This document shows positions 1 to 64,000 of a stretch of 64,000 nt of DNA, piece after piece. This DNA comes from Auanema rhodensis (Eukaryota; Animalia; Nematoda). The notes beneath the pieces were generated by a model. That model did not search any database. It was not told the origin of the DNA and was given only the letters and a program-made list of their open reading frames with translations. Where the stretch lies: positions 5,642,001 through 5,706,000 of the forward strand of contig OZ059896.1 of the NCBI GenBank assembly GCA_964057225.1, in the 5' to 3' direction. Within the stretch, counting starts at the first letter, position 1. Each line of letters begins with the position of its first letter. The position numbers were made by a program, and so were the translations under genes.

Positions 1-3000
1 GACAAAAATTTTTTCCAAAAATTTCAAAATAATTTAGCAAAAAGTAGATGTTTTTAGATTGCTTTTTTCAAGGCAAAAACGATGGACAATGTGATTCAAC
101 GAAAAAATTAATTCTTCAGGGTGAAAATCGAGGATATAAGTGTGAACTTATATCAGTTGATATCTCGGTGCATTTTCAAGCTAGCGCAAATCTGATAGTA
201 CAGATCGACGCAGCTTAACAATCCGCATCGAATGCACTATACTACATTGAGAAACGCTTAGTACAAAAATTAGTTATGATCGTTTGAAAAATGATGCATT
301 AGTGTATGTTGAGTTTCCATGTACACTCAAAATTGCTTCCAAAAACATTTTGACAAAACTTTTTTCGAAAAATTTCAAAATAATTTAGCAAAAAGTAGAT
401 GTTTTTAGATTCCTTTTTTCAAGGCAAAAACGATGGACAATGTTATTCAACGAAAAAATTAATTCTTCAGGGTGAAAATCGAGGATATAAGTGTGAACAT
501 ATATCAGTTGATATCTCGGTGCATTTTTAAGCTAGCGCAAATCTGATAACACAGATCGACGCAGCTTAAAAATCCGCATCGAATGCACTAAACTACATTG
601 AGAAAAGCTTAATACAAAAATTAGTTATGATCGTTTGAAAAATGATGCATTAGTGTATGTTGAGTTTCCATGTACACTCAAAATTGCTTCCAAAAACATT
701 TTGACAAAAATTTTTTCGAAAAATTTCAAGATAATTTAGCAAAAAGTAGATGTTTTTAGATTCCTTTTTCAAGGCAAAAACGATGGACAATGTTATTCAA
801 CGAAAAAATTAATTCTTCAGGGTGAAAATCGAGGATATAAGTGTGAACTTATATCAGTTGATATCTCGGTGCATTTTCAAGCTAGCGCAAATCTGATAGT
901 ACAGATCGACGCAGCTTAAAAATCCGCATCGAATGCACTAAACTACATTGAGAAAAGCTTAATACAAAAATTAGTTATGATCGTTTGAAAAATGATGCAT
1001 TAGTGTATGTTGAGTTTCCATGTACACTCAAAATTGCTTCCAAAAACATTTTGACAAAACTTTTTTCGAAAAATTTCAAAATAATTTAGCAAAAAGTAGA
1101 TGTTTCTAGATTCCTTTTTTCAAGGCAAAAACGATGGACAATGTTATTCAACGAAAAAATTAATTCTTCAGGGTGAAAATCGAGGATATAAGTGTGAACT
1201 TATATCAGTTGATATCTCGGTGCATTTTTAAGCTAGCGCAAATCTGATAACACAGATCTACGCAGCTTAAAAATCCGCATCGAATGCACTAAACTACATT
1301 GAGAAAAGCTTAATACAAAAATTAGTTATGATCGTTTGAAAAATGATGCATTAGTGTATGTTGAGTTTCCATGTACACTCAAAATTGCTTCCAAAAACAT
1401 TTTGACAAAACTTTTTTCGAAAAATTTCAAAATAATTTAGCAAAAAGTAGATGTTTCTAGATTCCTTTTTTCAAGGCAAAAACGATGGACAATGTTATTC
1501 AACGAAAAAATTAATTCTTCAGGGTGAAAATCGAAGATATAGGTGTGAACTTATATCAGTTGATATCTCGGTGCATTTTTAAGCTAGCGCAAATCTGATA
1601 ACACAGATCTACGCAGCTTAAAAATCCGCATCGAATGCACTATACTACATTGAGAAACGCTTAGTACAAAAATTAGTTATGATCGTTTGAAAAATGATGC
1701 ATTAGTGTATGTTGAGTTTCCATGTACACTCAAAATTGCTTCCAAAAACATTTTGACAAAAATTTTTTCGAAAAATTTCAAGATAATTTAGCAAAAAGTA
1801 GATGTTTTTAGATTCCTTTTTTCAAGGCAAAAACGATGGACAATGTTATTCAACGAAAAAATTAATTCTTCAGGGTGAAAATCGAGGATATAAGTGTGAA
1901 CTTATATCAGTTGATATCTCGGTGCATTTTCAAGCTAGCGCAAATCTGATAGTACAGATCGACGCAGCTTAAAAATCCGCATCGAATGCACTAAACTACA
2001 TTGAGAAAAGCTTAATACAAAAATTAGTTATGATCGTTTGAAAAATGATGCATTAGTGTATGTTGAGTTTCCATGTACACTCAAAATTGCTTCCAAAAAC
2101 ATTTTGACAAAACTTTTTTCGAAAAATTTCAAAATAATTTAGCAAAAAGTAGATGTTTTTAGATTCCTTTTTTCAAGGCAAAAACGATGGACAATGTTAT
2201 TCAACGAAAAAATTAATTCTTCAGGGTGAAAATCGAGGATATAAGTGTGAACATATATCAGTTGATATCTCGGTGCATTTTCAAGCTAGCGCAAATCTGA
2301 TAGTACAGATCGACGCAGCTTAAAAATCCGCATCGAATGCACTAAACTACATTGAGAAAAGCTTAATACAAAAATTAGTTATGATCGTTTGAAAAATGAT
2401 GCATTAGTGTATGTTGAGTTTCCATGTACACTCAAAATTGCTTCCAAAAACATTTTGACAAAACTTTTTTCGAAAAATTTCAAAATAATTTAGCAAAAAG
2501 TAGATGTTTCTAGATTCCTTTTTTCAAGGCAAAAACGATGGACAATGTTATTCAACGAAAAAATTAATTCTTCAGGGTGAAAATCGAGGATATAAGTGTG
2601 AACTTATATCAGTTGATATCTCGGTGCATTTTTAAGCTAGCGCAAATCTGATAACACAGATCTACGCAGCTTAAAAATCCGCATCGAATGCACTAAACTA
2701 CATTGAGAAAAGCTTAATACAAAAATTAGTTATGATCGTTTGAAAAATGATGCATTAGTGTATGTTGAGTTTCCATGTACACTCAAAATTGCTTCCAAAA
2801 ACATTTTGACAAAACTTTTTTCGAAAAATTTCAAAATAATTTAGCAAAAAGTAGATGTTTCTAGATTCCTTTTTTCAAGGCAAAAACGATGGACAATGTT
2901 ATTCAACGAAAAAATTAATTCTTCAGGGTGAAAATCGAGGATATAAGTGTGAACTTATATCAGTTGATATCTCGGTGCATTTTTAAGCTAGCGCAAATCT

Positions 3001-6000
3001 GATAACACAGATCTACGCAGCTTAAAAATCCGCATCGAATGCACTAAACTACATTGAGAAAAGCTTAATACAAAAATTAGTTATGATCGTTTGAAAAATG
3101 ATGCATTAGTGTATGTTGAGTTTCCATGTACACTCAAAATTGCTTCCAAAAACATTTTGACAAAACTTTTTTCGAAAAATTTCAAAATAATTTAGCAAAA
3201 AGTAGATGTTTTTAGATTCCTTTTTTCAAGGCAAAAACGATGGACAATGTTATTCAACGAAAAAATTAATTCTTCAGGGTGAAAATCGAGGATATAAGTG
3301 TGAACTTATATCAGTTGATATCTCGGTGCATTTTTAAGCTAGCGCAAATCTGATAGTACAGATCGACGCAGCTTAAAAATCCGCATCGAATGCACTAAAC
3401 TACATTGAGAAAAGCTTAATACAAAAATTAGTTATGATCGTTTGAAAAATGATGCATTAGTGTATGTTGAGTTTCCATGTACACTCAAAATTGCTTCCAA
3501 AAACATTTTGACAAAACTTTTTTCGAAAAATTTCAAAATAATTTAGCAAAAAGTAGATGTTTCTAGATTCCTTTTTTCAAGGCAAAAACGATGGACAATG
3601 TTATTCAACGAAAAAATTAATTCTTCAGGGTGAAAATCGAGGATATAAGTGTGAACTTATATCAGTTGATATCTCGGTGCATTTTTAAGCTAGCGCAAAT
3701 CTGATAACACAGATCTACGCAGCTTAAAAATCCGCATCGAATGCACTAAACTACATTGAGAAAAGCTTAATACAAAAATTAGTTATGATCGTTTGAAAAA
3801 TGATGCATTAGTGTATGTTGAGTTTCCATGTACACTCAAAATTGCTTCCAAAAACATTTTGACAAAACTTTTTTCGAAAAATTTCAAAATAATTTAGCAA
3901 AAAGTAGATGTTTCTAGATTCCTTTTTTCAAGGCAAAAACGATGGACAATGTTATTCAACGAAAAAATTAATTCTTCAGGGTGAAAATCGAAGATATAGG
4001 TGTGAACTTATATCAGTTGATATCTCGGTGCATTTTTAAGCTAGCGCAAATCTGATAACACAGATCTACGCAGCTTAAAAATCCGCATCGAATGCACTAT
4101 ACTACATTGAGAAACGCTTAGTACAAAAATTAGTTATGATCGTTTGAAAAATGATGCATTAGTGTATGTTGAGTTTCCATGTACACTCAAAATTGCTTCC
4201 AAAAACATTTTGACAAAACTTTTTTCGAAAAATTTCAAAATAATTTAGCAAAAAGTAGATGTTTCTAGATTCCTTTTTTCAAGGCAAAAACGATGGACAA
4301 TGTTATTCAACGAAAAAATTAATTCTTCAGGGTGAAAATCGAAGATAGAGGTGTGAACTTATATCAGTTGATATCTCGGTGCATTTTTAAGCTAGCGCAA
4401 ATCTGATAACACAGATCGACGCAGCTTAAAAATCCGCATCGAATGCACTATACTACATTGAGAAACGCTTAGTACAAAAATTAGTTATGATCGTTTGAAA
4501 AATGATGCATTAGTGTATGTTGAGTTTCCATGTACACTCAAAATTGCTTCCAAAAACATTTTGACAAAAATTTTTTCGAAAAATTTCAAGATAATTTAGC
4601 AAAAAGTAGATGTTTTTAGATTCCTTTTTTCAAGGCAAAAACGATGGACAATGTTATTCAACGAAAAAATTAATTCTTCAGGGTGAAAATCGAGGATATA
4701 AGTGTGAACATATATCAGTTGATATCTCGGTGCATTTTTAAGCTAGCGCAAATCTGATAACACAGATCGACGCAGCTTAAAAATCCGCATCGAATGCACT
4801 AAACTACATTGAGAAAAGCTTAATACAAAAATTAGTTATGATCGTTTGAAAAATGATGCATTAGTGTATGTTGAGTTTCCATGTACACTCAAAATTGCTT
4901 CCAAAAACATTTTGACAAAAATTTTTTCGAAAAATTTCAAGATAATTTAGCAAAAAGTAGATGTTTTTAGATTCCTTTTTTTCAAGGCAAAAACGATGGA
5001 CAATGTTATTCAACGAAAAAATTAATTCTTCAGGGTGAAAATCGAGGATATAAGTGTGAACTTATATCAGTTGATATCTCGGTGCATTTTCAAGCTAGCG
5101 CAAATCTGATAATACAGATCGACGCAGCTTAAAAATCCGCATCGAATGCACTAAACTACATTGAGAAAAGCTTAATACAAAAATTAGTTATGATCGTTTG
5201 AAAAATGATGCATTAGTGTATGTTGAGTTTCCATGTACACTCAAAATTGCTTCCAAAAACATTTTGACAAAACTTTTTTCGAAAAATTTCAAAATAATTT
5301 AGCAAAAAGTAGATGTTTCTAGATTCCTTTTTTCAAGGCAAAAACGATGGACAATGTTATTCAACGAAAAAATTAATTCTTCAGGGTGAAAATCGAGGAT
5401 ATAAGTGTGAACTTATATCAGTTGATATCTCGGTGCATTTTTAAGCTAGCGCAAATCTGATAACACAGATCTACGCAGCTTAAAAATCCGCATCGAATGC
5501 ACTAAACTACATTGAGAAAAGCTTAATACAAAAATTAGTTATGATCGTTTGAAAAATGATGCATTAGTGTATGTTGAGTTTCCATGTACACTCAAAATTG
5601 CTTCCAAAAACATTTTGACAAAACTTTTTTCGAAAAATTTCAAAATAATTTAGCAAAAAGTAGATGTTTCTAGATTCCTTTTTTCAAGGCAAAAACGATG
5701 GACAATGTTATTCAACGAAAAAATTAATTCTTCAGGGTGAAAATCGAAGATATAGGTGTGAACTTATATCAGTTGATATCTCGGTGCATTTTCAAGCTAG
5801 CGCAAATCTGATAGTACAGATCGACGCAGCTTAAAAATCCGCATCGAATGCACTATACTACATTGAGAAACGCTTAATACAAAAATTAGTTATGATCGTT
5901 TGAAAAATGATGCATTAGTGTATGTTGAGTTTCCATGTACACTCAAAATTGCTTCCAAAAACATTTTGACAAAAATTTTTTCGAAAAATTTCAAAATAAT

Positions 6001-7371
6001 TTAGCAAAAAGTAGATGTTTTTAGATTCCTTTTTTCAAGGCAAAAACGATGGACAATGTTATTCAACGAAAAAATTAATTCTTCAGGGTGAAAATCGAGG
6101 ATATAAGTGTGAACTTATATCAGTTGATATCTCGGTGCATTTTCAAGCTAGCGCAAATCTGATAGTACAGATCGACGCAGCTTAAAAATCCGCATCGAAT
6201 GCACTATACTACATTGAGAAACGCTTAATACAAAAATTAGTTATGATCGTTTGAAAAATGATGCATTAGTGTATGTTGAGTTTCCATGTACACTCAAAAT
6301 TGCTTCCAAAAACATTTTGACAAAAATTTTTTCGAAAAATTTCAAGATAATTTAGCAAAAAGTAGATGTTTTTAGATTCCTTTTTTCAAGGCAAAAACGA
6401 TGGACAATGTTATTCAACGAAAAAATTAATTCTTCAGGGTGAAAATCGAGGATATAAGTGTGAACTTATATCAGTTGATATCTCGGTGCATTTTCAAGCT
6501 AGCGCAAATCTGATAGTACAGATCGACGCAGCTTAAAAATCCGCATCGAATGCACTAAACTACATTGAGAAAAGCTTAATACAAAAATTAGTTATGATCG
6601 TTTGAAAAATGATGCATTAGTGTATGTTGAGTTTCCATGTACACTCAAAATTGCTTCCAAAAACATTTTGACAAAACTTTTTTCGAAAAATTTCAAAATA
6701 ATTTAGCAAAAAGTAGATGTTTCTAGATTCCTTTTTTCAAGGCAAAAACGATGGACAATGTTATTCAACGAAAAAATTAATTCTTCAGGGTGAAAATCGA
6801 GGATATAGGTGTGAACTTATATCAGTTGATATCTCGGTGCATTTTTAAGCTAGCGCAAATCTGATAACACAGATCGACGCAGCTTAAAAATCCGCATCGA
6901 ATGCACTATATTACATTGAGAAAAGCTAAATACAAAAATTAGTTATGATCGTTTGAAAAATGATGCATTAGTGTATGTTGAGTTTCCATGTACACTCAAA
7001 ATTGCTTCCAAAAACATTTTGACAAAAATTTTTTCCAAAAATTTCAAAATAATTTAGCAAAAAGTAGATGTTTTTAGATTGCTTTTTTCAAGGCAAAAAC
7101 GATGGACAATGTAATTCAACGAAAAAAATAATTCTTCAGGGTGAAAATCGAGGATATAAGTGTGAACTTATATCAGTTGATATCTCGGTGCATTTTCAAG
7201 CTAGCGCAAATCTGATAGTACAGATCGACGCAGCTTAAAAATCCGCATCGAATGCACTATATTACATTGAGAAACGCTTAGTACAAAAATTAGTTATGAT
7301 CGTTTGAAAAATGATGCATTAGTGTATGTTGAGTTTCCATGTACACTCAAAATTGCTTCCAAAAACATTTT

Positions 7372-10300
7372 GACAAAAATTTTTTCGAAAAATTTCAAGA
7401 TAATTTAGCAAAAAGTAGATGTTTTTAGATTCCTTTTTTCAAGGCAAAAACGATGGACAATGTTATTCAACGAAAAAATTAATTCTTCAGGGTGAAAATC
7501 GAGGATATAAGTGTGAACATATATCAGTTGATATCTCGGTGCATTTTTAAGCTAGCGCAAATCTGATAACACAGATCGACGCAGCTTAAAAATTCGCATC
7601 GAATGCACTAAACTACATTGAGAAAAGCTTAATACAAAAATTAGTTATGATCGTTTGAAAAATGATGCATTAGTGTATGTTGAGTTTCCATGTACACTCA
7701 AAATTGCTTCCAAAAACATTTTGACAAAAATTTTTTCGAAAAATTTCAAGATAATTTAGCAAAAAGTAGATGTTTTTAGATTCCTTTTTTCAAGGCAAAA
7801 ACGATGGACAATGTTATTCAACGAAAAAATTAATTCTTCAGGGTGAAAATCGAGGATATAAGTGTGAACTTATATCAGTTGATATCTCGGTGCATTTTCA
7901 AGCTAGCGCAAATCTGATAGTACAGATCGACGCAGCTTAAAAATCCGCATCGAATGCACTAAACTACATTGAGAAAAGCTTAATACAAAAATTAGTTATG
8001 ATCGTTTGAAAAATGATGCATTAGTGTATGTTGAGTTTCCATGTACACTCAAAATTGCTTCCAAAAACATTTTGACAAAACTTTTTTCGAAAAATTTCAA
8101 AATAATTTAGCAAAAAGTAGATGTTTCTAGATTCCTTTTTTCAAGGCAAAAACGATGGACAATGTTATTCAACGAAAAAATTAATTCTTCAGGGTGAAAA
8201 TCGAGGATATAGGTGTGAACTTATATCAGTTGATATCTCGGTGCATTTTTAAGCTAGCGCAAATCTGATAACACAGATCTACGCAGCTTAAAAATCCGCA
8301 TCGAATGCACTAAACTACATTGAGAAAAGCTTAATACAAAAATTAGTTATGATCGTTTGAAAAATGATGCATTAGTGTATGTTGAGTTTCCATGTACACT
8401 CAAAATTGCTTCCAAAAACATTTTGACAAAACTTTTTTCGAAAAATTTCAAAATAATTTAGCAAAAAGTAGATGTTTCTAGATTCCTTTTTTCAAGGCAA
8501 AAACGATGGACAATGTTATTCAACGAAAAAATTAATTCTTCAGGGTGAAAATCGAAGATATAGGTGTGAACTTATATCAGTTGATATCTCGGTGCATTTT
8601 CAAGCTAGCGCAAATCTGATAGTACAGATCGACGCAGCTTAAAAATCCGCATCGAATGCACCATACTACATTGAGAAACGCTTAATACAAAAATTAGTTA
8701 TGATCGTTTGAAAAATGATGCATTAGTGTATGTTGAGTTTCCATGTACACTCAAAATTGCTTCCAAAAACATTTTGACAAAAATTTTTTCGAAAAATTTC
8801 AAAATAATTTAGCAAAAAGTAGATGTTTTTAGATTCCTTTTTTCAAGGCAAAAACGATGGACAATGTTATTCAACGAAAAAATTAATTCTTCAGGGTGAA
8901 AATCGAGGATATAAGTGTGAACTTATATCAGTTGATATCTCGGTGCATTTTCAAGCTAGCGCAAATCTGAAAGTACAGATCGACGCAGCTTAAAAATCCG
9001 CATCGAATGCACTATACTACATTGAGAAACGCTTAGTACAAAAATTAGTTATGATCGTTTGAAAAATGATGCATTAGTGTATGTTGAGTTTCCATGTACA
9101 CTCAAAATTGCTTCCAAAAACATTTTGACAAAAATTTTTTCGAAAAATTTCAAGATAATTTAGCAACAAGTAGATGTTTTTAGATTCCTTTTTTCAAGGC
9201 AAAAACGATGGACAATGTTATTCAACGAAAAAATTAATTCTTCAGGGTGAAAATCGAGGATATAGGTGTGAACTTATATCAGTTGATATCTCGGTGCATT
9301 TTCAAGCTAGCGCAAATCTGATAACACAGATCGACGCAGCTTAAAAATCCGCATCGAATGCACTATATTACATTGAGAAACGCTTAGTACAAAAATTAGT
9401 TATGATCGTTTGAAAAATGATGCATTAGTGTATGTTGAGTTTCCATGTACACTCAAAATTGCTTCCAAAAACATTTTGACAAAAATTTTTTCGAAAAATT
9501 TCAAGATAATTTAGCAAAAAGTAGATGTTTTTAGATTCCTTTTTTCAAGGCAAAAACGATGGACAATGTTATTCAACGAAAAAATTAATTCTTCAGGGTG
9601 AAAATCGAGGATATAAGTGTGAACATATATCAGTTGATATCTCGGTGCATTTTTAAGCTAGCGCAAATCTGATAACACAGATCGACGCAGCTTAAAAATT
9701 CGCATCGAATGCACTAAACTACATTGAGAAAAGCTTAATACAAAAATTAGTTATGATCGTTTGAAAAATGATGCATTAGTGTATGTTGAGTTTCCATGTA
9801 CACTCAAAATTGCTTCCAAAAACATTTTGACAAAAATTTTTTCGAAAAATTTCAAGATAATTTAGCAAAAAGTAGATGTTTTTAGATTCCTTTTTTCAAG
9901 GCAAAAACGATGGACAATGTTATTCAACGAAAAAATTAATTCTTCAGGGTGAAAATCGAGGATATAAGTGTGAACTTATATCAGTTGATATCTCGGTGCA
10001 TTTTCAAGCTAGCGCAAATCTGATAGTACAGATCGACGCAGCTTAAAAATCCGCATCGAATGCACTAAACTACATTGAGAAAAGCTTAATACAAAAATTA
10101 GTTATGATCGTTTGAAAAATGATGCATTAGTGTATGTTGAGTTTCCATGTACACTCAAAATTGCTTCCAAAAACATTTTGACAAAACTTTTTTCGAAAAA
10201 TTTCAAAATAATTTAGCAAAAAGTAGATGTTTCTAGATTCCTTTTTTCAAGGCAAAAACGATGGACAATGTTATTCAACGAAAAAATTAATTCTTCAGGG

Positions 10301-11583
10301 TGAAAATCGAGGATATAGGTGTGAACTTATATCAGTTGATATCTCGGTGCATTTTTAAGCTAGCGCAAATCTGATAACACAGATCTACGCAGCTTAAAAA
10401 TCCGCATCGAATGCACTAAACTACATTGAGAAAAGCTTAATACAAAAATTAGTTATGATCGTTTGAAAAATGATGCATTAGTGTATGTTGAGTTTCCATG
10501 TACACTCAAAATTGCTTCCAAAAACATTTTGACAAAACTTTTTTCGAAAAATTTCAAAATAATTTAGCAAAAAGTAGATGTTTCTAGATTCCTTTTTTCA
10601 AGGCAAAAACGATGGACAATGTTATTCAACGAAAAAATTAATTCTTCAGGGTGAAAATCGAAGATATAGGTGTGAACTTATATCAGTTGATATCTCGGTG
10701 CATTTTCAAGCTAGCGCAAATCTGATAGTACAGATCGACGCAGCTTAAAAATCCGCATCGAATGCACCATACTACATTGAGAAACGCTTAATACAAAAAT
10801 TAGTTATGATCGTTTGAAAAATGATGCATTAGTGTATGTTGAGTTTCCATGTACACTCAAAATTGCTTCCAAAAACATTTTGACAAAAATTTTTTCGAAA
10901 AATTTCAAAATAATTTAGCAAAAAGTAGATGTTTTTAGATTCCTTTTTTCAAGGCAAAAACGATGGACAATGTTATTCAACGAAAAAATTAATTCTTCAG
11001 GGTGAAAATCGAGGATATAAGTGTGAACTTATATCAGTTGATATCTCGGTGCATTTTCAAGCTAGCGCAAATCTGAAAGTACAGATCGACGCAGCTTAAA
11101 AATCCGCATCGAATGCACTATACTACATTGAGAAACGCTTAGTACAAAAATTAGTTATGATCGTTTGAAAAATGATGCATTAGTGTATGTTGAGTTTCCA
11201 TGTACACTCAAAATTGCTTCCAAAAACATTTTGACAAAAATTTTTTCGAAAAATTTCAAGATAATTTAGCAACAAGTAGATGTTTTTAGATTCCTTTTTT
11301 CAAGGCAAAAACGATGGACAATGTTATTCAACGAAAAAATTAATTCTTCAGGGTGAAAATCGAGGATATAGGTGTGAACTTATATCAGTTGATATCTCGG
11401 TGCATTTTCAAGCTAGCGCAAATCTGATAACACAGATCGACGCAGCTTAAAAATCCGCATCGAATGCACTATATTACATTGAGAAAAGCTAAATACAAAA
11501 ATTAGTTATGATCGTTTGAAAAATGATGCATTAGTGTATGTTGAGTTTCCATGTACACTCAAAATTGCTTCCAAAAACATTTT
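7372..11583 (+). repeat. Tandem 6-monomer (2,106-bp) higher-order duplication
   Basis: Rare variants AAAAATTCGC, GCACCATAC (8662/10768), CTGAAAGTAC and GCAACAAG each recur at +2106. Confidence 0.88.
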
Positions 11584-12889
11584 GACAAAAATTTTTTCGA
11601 AAAATTTCAAGATAATTTAGCAAAAAGTAGATGTTTTTAGATTCCTTTTTTCAAGGCAAAAACGATGGACAATGTAATTCAACGAAAAAATTAATTCTTC
11701 AGGGTGAAAATCGAGGATATAAGTGTGAACTTATATCAGTTGATATCTCGGTGCATTTTCAAGCTAGCGCAAATCTGATAGTACAGATCGACGCAGCTTA
11801 AAAATCCGCATCGAATGCACTATACTACATTGAGAAACGCTTAGTACAAAAATTAGTTATGATCGTTTGAAAAATGATGCATTAGTGTATGTTGAGTTTC
11901 CATGTACACTCAAAATTGCTTCCAAAAACATTTTGACAAAACTTTTTTCGAAAAATTTCAAGATAATTTAGCAACAAGTAGATGTTTTTAGATTCCTTTT
12001 TTCAAGGCAAAAACGATGGACAATGTTATTCAACGAAAAAATTAATTCTTCAGGGTGAAAATCGAGGATATAGGTGTGAACTTATATCAGTTGATATCTC
12101 GGTGCATTTTTAAGCTAGCGCAAATCTGATAACACAGATCGACGCAGCTTAAAAATCCGCATCGAATGCACTATATTACATTGAGAAAAGCTAAATACAA
12201 AAATTAGTTATGATCGTTTGAAAAATGATGCATTAGTGTATGTTGAGTTTCCATGTACACTCAAAATTGCTTCCAAAAACATTTTGACAAAAATTTTTTC
12301 GAAAAATTTCAAGATAATTTAGCAAAAAGTAGATGTTTTTAGATTCCTTTTTTCAAGGCAAAAACGATGGACAATGTAATTCAACGAAAAAATTAATTCT
12401 TCAGGGTGAAAATCGAGGATATAAGTGTGAACTTATATCAGTTGATATCTCGGTGCATTTTCAAGCTAGCGCAAATCTGATAGTACAGATCGACGCAGCT
12501 TAAAAATCCGCATCGAATGCACTATACTACATTGAGAAACGCTTAGTACAAAAATTAGTTATGATCGTTTGAAAAATGATGCATTAGTGTATGTTGAGTT
12601 TCCATGTACACTCAAAATTGCTTCCAAAAACATTTTGACAAAACTTTTTTCGAAAAATTTCAAGATAATTTAGCAACAAGTAGATGTTTTTAGATTCCTT
12701 TTTTCAAGGCAAAAACGATGGACAATGTTATTCAACGAAAAAATTAATTCTTCAGGGTGAAAATCGAGGATATAGGTGTGAACTTATATCAGTTGATATC
12801 TCGGTGCATTTTTAAGCTAGCGCAAATCTGATAACACAGATCGACGCAGCTTAAAAATCCGCATCGAATGCACTATATTACATTGAGAA

Positions 12890-12893
12890 AAGC
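12890..12893. other. Target-site duplication AAGC, left copy
   Basis: Empty monomers read GAGAAAAGCTAAATAC. Here the sequence is GAGAAAAGC[TG...CA]AAGCTAAATAC. Confidence 0.92.
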
Positions 12894-13292
12894 TGTAATA
12901 TCCTTAAGTTGGATATTAATATTCCATGATTGACCCTTAGATTGATGTGTTGTAAAAGAAACAATAAGATTTGAGGAAGAGAGAAAGATTTATTATAAAT
13001 AAAAAACATTTAAACAATAAACAAATAAAGATAAAGATAAGTCCGCCAACTGAAGATTCAGTTGAATGGCAAGCTTATATAGCGAATGTTATCAGCATTT
13101 TCCACGAAAGGTTATAAGTTGTCAATGACAATTATAACTATCTCGGAAAATGCTGAAGCTGCAAAATATAACTGATAACATAATACACTAAGACAAGAAA
13201 CTAGAATTATAAAATATAAAATATAAAACACAGAATAAAGAAATACATAAAAATTATAGAAAGAATAAAGTACATAATTATAAAGTATAACA
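12894..13292 (-). repeat. 3' LTR (399 bp)
   Basis: Direct repeat of 21873-22271 (offset 8979). Lies 57 nt past the ORF stop codon. Confidence 0.97.
12989..12994 (-). terminator. Putative polyadenylation signal AATAAA in the 3' LTR
   Basis: TTTATT on +, ~60 nt downstream (minus sense) of the predicted start site, consistent with a U3-R-U5 layout. Confidence 0.55.
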
Positions 13293-13305
13293 TGCTACCG
13301 CTCTT
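13293..13305 (-). promoter_or_regulatory. Putative atypical polypurine tract (AAGAGCGGTAGCA)
   Basis: Lies immediately 5' of the 3' LTR on the minus strand. Purine-rich (10/13) but interrupted by pyrimidines. Confidence 0.55.
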
Positions 13306-13349
13306 GAAGTCCTGTGTCCTCACAGGTATGCATAAGGTTTCCAAAATTT

Positions 13350-16300
13350 TCATAATGTTGCAGCAAGCTTTTTGATGAGATCCTTATGTACTTTTCTCAT
13401 CTTTCCTTGACTCATTTCCAATTCCACATATGAGTTGTATACGCCTGTAATTTTGAACGGTCCATTATAAGTGGGTCGCAATTTGCCGTGAATCGTCATA
13501 TCCTTCAATAGTACCATTTCACCTATTTCAAATATACGTGATGCTATTCGGTTACTATTATTCAGCCGATTTTGTTGTTCAATTGATTTTAATTGAATTT
13601 TTTCTTGAATAGAATCCCAGGTATTTTTCCGGTTCTCATTTCTTTCCAATAATTCGTCATCTTCAGGAGAATTTAGATGAGGTTGTCCTGGTAATTGACG
13701 GTCCATAGGTAGGCGTGCGTCTCTTCCAAATAAAGCAATGTATGGGCTGATTCCGGTAGTTGTACTTGGGATTGTATTTAACGCGAATGTGATTTTAGGT
13801 AATTGTGAGGCCCATTGAGAGACACGGTTTTCAGCACAAGTGGATAAACATTCCTGGATGGTTCGATGTAGTCGTTCCACTTGACCGTTTGTATTTTTGT
13901 GATATGGCAGAGAGAAGGTTTGTACAATTCCAAATTCGTTGCACATTAACTTGAATTCTTTAGATATAAAATTTCCTCCATTGTCAGACACGATGCTCAC
14001 TGGTGGTCCAAAAATGAAGACGAAATTCGTCAGGAACTTTCGGACTGTTTCTTCGGCATTCTGTGTGCGTAAAGGTATGCTCGTTATCCATTTCGAAAAA
14101 GCATCTTGAATAGAAAGAATATATTTAAATCCATTAGTGCTAGGGGAAAAAGGTCCTGTCACATCCATATGAATCCTATCAAATGGTTTTTGTGGGGTAA
14201 CAAACTTTCCATATGGTTCTCTCGTTGTATCATGTTGATTTATTTTCCTTTTTGCGCATGTCAGGCATTGGCTGACGATCTCTTTCGCATCTTCCATCAT
14301 ATTTGTCCAATGGAATCTTCTTGATAATGCTGCATGTGTTCTTTTGATTCCTTGATGCGCTCCAATTCTTGCGTCTTCATGAAAAAGTTTCGCAAGTACT
14401 TGATTCAATGTCTTTTGTTTTGGAATCATAATCCTTGGAGAAAGATATTGTTTGTTAGGTCGAGCATGTAAAACTCCGTCGATAACAATATATCTATCGC
14501 TATTAATCTGTTTAGGTTGTTCCGTTAACATATCAGCAATAGTTTCCTTAATCCATGGTGTTCCTTGTTGTAACTGAATTAGTTTGTCGGTATCCAGAGT
14601 TTCCACATTGGTTACATTTATGAGATAGTTGATGGTTTCTTGGATATCCGTTAAACTTGTTGTTGGCGTTGTCTTCTGTAGCTTCGGTTTAGGACCATCG
14701 TTAGCTTCGTTGCCTATGTATCTGGATAGTGCATCACATACACTATTCATACGTCCTGGACGGTACATAATCACAATATCATATTCCTGGATCATTAACT
14801 GATATTTCGCTAGTCTTCCAATAAGATCTCTTCTACTCATTAGACTGGTTAGTGGTCGATGATCCGTTATTAGCTTAGTTGACGTGCCTAAAACATATGT
14901 GCGAAATTGTTGTAATGCGTAGACGAGTGCCAAAGCTTCTAATTCGATAGGTGGGTATTTTCTTTCTGTAGGTGAGAGCTTCCTACTTGCGAACGCAACA
15001 GGGTGTAATCCATTTCCTGTATCTTGTAGTAAGACTGCTCCAATTGCAATAGTACTAGCGTCACTTTCAATAACAAAAGGTGCTCCATTTGTTGGTGGCT
15101 TCAGAACTGGTGCTGTGCATAGAGCTTTCTTGAGAGTCTCGAATGCTTTTTCACGTTCTTCCGTCCATTCGAAATCTTGATCCTTGTGTGTGAGTTGATA
15201 CAACGGTTCGGCTATTTTGGCGTAGTCTCTGATGAATCGCCGAAAATAATTTGTCATTCCAAGGAATGAACGAATAGCGGTGACCGTTTTAGGAGTTGGA
15301 AATTTCATAACGGCTGTAATTTTTGATGGATCAGGTTGTATTCCATCACGACCAATTATAAATCCAAGAAATTTAACTTGTGTAGCTGCAAATTTGCATT
15401 TACTTAGTTTTGCTTTCATTCCTAATCCTTGTAAAGCTTGTAACACTTCTTCTATATCCTCCAGATGTTGTTCAGCTGTGTTTGATATAATGAGTAGATC
15501 ATCCAGATAAACAAAAAGTCGACATTTTACTTGATTTTGCAAATAGCGAACAGCTGATTGAAATGTATGTGGAGCTCCACAGAGACCCATCGGCATTCTG
15601 CAATATTGATAAACTCCTGATGAGGTCACAAATGCAGTGAGGTGACGGTCTTCTTCACGTAAAGGAATTTGAAAAAATCCCGATACGAGATCGATGTTTG
15701 TGAAGTATCGAGCTCCTGCAGTGCTGTCGATTATTTCTGGTATATGAGGAATAGAATAAGTCTGTTTCTGTGTGACACTATTGAGTGCACGGAAGTCCGT
15801 TACAAAGCGGAATGAGTTGTCTTTCTTCTTGACTAAGACGACTGGACTTGTAAAACTTGATGTTGATGTTTCTATTACTCCTTGGTCCAGCATTTCTTTT
15901 ACTTGACGTTCAACTTCATCCTGTTTACCCAAAGGAACTCGATATGATCGAGATTTGGGCAGGTCCATATCGGTTCTCAAAGTGATTGAATGTTCTATTG
16001 GTCCTTTGAATAATCCAATGTTCCGATCTTCGTTAAAAAAAGCATTTTTGAATCTTCTCAACATAGTTTTGAGATTTTGACGTTGATTTTTAGATAGATC
16101 CGTTGATTCGAATTTTAAGTTATCGAAAGGATTCTTCTCAAAAATAGGCAATTTATCTGACCAATCAGCTTCTGGTGGAATATAGTCCGGTATATGTGGG
16201 ATTCCAATTTCTTCTGCTATTTTTCCTTTTCCAATAATGGTGTTTCCTGTTAACTTCACCTCATAATTTGCTGTATTGATGGCGAATATTGTGAGTGGTG

Positions 16301-19300
16301 AAGTCTTGATAGCAGTAGGTGTGAATTGAATAGGTCCATTTCCACATCGTATAAGAGCGTATTGTTTTGGTTGTAGTTCTTTTGCCAATTGTAGACGAAT
16401 CATAGCTTTAGTTCGGGGTGGAATAATAGATTCTCTAATGTTTATAATTGAAACGGTGTCTGAACTGATGCGAAAGCTCTTCTGGTTAGCGGATAATAAT
16501 GGTAGAAAATGGTTTCCAACTATTAATTGCTTGCGTAGAGCTTGTAGAGAAGTTGTTATTCCTTTTTCTTCTAATGCTTTCATGATGTCCAAACCAAGTA
16601 ACATTTCAGTAGGACAATGTTTATCCTCAGAGATTAAAAATGTGTGTGAAAGATGGTATCCAGCAATAACAATGTCCAACGTTATTGTACCCAGAAAGTT
16701 GAATATTGATCCATTTGCTGCGGTGGCAGAGATTTTAGTTGAGTTGAAATTCTCTTTTCCTAAATAGCGTACTGATGATTCCTTCAAATATGAAACAGAT
16801 GCTCCGCTATCCCATAAAGCTACGAGTCCTCTGCCTTCTGCTTCGATTCTTATATATGGGAGTTCTCTTTTGTTTGTTGCACAGCATCCAACAAAAGGTA
16901 TAATAATAGGAATAAAAGTGATGACAGTAGGAAAATATCTTCGAATAGTTTCATCGTCGGCTGGAACATCGATGTCAGCGTTGAGTAGTTCGTGTTGTTC
17001 AACTGCATTCACATTTAAGATAGGAACTTTCTCTTTGATATAAGATACAACAATAATGTATAATGCTGATCCAAAGATTAATATAACTATCATAACACCT
17101 GCAGAGATAAACATTCTGTTGAGGGATCCAGCAAAGAAATCAACTCCTCGTTCCCATAGTGATGATGCAATATTTTGAGTAGAACTAAAAAGTTCGTTAC
17201 TTTTTGTAAACCATTCTGATAAGCCTGGCAAATTCGCTTGATTCGTGATAACTCGTAGAAAAGTTCTATGAGGATTGGTAGCGAAAATGTGTCCATATGT
17301 TAAGCTTATTGTTCTAACTAAGTTTTCATCGGTGATATTTTCATAAAGATTTCTTTGTGAAAATCGAATGGCTGCTAGATCGGGATACTGATCTGAACCA
17401 ATGTTTAAAGCAGTTACGTTTGTAACTCCGTTGAGGGATTTCCATTCTCCATCCTCTTTCCATATATCATTTTCTACTGTTTCACATGGAATTTCAGTTC
17501 CATATGCTTCCAAATCTGCTGAATCTTGAGGTGCAAAGTAGAGGCGGTCATCATCCGTGATGACGGGTGTTTCTAAATAACACTTATCCTTGTATGTGTG
17601 GTTGCGATAAATGTGAATTGGTTCTATTGGCTGACAGGTTGAAACCCGAATAAGATTCCGTCCAATTATTCGAGCCACTACATCATCTCGTTGCATAATA
17701 GATCGGATAGCAATCGTAGGATTGATATTAAATATAGCTTGCCATGTCTTAATAAGTTCAAGTTGAGCATGACATATGCTGTGATGTTGATGATGAAATT
17801 CTTCGACCAGTATGGTTCTCATTCGTTCAAATCCATAGTTGAGTTTGTTGATGGTAGTTAATGCATCTCGATGTCGAAGTATAGTATTCTGGTGATCAGT
17901 TAAGTGAGTGCCGAATAATTCTTGAGCTTTCTCTATGCTTCCAATCATGGGTTGCATTGATGTCATCCCTTGAATAGTACTAATTGTTTGTTTTGTAGTA
18001 GATGATGTATTTACAACAGGTTTTGAGGTAGCACTAAGAAATCGTGCAGTTGGCGTAGTTTTAGTGGTGATAGAGCGACTGAATACTCTTTTTGTAATCT
18101 CTTCAGGTGCTGGTTTTGAAAACCATGACATTAAATCAGTTAATTGTTTAGCGTCAATATTGATGTTACGGCTGTAGAGATCTTCTTTATTCGAAGGCAT
18201 CGGTATTCCAAAATTGGTTTCTCGGTTTCTGAGTGTCCAGTTATCCAACAGCTTTAATTTCATTTCATATACTTGATCTTTCACTTGTCGTTGCATAAAA
18301 TGACTATGAAAGAACAGTTTCATTCGATAATATTCTATCAGTTGAGGTTGAGAATACTGATAGCGTAGTTCACGAAGTAATTCTTTTGCTTTATATACCA
18401 CAGAACGTGGATCTCCAAATGTGAAGTTGAGATGGTTTTGATATACTGTGAATATCAAAAATTCGAGTGGTGGCACATATTCTGTTTCGGATAAGATTGC
18501 AGGTATTTGTATCAATTCCCATAATTTATCTCTTGCAACCGAAATTGTAGAATTGCCTGGTTTAACTATTCTTTTTATATAATTGATAGGAAGTCGGTGT
18601 GCTAGTTGACCGATGACAAAACTAGGCTCCATTTGTTCGATCCACATTTTTGTAATCATCTTGCTTTCTTCTCCTCCTAGAGCATGTAGTAAGAGAATAT
18701 TCGGATCGCGGAAGTCTTTTAAATTTGCCCAGTAATCTATAGTATGATCAGTAATGTTCAAAACATGGACAGCTGACAGCAAAAATTGATGATATCGAGC
18801 AATAACAGTCAGGTTCTGATATTCGTTGCTAACTGATTGATAGTGATACCAGTTATGAATATATCGTATGGTATTTCCGCCAGACGTGACAGTATATCTA
18901 GCAAACGGTAGATCCAATATTTGAATAGGAGTTAACTTATATTCCATTTCTGAGCGAAATGACGCAATTAAGGATGAATTTGTTGAACGTTTATAGCGTT
19001 GGCGTGAAGGATCCATTTGATTATCCAAATAACTTGTTAGATCCAGTAGAGAATATGCATGCGGATAATCAATAAACGAGACAAGAGTCTCAGTAGTGGA
19101 TTCAAAAATTGGTGAAGAAAAACAAGATTGAGTTGTAGTAGATGCTGAGGTGTTGGCTAAGACAAGTGCTGTTTCTAGACTTGATATTAGCAGTGTTTGA
19201 TCTCCAAGTATTCCATACAGAGGTCCAATACGTGTGTATTGGCATGGTGCTCGGGGTGTGGGTGGTTTCCAAACTACTGAACCATCTCCAAATGTACAGC

Positions 19301-20807
19301 TTCCCATTTGAGCTTTACAGCCTTCGGCGTTGACAATTAAGTCAGATACAATAGTATTGTCCTTTAAATTTGTAATAACTCCTCGCTCCATCACAAATTG
19401 AGTTAAGTTGGCGCATTGAGTAAAACTGAAGAAACGTTCCGGTTCATATACTGGCTTAGGAGCTTCATATGTAAGTGGATTAGCGCTCAACAGTTTTTCA
19501 TTTTTCCATTTCTTGTCTCGAGCAGCTATACGGCATTCTTCTACAGATACATATCCATTACCAATGATGGTGTCATTGCTTTCTCGGAACCAAAATTGAT
19601 CCGTTACACATAATCGATAGATGCGTGTATAACATTTCCACGCTTCCCATGTTACGACGGTTTGTTTAGGAATGAACAATTCAACGTTAACTTGATGAGC
19701 TTGTTGAATTGCTTTCCGTTGGCATCCTGTTATCTCTGGTGGTGTCATCAGAATTCCTCCTTTATGAGCTAAACATAGTTGATATGAAGCATTCACAGTG
19801 GGAAGCAGAAATGTGCAGATTATTGTTGTGAGCAGGAATGGTAATGCAATAGTATTTATATTGAATCGAGGTTTCCATCGTCGTTGATTGCCTTGATTCT
19901 CTCTTGGATAATTGTCGCGATTATTCCTGGCAAAGTTGTCTCGATTTTCTCTTTGATAATTGTTGCGAGGTTCTCTCGAATGGTGATTACTCTCCATTGA
20001 GTAGTTGTTTCCATAATTTTGTCGAGGGCCAGAGTTCCTGCTGAATTTATTTTTGAAATTCTTCCAAGGGTTTCTTGAATTGTTGCCATTGTTCCGTTCG
20101 AAATCTCGTGGCTGCTGATGGTTCCTTTGGTTCCTATTTTCCTTCATGGTGATCTTCTGAACTGCAGAGATCAACTCTTGCATAGTTGAGTTTTCTTCAT
20201 GCTGTTTTTTATAGTTAGCACGAATTGCTTCTTCAAAACGTGCTGTCCTTTTTGCTTCCTCATAAGTCTTCGGATCTTTTCCTTGAACAATTATGCCTAA
20301 ATCAGCGTTCAATCCATTTAAGAAAGCTGATCTTAATATGAGCTCTCTTTCTCGATCAGTTGGGCTCATAATACTGGAAGCCATTTCTTCCAAGTATGAG
20401 GCAAACTGAGTAACAGTTTTCTCTCCTTGCGTCGAGCGTAGCAACTTTGCGATCGTGAAATTCCTTTCCGTGGCAGGGCAAAGTAACTCTGCCAATTGTG
20501 AAACAAGGTCTTTCCAAGGTCCTCGTTCACGAATTTCGGAAGGAATCGAGTTATATGCAGAGATCGCAGAATCATTCTGCTGAAGCAGCAGAGGAAGAAG
20601 AAAAATTCTTTCAATTACAGAAAGTCCCGCAGCATTCGCGAATCGGTTAAATATATCGATGTACGATCGAAAGCTTCGGCTACCATCGTATTTGGGGCAG
20701 TGTGGACTGCCTAGAACTTTTGTTAAGTTTTTGGTCAACTCTGGAGATGCCATTAAATTAGGCGTTTCCAGAGTTGAATCTCTGTTTGATTGCTCATGTG
20801 GTCTCAT
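13350..20807 (-). CDS. Gag-Env-Pol polyprotein (2,485 aa from the first ATG; frame is open to 21053)
   Basis: Single frame with no stop or frameshift, ending in TGA at 13350-13352. The track start at 20876 is a TTG. The first in-frame ATGs are at 20807 (MRPHEQ) and 20753 (MASPEL). Confidence 0.93.
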   Translation of the reverse strand: MRPHEQSNRDSTLETPNLMASPELTKNLTKVLGSPHCPKYDGSRSFRSYIDIFNRFANAAGLSVIERIFLLPLLLQQNDSAISAYNSIPSEIRERGPWKDLVSQLAELLCPATERNFTIAKLLRSTQGEKTVTQFASYLEEMASSIMSPTDRERELILRSAFLNGLNADLGIIVQGKDPKTYEEAKRTARFEEAIRANYKKQHEENSTMQELISAVQKITMKENRNQRNHQQPRDFERNNGNNSRNPWKNFKNKFSRNSGPRQNYGNNYSMESNHHSREPRNNYQRENRDNFARNNRDNYPRENQGNQRRWKPRFNINTIALPFLLTTIICTFLLPTVNASYQLCLAHKGGILMTPPEITGCQRKAIQQAHQVNVELFIPKQTVVTWEAWKCYTRIYRLCVTDQFWFRESNDTIIGNGYVSVEECRIAARDKKWKNEKLLSANPLTYEAPKPVYEPERFFSFTQCANLTQFVMERGVITNLKDNTIVSDLIVNAEGCKAQMGSCTFGDGSVVWKPPTPRAPCQYTRIGPLYGILGDQTLLISSLETALVLANTSASTTTQSCFSSPIFESTTETLVSFIDYPHAYSLLDLTSYLDNQMDPSRQRYKRSTNSSLIASFRSEMEYKLTPIQILDLPFARYTVTSGGNTIRYIHNWYHYQSVSNEYQNLTVIARYHQFLLSAVHVLNITDHTIDYWANLKDFRDPNILLLHALGGEESKMITKMWIEQMEPSFVIGQLAHRLPINYIKRIVKPGNSTISVARDKLWELIQIPAILSETEYVPPLEFLIFTVYQNHLNFTFGDPRSVVYKAKELLRELRYQYSQPQLIEYYRMKLFFHSHFMQRQVKDQVYEMKLKLLDNWTLRNRETNFGIPMPSNKEDLYSRNINIDAKQLTDLMSWFSKPAPEEITKRVFSRSITTKTTPTARFLSATSKPVVNTSSTTKQTISTIQGMTSMQPMIGSIEKAQELFGTHLTDHQNTILRHRDALTTINKLNYGFERMRTILVEEFHHQHHSICHAQLELIKTWQAIFNINPTIAIRSIMQRDDVVARIIGRNLIRVSTCQPIEPIHIYRNHTYKDKCYLETPVITDDDRLYFAPQDSADLEAYGTEIPCETVENDIWKEDGEWKSLNGVTNVTALNIGSDQYPDLAAIRFSQRNLYENITDENLVRTISLTYGHIFATNPHRTFLRVITNQANLPGLSEWFTKSNELFSSTQNIASSLWERGVDFFAGSLNRMFISAGVMIVILIFGSALYIIVVSYIKEKVPILNVNAVEQHELLNADIDVPADDETIRRYFPTVITFIPIIIPFVGCCATNKRELPYIRIEAEGRGLVALWDSGASVSYLKESSVRYLGKENFNSTKISATAANGSIFNFLGTITLDIVIAGYHLSHTFLISEDKHCPTEMLLGLDIMKALEEKGITTSLQALRKQLIVGNHFLPLLSANQKSFRISSDTVSIINIRESIIPPRTKAMIRLQLAKELQPKQYALIRCGNGPIQFTPTAIKTSPLTIFAINTANYEVKLTGNTIIGKGKIAEEIGIPHIPDYIPPEADWSDKLPIFEKNPFDNLKFESTDLSKNQRQNLKTMLRRFKNAFFNEDRNIGLFKGPIEHSITLRTDMDLPKSRSYRVPLGKQDEVERQVKEMLDQGVIETSTSSFTSPVVLVKKKDNSFRFVTDFRALNSVTQKQTYSIPHIPEIIDSTAGARYFTNIDLVSGFFQIPLREEDRHLTAFVTSSGVYQYCRMPMGLCGAPHTFQSAVRYLQNQVKCRLFVYLDDLLIISNTAEQHLEDIEEVLQALQGLGMKAKLSKCKFAATQVKFLGFIIGRDGIQPDPSKITAVMKFPTPKTVTAIRSFLGMTNYFRRFIRDYAKIAEPLYQLTHKDQDFEWTEEREKAFETLKKALCTAPVLKPPTNGAPFVIESDASTIAIGAVLLQDTGNGLHPVAFASRKLSPTERKYPPIELEALALVYALQQFRTYVLGTSTKLITDHRPLTSLMSRRDLIGRLAKYQLMIQEYDIVIMYRPGRMNSVCDALSRYIGNEANDGPKPKLQKTTPTTSLTDIQETINYLINVTNVETLDTDKLIQLQQGTPWIKETIADMLTEQPKQINSDRYIVIDGVLHARPNKQYLSPRIMIPKQKTLNQVLAKLFHEDARIGAHQGIKRTHAALSRRFHWTNMMEDAKEIVSQCLTCAKRKINQHDTTREPYGKFVTPQKPFDRIHMDVTGPFSPSTNGFKYILSIQDAFSKWITSIPLRTQNAEETVRKFLTNFVFIFGPPVSIVSDNGGNFISKEFKLMCNEFGIVQTFSLPYHKNTNGQVERLHRTIQECLSTCAENRVSQWASQLPKITFALNTIPSTTTGISPYIALFGRDARLPMDRQLPGQPHLNSPEDDELLERNENRKNTWDSIQEKIQLKSIEQQNRLNNSNRIASRIFEIGEMVLLKDMTIHGKLRPTYNGPFKITGVYNSYVELEMSQGKMRKVHKDLIKKLAATL
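13353..14490 (-). other. Integrase (HHCC, DD35E, GPF motif; no chromodomain)
   Basis: FH...AHQG...CLTC; MDVTGP (D 14163-14165), SDNG (D 13983-13985), VER (E 13875-13877) with 35 residues between the second D and E; YNGPFKI. Confidence 0.96.
14715..15075 (-). other. RNase H (approximate limits)
   Basis: ESDAS..IGAVL, ELEALA, TDHRPL, DALSR. Confidence 0.95.
15300..16030 (-). other. Reverse transcriptase (approximate limits)
   Basis: SPVVLVKKKD, DFRALN, IDLVSGFFQI, TAF, MPMGL, YLDD (15498-15509), KCKF, FLG. Confidence 0.97.
16497..16862 (-). other. Retropepsin aspartic protease
   Basis: ALWDSGASVSYL (D at 16809-16811), ATAANGS flap, MLLGLDIM. Confidence 0.92.
17037..19787 (-). other. env: Envelope glycoprotein, class III fusion-protein-like (aa 364-1280)
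   Basis: AWKC..C..FWF..SVEEC (rhabdovirus-G-like fusion domain pattern). Furin site RYKR|S at 18987-18998. KLNYGF..IC..Q..W..INPT..VVARIIG..C..CY..P (gB/chuvirus-like helix and crown pattern). About 13 N-x-S/T sequons. TM MFISAGVMIVILIFGSALYIIVVSYI at 17037-17114. Confidence 0.82.
19788..19850 (-). other. Internal signal peptide for Env (aa 343-363, IALPFLLTTIICTFLLPTVNA|S)
   Basis: Basic n-region (RRWKPR), hydrophobic core, then Pro and V-N-A at positions -3 to -1, followed by a Cys-rich domain with glycosylation sequons. Confidence 0.8.
19851..20807 (-). other. gag: Gag domain (capsid-like region plus N/R/Q-rich basic tail)
   Basis: PKYDGSRSFRSYIDIFNRFA and QGEKTVTQFASYL...FLNGL resemble retrotransposon capsid motifs. 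No CCHC knuckle. Confidence 0.8.
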
Positions 20808-21859
20808 GTTGAGTAGGAGCTTCAGAGGTAGTTTTTCGCGCTGGGGAGTTTTTTCTTTTTTCGGTGTTACAGCCAAGTGTGTTGGCGTTTTTTCGTCGTC
20901 CGATGGACTTAAATCGTTGTCAAACGAGTCGTCACTATCGGGAAAAGGAAATCGAGAAATACGATTTCTCTTGTCTCTTAATCTTTGAGAGGTACGGAAA
21001 GTCGTATCCGTATAATTATTCTTGGAGGTTGCCGTTTTGGAAAAGGAGGAAAGTCAGAACAATCTACAATGTAAAATAGTGGAATAAGTTAGTAAACAAG
21101 ATAAGAATATGAATAGTTAATAGTGAATAAATTAGTGAATAACGTGAAAAAAAAAATCGAAGAAAAAAAAGATATATAATAATATGGGTTGAAGATTAAT
21201 TAATTAATGAACTCATACAAAAACAAACTATAGAGAGGAAAAAAAAAAGTGAATATAATTAATTGTTAAGATGATGATAGGATATGATTATGTGACAATG
21301 TGATTCATAAATTAGAGAAGTGAGTATGGCGGACAAATCAAAATCTCAATTGTTACTGAATAACAATGAATTACCAAACAAGGCATCTTTCAAATTCCAA
21401 AGTCTTTGTTTCAACTTGAATCAACAATCAAAAAATTATGAGAGGAAGGTTTAAATTCAAATATGACAAATGATACAGCGGATGTTATTTTCTTACAGTG
21501 GCCATTCTGTTAGTACAAACTTGTAATCTTTATCAAAAATATCGCAAATTGACTTTATTAAGGTCCAATTTTGCTTATATCAAACAGCTTTTCCATTTCC
21601 AAAAAATATATATTTTTCGCCACAATGAAAAATCAAAAGTACAACTGCGCAGAAACAAAAAGAAATCGAAAAGTTGGCCAATTCAGTATCTCACCCTTGC
21701 GCAAAATATCAACCCTGTTTATTAAAAAAATGAGTGAGACCCTTCGTACTGAATTGGAAAGAGAGGTGGTAGCCCAGGGAAATAGCTCAAAAAAATTCTC
21801 TTTAACTGAATGATAATTCATAATTTAATCGAGTTCGAAAAATCGTAAAAAGATTCTAA

Positions 21860-21872
21860 GGTGGAACCTCCA
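21860..21872 (-). promoter_or_regulatory. Primer-binding site for tRNA-Gln (TGGAGGTTCCACC)
   Basis: Abuts the 5' LTR and begins TGG. The + strand reads GGTGGAACCTCCA, matching the 3' end (including CCA) of metazoan tRNA-Gln as I recall it (...CTCGGTGGAACCT-CCA), 13 nt. Confidence 0.88.
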
Positions 21873-22271
21873 TGTAATATCCTTAAGTTGGATATTAATA
21901 TTCCATGATTGACCCTTAGATTGATGTGTTGTAAAAGAAACAATAAGATTTGAGGAAGAGAGAAAGATTTATTATAAATAAAAAACATTTAAACAATAAA
22001 CAAATAAAGATAAAGATAAGTCCGCCAACTGAAGATTCAGTTGAATGGCAAGCTTATATAGCGAATGTTATCAGCATTTTCCACGAAAGGTTATAAGTTG
22101 TCAATGACAATTATAACTATCTCGGAAAATGCTGAAGCTGCAAAATATAACTGATAACATAATACACTAAGACAAGAAACTAGAATTATAAAATATAAAA
22201 TATAAAACACAGAATAAAGAAATACATAAAAATTATAGAAAGAATAAAGTACATAATTATAAAGTATAACA
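21873..22271 (-). repeat. 5' LTR (399 bp)
   Basis: TGTAATATCC...GTATAACA on +, with imperfect terminal inverted repeat TGTAATA/TGTTATA. Directly followed on the minus strand by the PBS. I saw no mismatch versus 12894-13292. Confidence 0.97.
22027..22060 (-). promoter_or_regulatory. LTR core promoter: TATATAA (22060-22054) and Inr-like TCAGTT (A at 22030)
   Basis: Minus strand reads TATATAAGCTTGCCATTCAACTGAATCTTCAGTT. The TATA begins exactly 30 nt upstream of the A of TCAGTT. The copy in the 3' LTR is at 13048-13081. Confidence 0.6.
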
Positions 22272-22275
22272 AAGC
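22272..22275. other. Target-site duplication AAGC, right copy
   Basis: AAGC follows ...TATAACA directly and precedes TAAATAC, which resumes the satellite. Confidence 0.92.
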
Positions 22276-24826
22276 TAAATACAAAAATTAGTTATGATCG
22301 TTTGAAAAATGATGCATTAGTGTATGTTGAGTTTCCATGTACACTCAAAATTGCTTCCAAAAACATTTTGACAAAAATTTTTTCGAAAAATTTCAAGATA
22401 ATTTAGCAAAAAGTAGATGTTTTTAGATTCCTTTTTTCAAGGCAAAAACGATGGACAATGTAATTCAACGAAAAAATTAATTCTTCAGGGTGAAAATCGA
22501 GGATATAAGTGTGAACTTATATCAGTTGATATCTCGGTGCATTTTCAAGCTAGCGCAAATCTGATAGTACAGATCGACGCAGCTTAAAAATCCGCATCGA
22601 ATGCACTATACTACATTGAGAAACGCTTAGTACAAAAATTAGTTATGATCGTTTGAAAAATGATGCATTAGTGTATGTTGAGTTTCCATGTACACTCAAA
22701 ATTGCTTCCAAAAACATTTTGACAAAACTTTTTTCGAAAAATTTCAAAATAATTTAGCAAAAAGTAGATGTTTCTAGATTTCTTTTTTCAAGGCAAAAAC
22801 GATGGACAATGTTATTCAACGAAAAAATTAATTCTTCAGGGTGAAAATCGAGGATATAAGTGTGAACTTATATCAGTTGATATCTCGGTGCATTTTTAAG
22901 CTAGCGCAAATCTGATAACACAGATCTACGCAGCTTAAAAATCCGCATCGAATGCACTAAACTACATTGAGAAAAGCTTAATACAAAAATTAGTTATGAT
23001 CGTTTGAAAAATGATGCACTAGTGTATGTTGAGTTTCCATGTACACTCAAAATTGCTTCCAAAAACATTTTGACAAAAATTTTTTCCAAAAATTTCAAAA
23101 TAATTTAGCAAAAAGTAGATGTTTTTAGATTCCTTTTTTCAAGGCAAAAACGATGGACAATGTTATTCAACGAAAAAATTAATTCTTCAGGGTGAAAATC
23201 GAGGATATAAGTGTGAACATATATCAGTTGATATCTCGGTGCATTTTTAAGCTAGCGCAAATCTGATAGTACAGATCGACGCAGCTTAAAAATCCGCATC
23301 GAATGCACTAAACTACATTGAGAAAAGCTTAATACAAAAATTAGTTATGATTGTTTGAAAAATGATGCATTAGTGTATGTTGAGTTTCCATGTACACTCA
23401 AAATTGCTTCCAAAAACATTTTGACAAAAATTTTTTCGAAAAATTTCAAGATAATTTAGCAAAAAGTAGATGTTTTTAGATTCCTTTTTTCAAGGCAAAA
23501 ACGATGGACAATGTTATTCAACGAAAAAATTAATTCTTCAGGGTGAAAATCGAGGATATAAGTGTGAACTTATATCAGTTGATATCTCGGTGCATTTTCA
23601 AGCTAGCGCAAATCTGATAGTACAGATCGACGCAGCTTAAAAATCCGCATCGAATGCACTAAACTACATTGAGAAAAGCTTAATACAAAAATTAGTTATG
23701 ATCGTTTGAAAAATGATGCATTAGTGTATGTTGAGTTTCCATGTACACTCAAAATTGCTTCCAAAAACATTTTGACAAAACTTTTTTCGAAAAATTTCAA
23801 AATAATTTAGCAAAAAGTAGATGTTTCTAGATTCCTTTTTTCAAGGCAAAAACGATGGACAATGTTATTCAACGAAAAAATTAATTCTTCAGGGTGAAAA
23901 TCGAGGATATAGGTGTGAACTTATATCAGTTGATATCTCGGTGCATTTTTAAGCTAGCGCAAATCTGATAACACAGATCTACGCAGCTTAAAAATCCGCA
24001 TCGAATGCACTAAACTACATTGAGAAAAGCTTAATACAAAAATTAGTTATGATCGTTTGAAAAATGATGCATTAGTGTATGTTGAGTTTCCATGTACACT
24101 CAAAATTGCTTCCAAAAACATTTTGACAAAACTTTTTTCGAAAAATTTCAAAATAATTTAGCAAAAAGTAGATGTTTCTAGATTCCTTTTTTCAAGGCAA
24201 AAACGATGGACAATGTTATTCAACGAAAAAATTAATTCTTCAGGGTGAAAATCGAAGATATAGGTGTGAACATATATCAGTTGATATCTCGGTGCATTTT
24301 CAAGCTAGCGCAAATCTGATAGTACAGATCGACGCAGCTTAAAAATCCGCATCGAATGCACCATACTACATTGAGAAACGCTTAATACAAAAATTAGTTA
24401 TGATCGTTTGAAAAATGATGCATTAGTGTATGTTGAGTTTCCATGTACACTCAAAATTGCTTCCAAAAACATTTTGACAAAAATTTTTTCGAAAAATTTC
24501 AAAATAATTTAGCAAAAAGTAGATGTTTCTAGATTCCTTTTTTCAAGGCAAAAACGATGGACAATGTTATTCAACGAAAAAATTAATTCTTCAGGGTGAA
24601 AATCGAGGATATAGGTGTGAACATATATCAGTTGATATCTCGGTGCATTTTTAAGCTAGCGCAAATCTGATAGTACAGATCGACGCAGCTTAAAAATCCG
24701 CAACGAATGCACTAAACTACATTGAGAAAAGCTTAATACAAAAATTAGTTATGATCGTTTGAAAAATGATGCATTAGTGTATGTTGAGTTTCCATGTACA
24801 CTCAAAATTGCTTCCAAAAACATTTT

Positions 24827-27283
24827 GACAAAAATTTTTTCGAAAAATTTCAAGATAATTTAGCAAAAAGTAGATGTTTTTAGATTCCTTTTTTCAAGGC
24901 AAAAACGATGGACAATGTAATTCAACGAAAAAATTAATTCTTCAGGGTGAAAATCGAGGATATAAGTGTGAACTTATATCAGTTGATATCTCGGTGCATT
25001 TTCAAGCTAGCGCAAATCTGATAGTACAGATCGACGCAGCTTAAAAATCCGCATCGAATGCACTATACTACATTGAGAAACGCTTAGTACAAAAATTAGT
25101 TATGATCGTTTGAAAAATGATGCATTAGTGTATGTTGAGTTTCCATGTACACTCAAAATTGCTTCCAAAAACATTTTGACAAAACTTTTTTCGAAAAATT
25201 TCAAGATAATTTAGCAACAAGTAGATGTTTTTAGATTCCTTTTTTCAAGGCAAAAACGATGGACAATGTTATTCAACGAAAAAATTAATTCTTCAGGGTG
25301 AAAATCGAGGATATAGGTGTGAACTTATATCAGTTGATATCTCGGTGCATTTTTAAGCTAGCGCAAATCTGATAACACAGATCGACGCAGCTTAAAAATC
25401 CGCATCGAATGCACTATATTACATTGAGAAAAGCTAAATACAAAAATTAGTTATGATCGTTTGAAAAATGATGCATTAGTGTATGTTGAGTTTCCATGTA
25501 CACTCAAAATTGCTTCCAAAAACATTTTGACAAAAATTTTTTCGAAAAATTTCAAGATAATTTAGCAAAAAGTAGATGTTTTTAGATTCCTTTTTTCAAG
25601 GCAAAAACGATGGACAATGTAATTCAACGAAAAAATTAATTCTTCAGGGTGAAAATCGAGGATATAAGTGTGAACTTATATCAGTTGATATCTCGGTGCA
25701 TTTTCAAGCTAGCGCAAATCTGATAGTACAGATCGACGCAGCTTAAAAATCCGCATCGAATGCACTATACTACATTGAGAAACGCTTAGTACAAAAATTA
25801 GTTATGATCGTTTGAAAAATGATGCATTAGTGTATGTTGAGTTTCCATGTACACTCAAAATTGCTTCCAAAAACATTTTGACAAAACTTTTTTCGAAAAA
25901 TTTCAAGATAATTTAGCAACAAGTAGATGTTTTTAGATTCCTTTTTTCAAGGCAAAAACGATGGACAATGTTATTCAACGAAAAAATTAATTCTTCAGGG
26001 TGAAAATCGAGGATATAGGTGTGAACTTATATCAGTTGATATCTCGGTGCATTTTTAAGCTAGCGCAAATCTGATAACACAGATCGACGCAGCTTAAAAA
26101 TCCGCATCGAATGCACTATATTACATTGAGAAAAGCTAAATACAAAAATTAGTTATGATCGTTTGAAAAATGATGCATTAGTGTATGTTGAGTTTCCATG
26201 TACACTCAAAATTGCTTCCAAAAACATTTTGACAAAAATTTTTTCGAAAAATTTCAAGATAATTTAGCAAAAAGTAGATGTTTTTAGATTCCTTTTTTCA
26301 AGGCAAAAACGATGGACAATGTAATTCAACGAAAAAATTAATTCTTCAGGGTGAAAATCGAGGATATAAGTGTGAACTTATATCAGTTGATATCTCGGTG
26401 CATTTTCAAGCTAGCGCAAATCTGATAGTACAGATCGACGCAGCTTAAAAATCCGCATCGAATGCACTATACTACATTGAGAAACGCTTAGTACAAAAAT
26501 TAGTTATGATCGTTTGAAAAATGATGCATTAGTGTATGTTGAGTTTCCATGTACACTCAAAATTGCTTCCAAAAACATTTTGACAAAACTTTTTTCGAAA
26601 AATTTCAAGATAATTTAGCAACAAGTAGATGTTTTTAGATTCCTTTTTTCAAGGCAAAAACGATGGACAATGTTATTCAACGAAAAAATTAATTCTTCAG
26701 GGTGAAAATCGAGGATATAGGTGTGAACTTATATCAGTTGATATCTCGGTGCATTTTTAAGCTAGCGCAAATCTGATAACACAGATCGACGCAGCTTAAA
26801 AATCCGCATCGAATGCACTATATTACATTGAGAAAAGCTAAATACAAAAATTAGTTATGATCGTTTGAAAAATGATGCATTAGTGTATGTTGAGTTTCCA
26901 TGTACACTCAAAATTGCTTCCAAAAACATTTTGACAAAAATTTTTTCGAAAAATTTCAAGATAATTTAGCAAAAAGTAGATGTTTTTAGATTCCTTTTTT
27001 CAAGGCAAAAACGATGGACAATGTAATTCAACGAAAAAATTAATTCTTCAGGGTGAAAATCGAGGATATAAGTGTGAACTTATATCAGTTGATATCTCGG
27101 TGCATTTTCAAGCTAGCGCAAATCTGATAGTACAGATCGACGCAGCTTAAAAATCCGCATCGAATGCACTATACTACATTGAGAAACGCTTAGTACAAAA
27201 ATTAGTTATGATCGTTTGAAAAATGATGCATTAGTGTATGTTGAGTTTCCATGTACACTCAAAATTGCTTCCAAAAACATTTT
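24827..27283 (+). repeat. 702-bp dimeric higher-order repeat (also at 11233-12893, continuing at 22276-22720)
   Basis: GTAATTC monomers alternate with GCAACAAG/TATTAC/AAGCTAAA monomers. Confidence 0.85.
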
Positions 27284-30200
27284 GACAAAACTTTTTTCGA
27301 AAAATTTCAAAATAATTTAGCAAAAAGTAGATGTTTCTAGATTTCTTTTTTCAAGGCAAAAACGATGGACAATGTTATTCAACGAAAAAATTAATTCTTC
27401 AGGGTGAAAATCGAGGATATAAGTGTGAACTTATATCAGTTGATATCTCGGTGCATTTTTAAGCTAGCGCAAATGTGATAACACAGATCTACGCAGCTTA
27501 AAAATCCGCATCGAATGCACTAAACTACATTGAGAAAAGCTTAATACAAAAATTAGTTATGATCGTTTGAAAAATGATGCACTAGTGTATGTTGAGTTTC
27601 CATGTACACTCAAAATTGCTTCCAAAAACATTTTGACAAAAATTTTTTCCAAAAATTTCAAAATAATTTAGCAAAAAGTAGATGTTTTTAGATTCCTTTT
27701 TTCAAGGCAAAAACGATGGACAATGTTATTCAACGAAAAAATTAATTCTTCAGGGTGAAAATCGAGGATATAAGTGTGAACATATATCAGTTGATATCTC
27801 GGTGCATTTTTAAGCTAGCGCAAATCTGATAGTACAGATCGACGCAGCTTAAAAATCCGCATCGAATGCACTAAACTACATTGAGAAAAGCTTAATACAA
27901 AAATTAGTTATGATCGTTTGAAAAATGATGCATTAGTGTATGTTGAGTTTCCATGTACACTCAAAATTGCTTCCAAAAACATTTTGACAAAAATTTTTTC
28001 GAAAAATTTCAAGATAAATTAGCAAAAAGTAGATGTTTTTAGATTCCTTTTTTCAAGGCAAAAACGATGGACAATGTTATTCAACGAGAAAATTAATTCT
28101 TCAGGGTGAAAATCGAGGATATAAGTGTGAACTTATATCAGTTGATATCTCGGTGCATTTTCAAGCTAGCGCAAATCTGATAGTACAGATCGACGCAGCT
28201 TAAAAATCCGCATCGAATGCACTAAACTACATTGAGAAAAGCTTAATACAAAAATTAGTTATGATCGTTTGAAAAATGATGCATTAGTGTATGTTGAGTT
28301 TCCATGTACACTCAAAATTGCTTCCAAAAACATTTTGACAAAACTTTTTTCGAAAAATTTCAAAATAATTTAGCAAAAAGTAGATGTTTCTAGATTCCTT
28401 TTTTCAAGGCAAAAACGATGGACAATGTTATTCAACGAAAAAATTAATTCTTCAGGGTGAAAATCGAGGATATAGGTGTGAACTTATATCAGTTGATATC
28501 TCGGTGCATTTTTAAGCTAGCGCAAATCTGATAACACAGATCTACGCAGCTTAAAAATCCGCATCGAATGCACTAAACTACATTGAGAAAAGCTTAATAC
28601 AAAAATTAGTTATGATCGTTTGAAAAATGATGCATTAGTGTATGTTGAGTTTCCATGTACACTCAAAATTGCTTCCAAAAACATTTTGACAAAACTTTTT
28701 TCGAAAAATTTCAAAATAATTTAGCAAAAAGTAGATGTTTTTAGATTCCTTTTTTCAAGGCAAAAACGATGGACAATGTTATTCAACGAAAAAATTAATT
28801 CTTCAGGGTGAAAATCGAGGATATAAGTGTGAACTTATATCAGTTGATATCTCGGTGCATTTTCAAGCTAGCGCAAATCTGATAGTACAGATCGACGCAG
28901 CTTAAAAATCCGCATCGAATGCACTAAACTACATTGAGAAAAGCTTAATACAAAAATTAGTTATGATCGTTTGAAAAATGATGCATTAGTGTATGTTGAG
29001 TTTCCATGTACACTCAAAATTGCTTCCAAAAACATTTTGACAAAACTTTTTTCGAAAAATTTCAAAATAATTTAGCAAAAAGTAGATGTTTCTAGATTCC
29101 TTTTTTCAAGGCAAAAACGATGGACAATGTTATTCAACGAAAAAATTAATTCTTCAGGGTGAAAATCGAGGATATAGGTGTGAACTTATATCAGTTGATA
29201 TCTCGGTGCATTTTTAAGCTAGCGCAAATCTGATAACACAGATCTACGCAGCTTAAAAATCCGCATCGAATGCACTAAACTACATTGAGAAAAGCTTAAT
29301 ACAAAAATTAGTTATGATCGTTTGAAAAATGATGCATTAGTGTATGTTGAGTTTCCATGTACACTCAAAATTGCTTCCAAAAACATTTTGACAAAACTTT
29401 TTTCGAAAAATTTCAAAATAATTTAGCAAAAAGTAGATGTTTCTAGATTCCTTTTTTCAAGGCAAAAACGATGGACAATGTTATTCAACGAAAAAATTAA
29501 TTCTTCAGGGTGAAAATCGAAGATATAGGTGTGAACATATATCAGTTGATATCTCGGTGCATTTTCAAGCTAGCGCAAATCTGATAGTACAGATCGACGC
29601 AGCTTAAAAATCCGCATCGAATGCACCATACTACATTGAGAAACGCTTAATACAAAAATTAGTTATGATCGTTTGAAAAATGATGCATTAGTGTATGTTG
29701 AGTTTCCATGTACACTCAAAATTGCTTCCAAAAACATTTTGACAAAAATTTTTTCGAAAAATTTCAAAATAATTTAGCAAAAAGTAGATGTTTCTAGATT
29801 CCTTTTTTCAAGGCAAAAACGATGGACAATGTTATTCAACGAAAAAATTAATTCTTCAGGGTGAAAATCGAGGATATAGGTGTGAACATATATCAGTTGA
29901 TATCTCGGTGCATTTTTAAGCTAGCGCAAATCTGATAGTACAGATCGACGCAGCTTAAAAATCCGCATCGAATGCACTAAACTACATTGAGAAAAGCTTA
30001 ATACAAAAATTAGTTATGATCGTTTGAAAAATGATGCATTAGTGTATGTTGAGTTTCCATGTACACTCAAAATTGCTTCCAAAAACATTTTGACAAAAAT
30101 TTTTTCCAAAAATTTCAAAATAATTTAGCAAAAAGTAGATGTTTTTAGATTCCTTTTTTCAAGGCAAAAACGATGGACAATGTTATTCAACGAAAAAATT

Positions 30201-33200
30201 AATTCTTCAGGGTGAAAATCGAGGATATAAGTGTGAACATATATCAGTTGATATCTCGGTGCATTTTTAAGCTAGCGCAAATCTGATAGTACAGATCGAC
30301 GCAGCTTAAAAATCCGCATCGAATGCACTAAACTACATTGAGAAAAGCTTAATACAAAAATTAGTTATGATCGTTTGAAAAATGATGCATTAGTGTATGT
30401 TGAGTTTCCATGTACACTCAAAATTGCTTCCAAAAACATTTTGACAAAAATTTTTTCGAAAAATTTCAAGATAATTTAGCAAAAAGTAGATGTTTTTAGA
30501 TTCCTTTTTTCAAGGCAAAAACGATGGACAATGTTATTCAACGAAAAAATTAATTCTTCAGGGTGAAAATCGAGGATATAAGTGTGAACTTATATCAGTT
30601 GATATCTCGGTGCATTTTCAAGCTAGCGCAAATCTGATAGTACAGATCGACGCAGCTTAAAAATCCGCATCGAATGCACTGAACTACATTGAGAAAAGCT
30701 TAATACAAAAATTAGTTATGATCGTTTGAAAAATGATGCATTAGTGTATGTTGAGTTTCCATGTACACTCAAAATTGCTTCCAAAAACATTTTGACAAAA
30801 CTTTTTTCGAAAAATTTCAAAATAATTTAGCAAAAAGTAGATGTTTCTAGATTCCTTTTTTCAAGGCAAAAACGATGGACAATGTTATTCAACGAAAAAA
30901 TTAATTCTTCAGGGTGAAAATCGAGGATATAGGTGTGAACTTATATCAGTTGATATCTCGGTGCATTTTTAAGCTAGCGCAAATCTGATAACACAGATCT
31001 ACGCAGCTTAAAAATCCGCATCGAATGCACTAAACTACATTGAGAAAAGCTTAATACAAAAATTAGTTATGATCGTTTGAAAAATGATGCATTAGTGTAT
31101 GTTGAGTTTCCATGTACACTCAAAATTGCTTCCAAAAACATTTTGACAAAACTTTTTTCGAAAAATTTCAAAATAATTTAGCAAAAAGTAGATGTTTCTA
31201 GATTCCTTTTTTCAAGGCAAAAACGATGGACAATGTTATTCAACGAAAAAAATTAATTCTTCAGGGTGAAAATCGAAGATATAGGTGTGAACATATATCA
31301 GTTGATATCTCGGTGCATTTTTAAGCTAGCGCAAATCTGATAACACAGATCTACGCAGCTTAAAAATCCCATCGAATGCACTAAACTACATTAAGAAAAG
31401 CTTAATACAAAAATTAGTTATGATCGTTTGAAAAATGATGCATTAGTGTATGTTGAGTTTCCATGTACACTCAAAATTGCTTCCAAAAACATTTTGACAA
31501 AACTTTTTTCGAAAAATTTCAAAATAATTTAGCAAAAAGTAGATGTTTCTAGATTCCTTTTTTCAAGGCAAAAACGATGGACAATGTTATTCAACGAAAA
31601 AATTAATTCTTCAGGGTGAAAATCGAGGATATAAGTGTGAACATATATCAGTTGATATCTCGGTGCATTTTTAAGCTAGCGCAAATCTGATAGTACAGAT
31701 CGACGCAGCTTAAAAATCCGCATCGAATGCACTAAACTACATTGAGAAACGCTTAATACAAAAATTAGTTATGATCGTTTGAAAAATGATGCATTAGTGT
31801 ATGTTGAGTTTCCATGTACACTCAAAATTGCTTCCAAAAACATTTTGACAAAAATTTTTTCGAAAAATTTCAAAATAATTTAGCAAAAAGTAGATGTTTC
31901 TAGATTCCTTTTTTCAAGGCAAAAACGATGGACAATGTTATTCAACGAAAAAATTAATTCTTCAGGGTGAAAATCGAGGATATAGGTGTGAACATATATC
32001 AGTTGATATCTCGGTGCATTTTTAAGCTAGCGCAAATCTGATAGTACAGATCGACGCAGCTTAAAAATCCGCATCGAATGCACTAAACTACATTGAGAAA
32101 AGCTTAATACAAAAATTAGTTATGATCGTTTGAAAAATGATGCATTAGTGTATGTTGAGTTTCCATGTACACTCAAAATTGCTTCCAAAAACATTTTGAC
32201 AAAACTTTTTTCGAAAAATTTCAAAATAATTTAGCAAAAAGTAGATGTTTCTAGATTCCTTTTTTCAAGGCAAAAACGATGGACAATGTTATTCAACGAA
32301 AAAAATTAATTCTTCAGGGTGAAAATCGAAGATATAGGTGTGAACATATATCAGTTGATATCTCGGTGCATTTTTAAGCTAGCGCAAATCTGATAACACA
32401 GATCTACGCAGCTTAAAAATCCGCATCGAATGCACTAAACTACATTGAGAAACGCTTAATACAAAAATTAGTTATGATCGTTTGAAAAATGATGCATTAG
32501 TGTATGTTGAGTTTCCATGTACACTCAAAATTGCTTCCAAAAACATTTTGACAAAAATTTTTTCGAAAAATTTCAAAATAATTTAGCAAAAAGTAGATGT
32601 TTCTAGATTCCTTTTTTCAAGGCAAAAACGATGGACAATGTTATTCAACGAAAAAATTAATTCTTCAGGGTGAAAATCGAGGATATAGGTGTGAACATAT
32701 ATCAGTTGATATCTCGGTGCATTTTTAAGCTAGCGCAAATCTGATAGTACAGATCGACGCAGCTTAAAAATCCGCATCGAATGCACTAAACTACATTGAG
32801 AAAAGCTTAATACAAAAATTAGTTATGATCGTTTGAAAAATGATGCATTAGTGTATGTTGAGTTTCCATGTACACTCAAAATTGCTTCCAAAAACATTTT
32901 GACAAAACTTTTTTCGAAAAATTTCAAAATAATTTAGCAAAAAGTAGATGTTTCTAGATTCCTTTTTTCAAGGCAAAAACGATGGACAATGTTATTCAAC
33001 GAAAAAATTAATTCTTCAGGGTGAAAATCGAGGATATAAGTGTGAACATATATCAGTTGATATCTCGGTGCATTTTTAAGCTAGCGCAAATCTGATAGTA
33101 CAGATCGACGCAGCTTAAAAATCCGCATCGAATGCACTAAACTACATTGAGAAACGCTTAATACAAAAATTAGTTATGATCGTTTGAAAAATGATGCATT

Positions 33201-36200
33201 AGTGTATGTTGAGTTTCCATGTACACTCAAAATTGCTTCCAAAAACATTTTGACAAAAATTTTTTCGAAAAATTTCAAAATAATTTAGCAAAAAGTAGAT
33301 GTTTCTAGATTCCTTTTTTCAAGGCAAAAACGATGGACAATGTTATTCAACGAAAAAATTAATTCTTCAGGGTGAAAATCGAGGATATAGGTGTGAACAT
33401 ATATCAGTTGATATCTCGGTGCATTTTTAAGCTAGCGCAAATCTGATAGTACAGATCGACGCAGCTTAAAAATCCGCATCGAATGCACTAAACTACATTG
33501 AGAAAAGCTTAATACAAAAATTAGTTATGATCGTTTGAAAAATGATGCATTAGTGTATGTTGAGTTTCCATGTACACTCAAAATTGCTTCCAAAAACATT
33601 TTGACAAAACTTTTTTCGAAAAATTTCAAAATAATTTAGCAAAAAGTAGATGTTTCTAGATTCCTTTTTTCAAGGCAAAAACGATGGACAATGTTATTCA
33701 ACGAAAAAAATTAATTCTTCAGGGTGAAAATCGAAGATATAGGTGTGAACATATATCAGTTGATATCTCGGTGCATTTTTAAGCTAGCGCAAATCTGATA
33801 ACACAGATCTACGCAGCTTAAAAATCCGCATCGAATGCACTAAACTACATTGAGAAACGCTTAATACAAAAATTAGTTATGATCGTTTGAAAAATGATGC
33901 ATTAGTGTATGTTGAGTTTCCATGTACACTCAAAATTGCTTCCAAAAACATTTTGACAAAAATTTTTTCGAAAAATTTCAAAATAATTTAGCAAAAAGTA
34001 GATGTTTCTAGATTCCTTTTTTCAAGGCAAAAACGATGGACAATGTTATTCAACGAAAAAATTAATTCTTCAGGGTGAAAATCGAGGATATAGGTGTGAA
34101 CATATATCAGTTGATATCTCGGTGCATTTTTAAGCTAGCGCAAATCTGATAGTACAGATCGACGCAGCTTAAAAATCCGCATCGAATGCACTAAACTACA
34201 TTGAGAAAAGCTTAATACAAAAATTAGTTATGATCGTTTGAAAAATGATGCATTAGTGTATGTTGAGTTTCCATGTACACTCAAAATTGCTTCCAAAAAC
34301 ATTTTGACAAAAATTTTTTCCAAAAATTTCAAAATAATTTAGCAAAAGGTAGATGTTTTTAGATTCCTTTTTTCAAGGCAAAAACGATGGACAATGTTAT
34401 TCAACGAAAAAATTAATTCTTCAGGGTGAAAATCGAGGATATAAGTGTGAACATATATCAGTTGATATCTCGGTGCATTTTTAAGCTAGCGCAAATCTGA
34501 TAGTACAGATCGACGCAGCTTAAAAATCCGCATCGAATGCACTAAACTACATTGAGAAAAGCTTAATACAAAAATTAGTTATGATCGTTTGAAAAATGAT
34601 GCATTAGTGTATGTTGAGTTTCCATGTACACTCAAAATTGCTTCCAAAAACATTTTGACAAAAATTTTTTCGAAAAATTTCAAGATAATTTAGCAAAAAG
34701 TAGATGTTTTTAGATTCCTTTTTTCAAGGCAAAAACGATGGACAATGTTATTCAACGAAAAAATTAATTCTTCAGGGTGAAAATCGAGGATATAAGTGTG
34801 AACTTATATCAGTTGATATCTCGGTGCATTTTCAAGCTAGCGCAAATCTGATAGTACAGATCGACGCAGCTTAAAAATCCGCATCGAATGCACTGAACTA
34901 CATTGAGAAAAGCTTAATACAAAAATTAGTTATGATCGTTTGAAAAATGATGCATTAGTGTATGTTGAGTTTCCATGTACACTCAAAATTGCTTCCAAAA
35001 ACATTTTGACAAAACTTTTTTCGAAAAATTTCAAAATAATTTAGCAAAAAGTAGATGTTTCTAGATTCCTTTTTTCAAGGCAAAAACGATGGACAATGTT
35101 ATTCAACGAAAAAATTAATTCTTCAGGGTGAAAATCGAAGATATAGGTGTGAACATATATCAGTTGATATCTCGGTGCATTTTCAAGCTAGCGCAAATCT
35201 GATAGTACAGATCGACGCAGCTTAAAAATCCGCATCGAATGCACCATACTACATTGAGAAACGCTTAATACAAAAATTAGTTATGATCGTTTGAAAAATG
35301 ATGCATTAGTGTATGTTGAGTTTCCATGTACACTCAAAATTGCTTCCAAAAACATTTTGACAAAAATTTTTTCGAAAAATTTCAAAATAATTTAGCAAAA
35401 AGTAGATGTTTTTAGATTCCTTTTTTCAAGGCAAAAACGATGGACAATGTTATTCAACGAAAAAATTAATTCTTCAGGGTGAAAATCGAAGATATAGGTG
35501 TGAACATATATCAGTTGATATCTCGGTGCATTTTTAAGCTAGCGCAAATCTGATAACACAGATCTACGCAGCTTAAAAATCCGCATCGAATGCACTAAAC
35601 TACATTAAGAAAAGCTTAATACAAAAATTAGTTATGATCGTTTGAAAAATGATGCATTAGTGTATGTTGAGTTTCCATGTACACTCAAAATTGCTTCCAA
35701 AAACATTTTGACAAAAATTTTTTCGAAAAATTTCAAGATAATTTAGCAAAAAGTAGATGTTTTTAGATTCCTTTTTTCAAGGCAAAAACGATGGACAATG
35801 TTATTCAACGAAAAAATTAATTCTTCAGGGTGAAAATCGAGGATATAAGTGTGAACTTATATCAGTTGATATCTCGGTGCATTTTTAAGCTAGCGCAAAT
35901 CTGATAGTACAGATCGACGCAGCTTAAAAATCCGCATCGAATGCACTAAACTACATTGAGAAAAGCTTAATACAAAAATTAGTTATGATCGTTTGAAAAA
36001 TGATGCATTAGTGTATGTTGAGTTTCCATGTACACTCAAAATTGCTTCCAAAAACATTTTGACAAAAATTTTTTCGAAAAATTTCAAGATAATTTAGCAA
36101 AAAGTAGATGTTTTTAGATTCCTTTTTTCAAGGCAAAAACGATGGACAATGTTATTCAACGAAAAAATTAATTCTTCAGGGTGAAAATCGAGGATATAAG

Positions 36201-39200
36201 TGTGAACTTATATCAGTTGATATCTCGGTGCATTTTCAAGCTAGCGCAAATCTGATAGTACAGATCGACGCAGCTTAAAAATCCGCATCGAATGCACTGA
36301 ACTACATTGAGAAAAGCTTAATACAAAAATTAGTTATGATCGTTTGAAAAATGATGCATTAGTGTATGTTGAGTTTCCATGTACACTCAAAATTGCTTCC
36401 AAAAACATTTTGACAAAACTTTTTTCGAAAAATTTCAAAATAATTTAGCAAAAAGTAGATGTTTCTAGATTCCTTTTTTCAAGGCAAAAACGATGGACAA
36501 TGTTATTCAACGAAAAAATTAATTCTTCAGGGTGAAAATCGAGGATATAGGTGTGAACTTATATCAGTTGATATCTCGGTGCATTTTTAAGCTAGCGCAA
36601 ATCTGATAACACAGATCTACGCAGCTTAAAAATCCGCATCGAATGCACTAAACTACATTGAGAAAAGCTTAATACAAAAATTAGTTATGATCGTTTGAAA
36701 AATGATGCATTAGTGTATGTTGAGTTTCCATGTACACTCAAAATTGCTTCCAAAAACATTTTGACAAAACTTTTTTCGAAAAATTTCAAAATAATTTAGC
36801 AAAAAGTAGATGTTTCTAGATTCCTTTTTTCAAGGCAAAAACGATGGACAATGTTATTCAACGAAAAAAATTAATTCTTCAGGGTGAAAATCGAAGATAT
36901 AGGTGTGAACATATATCAGTTGATATCTCGGTGCATTTTTAAGCTAGCGCAAATCTGATAACACAGATCTACGCAGCTTAAAAATCCGCATCGAATGCAC
37001 TAAACTACATTAAGAAAAGCTTAATACAAAAATTAGTTATGATCGTTTGAAAAATGATGCATTAGTGTATGTTGAGTTTCCATGTACACTCAAAATTGCT
37101 TCCAAAAACATTTTGACAAAACTTTTTTCGAAAAATTTCAAAATAATTTAGCAAAAAGTAGATGTTTCTAGATTCCTTTTTTCAAGGCAAAAACGATGGA
37201 CAATGTTATTCAACGAAAAAATTAATTCTTCAGGGTGAAAATCGAGGATATAAGTGTGAACATATATCAGTTGATATCTCGGTGCATTTTTAAGCTAGCG
37301 CAAATCTGATAGTACAGATCGACGCAGCTTAAAAATCCGCATCGAATGCACTAAACTACATTGAGAAACGCTTAATACAAAAATTAGTTATGATCGTTTG
37401 AAAAATGATGCATTAGTGTATGTTGAGTTTCCATGTACACTCAAAATTGCTTCCAAAAACATTTTGACAAAAATTTTTTCGAAAAATTTCAAAATAATTT
37501 AGCAAAAAGTAGATGTTTCTAGATTCCTTTTTTCAAGGCAAAAACGATGGACAATGTTATTCAACGAAAAAATTAATTCTTCAGGGTGAAAATCGAGGAT
37601 ATAGGTGTGAACATATATCAGTTGATATCTCGGTGCATTTTTAAGCTAGCGCAAATCTGATAGTACAGATCGACGCAGCTTAAAAATCCGCATCGAATGC
37701 ACTAAACTACATTGAGAAAAGCTTAATACAAAAATTAGTTATGATCGTTTGAAAAATGATGCATTAGTGTATGTTGAGTTTCCATGTACACTCAAAATTG
37801 CTTCCAAAAACATTTTGACAAAACTTTTTTCGAAAAATTTCAAAATAATTTAGCAAAAAGTAGATGTTTCTAGATTCCTTTTTTCAAGGCAAAAACGATG
37901 GACAATGTTATTCAACGAAAAAAATTAATTCTTCAGGGTGAAAATCGAAGATATAGGTGTGAACATATATCAGTTGATATCTCGGTGCATTTTTAAGCTA
38001 GCGCAAATCTGATAACACAGATCTACGCAGCTTAAAAATCCGCATCGAATGCACTAAACTACATTGAGAAACGCTTAATACAAAAATTAGTTATGATCGT
38101 TTGAAAAATGATGCATTAGTGTATGTTGAGTTTCCATGTACACTCAAAATTGCTTCCAAAAACATTTTGACAAAAATTTTTTCGAAAAATTTCAAAATAA
38201 TTTAGCAAAAAGTAGATGTTTCTAGATTCCTTTTTTCAAGGCAAAAACGATGGACAATGTTATTCAACGAAAAAATTAATTCTTCAGGGTGAAAATCGAG
38301 GATATAGGTGTGAACATATATCAGTTGATATCTCGGTGCATTTTTAAGCTAGCGCAAATCTGATAGTACAGATCGACGCAGCTTAAAAATCCGCATCGAA
38401 TGCACTAAACTACATTGAGAAAAGCTTAATACAAAAATTAGTTATGATCGTTTGAAAAATGATGCATTAGTGTATGTTGAGTTTCCATGTACACTCAAAA
38501 TTGCTTCCAAAAACATTTTGACAAAAATTTTTTCCAAAAATTTCAAAATAATTTAGCAAAAGGTAGATGTTTTTAGATTCCTTTTTTCAAGGCAAAAACG
38601 ATGGACAATGTTATTCAACGAAAAAATTAATTCTTCAGGGTGAAAATCGAGGATATAAGTGTGAACATATATCAGTTGATATCTCGGTGCATTTTTAAGC
38701 TAGCGCAAATCTGATAGTACAGATCGACGCAGCTTAAAAATCCGCATCGAATGCACTAAACTACATTGAGAAAAGCTTAATACAAAAATTAGTTATGATC
38801 GTTTGAAAAATGATGCATTAGTGTATGTTGAGTTTCCATGTACACTCAAAATTGCTTCCAAAAACATTTTGACAAAAATTTTTTCGAAAAATTTCAAGAT
38901 AATTTAGCAAAAAGTAGATGTTTTTAGATTCCTTTTTTCAAGGCAAAAACGATGGACAATGTTATTCAACGAAAAAATTAATTCTTCAGGGTGAAAATCG
39001 AGGATATAAGTGTGAACTTATATCAGTTGATATCTCGGTGCATTTTCAAGCTAGCGCAAATCTGATAGTACAGATCGACGCAGCTTAAAAATCCGCATCG
39101 AATGCACTGAACTACATTGAGAAAAGCTTAATACAAAAATTAGTTATGATCGTTTGAAAAATGATGCATTAGTGTATGTTGAGTTTCCATGTACACTCAA

Positions 39201-42200
39201 AATTGCTTCCAAAAACATTTTGACAAAACTTTTTTCGAAAAATTTCAAAATAATTTAGCAAAAAGTAGATGTTTCTAGATTCCTTTTTTCAAGGCAAAAA
39301 CGATGGACAATGTTATTCAACGAAAAAATTAATTCTTCAGGGTGAAAATCGAAGATATAGGTGTGAACATATATCAGTTGATATCTCGGTGCATTTTCAA
39401 GCTAGCGCAAATCTGATAGTACAGATCGACGCAGCTTAAAAATCCGCATCGAATGCACCATACTACATTGAGAAACGCTTAATACAAAAATTAGTTATGA
39501 TCGTTTGAAAAATGATGCATTAGTGTATGTTGAGTTTCCATGTACACTCAAAATTGCTTCCAAAAACATTTTGACAAAAATTTTTTCGAAAAATTTCAAA
39601 ATAATTTAGCAAAAAGTAGATGTTTTTAGATTCCTTTTTTCAAGGCAAAAACGATGGACAATGTTATTCAACGAAAAAATTAATTCTTCAGGGTGAAAAT
39701 CGAAGATATAGGTGTGAACATATATCAGTTGATATCTCGGTGCATTTTTAAGCTAGCGCAAATCTGATAACACAGATCTACGCAGCTTAAAAATCCGCAT
39801 CGAATGCACTAAACTACATTAAGAAAAGCTTAATACAAAAATTAGTTATGATCGTTTGAAAAATGATGCATTAGTGTATGTTGAGTTTCCATGTACACTC
39901 AAAATTGCTTCCAAAAACATTTTGACAAAACTTTTTTCGAAAAATTTCAAAATAATTTAGCAAAAAGTAGATGTTTCTAGATTCCTTTTTTCAAGGCAAA
40001 AACGATGGACAATGTTATTCAACGGAAAAATTAATTCTTCAGGGTGAAAATCGAGGATATAAGTGTGAACATATATCAGTTGATATCTCGGTGCATTTTT
40101 AAGCTAGCGCAAATCTGATAGTACAGATCGACGCAGCTTAAAAATCCGCATCGAATGCACTAAACTACATTGAGAAACGCTTAATACAAAAATTAGTTAT
40201 GATCGTTTGAAAAATGATGCATTAGTGTATGTTGAGTTTCCATGTACACTCAAAATTGCTTCCAAAAACATTTTGACAAAAATTTTTTCGAAAAATTTCA
40301 AAATAATTTAGCAAAAAGTAGATGTTTCTAGATTCCTTTTTTCAAGGCAAAAACGATGGACAATGTTATTCAACGAAAAAATTAATTCTTCAGGGTGAAA
40401 ATCGAGGATATAGGTGTGAACATATATCAGTTGATATCTCGGTGCATTTTTAAGCTAGCGCAAATCTGATAGTACAGATCGACGCAGCTTAAAAATCCGC
40501 ATCGAATGCACTAAACTACATTGAGAAAAGCTTAATACAAAAATTAGTTATGATCGTTTGAAAAATGATGCATTAGTGTATGTTGAGTTTCCATGTACAC
40601 TCAAAATTGCTTCCAAAAACATTTTGACAAAAATTTTTTCCAAAAATTTCAAAATAATTTAGCAAAAAGTAGATGTTTTTAGATTCCTTTTTTCAAGGCA
40701 AAAACGATGGACAATGTTATTCAACGAAAAAATTAATTCTTCAGGGTGAAAATCGAGGATATAAGTGTGAACATATATCAGTTGATATCTCGGTGCATTT
40801 TTAAGCTAGCGCAAATCTGATAGTACAGATCGACGCAGCTTAAAAATCCGCATCGAATGCACTAAACTACATTGAGAAAAGCTTAATACAAAAATTAGTT
40901 ATGATCGTTTGAAAAATGATGCATTAGTGTATGTTGAGTTTCCATGTACACTCAAAATTGCTTCCAAAAACATTTTGACAAAAATTTTTTCGAAAAATTT
41001 CAAGATAATTTAGCAAAAAGTAGATGTTTTTAGATTCCTTTTTTCAAGGCAAAAACGATGGACAATGTTATTCAACGAAAAAATTAATTCTTCAGGGTGA
41101 AAATCGAGGATATAAGTGTGAACTTATATCAGTTGATATCTCGGTGCATTTTCAAGCTAGCGCAAATCTGATAGTACAGATCGACGCAGCTTAAAAATCC
41201 GCATCGAATGCACTGAACTACATTGAGAAAAGCTTAATACAAAAATTAGTTATGATCGTTTGAAAAATGATGCATTAGTGTATGTTGAGTTTCCATGTAC
41301 ACTCAAAATTGCTTCCAAAAACATTTTGACAAAACTTTTTTCGAAAAATTTCAAAATAATTTAGCAAAAAGTAGATGTTTCTAGATTCCTTTTTTCAAGG
41401 CAAAAACGATGGACAATGTTATTCAACGAAAAAATTAATTCTTCAGGGTGAAAATCGAGGATATAGGTGTGAACTTATATCAGTTGATATCTCGGTGCAT
41501 TTTTAAGCTAGCGCAAATCTGATAACACAGATCTACGCAGCTTAAAAATCCGCATCGAATGCACTAAACTACATTGAGAAAAGCTTAATACAAAAATTAG
41601 TTATGATCGTTTGAAAAATGATGCATTAGTGTATGTTGAGTTTCCATGTACACTCAAAATTGCTTCCAAAAACATTTTGACAAAACTTTTTTCGAAAAAT
41701 TTCAAAATAATTTAGCAAAAAGTAGATGTTTCTAGATTCCTTTTTTCAAGGCAAAAACGATGGACAATGTTATTCAACGAAAAAATTAATTCTTCAGGGT
41801 GAAAATCGAAGATATAGGTGTGAACATATATCAGTTGATATCTCGGTGCATTTTCAAGCTAGCGCAAATCTGATAGTACAGATCGACGCAGCTTAAAAAT
41901 CCGCATCGAATGCACCATACTACATTGAGAAACGCTTAATACAAAAATTAGTTATGATCGTTTGAAAAATGATGCATTAGTGTATGTTGAGTTTCCATGT
42001 ACACTCAAAATTGCTTCCAAAAACATTTTGACAAAAATTTTTTCGAAAAATTTCAAAATAATTTAGCAAAAAGTAGATGTTTTTAGATTCCTTTTTTCAA
42101 GGCAAAAACGATGGACAATGTTATTCAACGAAAAAATTAATTCTTCAGGGTGAAAATCGAGGATATAAGTGTGAACTTATATCAGTTGATATCTCGGTGC

Positions 42201-45200
42201 ATTTTCAAGCTAGCGCAAATCTGAAAGTACAGATCGACGCAGCTTAAAAATCCGCATCGAATGCACTATACTACATTGAGAAACGCTTAATACAAAAATT
42301 AGTTATGATCGTTTGAAAAATGATGCATTAGTGTATGTTGAGTTTCCATGTACACTCAAAATTGCTTCCAAAAACATTTTGACAAAAATTTTTTCGAAAA
42401 ATTTCAAGATAATTTAGCAAAAAGTAGATGTTTTTAGATTCCTTTTTTCAAGGCAAAAACGATGGACAATGTTATTCAACGAAAAAATTAATTCTTCAGG
42501 GTGAAAATCGAGGATATAAGTGTGAACTTATATCAGTTGATATCTCGGTGCATTTTCAAGCTAGCGCAAATCTGATAGTACAGATCGACGCAGCTTAAAA
42601 ATCCGCATCGAATGCACTATACTACATTGAGAAACGCTTAGTACAAAAATTAGTTATGATCGTTTGAAAAATGATGCATTAGTGTATGTTGAGTTTCCAT
42701 GTACACTCAAAATTGCTTCCAAAAACATTTTGACAAAAATTTTTTCGAAAAATTTCAAGATAATTTAGCAACAAGTAGATGTTTTTAGATTCCTTTTTTC
42801 AAGGCAAAAACGATGGACAATGTTATTCAACGAAAAAATTAATTCTTCAGGGTGAAAATCGAGGATATAGGTGTGAACTTATATCAGTTGATATCTCGGT
42901 GCATTTTTAAGCTAGCGCAAATCTGATAACACAGATCGACGCAGCTTAAAAATCCGCATCGAATGCACTATATTACATTGAGAAAAGCTAAATACAAAAA
43001 TTAGTTATGATCGTTTGAAAAATGATGCATTAGTGTATGTTGAGTTTCCATGTACACTCAAAATTGCTTCCAAAAACATTTTGACAAAAATTTTTTCGAA
43101 AAATTTCAAGATAATTTAGCAAAAAGTAGATGTTTTTAGATTCCTTTTTTCAAGGCAAAAACGATGGACAATGTAATTCAACGAAAAAATTAATTCTTCA
43201 GGGTGAAAATCGAGGATATAAGTGTGAACTTATATCAGTTGATATCTCGGTGCATTTTCAAGCTAGCGCAAATCTGATAGTACAGATCGACGCAGCTTAA
43301 AAATCCGCATCGAATGCACTATACTACATTGAGAAACGCTTAGTACAAAAATTAGTTATGATCGTTTGAAAAATGATGCATTAGTGTATGTTGAGTTTCC
43401 ATGTACACTCAAAATTGCTTCCAAAAACATTTTGACAAAACTTTTTTCGAAAAATTTCAAAATAATTTAGCAAAAAGTAGATGTTTCTAGATCTCTTTTT
43501 TCAAGGCAAAAACGATGGACAATGTTATTCAACGAAAAAATTAATTCTTCAGGGTGAAAATCGAGGATATAAGTGTGAACTTATATCAGTTGATATCTCG
43601 GTGCATTTTTAAGCTAGCGCAAATCTGATAACACAGATCTACGCAGCTTAAAAATCCGCATCGAATGCACTAAACTACATTGAGAAAAGCTTAATACAAA
43701 AATTAGTTATGATCGTTTGAAAAATGATGCACTAGTGTATGTTGAGTTTCCATGTACACTCAAAATTGCTTCCAAAAACATTTTGACAAAAATTTTTTCC
43801 AAAAATTTCAAAATAATTTAGCAAAAAGTAGATGTTTTTAGATTCCTTTTTTCAAGGCAAAAACGATGGACAATGTTATTCAACGAAAAAATTAATTCTT
43901 CAGGGTGAAAATCGAGGATATAAGTGTGAACTTATATCAGTTGATATCTCGGTGCATTTTCAAGCTAGCGCAAATCTGATAGTACAGATCGACGCAGCTT
44001 AAAAATCCGCATCGAATGCACTATACTACATTGAGAAACGCTTAATACAAAAATTAGTCATGATCGTTTGAAAAATGATGCATTAGTGTATGTTGAGTTT
44101 CCATGTACACTCAAAATTGCTTCCAAAAACATTTTGACAAAAATTTTTTCGAAAAATTTCAAGATAATTTAGCAAAAAGTAGATGTTTTTAGATTCCTTT
44201 TTTCAAGGCAAAAACGATGGACAATGTTATTCAACGAAAAAATTAATTCTTCAGGGTGAAAATCGAGGATATAGGTGTGAACTTATATCAGTTGATATCT
44301 CGGTGCATTTTTAAGCTAGCGCAAATCTGATAACACAGATCTACGCAGCTTAAAAATCCGCATCGAATGCACTAAACTACATTGAGAAAAGCTTAATACA
44401 AAAATTAGTTATGATCGTTTGAAAAATGATGCATTAGTGTATGTTGAGTTTCCATGTACACTCAAAATTGCTTCCAAAAACATTTTGACAAAACTTTTTT
44501 CGAAAAATTTCAAAATAATTTAGCAAAAAGTAGATGTTTTTAGATTCCTTTTTTCAAGGCAAAAACGATGGACAATGTTATTCAACGAAAAAATTAATTC
44601 TTCAGGGTGAAAATCGAGGATATAGGTGTGAACTTATATCAGTTGATATCTCGGTGCATTTTCAAGCTAGCGCAAATCTGATAGTACAGATCGACGCAGC
44701 TTAAAAATCCGCATCGAATGCACTATACTACATTGAGAAACGCTTAATACAAAAATTAGTCATGATCGTTTGAAAAATGATGCATTAGTGTATGTTGAGT
44801 TTCCATGTACACTCAAAATTGCTTCCAAAAACATTTTGACAAAAATTTTTTCGAAAAATTTCAAGATAATTTAGCAAAAAGTAGATGTTTTTAGATTCCT
44901 TTTTTCAAGGCAAAAACGATGGACAATGTTATTCAACGAAAAAATTAATTCTTCAGGGTGAAAATCGAGGATATAGGTGTGAACTTATATCAGTTGATAT
45001 CTCGGTGCATTTTTAAGCTAGCGCAAATCTGATAACACAGATCTACGCAGCTTAAAAATCCGCATCGAATGCACTAAACTACATTGAGAAAAGCTTAATA
45101 CAAAAATTAGTTATGATCGTTTGAAAAATGATGCATTAGTGTATGTTGAGTTTCCATGTACACTCAAAATTGCTTCCAAAAACATTTTGACAAAACTTTT

Positions 45201-48200
45201 TTCGAAAAATTTCAAAATAATTTAGCAAAAAGTAGATGTTTTTAGATTCCTTTTTTCAAGGCAAAAACGATGGACAATGTTATTCAACGAAAAAATTAAT
45301 TCTTCAGGGTGAAAATCGAGGATATAGGTGTGAACTTATATCAGTTGATATCTCGGTGCATTTTCAAGCTAGCGCAAATCTGATAGTACAGATCGACGCA
45401 GCTTAAAAATCCGCATCGAATGCACTATACTACATTGAGAAACGCTTAATACAAAAATTAGTTATGATCGTTTGAAAAATGATGCATTAGTGTATGTTGA
45501 GTTTCCATGTACACTCAAAATTGCTTCCAAAAACATTTTGACAAAAATTTTTTCGAAAAATTTCAAGATAATTTAGCAAAAAGTAGATGTTTTTAGATTC
45601 CTTTTTTCAAGGCAAAAACGATGGACAATGTTATTCAACGAAAAAATTAATTCTTCAGGGTGAAAATCGAGGATATAAGTGTGAACTTATATCAGTTGAT
45701 ATCTCGGTGCATTTTAAGCTAGCGCAAATCTGATAGTACAGATCGACGCAGCTTAAAAATCCGCATCGAATGCACTAAACTACATTGAGAAAAGCTTAAT
45801 ACAAAAATTAGTTATGATCGTTTGAAAAATGATGCACTAGTGTATGTTGAGTTTCCATGTACACTCAAAATTGCTTCCAAAAACATTTTGACAAAAATTT
45901 TTTCCAAAAATTTCAAAATAATTTAGCAAAAAGTAGATGTTTTTAGATTGCTTTTTTCAAGGCAAAAACGATGGACAATGTAATTCAACGAAAAAATTAA
46001 TTCTTCAGGGTGAAAATCGAGGATATAAGTGTGAACTTATATCAGTTGATATCTCGGTGCATTTTCAAGCTAGCGCAAATCTGATAGTACAGATCGACGC
46101 AGCTTAAAAATCCGCATCGAATGCACTATACTACATTGAGAAACGCTTAGTACAAAAATTAGTTATGATCGTTTGAAAAATGATGCATTAGTGTATGTTG
46201 AGTTTCCATGTACACTCAAAATTGCTTCCAAAAACATTTTGACAAAAATTTTTTCGAAAAATTTCAAGATAATTTAGCAAAAAGTAGATGTTTTTAGATT
46301 GCTTTTTTCAAGGCAAAAACGATGGACAATGTAATTCAACGAAAAAATTAATTCTTCAGGGTGAAAATCGAGGATATAAGTGTGAACTTATATCAGTTGA
46401 TATCTCGGTGCATTTTCAAGCTAGCGCAAATCTGATAGTACAGATCGACGCAGCTTAAAAATCCGCATCGAATGCACTATACTACATTGAGAAACGCTTA
46501 GTACAAAAATTAGTTATGATCGTTTGAAAAATGATGCATTAGTGTATGTTGAGTTTCCATGTACACTCAAAATTGCTTCCAAAAACATTTTGACAAAAAT
46601 TTTTTCGAAAAATTTCAAGATAATTTAGCAAAAAGTAGATGTTTTTAGATTCCTTTTTTCAAGGCAAAAACGATGGACAATGTTATTCAACGAAAAAATT
46701 AATTCTTCAGGGTGAAAATCGAGGATATAGGTGTGAACTTATATCAGTTGATATCTCGGTGCATTTTTAAGCTAGCGCAAATCTGATAACACAGATCTAC
46801 GCAGCTTAAAAATCCGCATCGAATGCACTAAACTACATTGAGAAAAGCTTAATACAAAAATTAGTTATGATCGTTTGAAAAATGATGCATTAGTGTATGT
46901 TGAGTTTCCATGTACACTCAAAATTGCTTCCAAAAACATTTTGACAAAACTTTTTTCGAAAAATTTCAAAATAATTTAGCAAAAAGTAGATGTTTTTAGA
47001 TTCCTTTTTTCAAGGCAAAAACGATGGACAATGTTATTCAACGAAAAAATTAATTCTTCAGGGTGAAAATCGAGGATATAGGTGTGAACTTATATCAGTT
47101 GATATCTCGGTGCATTTTCAAGCTAGCGCAAATCTGATAGTACAGATCGACGCAGCTTAAAAATCCGCATCGAATGCACTATACTACATTGAGAAACGCT
47201 TAATACAAAAATTAGTTATGATCGTTTGAAAAATGATGCATTAGTGTATGTTGAGTTTCCATGTACACTCAAAATTGCTTCCAAAAACATTTTGACAAAA
47301 ATTTTTTCGAAAAATTTCAAGATAATTTAGCAAAAAGTAGATGTTTTTAGATTCCTTTTTTCAAGGCAAAAACGATGGACAATGTTATTCAACGAAAAAA
47401 TTAATTCTTCAGGGTGAAAATCGAGGATATAAGTGTGAACTTATATCAGTTGATATCTCGGTGCATTTTAAGCTAGCGCAAATCTGATAACACAGATCTA
47501 CGCAGCTTAAAAATCCGCATCGAATGCACTAAACTACATTGAGAAAAGCTTAATACAAAAATTAGTTATGATCGTTTGAAAAATGATGCACTAGTGTATG
47601 TTGAGTTTCCATGTACACTCAAAATTGCTTCCAAAAACATTTTGACAAAAATTTTTTCCAAAAATTTCAAAATAATTTAGCAAAAAGTAGATGTTTTTAG
47701 ATTTCTTTTTTCAAGGCAAAAACGATGGACAATGTAATTCAACGAAAAAATTAATTCTTCAGGGTGAAAATCGAGGATATAAGTGTGAACTTATATCAGT
47801 TGATATCTCGGTGCATTTTCAAGCTAGCGCAAATCTGATAGTACAGATCGACGCAGCTTAAAAATCCGCATCGAATGCACTATACTACATTGAGAAACGC
47901 TTAGTACAAAAATTAGTTATGATCGTTTGAAAAATGATGCATTAGTGTATGTTGAGTTTCCATGTACACTCAAAATTGCTTCCAAAAACATTTTGACAAA
48001 AATTTTTTCGAAAAATTTCAAGATAATTTAGCAAAAAGTAGATGTTTTTAGATTCCTTTTTTCAAGGCAAAAACGATGGACAATGTTATTCAACGAAAAA
48101 ATTAATTCTTCAGGGTGAAAATCGAGGATATAGGTGTGAACTTATATCAGTTGATATCTCGGTGCATTTTTAAGCTAGCGCAAATCTGATAACACAGATC

Positions 48201-51200
48201 TACGCAGCTTAAAATTCCGCATCGAATGCACTAAACTACATTGAGAAAAGCTTAATACAAAAATTAGTTATGATCGTTTGAAAAATGATGCATTAGTGTA
48301 TGTTGAGTTTCCATGTACACTCAAAATTGCTTCCAAAAACATTTTGACAAAACTTTTTTCGAAAAATTTCAAAATAATTTAGCAAAAAGTAGATGTTTTT
48401 AGATTCCTTTTTTCAAGGCAAAAACGATGGACAATGTTATTCAACGAAAAAATTAATTCTTCAGGGTGAAAATCGAGGATATAGGTGTGAACTTATATCA
48501 GTTGATATCTCGGTGCATTTTCAAGCTAGCGCAAATCTGATAGTACAGATCGACGCAGCTTAAAAATCCGCATCGAATGCACTATACTACATTGAGAAAC
48601 GCTTAATACAAAAATTAGTTATGATCGTTTGAAAAATGATGCATTAGTGTATGTTGAGTTTCCATGTACACTCAAAATTGCTTCCAAAAACATTTTGACA
48701 AAAATTTTTTCGAAAAATTTCAAGATAATTTAGCAAAAAGTAGATGTTTTTAGATTCCTTTTTTCAAGGCAAAAACGATGGACAATGTTATTCAACGAAA
48801 AAATTAATTCTTCAGGGTGAAAATCGAGGATATAAGTGTGAACTTATATCAGTTGATATCTCGGTGCATTTTTAAGCTAGCGCAAATCTGATAACACAGA
48901 TCTACGCAGCTTAAAAATCCGCATCGAATGCACTAAACTACATTGAGAAAAGCTTAATACAAAAATTAGTTATGATCGTTTGAAAAATGATGCACTAGTG
49001 TATGTTGAGTTTCCATGTACACTCAAAATTGCTTCCAAAAACATTTTGACAAAAATTTTTTCCAAAAATTTCAAAATAATTTAGCAAAAAGTAGATGTTT
49101 TTAGATTCCTTTTTTCAAGGCAAAAACGATGGACAATGTAATTCAACGAAAAAATTAATTCTTCAGTGTGAAAATCGAGGATATAAGTGTGAACTTATAT
49201 CAGTTGATATCTCGGTGCATTTTCAAGCTAGCGCAAATCTGATAGTACAGATCGACGCAGCTTAAAAATCCGCATCGAATGCACTATACTACATTGAGAA
49301 ACGCTTAGTACAAAAATTAGTTATGATCGTTTGAAAAATGATGCATTAGTGTATGTTGAGTTTCCATGTACACTCAAAATTGCTTCCAAAAACATTTTGA
49401 CAAAACTTTTTTCGAAAAATTTCAAAATAATTTAGCAAAAAGTAGATGTTTCTAGATTTCTTTTTTCAAGGCAAAAACGATGGACAATGTTATTCAACGA
49501 AAAAATTAATTCTTCAGGGTGAAAATCGAGGATATAAGTGTGAACTTATATCAGTTGATATCTCGGTGCATTTTTAAGCTAGCGCAAATCTGATAACACA
49601 GATCTACGCAGCTTAAAAATCCGCATCGAATGCACTAAACTACATTGAGAAAAGCTTAATACAAAAATTAGTTATGATCGTTTGAAAAATGATGCACTAG
49701 TGTATGTTGAGTTTCCATGTACACTCAAAATTGCTTCCAAAAACATTTTGACAAAAATTTTTTCCAAAAATTTCAAAATAATTTAGCAAAAAGTAGATGT
49801 TTTTAGATTCCTTTTTTCAAGGCAAAAACGATGGACAATGTTATTCAACGAAAAAATTAATTCTTCAGGGTGAAAATCGAGTATATAAGTGTGAACTTAT
49901 ATCAGTTGATATCTCGGTGCATTTTCAAGCTAGCGCAAATCTGATAGTACAGATCGACGCAGCTTAAAAATCCGCATCGAATGCACTATACTACATTGAG
50001 AAACGCTTAATACAAAAATTAGTCATGATCGTTTGAAAAATGATGCATTAGTGTATGTTGAGTTTCCATGTACACTCAAAATTGCTTCCAAAAACATTTT
50101 GACAAAAATTTTTTCGAAAAATTTCAAGATAATTTAGCAAAAAGTAGATGTTTTTAGATTCCTTTTTTCAAGGCAAAAACGATGGACAATGTTATTCAAC
50201 GAAAAAATTAATTCTTCAGGGTGAAAATCGAGGATATAGGTGTGAACTTATATCAGTTGATATCTCGGTGCATTTTTAAGCTAGCGCAAATCTGATAACA
50301 CAGATCTACGCAGCTTAAAAATCCGCATCGAATGCACTAAACTACATTGAGAAAAGCTTAATACAAAAATTAGTTATGATCGTTTGAAAAATGATGCATT
50401 AGTGTATGTTGAGTTTCCATGTACACTCAAAATTGCTTCCAAAAACATTTTGACAAAACTTTTTTCGAAAAATTTCAAAATAATTTAGCAAAAAGTAGAT
50501 GTTTCTAGATTTCTTTTTTCAAGGCAAAAACGATGGACAATGTTATTCAACGAAAAAATTAATTCTTCAGGGTGAAAATCGAGGATATAAGTGTGAACTT
50601 ATATCAGTTGATATCTCGGTGCATTTTTAAGCTAGCGCAAATCTGATAACACAGATCTACGCAGCTTAAAAATCCGCATCGAATGCACTAAACTACATTG
50701 AGAAAAGCTTAATACAAAAATTAGTTATGATCGTTTGAAAAATGATGCACTAGTGTATGTTGAGTTTCCATGTACACTCAAAATTGCTTCCAAAAACATT
50801 TTGACAAAAATTTTTTCCAAAAATTTCAAAATAATTTAGCAAAAAGTAGATGTTTTTAGATTCCTTTTTTCAAGGCAAAAACGATGGACAATGTTATTCA
50901 ACGAAAAAATTAATTCTTCAGGGTGAAAATCGAGTATATAAGTGTGAACTTATATCAGTTGATATCTCGGTGCATTTTCAAGCTAGCGCAAATCTGATAG
51001 TACAGATCGACGCAGCTTAAAAATCCGCATCGAATGCACTATACTACATTGAGAAACGCTTAATACAAAAATTAGTCATGATCGTTTGAAAAATGATGCA
51101 TTAGTGTATGTTGAGTTTCCATGTACACTCAAAATTGCTTCCAAAAACATTTTGACAAAAATTTTTTCGAAAAATTTCAAGATAATTTAGCAAAAAGTAG

Positions 51201-54200
51201 ATGTTTTTAGATTCCTTTTTTCAAGGCAAAAACGATGGACAATGTTATTCAACGAAAAAATTAATTCTTCAGGGTGAAAATCGAGGATATAGGTGTGAAC
51301 TTATATCAGTTGATATCTCGGTGCATTTTTAAGCTAGCGCAAATCTGATAACACAGATCTACGCAGCTTAAAAATCCGCATCGAATGCACTAAACTACAT
51401 TGAGAAAAGCTTAATACAAAAATTAGTTATGATCGTTTGAAAAATGATGCATTAGTGTATGTTGAGTTTCCATGTACACTCAAAATTGCTTCCAAAAACA
51501 TTTTGACAAAACTTTTTTCGAAAAATTTCAAAATAATTTAGCAAAAAGTAGATGTTTTTAGATTCCTTTTTTCAAGGCAAAAACGATGGACAATGTTATT
51601 CAACGAAAAAATTAATTCTTCAGGGTGAAAATCGAGGATATAGGTGTGAACTTATATCAGTTGATATCTCGGTGCATTTTCAAGCTAGCGCAAATCTGAT
51701 AGTACAGATCGACGCAGCTTAAAAATCCGCATCGAATGCACTATACTACATTGAGAAACGCTCAATACAAAAATTAGTTATGATCGTTTGAAAAATGATG
51801 CATTAGTGTATGTTGAGTTTCCATGTACACTCAAAATTGCTTCCAAAAACATTTTGACAAAAATTTTTTCGAAAAATTTCAAGATAATTTAGCAAAAAGT
51901 AGATGTTTTTAGATTCCTTTTTTCAAGGCAAAAACGATGGACAATGTTATTCAACGAAAAAATTAATTCTTCAGGGTGAAAATCGAGGATATAAGTGTGA
52001 ACTTATATCAGTTGATATCTCGGTGCATTTTTAAGCTAGCGCAAATCTGATAACACAGATCTACGCAGCTTAAAAATCCGCATCGAATGCACTAAACTAC
52101 ATTGAGAAAAGCTTAATACAAAAATTAGTTATGATCGTTTGAAAAATGATGCACTAGTGTATGTTGAGTTTCCATGTACACTCAAAATTGCTTCCAAAAA
52201 CATTTTGACAAAAATTTTTTCCAAAAATTTCAAAATAATTTAGCAAAAAGTAGATGTTTTTAGATTGCTTTTTTCAAGGCAAAAACGATGGACAATGTAA
52301 TTCAACGAAAAAATTAATTCTTCAGGGTGAAAATCGAGGATATAAGTGTGAACTTATATCAGTTGATATCTCGGTGCATTTTCAAGCTAGCGCAAATCTG
52401 ATAGTACAGATCGACGCAGCTTAAAAATCCGCATCGAATGCACTATACTACATTGAGAAACGCTTAGTACAAAAATTAGTTATGATCGTTTGAAAAATGA
52501 TGCATTAGTGTATGTTGAGTTTCCATGTACACTCAAAATTGCTTCCAAAAACATTTTGACAAAAATTTTTTCGAAAAATTTCAAGATAATTTAGCAAAAA
52601 GTAGATGTTTTTAGATTCCTTTTTTCAAGGCAAAAACGATGGACAATGTTATTCAACGAAAAAATTAATTCTTCAGGGTGAAAATCGAGGATATAGGTGT
52701 GAACTTATATCAGTTGATATCTCGGTGCATTTTTAAGCTAGCGCAAATCTGATAACACAGATCTACGCAGCTTAAAATTCCGCATCGAATGCACTAAACT
52801 ACATTGAGAAAAGCTTAATACAAAAATTAGTTATGATCGTTTGAAAAATGATGCATTAGTGTATGTTGAGTTTCCATGTACACTCAAAATTGCTTCCAAA
52901 AACATTTTGACAAAACTTTTTTCGAAAAATTTCAAAATAATTTAGCAAAAAGTAGATGTTTTTAGATTCCTTTTTTCAAGGCAAAAACGATGGACAATGT
53001 TATTCAACGAAAAAATTAATTCTTCAGGGTGAAAATCGAGGATATAAGTGTGAACTTATATCAGTTGATATCTCGGTGCATTTTCAAGCTAGCGCAAATC
53101 TGATAGTACAGATCGACGCAGCTTAAAAATCCGCATCGAATGCACTAAACTACATTGAGAAAAGCTTAATACAAAAATTAGTTATGATCGTTTGAAAAAT
53201 GATGCATTAGTGTATGTTGAGTTTCCATGTACACTCAAAATTGCTTCCAAAAACATTTTGACAAAACTTTTTTCGAAAAATTTCAAAATAATTTAGCAAA
53301 AAGTAGATGTTTTTAGATTCCTTTTTTCAAGGCAAAAACGATGGACAATGTTATTCAACGAAAAAATTAATTCTTCAGGGTGAAAATCGAGGATATAGGT
53401 GTGAACTTATATCAGTTGATATCTCGGTGCATTTTCAAGCTAGCGCAAATCTGATAGTACAGATCGACGCAGCTTAAAAATCCGCATCGAATGCACTATA
53501 CTACATTGAGAAACGCTTAATACAAAAATTAGTTATGATCGTTTGAAAAATGATGCATTAGTGTATGTTGAGTTTCCATGTACACTCAAAATTGCTTCCA
53601 AAAACATTTTGACAAAAATTTTTTCGAAAAATTTCAAGATAATTTAGCAAAAAGTAGATGTTTTTAGATTCCTTTTTTCAAGGCAAAAACGATGGACAAT
53701 GTTATTCAACGAAAAAATTAATTCTTCAGGGTGAAAATCGAGGATATAAGTGTGAACTTATATCAGTTGATATCTCGGTGCATTTTAAGCTAGCGCAAAT
53801 CTGATAACACAGATCTACGCAGCTTAAAAATCCGCATCGAATGCACTAAACTACATTGAGAAAAGCTTAATACAAAAATTAGTTATGATCGTTTGAAAAA
53901 TGATGCACTAGTGTATGTTGAGTTTCCATGTACACTCAAAATTGCTTCCAAAAACATTTTGACAAAAATTTTTTCCAAAAATTTCAAAATAATTTAGCAA
54001 AAAGTAGATGTTTTTAGATTGCTTTTTTCAAGGCAAAAACGATGGACAATGTAATTCAACGAAAAAATTAATTCTTCAGGGTGAAAATCGAGGATATAAG
54101 TGTGAACTTATATCAGTTGATATCTCGGTGCATTTTCAAGCTAGCGCAAATCTGATAGTACAGATCGACGCAGCTTAAAAATCCGCATCGAATGCACTAT

Positions 54201-57200
54201 ACTACATTGAGAAACGCTTAGTACAAAAATTAGTTATGATCGTTTGAAAAATGATGCATTAGTGTATGTTGAGTTTCCATGTACACTCAAAATTGCTTCC
54301 AAAAACATTTTGACAAAAATTTTTTCGAAAAATTTCAAGATAATTTAGCAAAAAGTAGATGTTTTTAGATTCCTTTTTTCAAGGCAAAAACGATGGACAA
54401 TGTTATTCAACGAAAAAATTAATTCTTCAGGGTGAAAATCGAGGATATAGGTGTGAACTTATATCAGTTGATATCTCGGTGCATTTTTAAGCTAGCGCAA
54501 ATCTGATAACACAGATCTACGCAGCTTAAAATTCCGCATCGAATGCACTAAACTACATTGAGAAAAGCTTAATACAAAAATTAGTTATGATCGTTTGAAA
54601 AATGATGCATTAGTGTATGTTGAGTTTCCATGTACACTCAAAATTGCTTCCAAAAACATTTTGACAAAACTTTTTTCGAAAAATTTCAAAATAATTTAGC
54701 AAAAAGTAGATGTTTTTAGATTCCTTTTTTCAAGGCAAAAACGATGGACAATGTTATTCAACGAAAAAATTAATTCTTCAGGGTGAAAATCGAAGATATA
54801 GGTGTGAACTTATATCAGTTGATATCTCGGTGCATTTTCAAGCTAGCGCAAATCTGATAGTACAGATCGACGCAGCTTAAAAATCCGCATCGAATGCACT
54901 ATACTACATTGAGAAACGCTTAATACAAAAATTAGTTATGATCGTTTGAAAAATGATGCATTAGTGTATGTTGAGTTTCCATGTACACTCAAAATTGCTT
55001 CCAAAAACATTTTGACAAAAATTTTTTCGAAAAATTTCAAGATAATTTAGCAAAAAGTAGATGTTTTTAGATTCCTTTTTTCAAGGCAAAAACGATGGAC
55101 AATGTTATTCAACGAAAAAATTAATTCTTCAGGGTGAAAATCGAGGATATAAGTGTGAACTTATATCAGTTGATATCTCGGTGCATTTTTAAGCTAGCGC
55201 AAATCTGATAACACAGATCTACGCAGCTTAAAAATCCGCATCGAATGCACTAAACTACATTGAGAAAAGCTTAATACAAAAATTAGTTATGATCGTTTGA
55301 AAAATGATGCACTAGTGTATGTTGAGTTTCCATGTACACTCAAAATTGCTTCCAAAAACATTTTGACAAAAATTTTTTCCAAAAATTTCAAAATAATTTA
55401 GCAAAAAGTAGATGTTTTTAGATTCCTTTTTTCAAGGCAAAAACGATGGACAATGTAATTCAACGAAAAAATTAATTCTTCAGGGTGAAAATCGAGGATA
55501 TAGGTGTGAACTTATATCAGTTGATATCTCGGTGCATTTTCAAGCTAGCGCAAATCTGATAGTACAGATCGACGCAGCTTAAAAATCCGCATCGAATGCA
55601 CTATACTACATTGAGAAACGCTTAGTACAAAAATTAGTTATGATCGTTTGAAAAATGATGCATTAGTGTATGTTGAGTTTCCATGTACACTCAAAATTGC
55701 TTCCAAAAACATTTTGACAAAACTTTTTTCGAAAAATTTCAAAATAATTTAGCAAAAAGTAGATGTTTCTAGATTTCTTTTTTCAAGGCAAAAACGATGG
55801 ACAATGTTATTCAACGAAAAAATTAATTCTTCAGGGTGAAAATCGAGGATATAAGTGTGAACTTATATCAGTTGATATCTCGGTGCATTTTTAAGCTAGC
55901 GCAAATCTGATAACACAGATCTACGCAGCTTAAAAATCCGCATCGAATGCACTAAACTACATTGAGAAAAGCTTAATACAAAAATTAGTTATGATCGTTT
56001 GAAAAATGATGCACTAGTGTATGTTGAGTTTCCATGTACACTCAAAATTGCTTCCAAAAACATTTTGACAAAAATTTTTTCCAAAAATTTCAAAATAATT
56101 TAGCAAAAAGTAGATGTTTTTAGATTCCTTTTTTCAAGGCAAAAACGATGGACAATGTTATTCAACGAAAAAATTAATTCTTCAGGGTGAAAATCGAGTA
56201 TATAAGTGTGAACTTATATCAGTTGATATCTCGGTGCATTTTCAAGCTAGCGCAAATCTGATAGTACAGATCGACGCAGCTTAAAAATCCGCATCGAATG
56301 CACTATACTACATTGAGAAACGCTTAATACAAAAATTAGTCATGATCGTTTGAAAAATGATGCATTAGTGTATGTTGAGTTTCCATGTACACTCAAAATT
56401 GCTTCCAAAAACATTTTGACAAAAATTTTTTCGAAAAATTTCAAGATAATTTAGCAAAAAGTAGATGTTTTTAGATTCCTTTTTTCAAGGCAAAAACGAT
56501 GGACAATGTTATTCAACGAAAAAATTAATTCTTCAGGGTGAAAATCGAGGATATAGGTGTGAACTTATATCAGTTGATATCTCGGTGCATTTTTAAGCTA
56601 GCGCAAATCTGATAACACAGATCTACGCAGCTTAAAAATCCGCATCGAATGCACTAAACTACATTGAGAAAAGCTTAATACAAAAATTAGTTATGATCGT
56701 TTGAAAAATGATGCATTAGTGTATGTTGAGTTTCCATGTACACTCAAAATTGCTTCCAAAAACATTTTGACAAAACTTTTTTCGAAAAATTTCAAAATAA
56801 TTTAGCAAAAAGTAGATGTTTTTAGATTCCTTTTTTCAAGGCAAAAACGATGGACAATGTTATTCAACGAAAAAATTAATTCTTCAGGGTGAAAATCGAG
56901 GATATAGGTGTGAACTTATATCAGTTGATATCTCGGTGCATTTTCAAGCTAGCGCAAATCTGATAGTACAGATCGACGCAGCTTAAAAATCCGCATCGAA
57001 TGCACTATACTACATTGAGAAACGCTCAATACAAAAATTAGTTATGATCGTTTGAAAAATGATGCATTAGTGTATGTTGAGTTTCCATGTACACTCAAAA
57101 TTGCTTCCAAAAACATTTTGACAAAAATTTTTTCGAAAAATTTCAAGATAATTTAGCAAAAAGTAGATGTTTTTAGATTCCTTTTTTCAAGGCAAAAACG

Positions 57201-60200
57201 ATGGACAATGTTATTCAACGAAAAAATTAATTCTTCAGGGTGAAAATCGAGGATATAAGTGTGAACTTATATCAGTTGATATCTCGGTGCATTTTTAAGC
57301 TAGCGCAAATCTGATAACACAGATCTACGCAGCTTAAAAATCCGCATCGAATGCACTAAACTACATTGAGAAAAGCTTAATACAAAAATTAGTTATGATC
57401 GTTTGAAAAATGATGCACTAGTGTATGTTGAGTTTCCATGTACACTCAAAATTGCTTCCAAAAACATTTTGACAAAAATTTTTTCCAAAAATTTCAAAAT
57501 AATTTAGCAAAAAGTAGATGTTTTTAGATTGCTTTTTTCAAGGCAAAAACGATGGACAATGTTATTCAACGAAAAAATTAATTCTTCAGGGTGAAAATCG
57601 AGGATATAAGTGTGAACTTATATCAGTTGATATCTCGGTGCATTTTTAAGCTAGCGCAAATCTGATAACACAGATCTACGCAGCTTAAAAATCCGCATCG
57701 AATGCACTAAACTACATTGAGAAAAGCTTAATACAAAAATTAGTTATGATCGTTTGAAAAATGATGCACTAGTGTATGTTGAGTTTCCATGTACACTCAA
57801 AATTGCTTCCAAAAACATTTTGACAAAAATTTTTTCCAAAAATTTCAAAATAATTTAGCAAAAAGTAGATGTTTTTAGATTGCTTTTTTCAAGGCAAAAA
57901 CGATGGACAATGTAATTCAACGAAAAAATTAATTCTTCAGGGTGAAAATCGAGGATATAAGTGTGAACTTATATCAGTTGATATCTCGGTGCATTTTCAA
58001 GCTAGCGCAAATCTGATAGTACAGATCGACGCAGCTTAAAAATCCGCATCGAATGCACTATACTACATTGAGAAACGCTTAGTACAAAAATTAGTTATGA
58101 TCGTTTGAAAAATGATGCATTAGTGTATGTTGAGTTTCCATGTACACTCAAAATTGCTTCCAAAAACATTTTGACAAAAATTTTTTCGAAAAATTTCAAG
58201 ATAATTTAGCAAAAAGTAGATGTTTTTAGATTCCTTTTTTCAAGGCAAAAACGATGGACAATGTTATTCAACGAAAAAATTAATTCTTCAGGGTGAAAAT
58301 CGAGGATATAGGTGTGAACTTATATCAGTTGATATCTCGGTGCATTTTTAAGCTAGCGCAAATCTGATAACACAGATCTACGCAGCTTAAAATTCCGCAT
58401 CGAATGCACTAAACTACATTGAGAAAAGCTTAATACAAAAATTAGTTATGATCGTTTGAAAAATGATGCATTAGTGTATGTTGAGTTTCCATGTACACTC
58501 AAAATTGCTTCCAAAAACATTTTGACAAAACTTTTTTCGAAAAATTTCAAAATAATTTAGCAAAAAGTAGATGTTTTTAGATTCCTTTTTTCAAGGCAAA
58601 AACGATGGACAATGTTATTCAACGAAAAAATTAATTCTTCAGGGTGAAAATCGAGGATATAGGTGTGAACTTATATCAGTTGATATCTCGGTGCATTTTC
58701 AAGCTAGCGCAAATCTGATAGTACAGATCGACGCAGCTTAAAAATCCGCATCGAATGCACTATACTACATTGAGAAACGCTTAATACAAAAATTAGTTAT
58801 GATCGTTTGAAAAATGATGCATTAGTGTATGTTGAGTTTCCATGTACACTCAAAATTGCTTTCAAAAACATTTTGACAAAAATTTTTTCGAAAAATTTCA
58901 AGATAATTTAGCAAAAAGTAGATGTTTTTAGATTCCTTTTTTCAAGGCAAAAACGATGGACAATGTTATTCAACGAAAAAATTAATTCTTCAGGGTGAAA
59001 ATCGAGGATATAAGTGTGAACTTATATCAGTTGATATCTCGGTGCATTTTTAAGCTAGCGCAAATCTGATAACACAGATCTACGCAGCTTAAAAATCCGC
59101 ATCGAATGCACTAAACTACATTGAGAAAAGCTTAATACAAAAATTAGTTATGATCGTTTGAAAAATGATGCACTAGTGTATGTTGAGTTTCCATGTACAC
59201 TCAAAATTGCTTCCAAAAACATTTTGACAAAAATTTTTTCGAAAAATTTCAAAATAATTTAGCAAAAAGTAGATGTTTTTAGATTGCTTTTTTCAAGGCA
59301 AAAACGATGGACAATGTTATTCAACGAAAAAATTAATTCTTCAGGGTGAAAATCGAGGATATAGGTGTGAACTTATATCAGTTGATATCTCGGTGCATTT
59401 TCAAGCTAGCGCAAATCTGATAGTACAGATCGACGCAGCTTAAAAATCCGCATCGAATGCACTATACTACATTGAGAAACGCTTAATACAAAAATTAGTT
59501 ATGATCGTTTGAAAAATGATGCATTAGTGTATGTTGAGTTTCCATGTACACTCAAAATTGCTTTCAAAAACATTTTGACAAAAATTTTTTCGAAAAATTT
59601 CAAGATAATTTAGCAAAAAGTAGATGTTTTTAGATTCCTTTTTTCAAGGCAAAAACGATGGACAATGTTATTCAACGAAAAAATTAATTCTTCAGGGTGA
59701 AAATCGAGGATATAAGTGTGAACTTATATCAGTTGATATCTCGGTGCATTTTTAAGCTAGCGCAAATCTGATAACACAGATCTACGCAGCTTAAAAATCC
59801 GCATCGAATGCACTAAACTACATTGAGAAAAGCTTAATACAAAAATTAGTTATGATCGTTTGAAAAATGATGCACTAGTGTATGTTGAGTTTCCATGTAC
59901 ACTCAAAATTGCTTCCAAAAACATTTTGACAAAAATTTTTTCCAAAAATTTCAAAATAATTTAGCAAAAAGTAGATGTTTTTAGATTGCTTTTTTCAAGG
60001 CAAAAACGATGGACAATGTAATTCAACGAAAAAATTAATTCTTCAGGGTGAAAATCGAGGATATAAGTGTGAACTTATATCAGTTGATATCTCGGTGCAT
60101 TTTCAAGCTAGCGCAAATCTGATAGTACAGATCGACGCAGCTTAAAAATCCGCATCGAATGCACTATACTACATTGAGAAACGCTTAGTACAAAAATTAG

Positions 60201-63200
60201 TTATGATCGTTTGAAAAATGATGCATTAGTGTATGTTGAGTTTCCATGTACACTCAAAATTGCTTCCAAAAACATTTTGACAAAAATTTTTTCGAAAAAT
60301 TTCAAGATAATTTAGCAAAAAGTAGATGTTTTTAGATTCCTTTTTTCAAGGCAAAAACGATGGACAATGTTATTCAACGAAAAAATTAATTCTTCAGGGT
60401 GAAAATCGAGGATATAGGTGTGAACTTATATCAGTTGATATCTCGGTGCATTTTTAAGCTAGCGCAAATCTGATAACACAGATCTACGCAGCTTAAAATT
60501 CCGCATCGAATGCACTAAACTACATTGAGAAAAGCTTAATACAAAAATTAGTTATGATCGTTTGAAAAATGATGCATTAGTGTATGTTGAGTTTCCATGT
60601 ACACTCAAAATTGCTTCCAAAAACATTTTGACAAAACTTTTTTCGAAAAATTTCAAAATAATTTAGCAAAAAGTAGATGTTTTTAGATTCCTTTTTTCAA
60701 GGCAAAAACGATGGACAATGTTATTCAACGAAAAAATTAATTCTTCAGGGTGAAAATCGAGGATATAGGTGTGAACTTATATCAGTTGATATCTCGGTGC
60801 ATTTTCAAGCTAGCGCAAATCTGATAGTACAGATCGACGCAGCTTAAAAATCCGCATCGAATGCACTATACTACATTGAGAAACGCTTAATACAAAAATT
60901 AGTTATGATCGTTTGAAAAATGATGCATTAGTGTATGTTGAGTTTCCATGTACACTCAAAATTGCTTTCAAAAACATTTTGACAAAAATTTTTTCGAAAA
61001 ATTTCAAGATAATTTAGCAAAAAGTAGATGTTTTTAGATTCCTTTTTTCAAGGCAAAAACGATGGACAATGTTATTCAACGAAAAAATTAATTCTTCAGG
61101 GTGAAAATCGAGGATATAAGTGTGAACTTATATCAGTTGATATCTCGGTGCATTTTTAAGCTAGCGCAAATCTGATAACACAGATCTACGCAGCTTAAAA
61201 ATCCGCATCGAATGCACTAAACTACATTGAGAAAAGCTTAATACAAAAATTAGTTATGATCGTTTGAAAAATGATGCACTAGTGTATGTTGAGTTTCCAT
61301 GTACACTCAAAATTGCTTCCAAAAACATTTTGACAAAAATTTTTTCCAAAAATTTCAAAATAATTTAGCAAAAAGTAGATGTTTTTAGATTGCTTTTTTC
61401 AAGGCAAAAACGATGGACAATGTAATTCAACGAAAAAATTAATTCTTCAGGGTGAAAATCGAGGATATAAGTGTGAACTTATATCAGTTGATATCTCGGT
61501 GCATTTTCAAGCTAGCGCAAATCTGATAGTACAGATCGACGCAGCTTAAAAATCCGCATCGAATGCACTATACTACATTGAGAAACGCTTAGTACAAAAA
61601 TTAGTTATGATCGTTTGAAAAATGATGCATTAGTGTATGTTGAGTTTCCATGTACACTCAAAATTGCTTCCAAAAACATTTTGACAAAACTTTTTTCGAA
61701 AAATTTCAAAATGATTTAGCAAAAAGTAGATGTCTCTAGATTTCTTTTTTCAAGGCAAAAACGATGGACAATGTTATTCAACGAAAAAATTAATTCTTCA
61801 GGGTGAAAATCGAGGATATAAGTGTGAACTTATATCAGTTGATATCTCGGTGCATTTTTAAGCTAGCGCAAATCTGATAAAACAGATCTACGCAGCTTAA
61901 AAATCCGCATCGAATGCACTAAACTACATTGAGAAAAGCTTAATACAAAAATTAGTTATGATCGTTTGAAAAATGATGCACTAGTGTATGTTGAGTTTCC
62001 ATGTACACTCAAAATTGCTTCCAAAAACATTTTGACAAAAATTTTTTCCAAAAATTTCAGAATAATTTAGCAAAAAGTAGATGTTTTTAGATTCCTTTTT
62101 TCAAGGCAAAAACGATGGACAATGTTATTCAACGAAAAAATTAATTCTTCAGGGTGAAAATCGAGGATATAAGTGTGAACTTATATCAGTTGATATCTCG
62201 GTGCATTTTCAAGCTAGCGCAAATCTGATAGTACAGATCGACGCAGCTTAAAAATCCGCATCGAATGCACTATACTACATTGAGAAACGCTTAATACAAA
62301 AATTAGTCATGATCGTTTGAAAAATGATGCATTAGTGTATGTTGAGTTTCCATGTACACTCAAAATTGCTTCCAAAAACATTTTGACAAAAATTTTTTCG
62401 AAAAATTTCAAGATAATTTAGCAAAAAGTAGATGTTTTTAGATTCCTTTTTTCAAGGCAAAAACGATGGACAATGTTATTCAACGAAAAAATTAATTCTT
62501 CAGGGTGAAAATCGAGGATATAGGTGTGAACTTATATCAGTTGATATCTCGGTGCATTTTTAAGCTAGCGCAAATCTGATAACACAGATCTACGCAGCTT
62601 AAAAATCCGCATCGAATGCACTAAACTACATTGAGAAAAGCTTAATACAAAAATTAGTTATGATCGTTTGAAAAATGATGCATTAGTGTATGTTGAGTTT
62701 CCATGTACACTCAAAATTGCTTCCAAAAACATTTTGACAAAACTTTTTTCGAAAAATTTCAAAATAATTTAGCAAAAAGTAGATGTTTTTAGATTCCTTT
62801 TTTCAAGGCAAAAACGATGGACAATGTTATTCAACGAAAAAATTAATTCTTCAGGGTGAAAATCGAGGATATAGGTGTGAACTTATATCAGTTGATATCT
62901 CGGTGCATTTTCAAGCTAGCGCAAATCTGATAGTACAGATCGACGCAGCTTAAAAATCCGCATCGAATGCACTATACTACATTGAGAAACGCTTAATACA
63001 AAAATTAGTTATGATCGTTTGAAAAATGATGCATTAGTGTATGTTGAGTTTCCATGTACACTCAAAATTGCTTCCAAAAACATTTTGACAAAAATTTTTT
63101 CGAAAAATTTCAAGATAATTTAGCAAAAAGTAGATGTTTTTAGATTCCTTTTTTCAAGGCAAAAACGATGGACAATGTTATTCAACGAAAAAATTAATTC

Positions 63201-64000
63201 TTCAGGGTGAAAATCGAGGATATAAGTGTGAACTTATATCAGTTGATATCTCGGTGCATTTTTAAGCTAGCGCAAATCTGATAACACAGATCTACGCAGC
63301 CTAAAAATCCGCATCGAATGCACTATACTACATGGAGAAACGCTCAATACAAAAATTAGTTATGATCGTTTGAAAAATGATGCATTAGTGTATGTTGAGT
63401 TTCCATGTACACTCAACATTGCTTCCAAAAACATTTTGACAAAAATTTTCCCGAAAAATTTCAAAATAATTTAGCAAAAAGTAGATGTTTTTAGATTCCT
63501 TTTTTCAAGGCAAAAACGATGGACAATGTTATTCAACGAAAAAATTAATTCTTCAGGGTGAAAATCGAGGATATAAGTGTGAACTTATATCAGTTGATAT
63601 CTCGGTGCATTTTTAAGCTAGCGCAAATCTGATAACACAGATCTACGCAGCCTAAAAATCCGCATCGAATGCACTATACTACATGGAGAAACGCTCAATA
63701 CAAAAATTAGTTATGATCGTTTGAAAAATGATGCATTAGTGTATGTTGAGTTTCCATGTACACTCAAAATTGCTTCCAAAAACATTTTGACAAAAATTTT
63801 TTCCAAAAATTTCAAAATAATTTAGCAAAAAGTAGATGTTTTTAGATTGCTTTTTTCAAGGCAAAAACGATGGACAATGTAATTCAACGAAAAAATTAAT
63901 TCTTCAGGGTGAAAATCGAAGATATAGGTGTGAACATATATCAGTTGATATCTCGGTGCATTTTCAAGCTAGCGCAAATCTGATAGTACAGATCGACGCA

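Follow-up and report, generated by a model that had tools for sequence, protein, structure and literature searches.

How can a single retroelement polyprotein place a capsid, a fusion glycoprotein and replication enzymes each on the right side of a membrane when the envelope gene lies in frame between gag and the protease? The question is raised by an element in the window, the whole 64-kb stretch of DNA analysed here, which a first-pass annotation had described as one stop-free Gag-signal-Env-transmembrane-protease-reverse transcriptase-RNase H-integrase frame. That description was borne out: the frame, to which no strand had been assigned, is a minus-strand reading frame of 2485 residues with its Pfam domains in the stated order, and 13350..20807 is the only ATG open reading frame of at least 150 residues in the window. 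The residue numbers given at first are all exactly 23 too high and fit a count that begins at a TTG lying 23 codons before the ATG. Our answer, which we hold to be probably right, is that this is an intact and recent Ty3/gypsy element belonging to the GAG-ENV-POL type already published for nematodes. Its polyprotein is predicted to pass through the ER membrane twice, and host and viral proteases probably cleave it into capsid, a fusion protein of the gB type and the enzymes of Pol. The features are collected in Table 1.

The element is a real, recent and intact Ty3/gypsy LTR insertion. It forms a 9378-bp insert that is the sole interruption of a 351-bp satellite array (window 1-12893 and 22272-64000), for which we found 155 anchor matches and a mean pairwise identity of 97.4% over 144 units. 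Identity at even lags is in slight excess (0.978 vs 0.974), a hint of a dimeric unit. Joining the two flanks restores the satellite unit at an overlap of 4 bp, with 98 matches compared to none at overlaps of 0-3 and 5-7, and joints skipping 9382 bases occur in three DNA runs. Nine sequencing runs from three studies contain at least half of the sampled words of the element, the best of which may be the source sample. Since three public DNA runs cover the element in 30 of 30 bins, and none of the 11 indels listed from them falls inside the reading frame, the Gag-Env-Pol frame is no assembly artefact. Assignment to Ty3/gypsy (Metaviridae) follows from the protease-RT-RNase H-integrase order, a gypsy-type RT, paired LTRs, a primer-binding site and a target-site duplication. 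The nearest named proteins are rhabditid, and the tRNA-Gln primer-binding site and introns of 43-46 nt are compatible with a nematode host. The primer-binding site is the reverse complement of the Gln 12-mer given for Clat_4 and Ctro_1 in Supplementary file 1 of PMC13524379.

Table 1. Features of the element and its surroundings, in window coordinates (aa, residues of the polyprotein).
Feature	Position	Strand	Description
5' LTR	21873..22271	-	399 bp, TGT...ACA; 399/399 identical to 3' LTR
3' LTR	12894..13292	-	399 bp; short purine-rich tract before it, about 13293-13305
Target-site duplication, 4 bp	12890..12893; second copy 22272-22275	+	satellite unit restored by 4-bp overlap only
Primer-binding site	21861..21872	-	abuts 5' LTR; complementary to last 12 nt of tRNA-Gln
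Leader	20808..21860	-	1 kb, AT-rich; short upstream reading frames, possible splice acceptors; last 82 codons open in the main frame
Gag-Env-Pol frame	13350..20807	-	single frame, 2485 aa, stop-free; ATG start
Gag	19863..20807	-	aa 1-315; aligns with Gag of P0003 and P0004; Pfam match weak
INTI motif	19851..19862	-	aa 316-319; predicted protease site ahead of signal peptide
Internal signal peptide, predicted	19788..19850	-	aa 320-340; hydropathy 2.1-2.3; 4 K/R before, 1 after
Env ectodomain	17133..19787	-	aa 341-1225; predicted class III fusion-protein fold
RYKR furin-type site	aa 604-607 of Env		predicted
Helical insert in Env	18198..18890	-	about aa 640-870, ~230 aa; no known family
Transmembrane anchor, predicted	17046..17114	-	aa 1232-1254; insertion score -1.8
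Cytosolic tail, predicted	16935..17045	-	VNAV motif at aa 1266-1269, acidic linker
Proline-rich hydrophobic stretch	16878..16934	-	aa 1292-1310, before protease; insertion score +2.4
Aspartyl protease	16548..16877	-	DSGA, D1333
Reverse transcriptase and RNase H	14778..16010	-	YLDD at 1767
Integrase	13353..14420	-	HHCC, D2215, D2275 and VER motifs
Spliced antisense RNA	13604..14090	+	over integrase end; one contig, depth 5, one run guessed to be RNA
Antisense introns	13621-13666, 13756-13798, 13918-13963	+	GT-AG

Pfam and hydropathy together give the layout Gag, signal peptide, Env, membrane anchor, protease, RT, RNase H and integrase. Retrotrans_gag is matched weakly at residues 87-167 (E 0.013) and Monjiviricetes_fusion above its cut-off at 969-1126 (E 1e-11), followed by the aspartyl protease (1321-1410), RT (1659-1818), RNase H (1881-2009) and integrase (2133-2303), with hydrophobic peaks at residues 315-340 and 1224-1259. 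Gag consists of a capsid-like part at about residues 30-200 and an Asn/Arg/Gln-rich basic region at 201-315, and inspection of its sequence revealed no CCHC knuckle. Some 100 residues between protease and RT (about 16158-16460, minus strand) are conserved in the relatives P0003 and P0004; judging by their pattern, they may have a dUTPase-like fold.

The alternative that survives best is that the long frame is rarely made whole, and that spliced genomic RNA gives rise to separate Gag, Env or Gag-Pol products. The frame stays open for 82 codons upstream of the ATG, to 21053, and this stretch (20808-21053, minus strand), which has no ATG of its own and is acidic and rich in Ser/Thr-Pro, may be joined to the N-terminus of Gag by splicing. 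Together with the possible acceptors in the leader it speaks for splicing, as does the precedent of Cer1, which has no stop between gag and pol and yet keeps used splice sites, CERV being made from spliced RNA (PMC10309623). In one RNA-like run, with coverage of only 8 of 30 bins, we found no sense-strand splice joint. Another point against splicing is that many relatives preserve the signal, the anchor and the motifs in frame. Elements of this type usually make Gag in excess, which does not agree with equal (1:1:1) yields of Gag, Env and Pol. Splicing would solve this problem, and we found no mechanism restoring an excess of Gag over Env and Pol. A pattern search near the Gag-Env and Env-protease junctions gave no in-frame slippery heptamer. 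On balance we regard splicing as unlikely to be the main route.

The arrangement proposed in the first-pass annotation, with Gag cytosolic, Env luminal and Pol cytosolic, is supported by comparison with relatives. A signal-like peak lies ahead of Env in 28 of the 32 proteins containing Gag as well as Env. In the region from Env to protease, the anchor scores below 0 in 37 of 42 proteins and a second segment below +1 in none, as judged from hydropathy and a crude insertion score. Because only one anchor is predicted between Env and protease in these 42 proteins, Pol is likely to be cytosolic. Lys and Arg residues are more numerous after the anchor than before it in 29 of the 42, and fewer in 7.

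One stretch could upset this picture. The proline-rich residues 1292-1310, absent from the earlier description, are the most insertion-prone second segment of the 42 (+2.4) and rank third in insertion propensity across the whole polyprotein; the second stretch reaches a hydropathy of at least 1.6 in 8 of the 42. They are conserved in P0003, P0004, P0006, P0043 and P0192, strongly so in the subclade, and end in a Cys. In alphavirus polyproteins a marginal helix acts much like a topology control, and residues 1292-1310 could likewise be a marginal second membrane segment by which some chains send Pol to the lumen for disposal, topology then setting the ratio of structural proteins to enzymes. 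We consider this improbable, given the positive score and the three prolines. Moreover, most of the 42 proteins have a polar sequence at this position that resembles a [YF]xP motif in front of the protease, as would suit a portion of the protease precursor. From the sequence comparison, the stretch is likely not a membrane crossing, and a single anchor with cytosolic Pol is the arrangement that we prefer.

Sites at which such a chain could be cut are suggested by a short motif, [IV]N[ATSNV][IVL]. Of 42 linkers between anchor and protease, 22 contain it (2.8 expected), and 17 of 32 proteins have it ahead of the signal (about 1 expected), though it was defined after three sequences had been seen, the proteins counted are related and about half lack it. 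By analogy to Ty3-type processing, it is likely to be the site of the element's own protease, present on both cytosolic flanks of Env. A furin-type site within Env is found in only 44 of 90 proteins. Neither Gag nor the tail has a PTAP, PPxY or YPxL motif.

That Env has a fusion-protein fold, as had been supposed, is supported by profile, Foldseek and VIA-align matches to gB. A profile of 64 Env sequences matches herpes gB (best E 4.5e-18) and rhabdovirus-type G. The structure model (mean pLDDT 73.5, pTM 0.53) matches gB in Foldseek (E 5e-10) and prefusion gB 9q9l in VIA-align (Z 9.5, rmsd 6.4 over 389 residues), as well as nyami-, rhabdo- and chu-like glycoproteins, with a Nyavirus glycoprotein at rank 4; whole-model TM-scores of the matches are low (0.15-0.28). 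A single-sequence search of the PDB gave no matches, and a word search with the Env region likewise gave none, though a HMMER search did find relatives. The model thus supports a class III fold resembling those of herpes gB and nyamiviruses. Class III fusion loops are expected to carry aromatic residues at hairpin tips, and two hairpin tips of the model have them. The label 'Cys-rich' given to the glycoprotein at first applies to both of its ends, with 10 Cys in residues 343-600 and 4 in 961-1225, and fails in the middle, where residues 601-960 have none.

Within this middle part lies a helical insert, to which no Pfam family, usable Atlas match or word-search match could be assigned. It is modelled with pLDDT mostly 70-95 within the whole Env, compared to 48 when modelled alone, and its structural matches are generic helices only (Z up to 5.2 for the low-confidence model alone, up to 6.5 for the whole model). 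The insert is shared with the Auanema protein P0041 (E 2.4e-7), is only faint in other relatives and is missing from P0003. The stretch after RYKR is about 350 residues long here, and the equivalent gap ranges from 27 to 529 residues across 66 proteins. An unrelated second family of long inserts occupies the same place in P0062, P0069, P0081, P0096, P0097, P0100, P0173, P0046 and P0050. From these sequences, the furin loop of Env looks like a hot spot for added domains.

Least probable is that Env is a passenger of an element that moves intracellularly without fusion: its in-frame position would by itself select against stops, which would kill Pol, and the Env differences in other runs (3 non-synonymous, 2 synonymous) are too few to weigh, but many species have retained the cysteines, the signal, the anchor and the class III fold at some 20-30% identity, and the aromatic tips are where fusion loops should be.

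Protein searches also show that env is no one-off capture, as Env-before-Pol relatives share the order. The best whole-protein matches are Caenorhabditis polyproteins with the same domains in the same sequence. In the Env search, 222 proteins reached an E of 0.001 or better, of which the best 150 were used, and among the 188 proteins listed from both searches 46 carry Env ahead of a Pol domain on the same chain, while 16 have all three parts. Of 20 proteins looked up, a set that included the window's own protein, for which there was no match, those with names come from nematodes (Auanema, Caenorhabditis, Acrobeloides and Diploscapter), and P0041 is the best Env match among the matches listed (30% identity, E 1e-69). 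These relatives are gene predictions, some of them mis-joined, for instance P0006 with an EF-Tu-like domain and P0046 with two protease matches. The RT placement that had been proposed as a check agrees: in a quick tree of 53 rows, leaving out those with fewer than 180 RT residues, the window RT falls in a six-member clade (SH-aLRT 100) with P0003, P0004, P0006, P0049 and P0064, including Env-before-Pol proteins of C. remanei, C. auriculariae and C. japonica. The Env-before-RT proteins as a whole do not form one supported clade in this tree. Six of 14 long Env matches scanned are BEL/Pao polyproteins with Env at the end; a C-terminal Env of the same family is seen in P0070, P0105, P0112, P0114, P0172 and P0176. 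Such sharing points to an exchange of env between element superfamilies or to a shared source.

Sequencing runs revealed two further products of the locus or its copies. A joint from 13681 to 19935 was present in all four runs examined, three of them DNA and one RNA-like, so that an internally deleted copy exists as DNA. It has lost 13682-19934, with 6 nt shared between the ends, and retains the LTRs, the leader and most of gag, which is joined out of frame to the end of integrase. Two stop-making differences in the Gag region, at residues 14 and 227, occur in runs X2 and X3, unphased with the deletion; one of them is also found in X12 and neither in X1. A role for this copy as a Gag helper is doubtful given these differences, which argue for a dead passenger copy instead. 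The second product is an antisense RNA contig, which skips 43 and 46 bases and has one loose end. All three fit plus-strand GT-AG introns, a fit expected by chance at about 0.5% of placements before sliding is allowed for. In the part seen, this RNA has no stop-free stretch longer than 94 codons.

The route that we favour starts from the single stop-free frame, Gag-signal-Env-anchor-protease-RT-RNase H-integrase, that lies between identical LTRs. The signal at 320-340 would send Env to the lumen, leaving Gag cytosolic and tied to the membrane, and signal peptidase would free the Env N-terminus near residue 341. The anchor at 1232-1254 would then stop transfer, so that tail, protease, RT and integrase stay in the cytosol, with 1292-1310 predicted not to cross. 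Cuts by the element's protease at INTI and VNAV would detach Gag from the signal peptide and separate Pol from the tail of Env, and furin-type cleavage at RYKR would mature Env. Gag, Env and Pol would in this way start together at one membrane, where enveloped particles may form, probably for transfer from soma to germ line. Integration of this copy took place in a satellite array and made a 4-bp duplication. That Pol is packaged by its tether to the Env tail, as had been suggested, is a guess. A bolder version, to which we give little credence, has a flavivirus-like, rather than retrovirus-like, assembly in which capsid, fusogen and enzymes are brought together in advance at the ER as a single chain, the element's own protease cuts them loose at a pair of sites on either side of Env, the marginal segment before the protease is a subclade topology switch setting enzyme dosage, Env carries a new helical domain and the element is held in check by the spliced antisense RNA.

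Flavi- and alphavirus structural polyproteins, in which a capsid is followed by an internal signal and a luminal glycoprotein and which are cut by host and viral proteases, would work alike, but their proteins are unrelated, their fusogens are class II and they do not reverse transcribe. BEL/Pao elements with a class III env have an Env of the same family, but there it is C-terminal and the RT lies outside the Ty3/gypsy group; the element in the window has neither a Pao-type RT nor a C-terminal env. Insect errantiviruses of the Drosophila gypsy type, with gag-pol-env and an F-type env, differ in both order and fold. The nematode endogenous retroviruses (NERVs) of Sacco and colleagues reportedly have a continuous gag-env-pro-pol reading frame with a Nyamiviridae-like glycoprotein, and are said to carry extra reading frames for a small protein and an Upf1-like helicase. 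By that definition the continuous frame is present here, and the window has no second ATG reading frame of at least 150 residues. CRE_05815 (P0003), C. auriculariae P0004, C. brenneri P0192 and Auanema P0041 have the same order and junction motifs, at 35% identity along the alignment; the N-termini of P0003 and P0004 extend further than that of the window protein.

The first-pass annotation took this for a poorly described system, but the GAG-ENV-POL order in nematodes is already in print: Chary and Hayashi (eLife 2026; PMC13524379) report that nematode, bryozoan and flatworm errantiviruses carry a gB-type ENV as GAG-ENV-POL, list 36 such nematode elements and credit Sacco et al. 2022 (J Gen Virol 103:1739, PMID 35550022), whom they cite for non-canonical nematode ERVs with ENV before POL. 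Our element has what characterises the nematode members of these 'ancient errantiviruses', namely ENV between GAG and POL and an HSV/gB-type ectodomain between predicted signal and anchor, as well as LTRs and a tRNA-Gln primer-binding site, the latter given for 8 of the 11 Caenorhabditis rows among the 36 nematode rows. A 399-bp LTR at 8979-bp spacing is matched by none of the 17 nematode rows with LTR coordinates in PMC13524379, and 19 rows give none, so that the element itself may or may not be among them. The term 'gag-env-pol' appeared only in PMC13524379 within the literature found, and we found no paper on this processing or on such an antisense RNA in a search that left most subscription journals outside. 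Since the main text of PMC13524379 has no occurrence of 'polyprotein', 'fused' or 'frameshift', processing is not treated there. The layout is thus catalogued, while the threading, cutting and packaging of such a polyprotein lie outside that text. To it we add the single-anchor pattern, the motif on both cytosolic flanks of Env, the helical insert, the deleted DNA copy and the antisense RNA contig. As the copy is clean, with identical LTRs and predicted cut sites, it allows threading and processing to be tested. The element also bears on how class III fusogens act without partner glycoproteins, which PMC13524379 calls unknown.

What the first reader, a model, noticed from the sequence alone, without database searches (positions are those of the whole stretch)
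17037..19787. Captured envelope looks like a class III fusogen with rhabdovirus-G-like and gB/chuvirus-like halves
Seen: EAWKCYTRIYRLCVTDQFWFRES...YVSVEECRIA parallels the VSV-G pattern W-x-C...C-x-F-x-WY...SVEQC. Candidate bipartite fusion loops are FWF (aa 428-430, 19587-19595) and FFSF (aa 482-485, 19422-19433), followed by CKAQMGSC...VVW. The C-terminal half (NKLNYGF...IC..Q...W...INPT...VVARIIG...STC...CYLETPV...EIPC) and an amphipathic membrane-proximal segment (LSEWF..SLWERGVDFF) parallel herpesvirus gB and chuvirus G. Known: errantivirus env is baculovirus-F-like, C. elegans Cer7 env is phlebovirus-like (class II), and gB-like env is known from the BEL/Pao element Tas. Inference: an independent class III capture by a gypsy-lineage element.
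Basis: partly seen in the sequence, partly recalled or inferred. Interest (0 to 1): 0.85.

Follow-up and report, generated by a model that had tools for sequence, protein, structure and literature searches.

The report
Nematode retrotransposon envelope with extra domain
This intact retrotransposon, likely from a roundworm, carries a predicted herpes-gB-type membrane-fusion protein between its gag and pol genes, an arrangement already published for roundworms; only a large inserted domain of no recognisable fold is left unexplained.

The parts
12894..22271 (-). Whole Ty3/gypsy LTR retrotransposon, 9378 bp, with 4-bp target-site duplication AAGC, inserted in a 351-bp satellite array
21873..22271 (-). 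5' LTR, 399 bp, TG...CA, identical to the 3' LTR
21861..21872 (-). Primer-binding site; its reverse complement equals the 12-nt tRNA-Gln PBS listed for Caenorhabditis latens errantivirus 4 and C. tropicalis errantivirus 1
   Evidence: read
13350..21053 (-). Single ORF gag-env-PR-RT-RH-IN, 2567 codons stop to stop; first Met at 20807, second at 20753
19851..20807 (-). Gag (Retrotrans_gag, weak, E 0.013; clear homology to gag of the relatives)
19788..19850 (-). Internal signal sequence (hydropathy 2.1), predicted cleavage after TVNA
   Evidence: 57 of 71 relatives with an internal env have one
19707..19787 (-). Env 1-27: gB-like N-terminal strand with C5 and C22, predicted part of the crown and tether to the central helix
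19251..19655 (-). Env 45-179: compact fusion domain, closest in sequence to rabies G 54-184
19587..19595 (-). Predicted fusion loop 1 (FWF, env 65-67), turn of the hairpin 46-64 / 67-78
19422..19439 (-). Predicted fusion loop 2 (env 117-122, holds FFSF), held near loop 1 by the covarying pair C60-C125
19053..19250 (-). Env 180-245: second part of the split PH domain (first part env 28-44), gB domain II-like, C182-C222
18987..18998 (-). Furin motif RYKR (env 264-267), at the place of the gB furin linker
17952..18986 (-). Env 268-612: inserted, cysteine-free, predicted helical domain ending in an S/T-rich stretch (17952-18101); no known family or fold
17724..17945 (-). Central helix (gB domain III-like), env 615-688, with C672
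17388..17723 (-). Crown (gB domain IV-like), env 689-800
17103..17387 (-). C-terminal arm and membrane-proximal region (low confidence in the model)
   Evidence: pLDDT 40-48
17046..17102 (-). Transmembrane anchor (hydropathy 2.8); env continues in frame into pol
13350..16847 (-). Pol: protease (16578-16847), RT (15354-15833), RNase H (14781-15167), integrase (13899-14411)
12894..13292 (-). 3' LTR

Best explanation
The stretch is the env of an intact Ty3/gypsy retrotransposon with one gag-env-pol reading frame, likely of a nematode, and it encodes a predicted class III (gB/chuvirus-type) membrane-fusion protein that was likely inherited together with its polymerase. Shown: element anatomy, domain order, homology, a model with the post-fusion gB-like fold. 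Inferred mechanism: the polyprotein is threaded once into the ER by the internal signal sequence and stopped by the single anchor, leaving Gag and Pol in the cytosol. Signal peptidase frees the env N-terminus and the element's protease frees Gag and Pol. Furin cuts at RYKR, and disulfides C5-C718 and C22-C672 (by alignment to gB) would keep the two pieces together. Trimers on budded particles would insert the two aromatic loops into a target membrane and refold into the hairpin, letting the element pass between cells, most plausibly from soma to germline. The fusion domain is nested in a PH domain inside a gB-like scaffold, so the rhabdovirus likeness reflects common class III ancestry with a compact fusion domain rather than a splice of two genes. 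The insert after the furin site would hang on the outside of the trimer as a variable attachment or shield module (weakest step, about 0.5).
Against: No fusion, cleavage, trimer or particle was observed, and the model is a monomer with pTM 0.46. The C-part tree supports the grouping at only 0.40, and env-versus-RT distance correlations are not significant (rho 0.18, p 0.09; rho 0.25, p 0.06; 17 rows). This element has a second hydrophobic segment (ORF 1374-1392, score 2.1) before the protease; if it crossed the membrane, Pol would face the lumen. The strict furin motif is in only 45 of 106 linkers. The host is inferred from named relatives only. The role of the insert has no direct evidence.
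Confidence: 0.88

Rival explanations
1. Chimera: an ancestor of these env genes received a rhabdovirus fusion domain by recombination into a gB-like scaffold.
For: The family profile matches rabies G only over env 45-179 (E 1.4e-5 to 6e-4 with three alignments) and herpes gB only outside it; 2 of 65 members hit Pfam Rhabdo_glycop_FD (best E 4e-4); BFVD rhabdovirus rows align about 250-330 columns.
Against: Chu-like and xinmo-like viral glycoproteins of 625-750 residues align over 907-958 columns, across both parts (ranks 15, 25, 29, 36), so the layout already exists in single RNA-virus genes. Both parts travel together in 95 of 150 hits, including sequences with the BEL/Pao-linked DUF5641 (link recalled). 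A shallower profile lost the rabies match altogether, so the signal is near the limit of detection.
Confidence: 0.08
2. Recent, independent capture of an RNA-virus glycoprotein by this gypsy lineage.
For: The best structural matches among viral proteins are Monjiviricetes glycoproteins rather than herpes gB; the title of Sacco 2022 speaks of RNA-virus glycoprotein capture (reference list); GAG-ENV-POL elements are not monophyletic in the pol tree.
Against: The nearest env relatives are other nematode gag-env-pol elements, the same ones that are nearest by RT; identity to viral proteins is 7-18% against 22-30% to the element relatives. An ancient capture at the base of the nematode clade stays open; a capture special to this element does not.
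Confidence: 0.04
3. The insert is a passenger: a captured or expanded linker with no role in entry, tolerated because the furin loop points away from the trimer, or an accessory protein released by a second cut.
For: 59 of 106 relatives have linkers of 60 residues or fewer, so the fusogen does not need it; several long linkers carry a second strict furin motif (for example P0108, P0015, P0012, P0016); no cysteines.
Against: It is kept in frame and homologous between this element and an Auanema element at 22% identity over 388 columns (E 5e-11), and other long linkers form conserved families (E down to 1e-94), which points to selection on a fold. This insert has no second strict furin motif. 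It holds 7 N-glycosylation sequons against 3.0 expected (p 0.03), although the Auanema copy has only 2.
Confidence: 0.35

Closest known systems
Nematode GAG-ENV-POL Ty3/gypsy 'errantiviruses' with HSV/gB-type env (Chary and Hayashi, eLife 2026, PMC13524379; first reported by Sacco et al. 2022, J Gen Virol, seen only as a title and as cited)
   Same: Gene order, gB-type env with five domains and two fusion loops, cysteine bridge near the loops, tRNA-Gln primer site identical over 12 nt to two Caenorhabditis members. Relative P0013 reads nearly the same as the published domain I-II of C. latens errantivirus 4 (compared by eye, not computed).
   Different: A ~345-residue domain after the furin motif. 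No such insert is mentioned in the main text ('linker' 0, 'additional domain' 0, none of 9 'insert' hits about env); figures were not visible and supplements were read only in part.
Monjiviricetes glycoproteins (chu-, xinmo-, nyami-, rhabdo-like viruses; Pfam PF24664)
   Same: Best structural matches among viral proteins; several align across both env parts; PF24664 passes its cut-off here and hits 47 of 65 alignment members.
   Different: Stand-alone viral genes of 500-750 residues; 7-18% identity; PF24664 hits only the C-terminal part by sequence.
Herpesvirus glycoprotein B
   Same: N-terminal strand, domain II second part, furin-linker position, central helix, crown and four cysteine pairs align.
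   Different: The fusion domain here is smaller and does not match gB domain I by sequence; gB needs gH/gL, and this element encodes no such partner.
Rhabdovirus G (rabies, Chandipura, VSV)
   Different: No match beyond that region; the rest of the env is gB-like.
Nematode Maverick fusogen MFUS-1 (bioRxiv 10.1101/2022.07.12.499685) and BEL/Pao gB-like env (Tas, recalled)
   Same: gB-like class III fusogen in a nematode mobile element, 866 aa, bipartite hydrophobic loops.
   Different: Other element classes; not compared by sequence here.

Membership tests
Ty3/gypsy (Metaviridae) | LTRs with TG...CA, PBS, target-site duplication | tested here: met
Ty3/gypsy (Metaviridae) | Pol order PR-RT-RH-IN with gypsy-type domains; no BEL/Pao marker domains | tested here: met
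   RT_RNaseH_2, Integrase_H2C2, rve in this order; no DUF1759, DUF5641 or Peptidase_A17 among 14 families (marker status recalled)
Ty3/gypsy (Metaviridae) | RT falls inside Ty3/gypsy against reference elements | not tested
   the tree holds only the search's own relatives, no named references or outgroup
Nematode GAG-ENV-POL errantivirus with gB-type env | env between gag and pol | tested here: met
Nematode GAG-ENV-POL errantivirus with gB-type env | env and pol homologous to nematode members | tested here: met
   top named hits Auanema and Caenorhabditis; RT-RH 64% identical to a C. brenneri element, clade support 99; PBS as
Nematode GAG-ENV-POL errantivirus with gB-type env | nematode host | tested here: inconclusive
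   inferred from relatives, PBS and 43-46-nt GT-AG introns; no genome held
Class III viral fusogen | fusion domain nested in a PH domain, long central helix, crown | tested here: met
Class III viral fusogen | two hydrophobic loops at the tip of the fusion domain | tested here: met
   secondary structure, conservation and C60/C125 covariation; atom distances could not be read
Class III viral fusogen | type I membrane protein: signal sequence and one anchor | tested here: met
   a second weaker hydrophobic segment lies before the protease
Class III viral fusogen | homotrimer | not tested
Class III viral fusogen | membrane-fusion activity | not testable with these tools
   needs experiment
Rhabdovirus G | homology over the whole ectodomain | tested here: not met
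   match confined to env 45-179 by profile and mostly 27-246 by structure; the rest is gB-like
Class I or class II fusogen | F-like or phlebovirus Gc-like fold | tested here: inconclusive
   not listed among the rows, which are led by class III proteins

The most novel reading that the evidence does not exclude
The furin loop of nematode retroelement class III fusogens is a plug-in site for unrelated folded domains of 100-450 residues, and the one here is a new fold that serves as a built-in receptor-binding or trigger module, doing in cis what gH/gL does for herpes gB and setting which cells or species the element enters. The env itself, a gB scaffold around a rhabdovirus-size fusion domain, would also be a sequence-level bridge between herpes gB and rhabdovirus G.
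Probability: 0.3. Interest if true: 0.65.

Novelty: new member of a known kind. Interest (0 to 1): 0.3.

Why it matters
The element type and the fusogen class are published, so the headline claim adds one young, intact member. What remains useful: how gB-type envs enter cells without gH/gL is stated as open (PMC13524379). A variable domain in the furin loop is a concrete candidate for receptor choice and triggering, and the family links herpes gB and rhabdovirus G by sequence profile, which helps trace class III fusogen history.

Full report
Setting. The window is a 351-bp satellite array broken once, at 12894-22271, by an LTR retrotransposon on the minus strand. The two 399-bp LTRs are identical, begin TG and end CA, and are flanked by AAGC on both sides, so the insertion is young. 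The 12 bases after the 5' LTR are the reverse complement of the tRNA-Gln primer site listed for two Caenorhabditis elements in Supplementary file 1 of PMC13524379. One ORF of 2567 codons reads gag, signal sequence, env, anchor, protease, RT, RNase H, integrase. DNA contigs from runs of three studies cover the element; one spans 16898-20018 with 7 substitutions and no gap (one of these runs may be the window's own source).

Observation. Env numbering below starts at 19787.

Relatives. phmmer against 1.84 billion representatives gave 223 hits at E<=0.001, of which 150 were listed. I looked up 30 of them; those that carry a species name are all nematode proteins (Auanema, Caenorhabditis, Steinernema, Panagrolaimus, Acrobeloides, Aphelenchus), the rest have none. 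The N- and C-terminal parts occur together in 95 of the 150. In all 16 two-part relatives with a detected RT, env lies before RT (the RT query would miss BEL/Pao RTs).

Fusion loops. Strands 46-64 and 67-78 form a hairpin with F65-W66 at the turn; the second loop, 109-122, leads into strand 123-140. In 75 relatives that cover both parts, loop 1 has an aromatic residue in 72 and loop 2 in 71, against 46% and 56% for average windows; C60 and C125 are both present in 49, both absent in 25, discordant in 1. That pair, read as a disulfide, holds the loops side by side. Distances could not be measured on the model. The best-conserved aromatic columns of loop 2 are 117 and 119, slightly upstream of FFSF.

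Halves or nesting. But gB-like sequence lies on both sides: env 1-22 aligns with the gB N-terminal strand and its two cysteines, and env about 170-245, the furin linker and the central helix align continuously with VZV and EBV gB. Structurally, gB domain IV aligns over model 1-812 and gB domain II over 28-257. This is the nested class III plan shared by VSV G, gB and gp64 (shared fold: PMC12574954) with a compact fusion domain. Chu-like and xinmo-like glycoproteins align across both parts (907-958 columns), so no recombination is needed.

Capture or inheritance. The RT-RNase H tree places the element with C. brenneri and C. japonica elements (SH-aLRT 99, 64% identity; 24 rows). The env N-part tree gives the same company at 0.86, the C-part tree at only 0.40 (76 rows). 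N- and C-part distances correlate (rho 0.41, p 0.005), env-versus-RT do not reach significance on 17 rows. The env was thus most likely inherited with pol; where the nematode clade first got it remains open.

What is known. Chary and Hayashi (PMC13524379) report that nematode, bryozoan and flatworm Ty3/gypsy elements carry only HSV/gB-type env, in GAG-ENV-POL order, with five domains, fusion loops and lineage-specific cysteine bridges, and credit Sacco et al. 2022 for the nematode elements. I read the abstract, section 5 (part 1 of 2), section 6, section 9 (part 1 of 2), sections 18 and 22, term passages, and parts of three supplements (60 of 72, 30 of 995 and 19 of 19 'Nematoda' hits); no figures. 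Sacco 2022 I saw only as a title. Of the Maverick preprint, PMC12574954 and PMC5408684 I saw passages; other papers only as search listings. Seven literature searches and the term search showed no description of an insert in these envs; unseen figures, supplements and Sacco 2022 may hold one.

The insert. After RYKR (env 264-267) come about 345 cysteine-free, predicted helical residues ending in an S/T-rich stretch. Measured the same way in 106 two-part sequences out of 156, the linker is 60 residues or fewer in 59 and reaches 517; this one is 410, the third longest (one row is a zero-length artefact). Among 38 linkers of 90 residues or more it matches only an Auanema element (E 5e-11; 86 of 388 columns identical). 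Other long linkers form their own conserved families, unrelated to it by hhalign. No Pfam, Atlas or credible structural match was found, but it was not folded alone. Its place equals the gB furin linker, which lies on the outside of the trimer (recalled).

Mechanism. Shown: anatomy, homology, predicted fold. Inferred: one pass into the ER, with Gag and Pol cytosolic (31 of 34 sequences have one hydrophobic segment between ectodomain and protease; 57 of 71 have an internal signal-like stretch); cleavage by signal peptidase, furin and the element's protease; a disulfide-linked trimer; loop insertion and hairpin refolding; spread between cells. The insert most plausibly acts as an attachment or shield module; a passenger or released accessory protein is the rival.

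Verdict. Observation confirmed; interpretation partly supported. New member of a known kind, interest 0.3; the insert and the plug-in slot are the part worth following.

Noticed in passing
window 13639-14090, + strand: Contigs of two guessed-RNA runs of one study (X12, X13) skip the same two GT..AG segments (43 and 46 nt) over the integrase, antisense to the element; DNA run X3 shows no such joint. Possibly a spliced antisense transcript.
   Followed up: partly
window 13681-19935: A joint skipping 6253 bases (env and most of pol) stands in DNA run X3 and guessed-RNA run X12: an internally deleted, env-less derivative. Contigs over gag in X2 and X3 carry two stop codons, probably from such copies.
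   Followed up: partly
window 1-12893 and 22272-64000: Homogeneous 351-bp satellite array, about 156 copies at 96-100% identity, interrupted only by this element.
   Followed up: no
window 16878-16934, - strand: Second hydrophobic segment just before the protease; only 3 of 34 sequences have two such segments.
   Followed up: partly
window 21054-21860, - strand: Long, T-rich 5' leader (about 1.05 kb from PBS to first Met) with most of the indel variation among runs.
   Followed up: no
P0006, P0010, P0036: Relatives whose Pfam scans show two or three aspartic-protease stretches; in P0006 a second integrase zinc-finger stretch as well.
   Followed up: no
P0052, P0103, P0153: Steinernema proteins of 668-721 residues that hold the env without a detected gag or RT, on chromosome-scale contigs; could be solo or domesticated env genes.
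   Followed up: no
BFVD Q9YVZ3 and W6JPK9: Two uncharacterised entomopoxvirus proteins rank 8 and 11 among structural matches to the env model.
   Followed up: no
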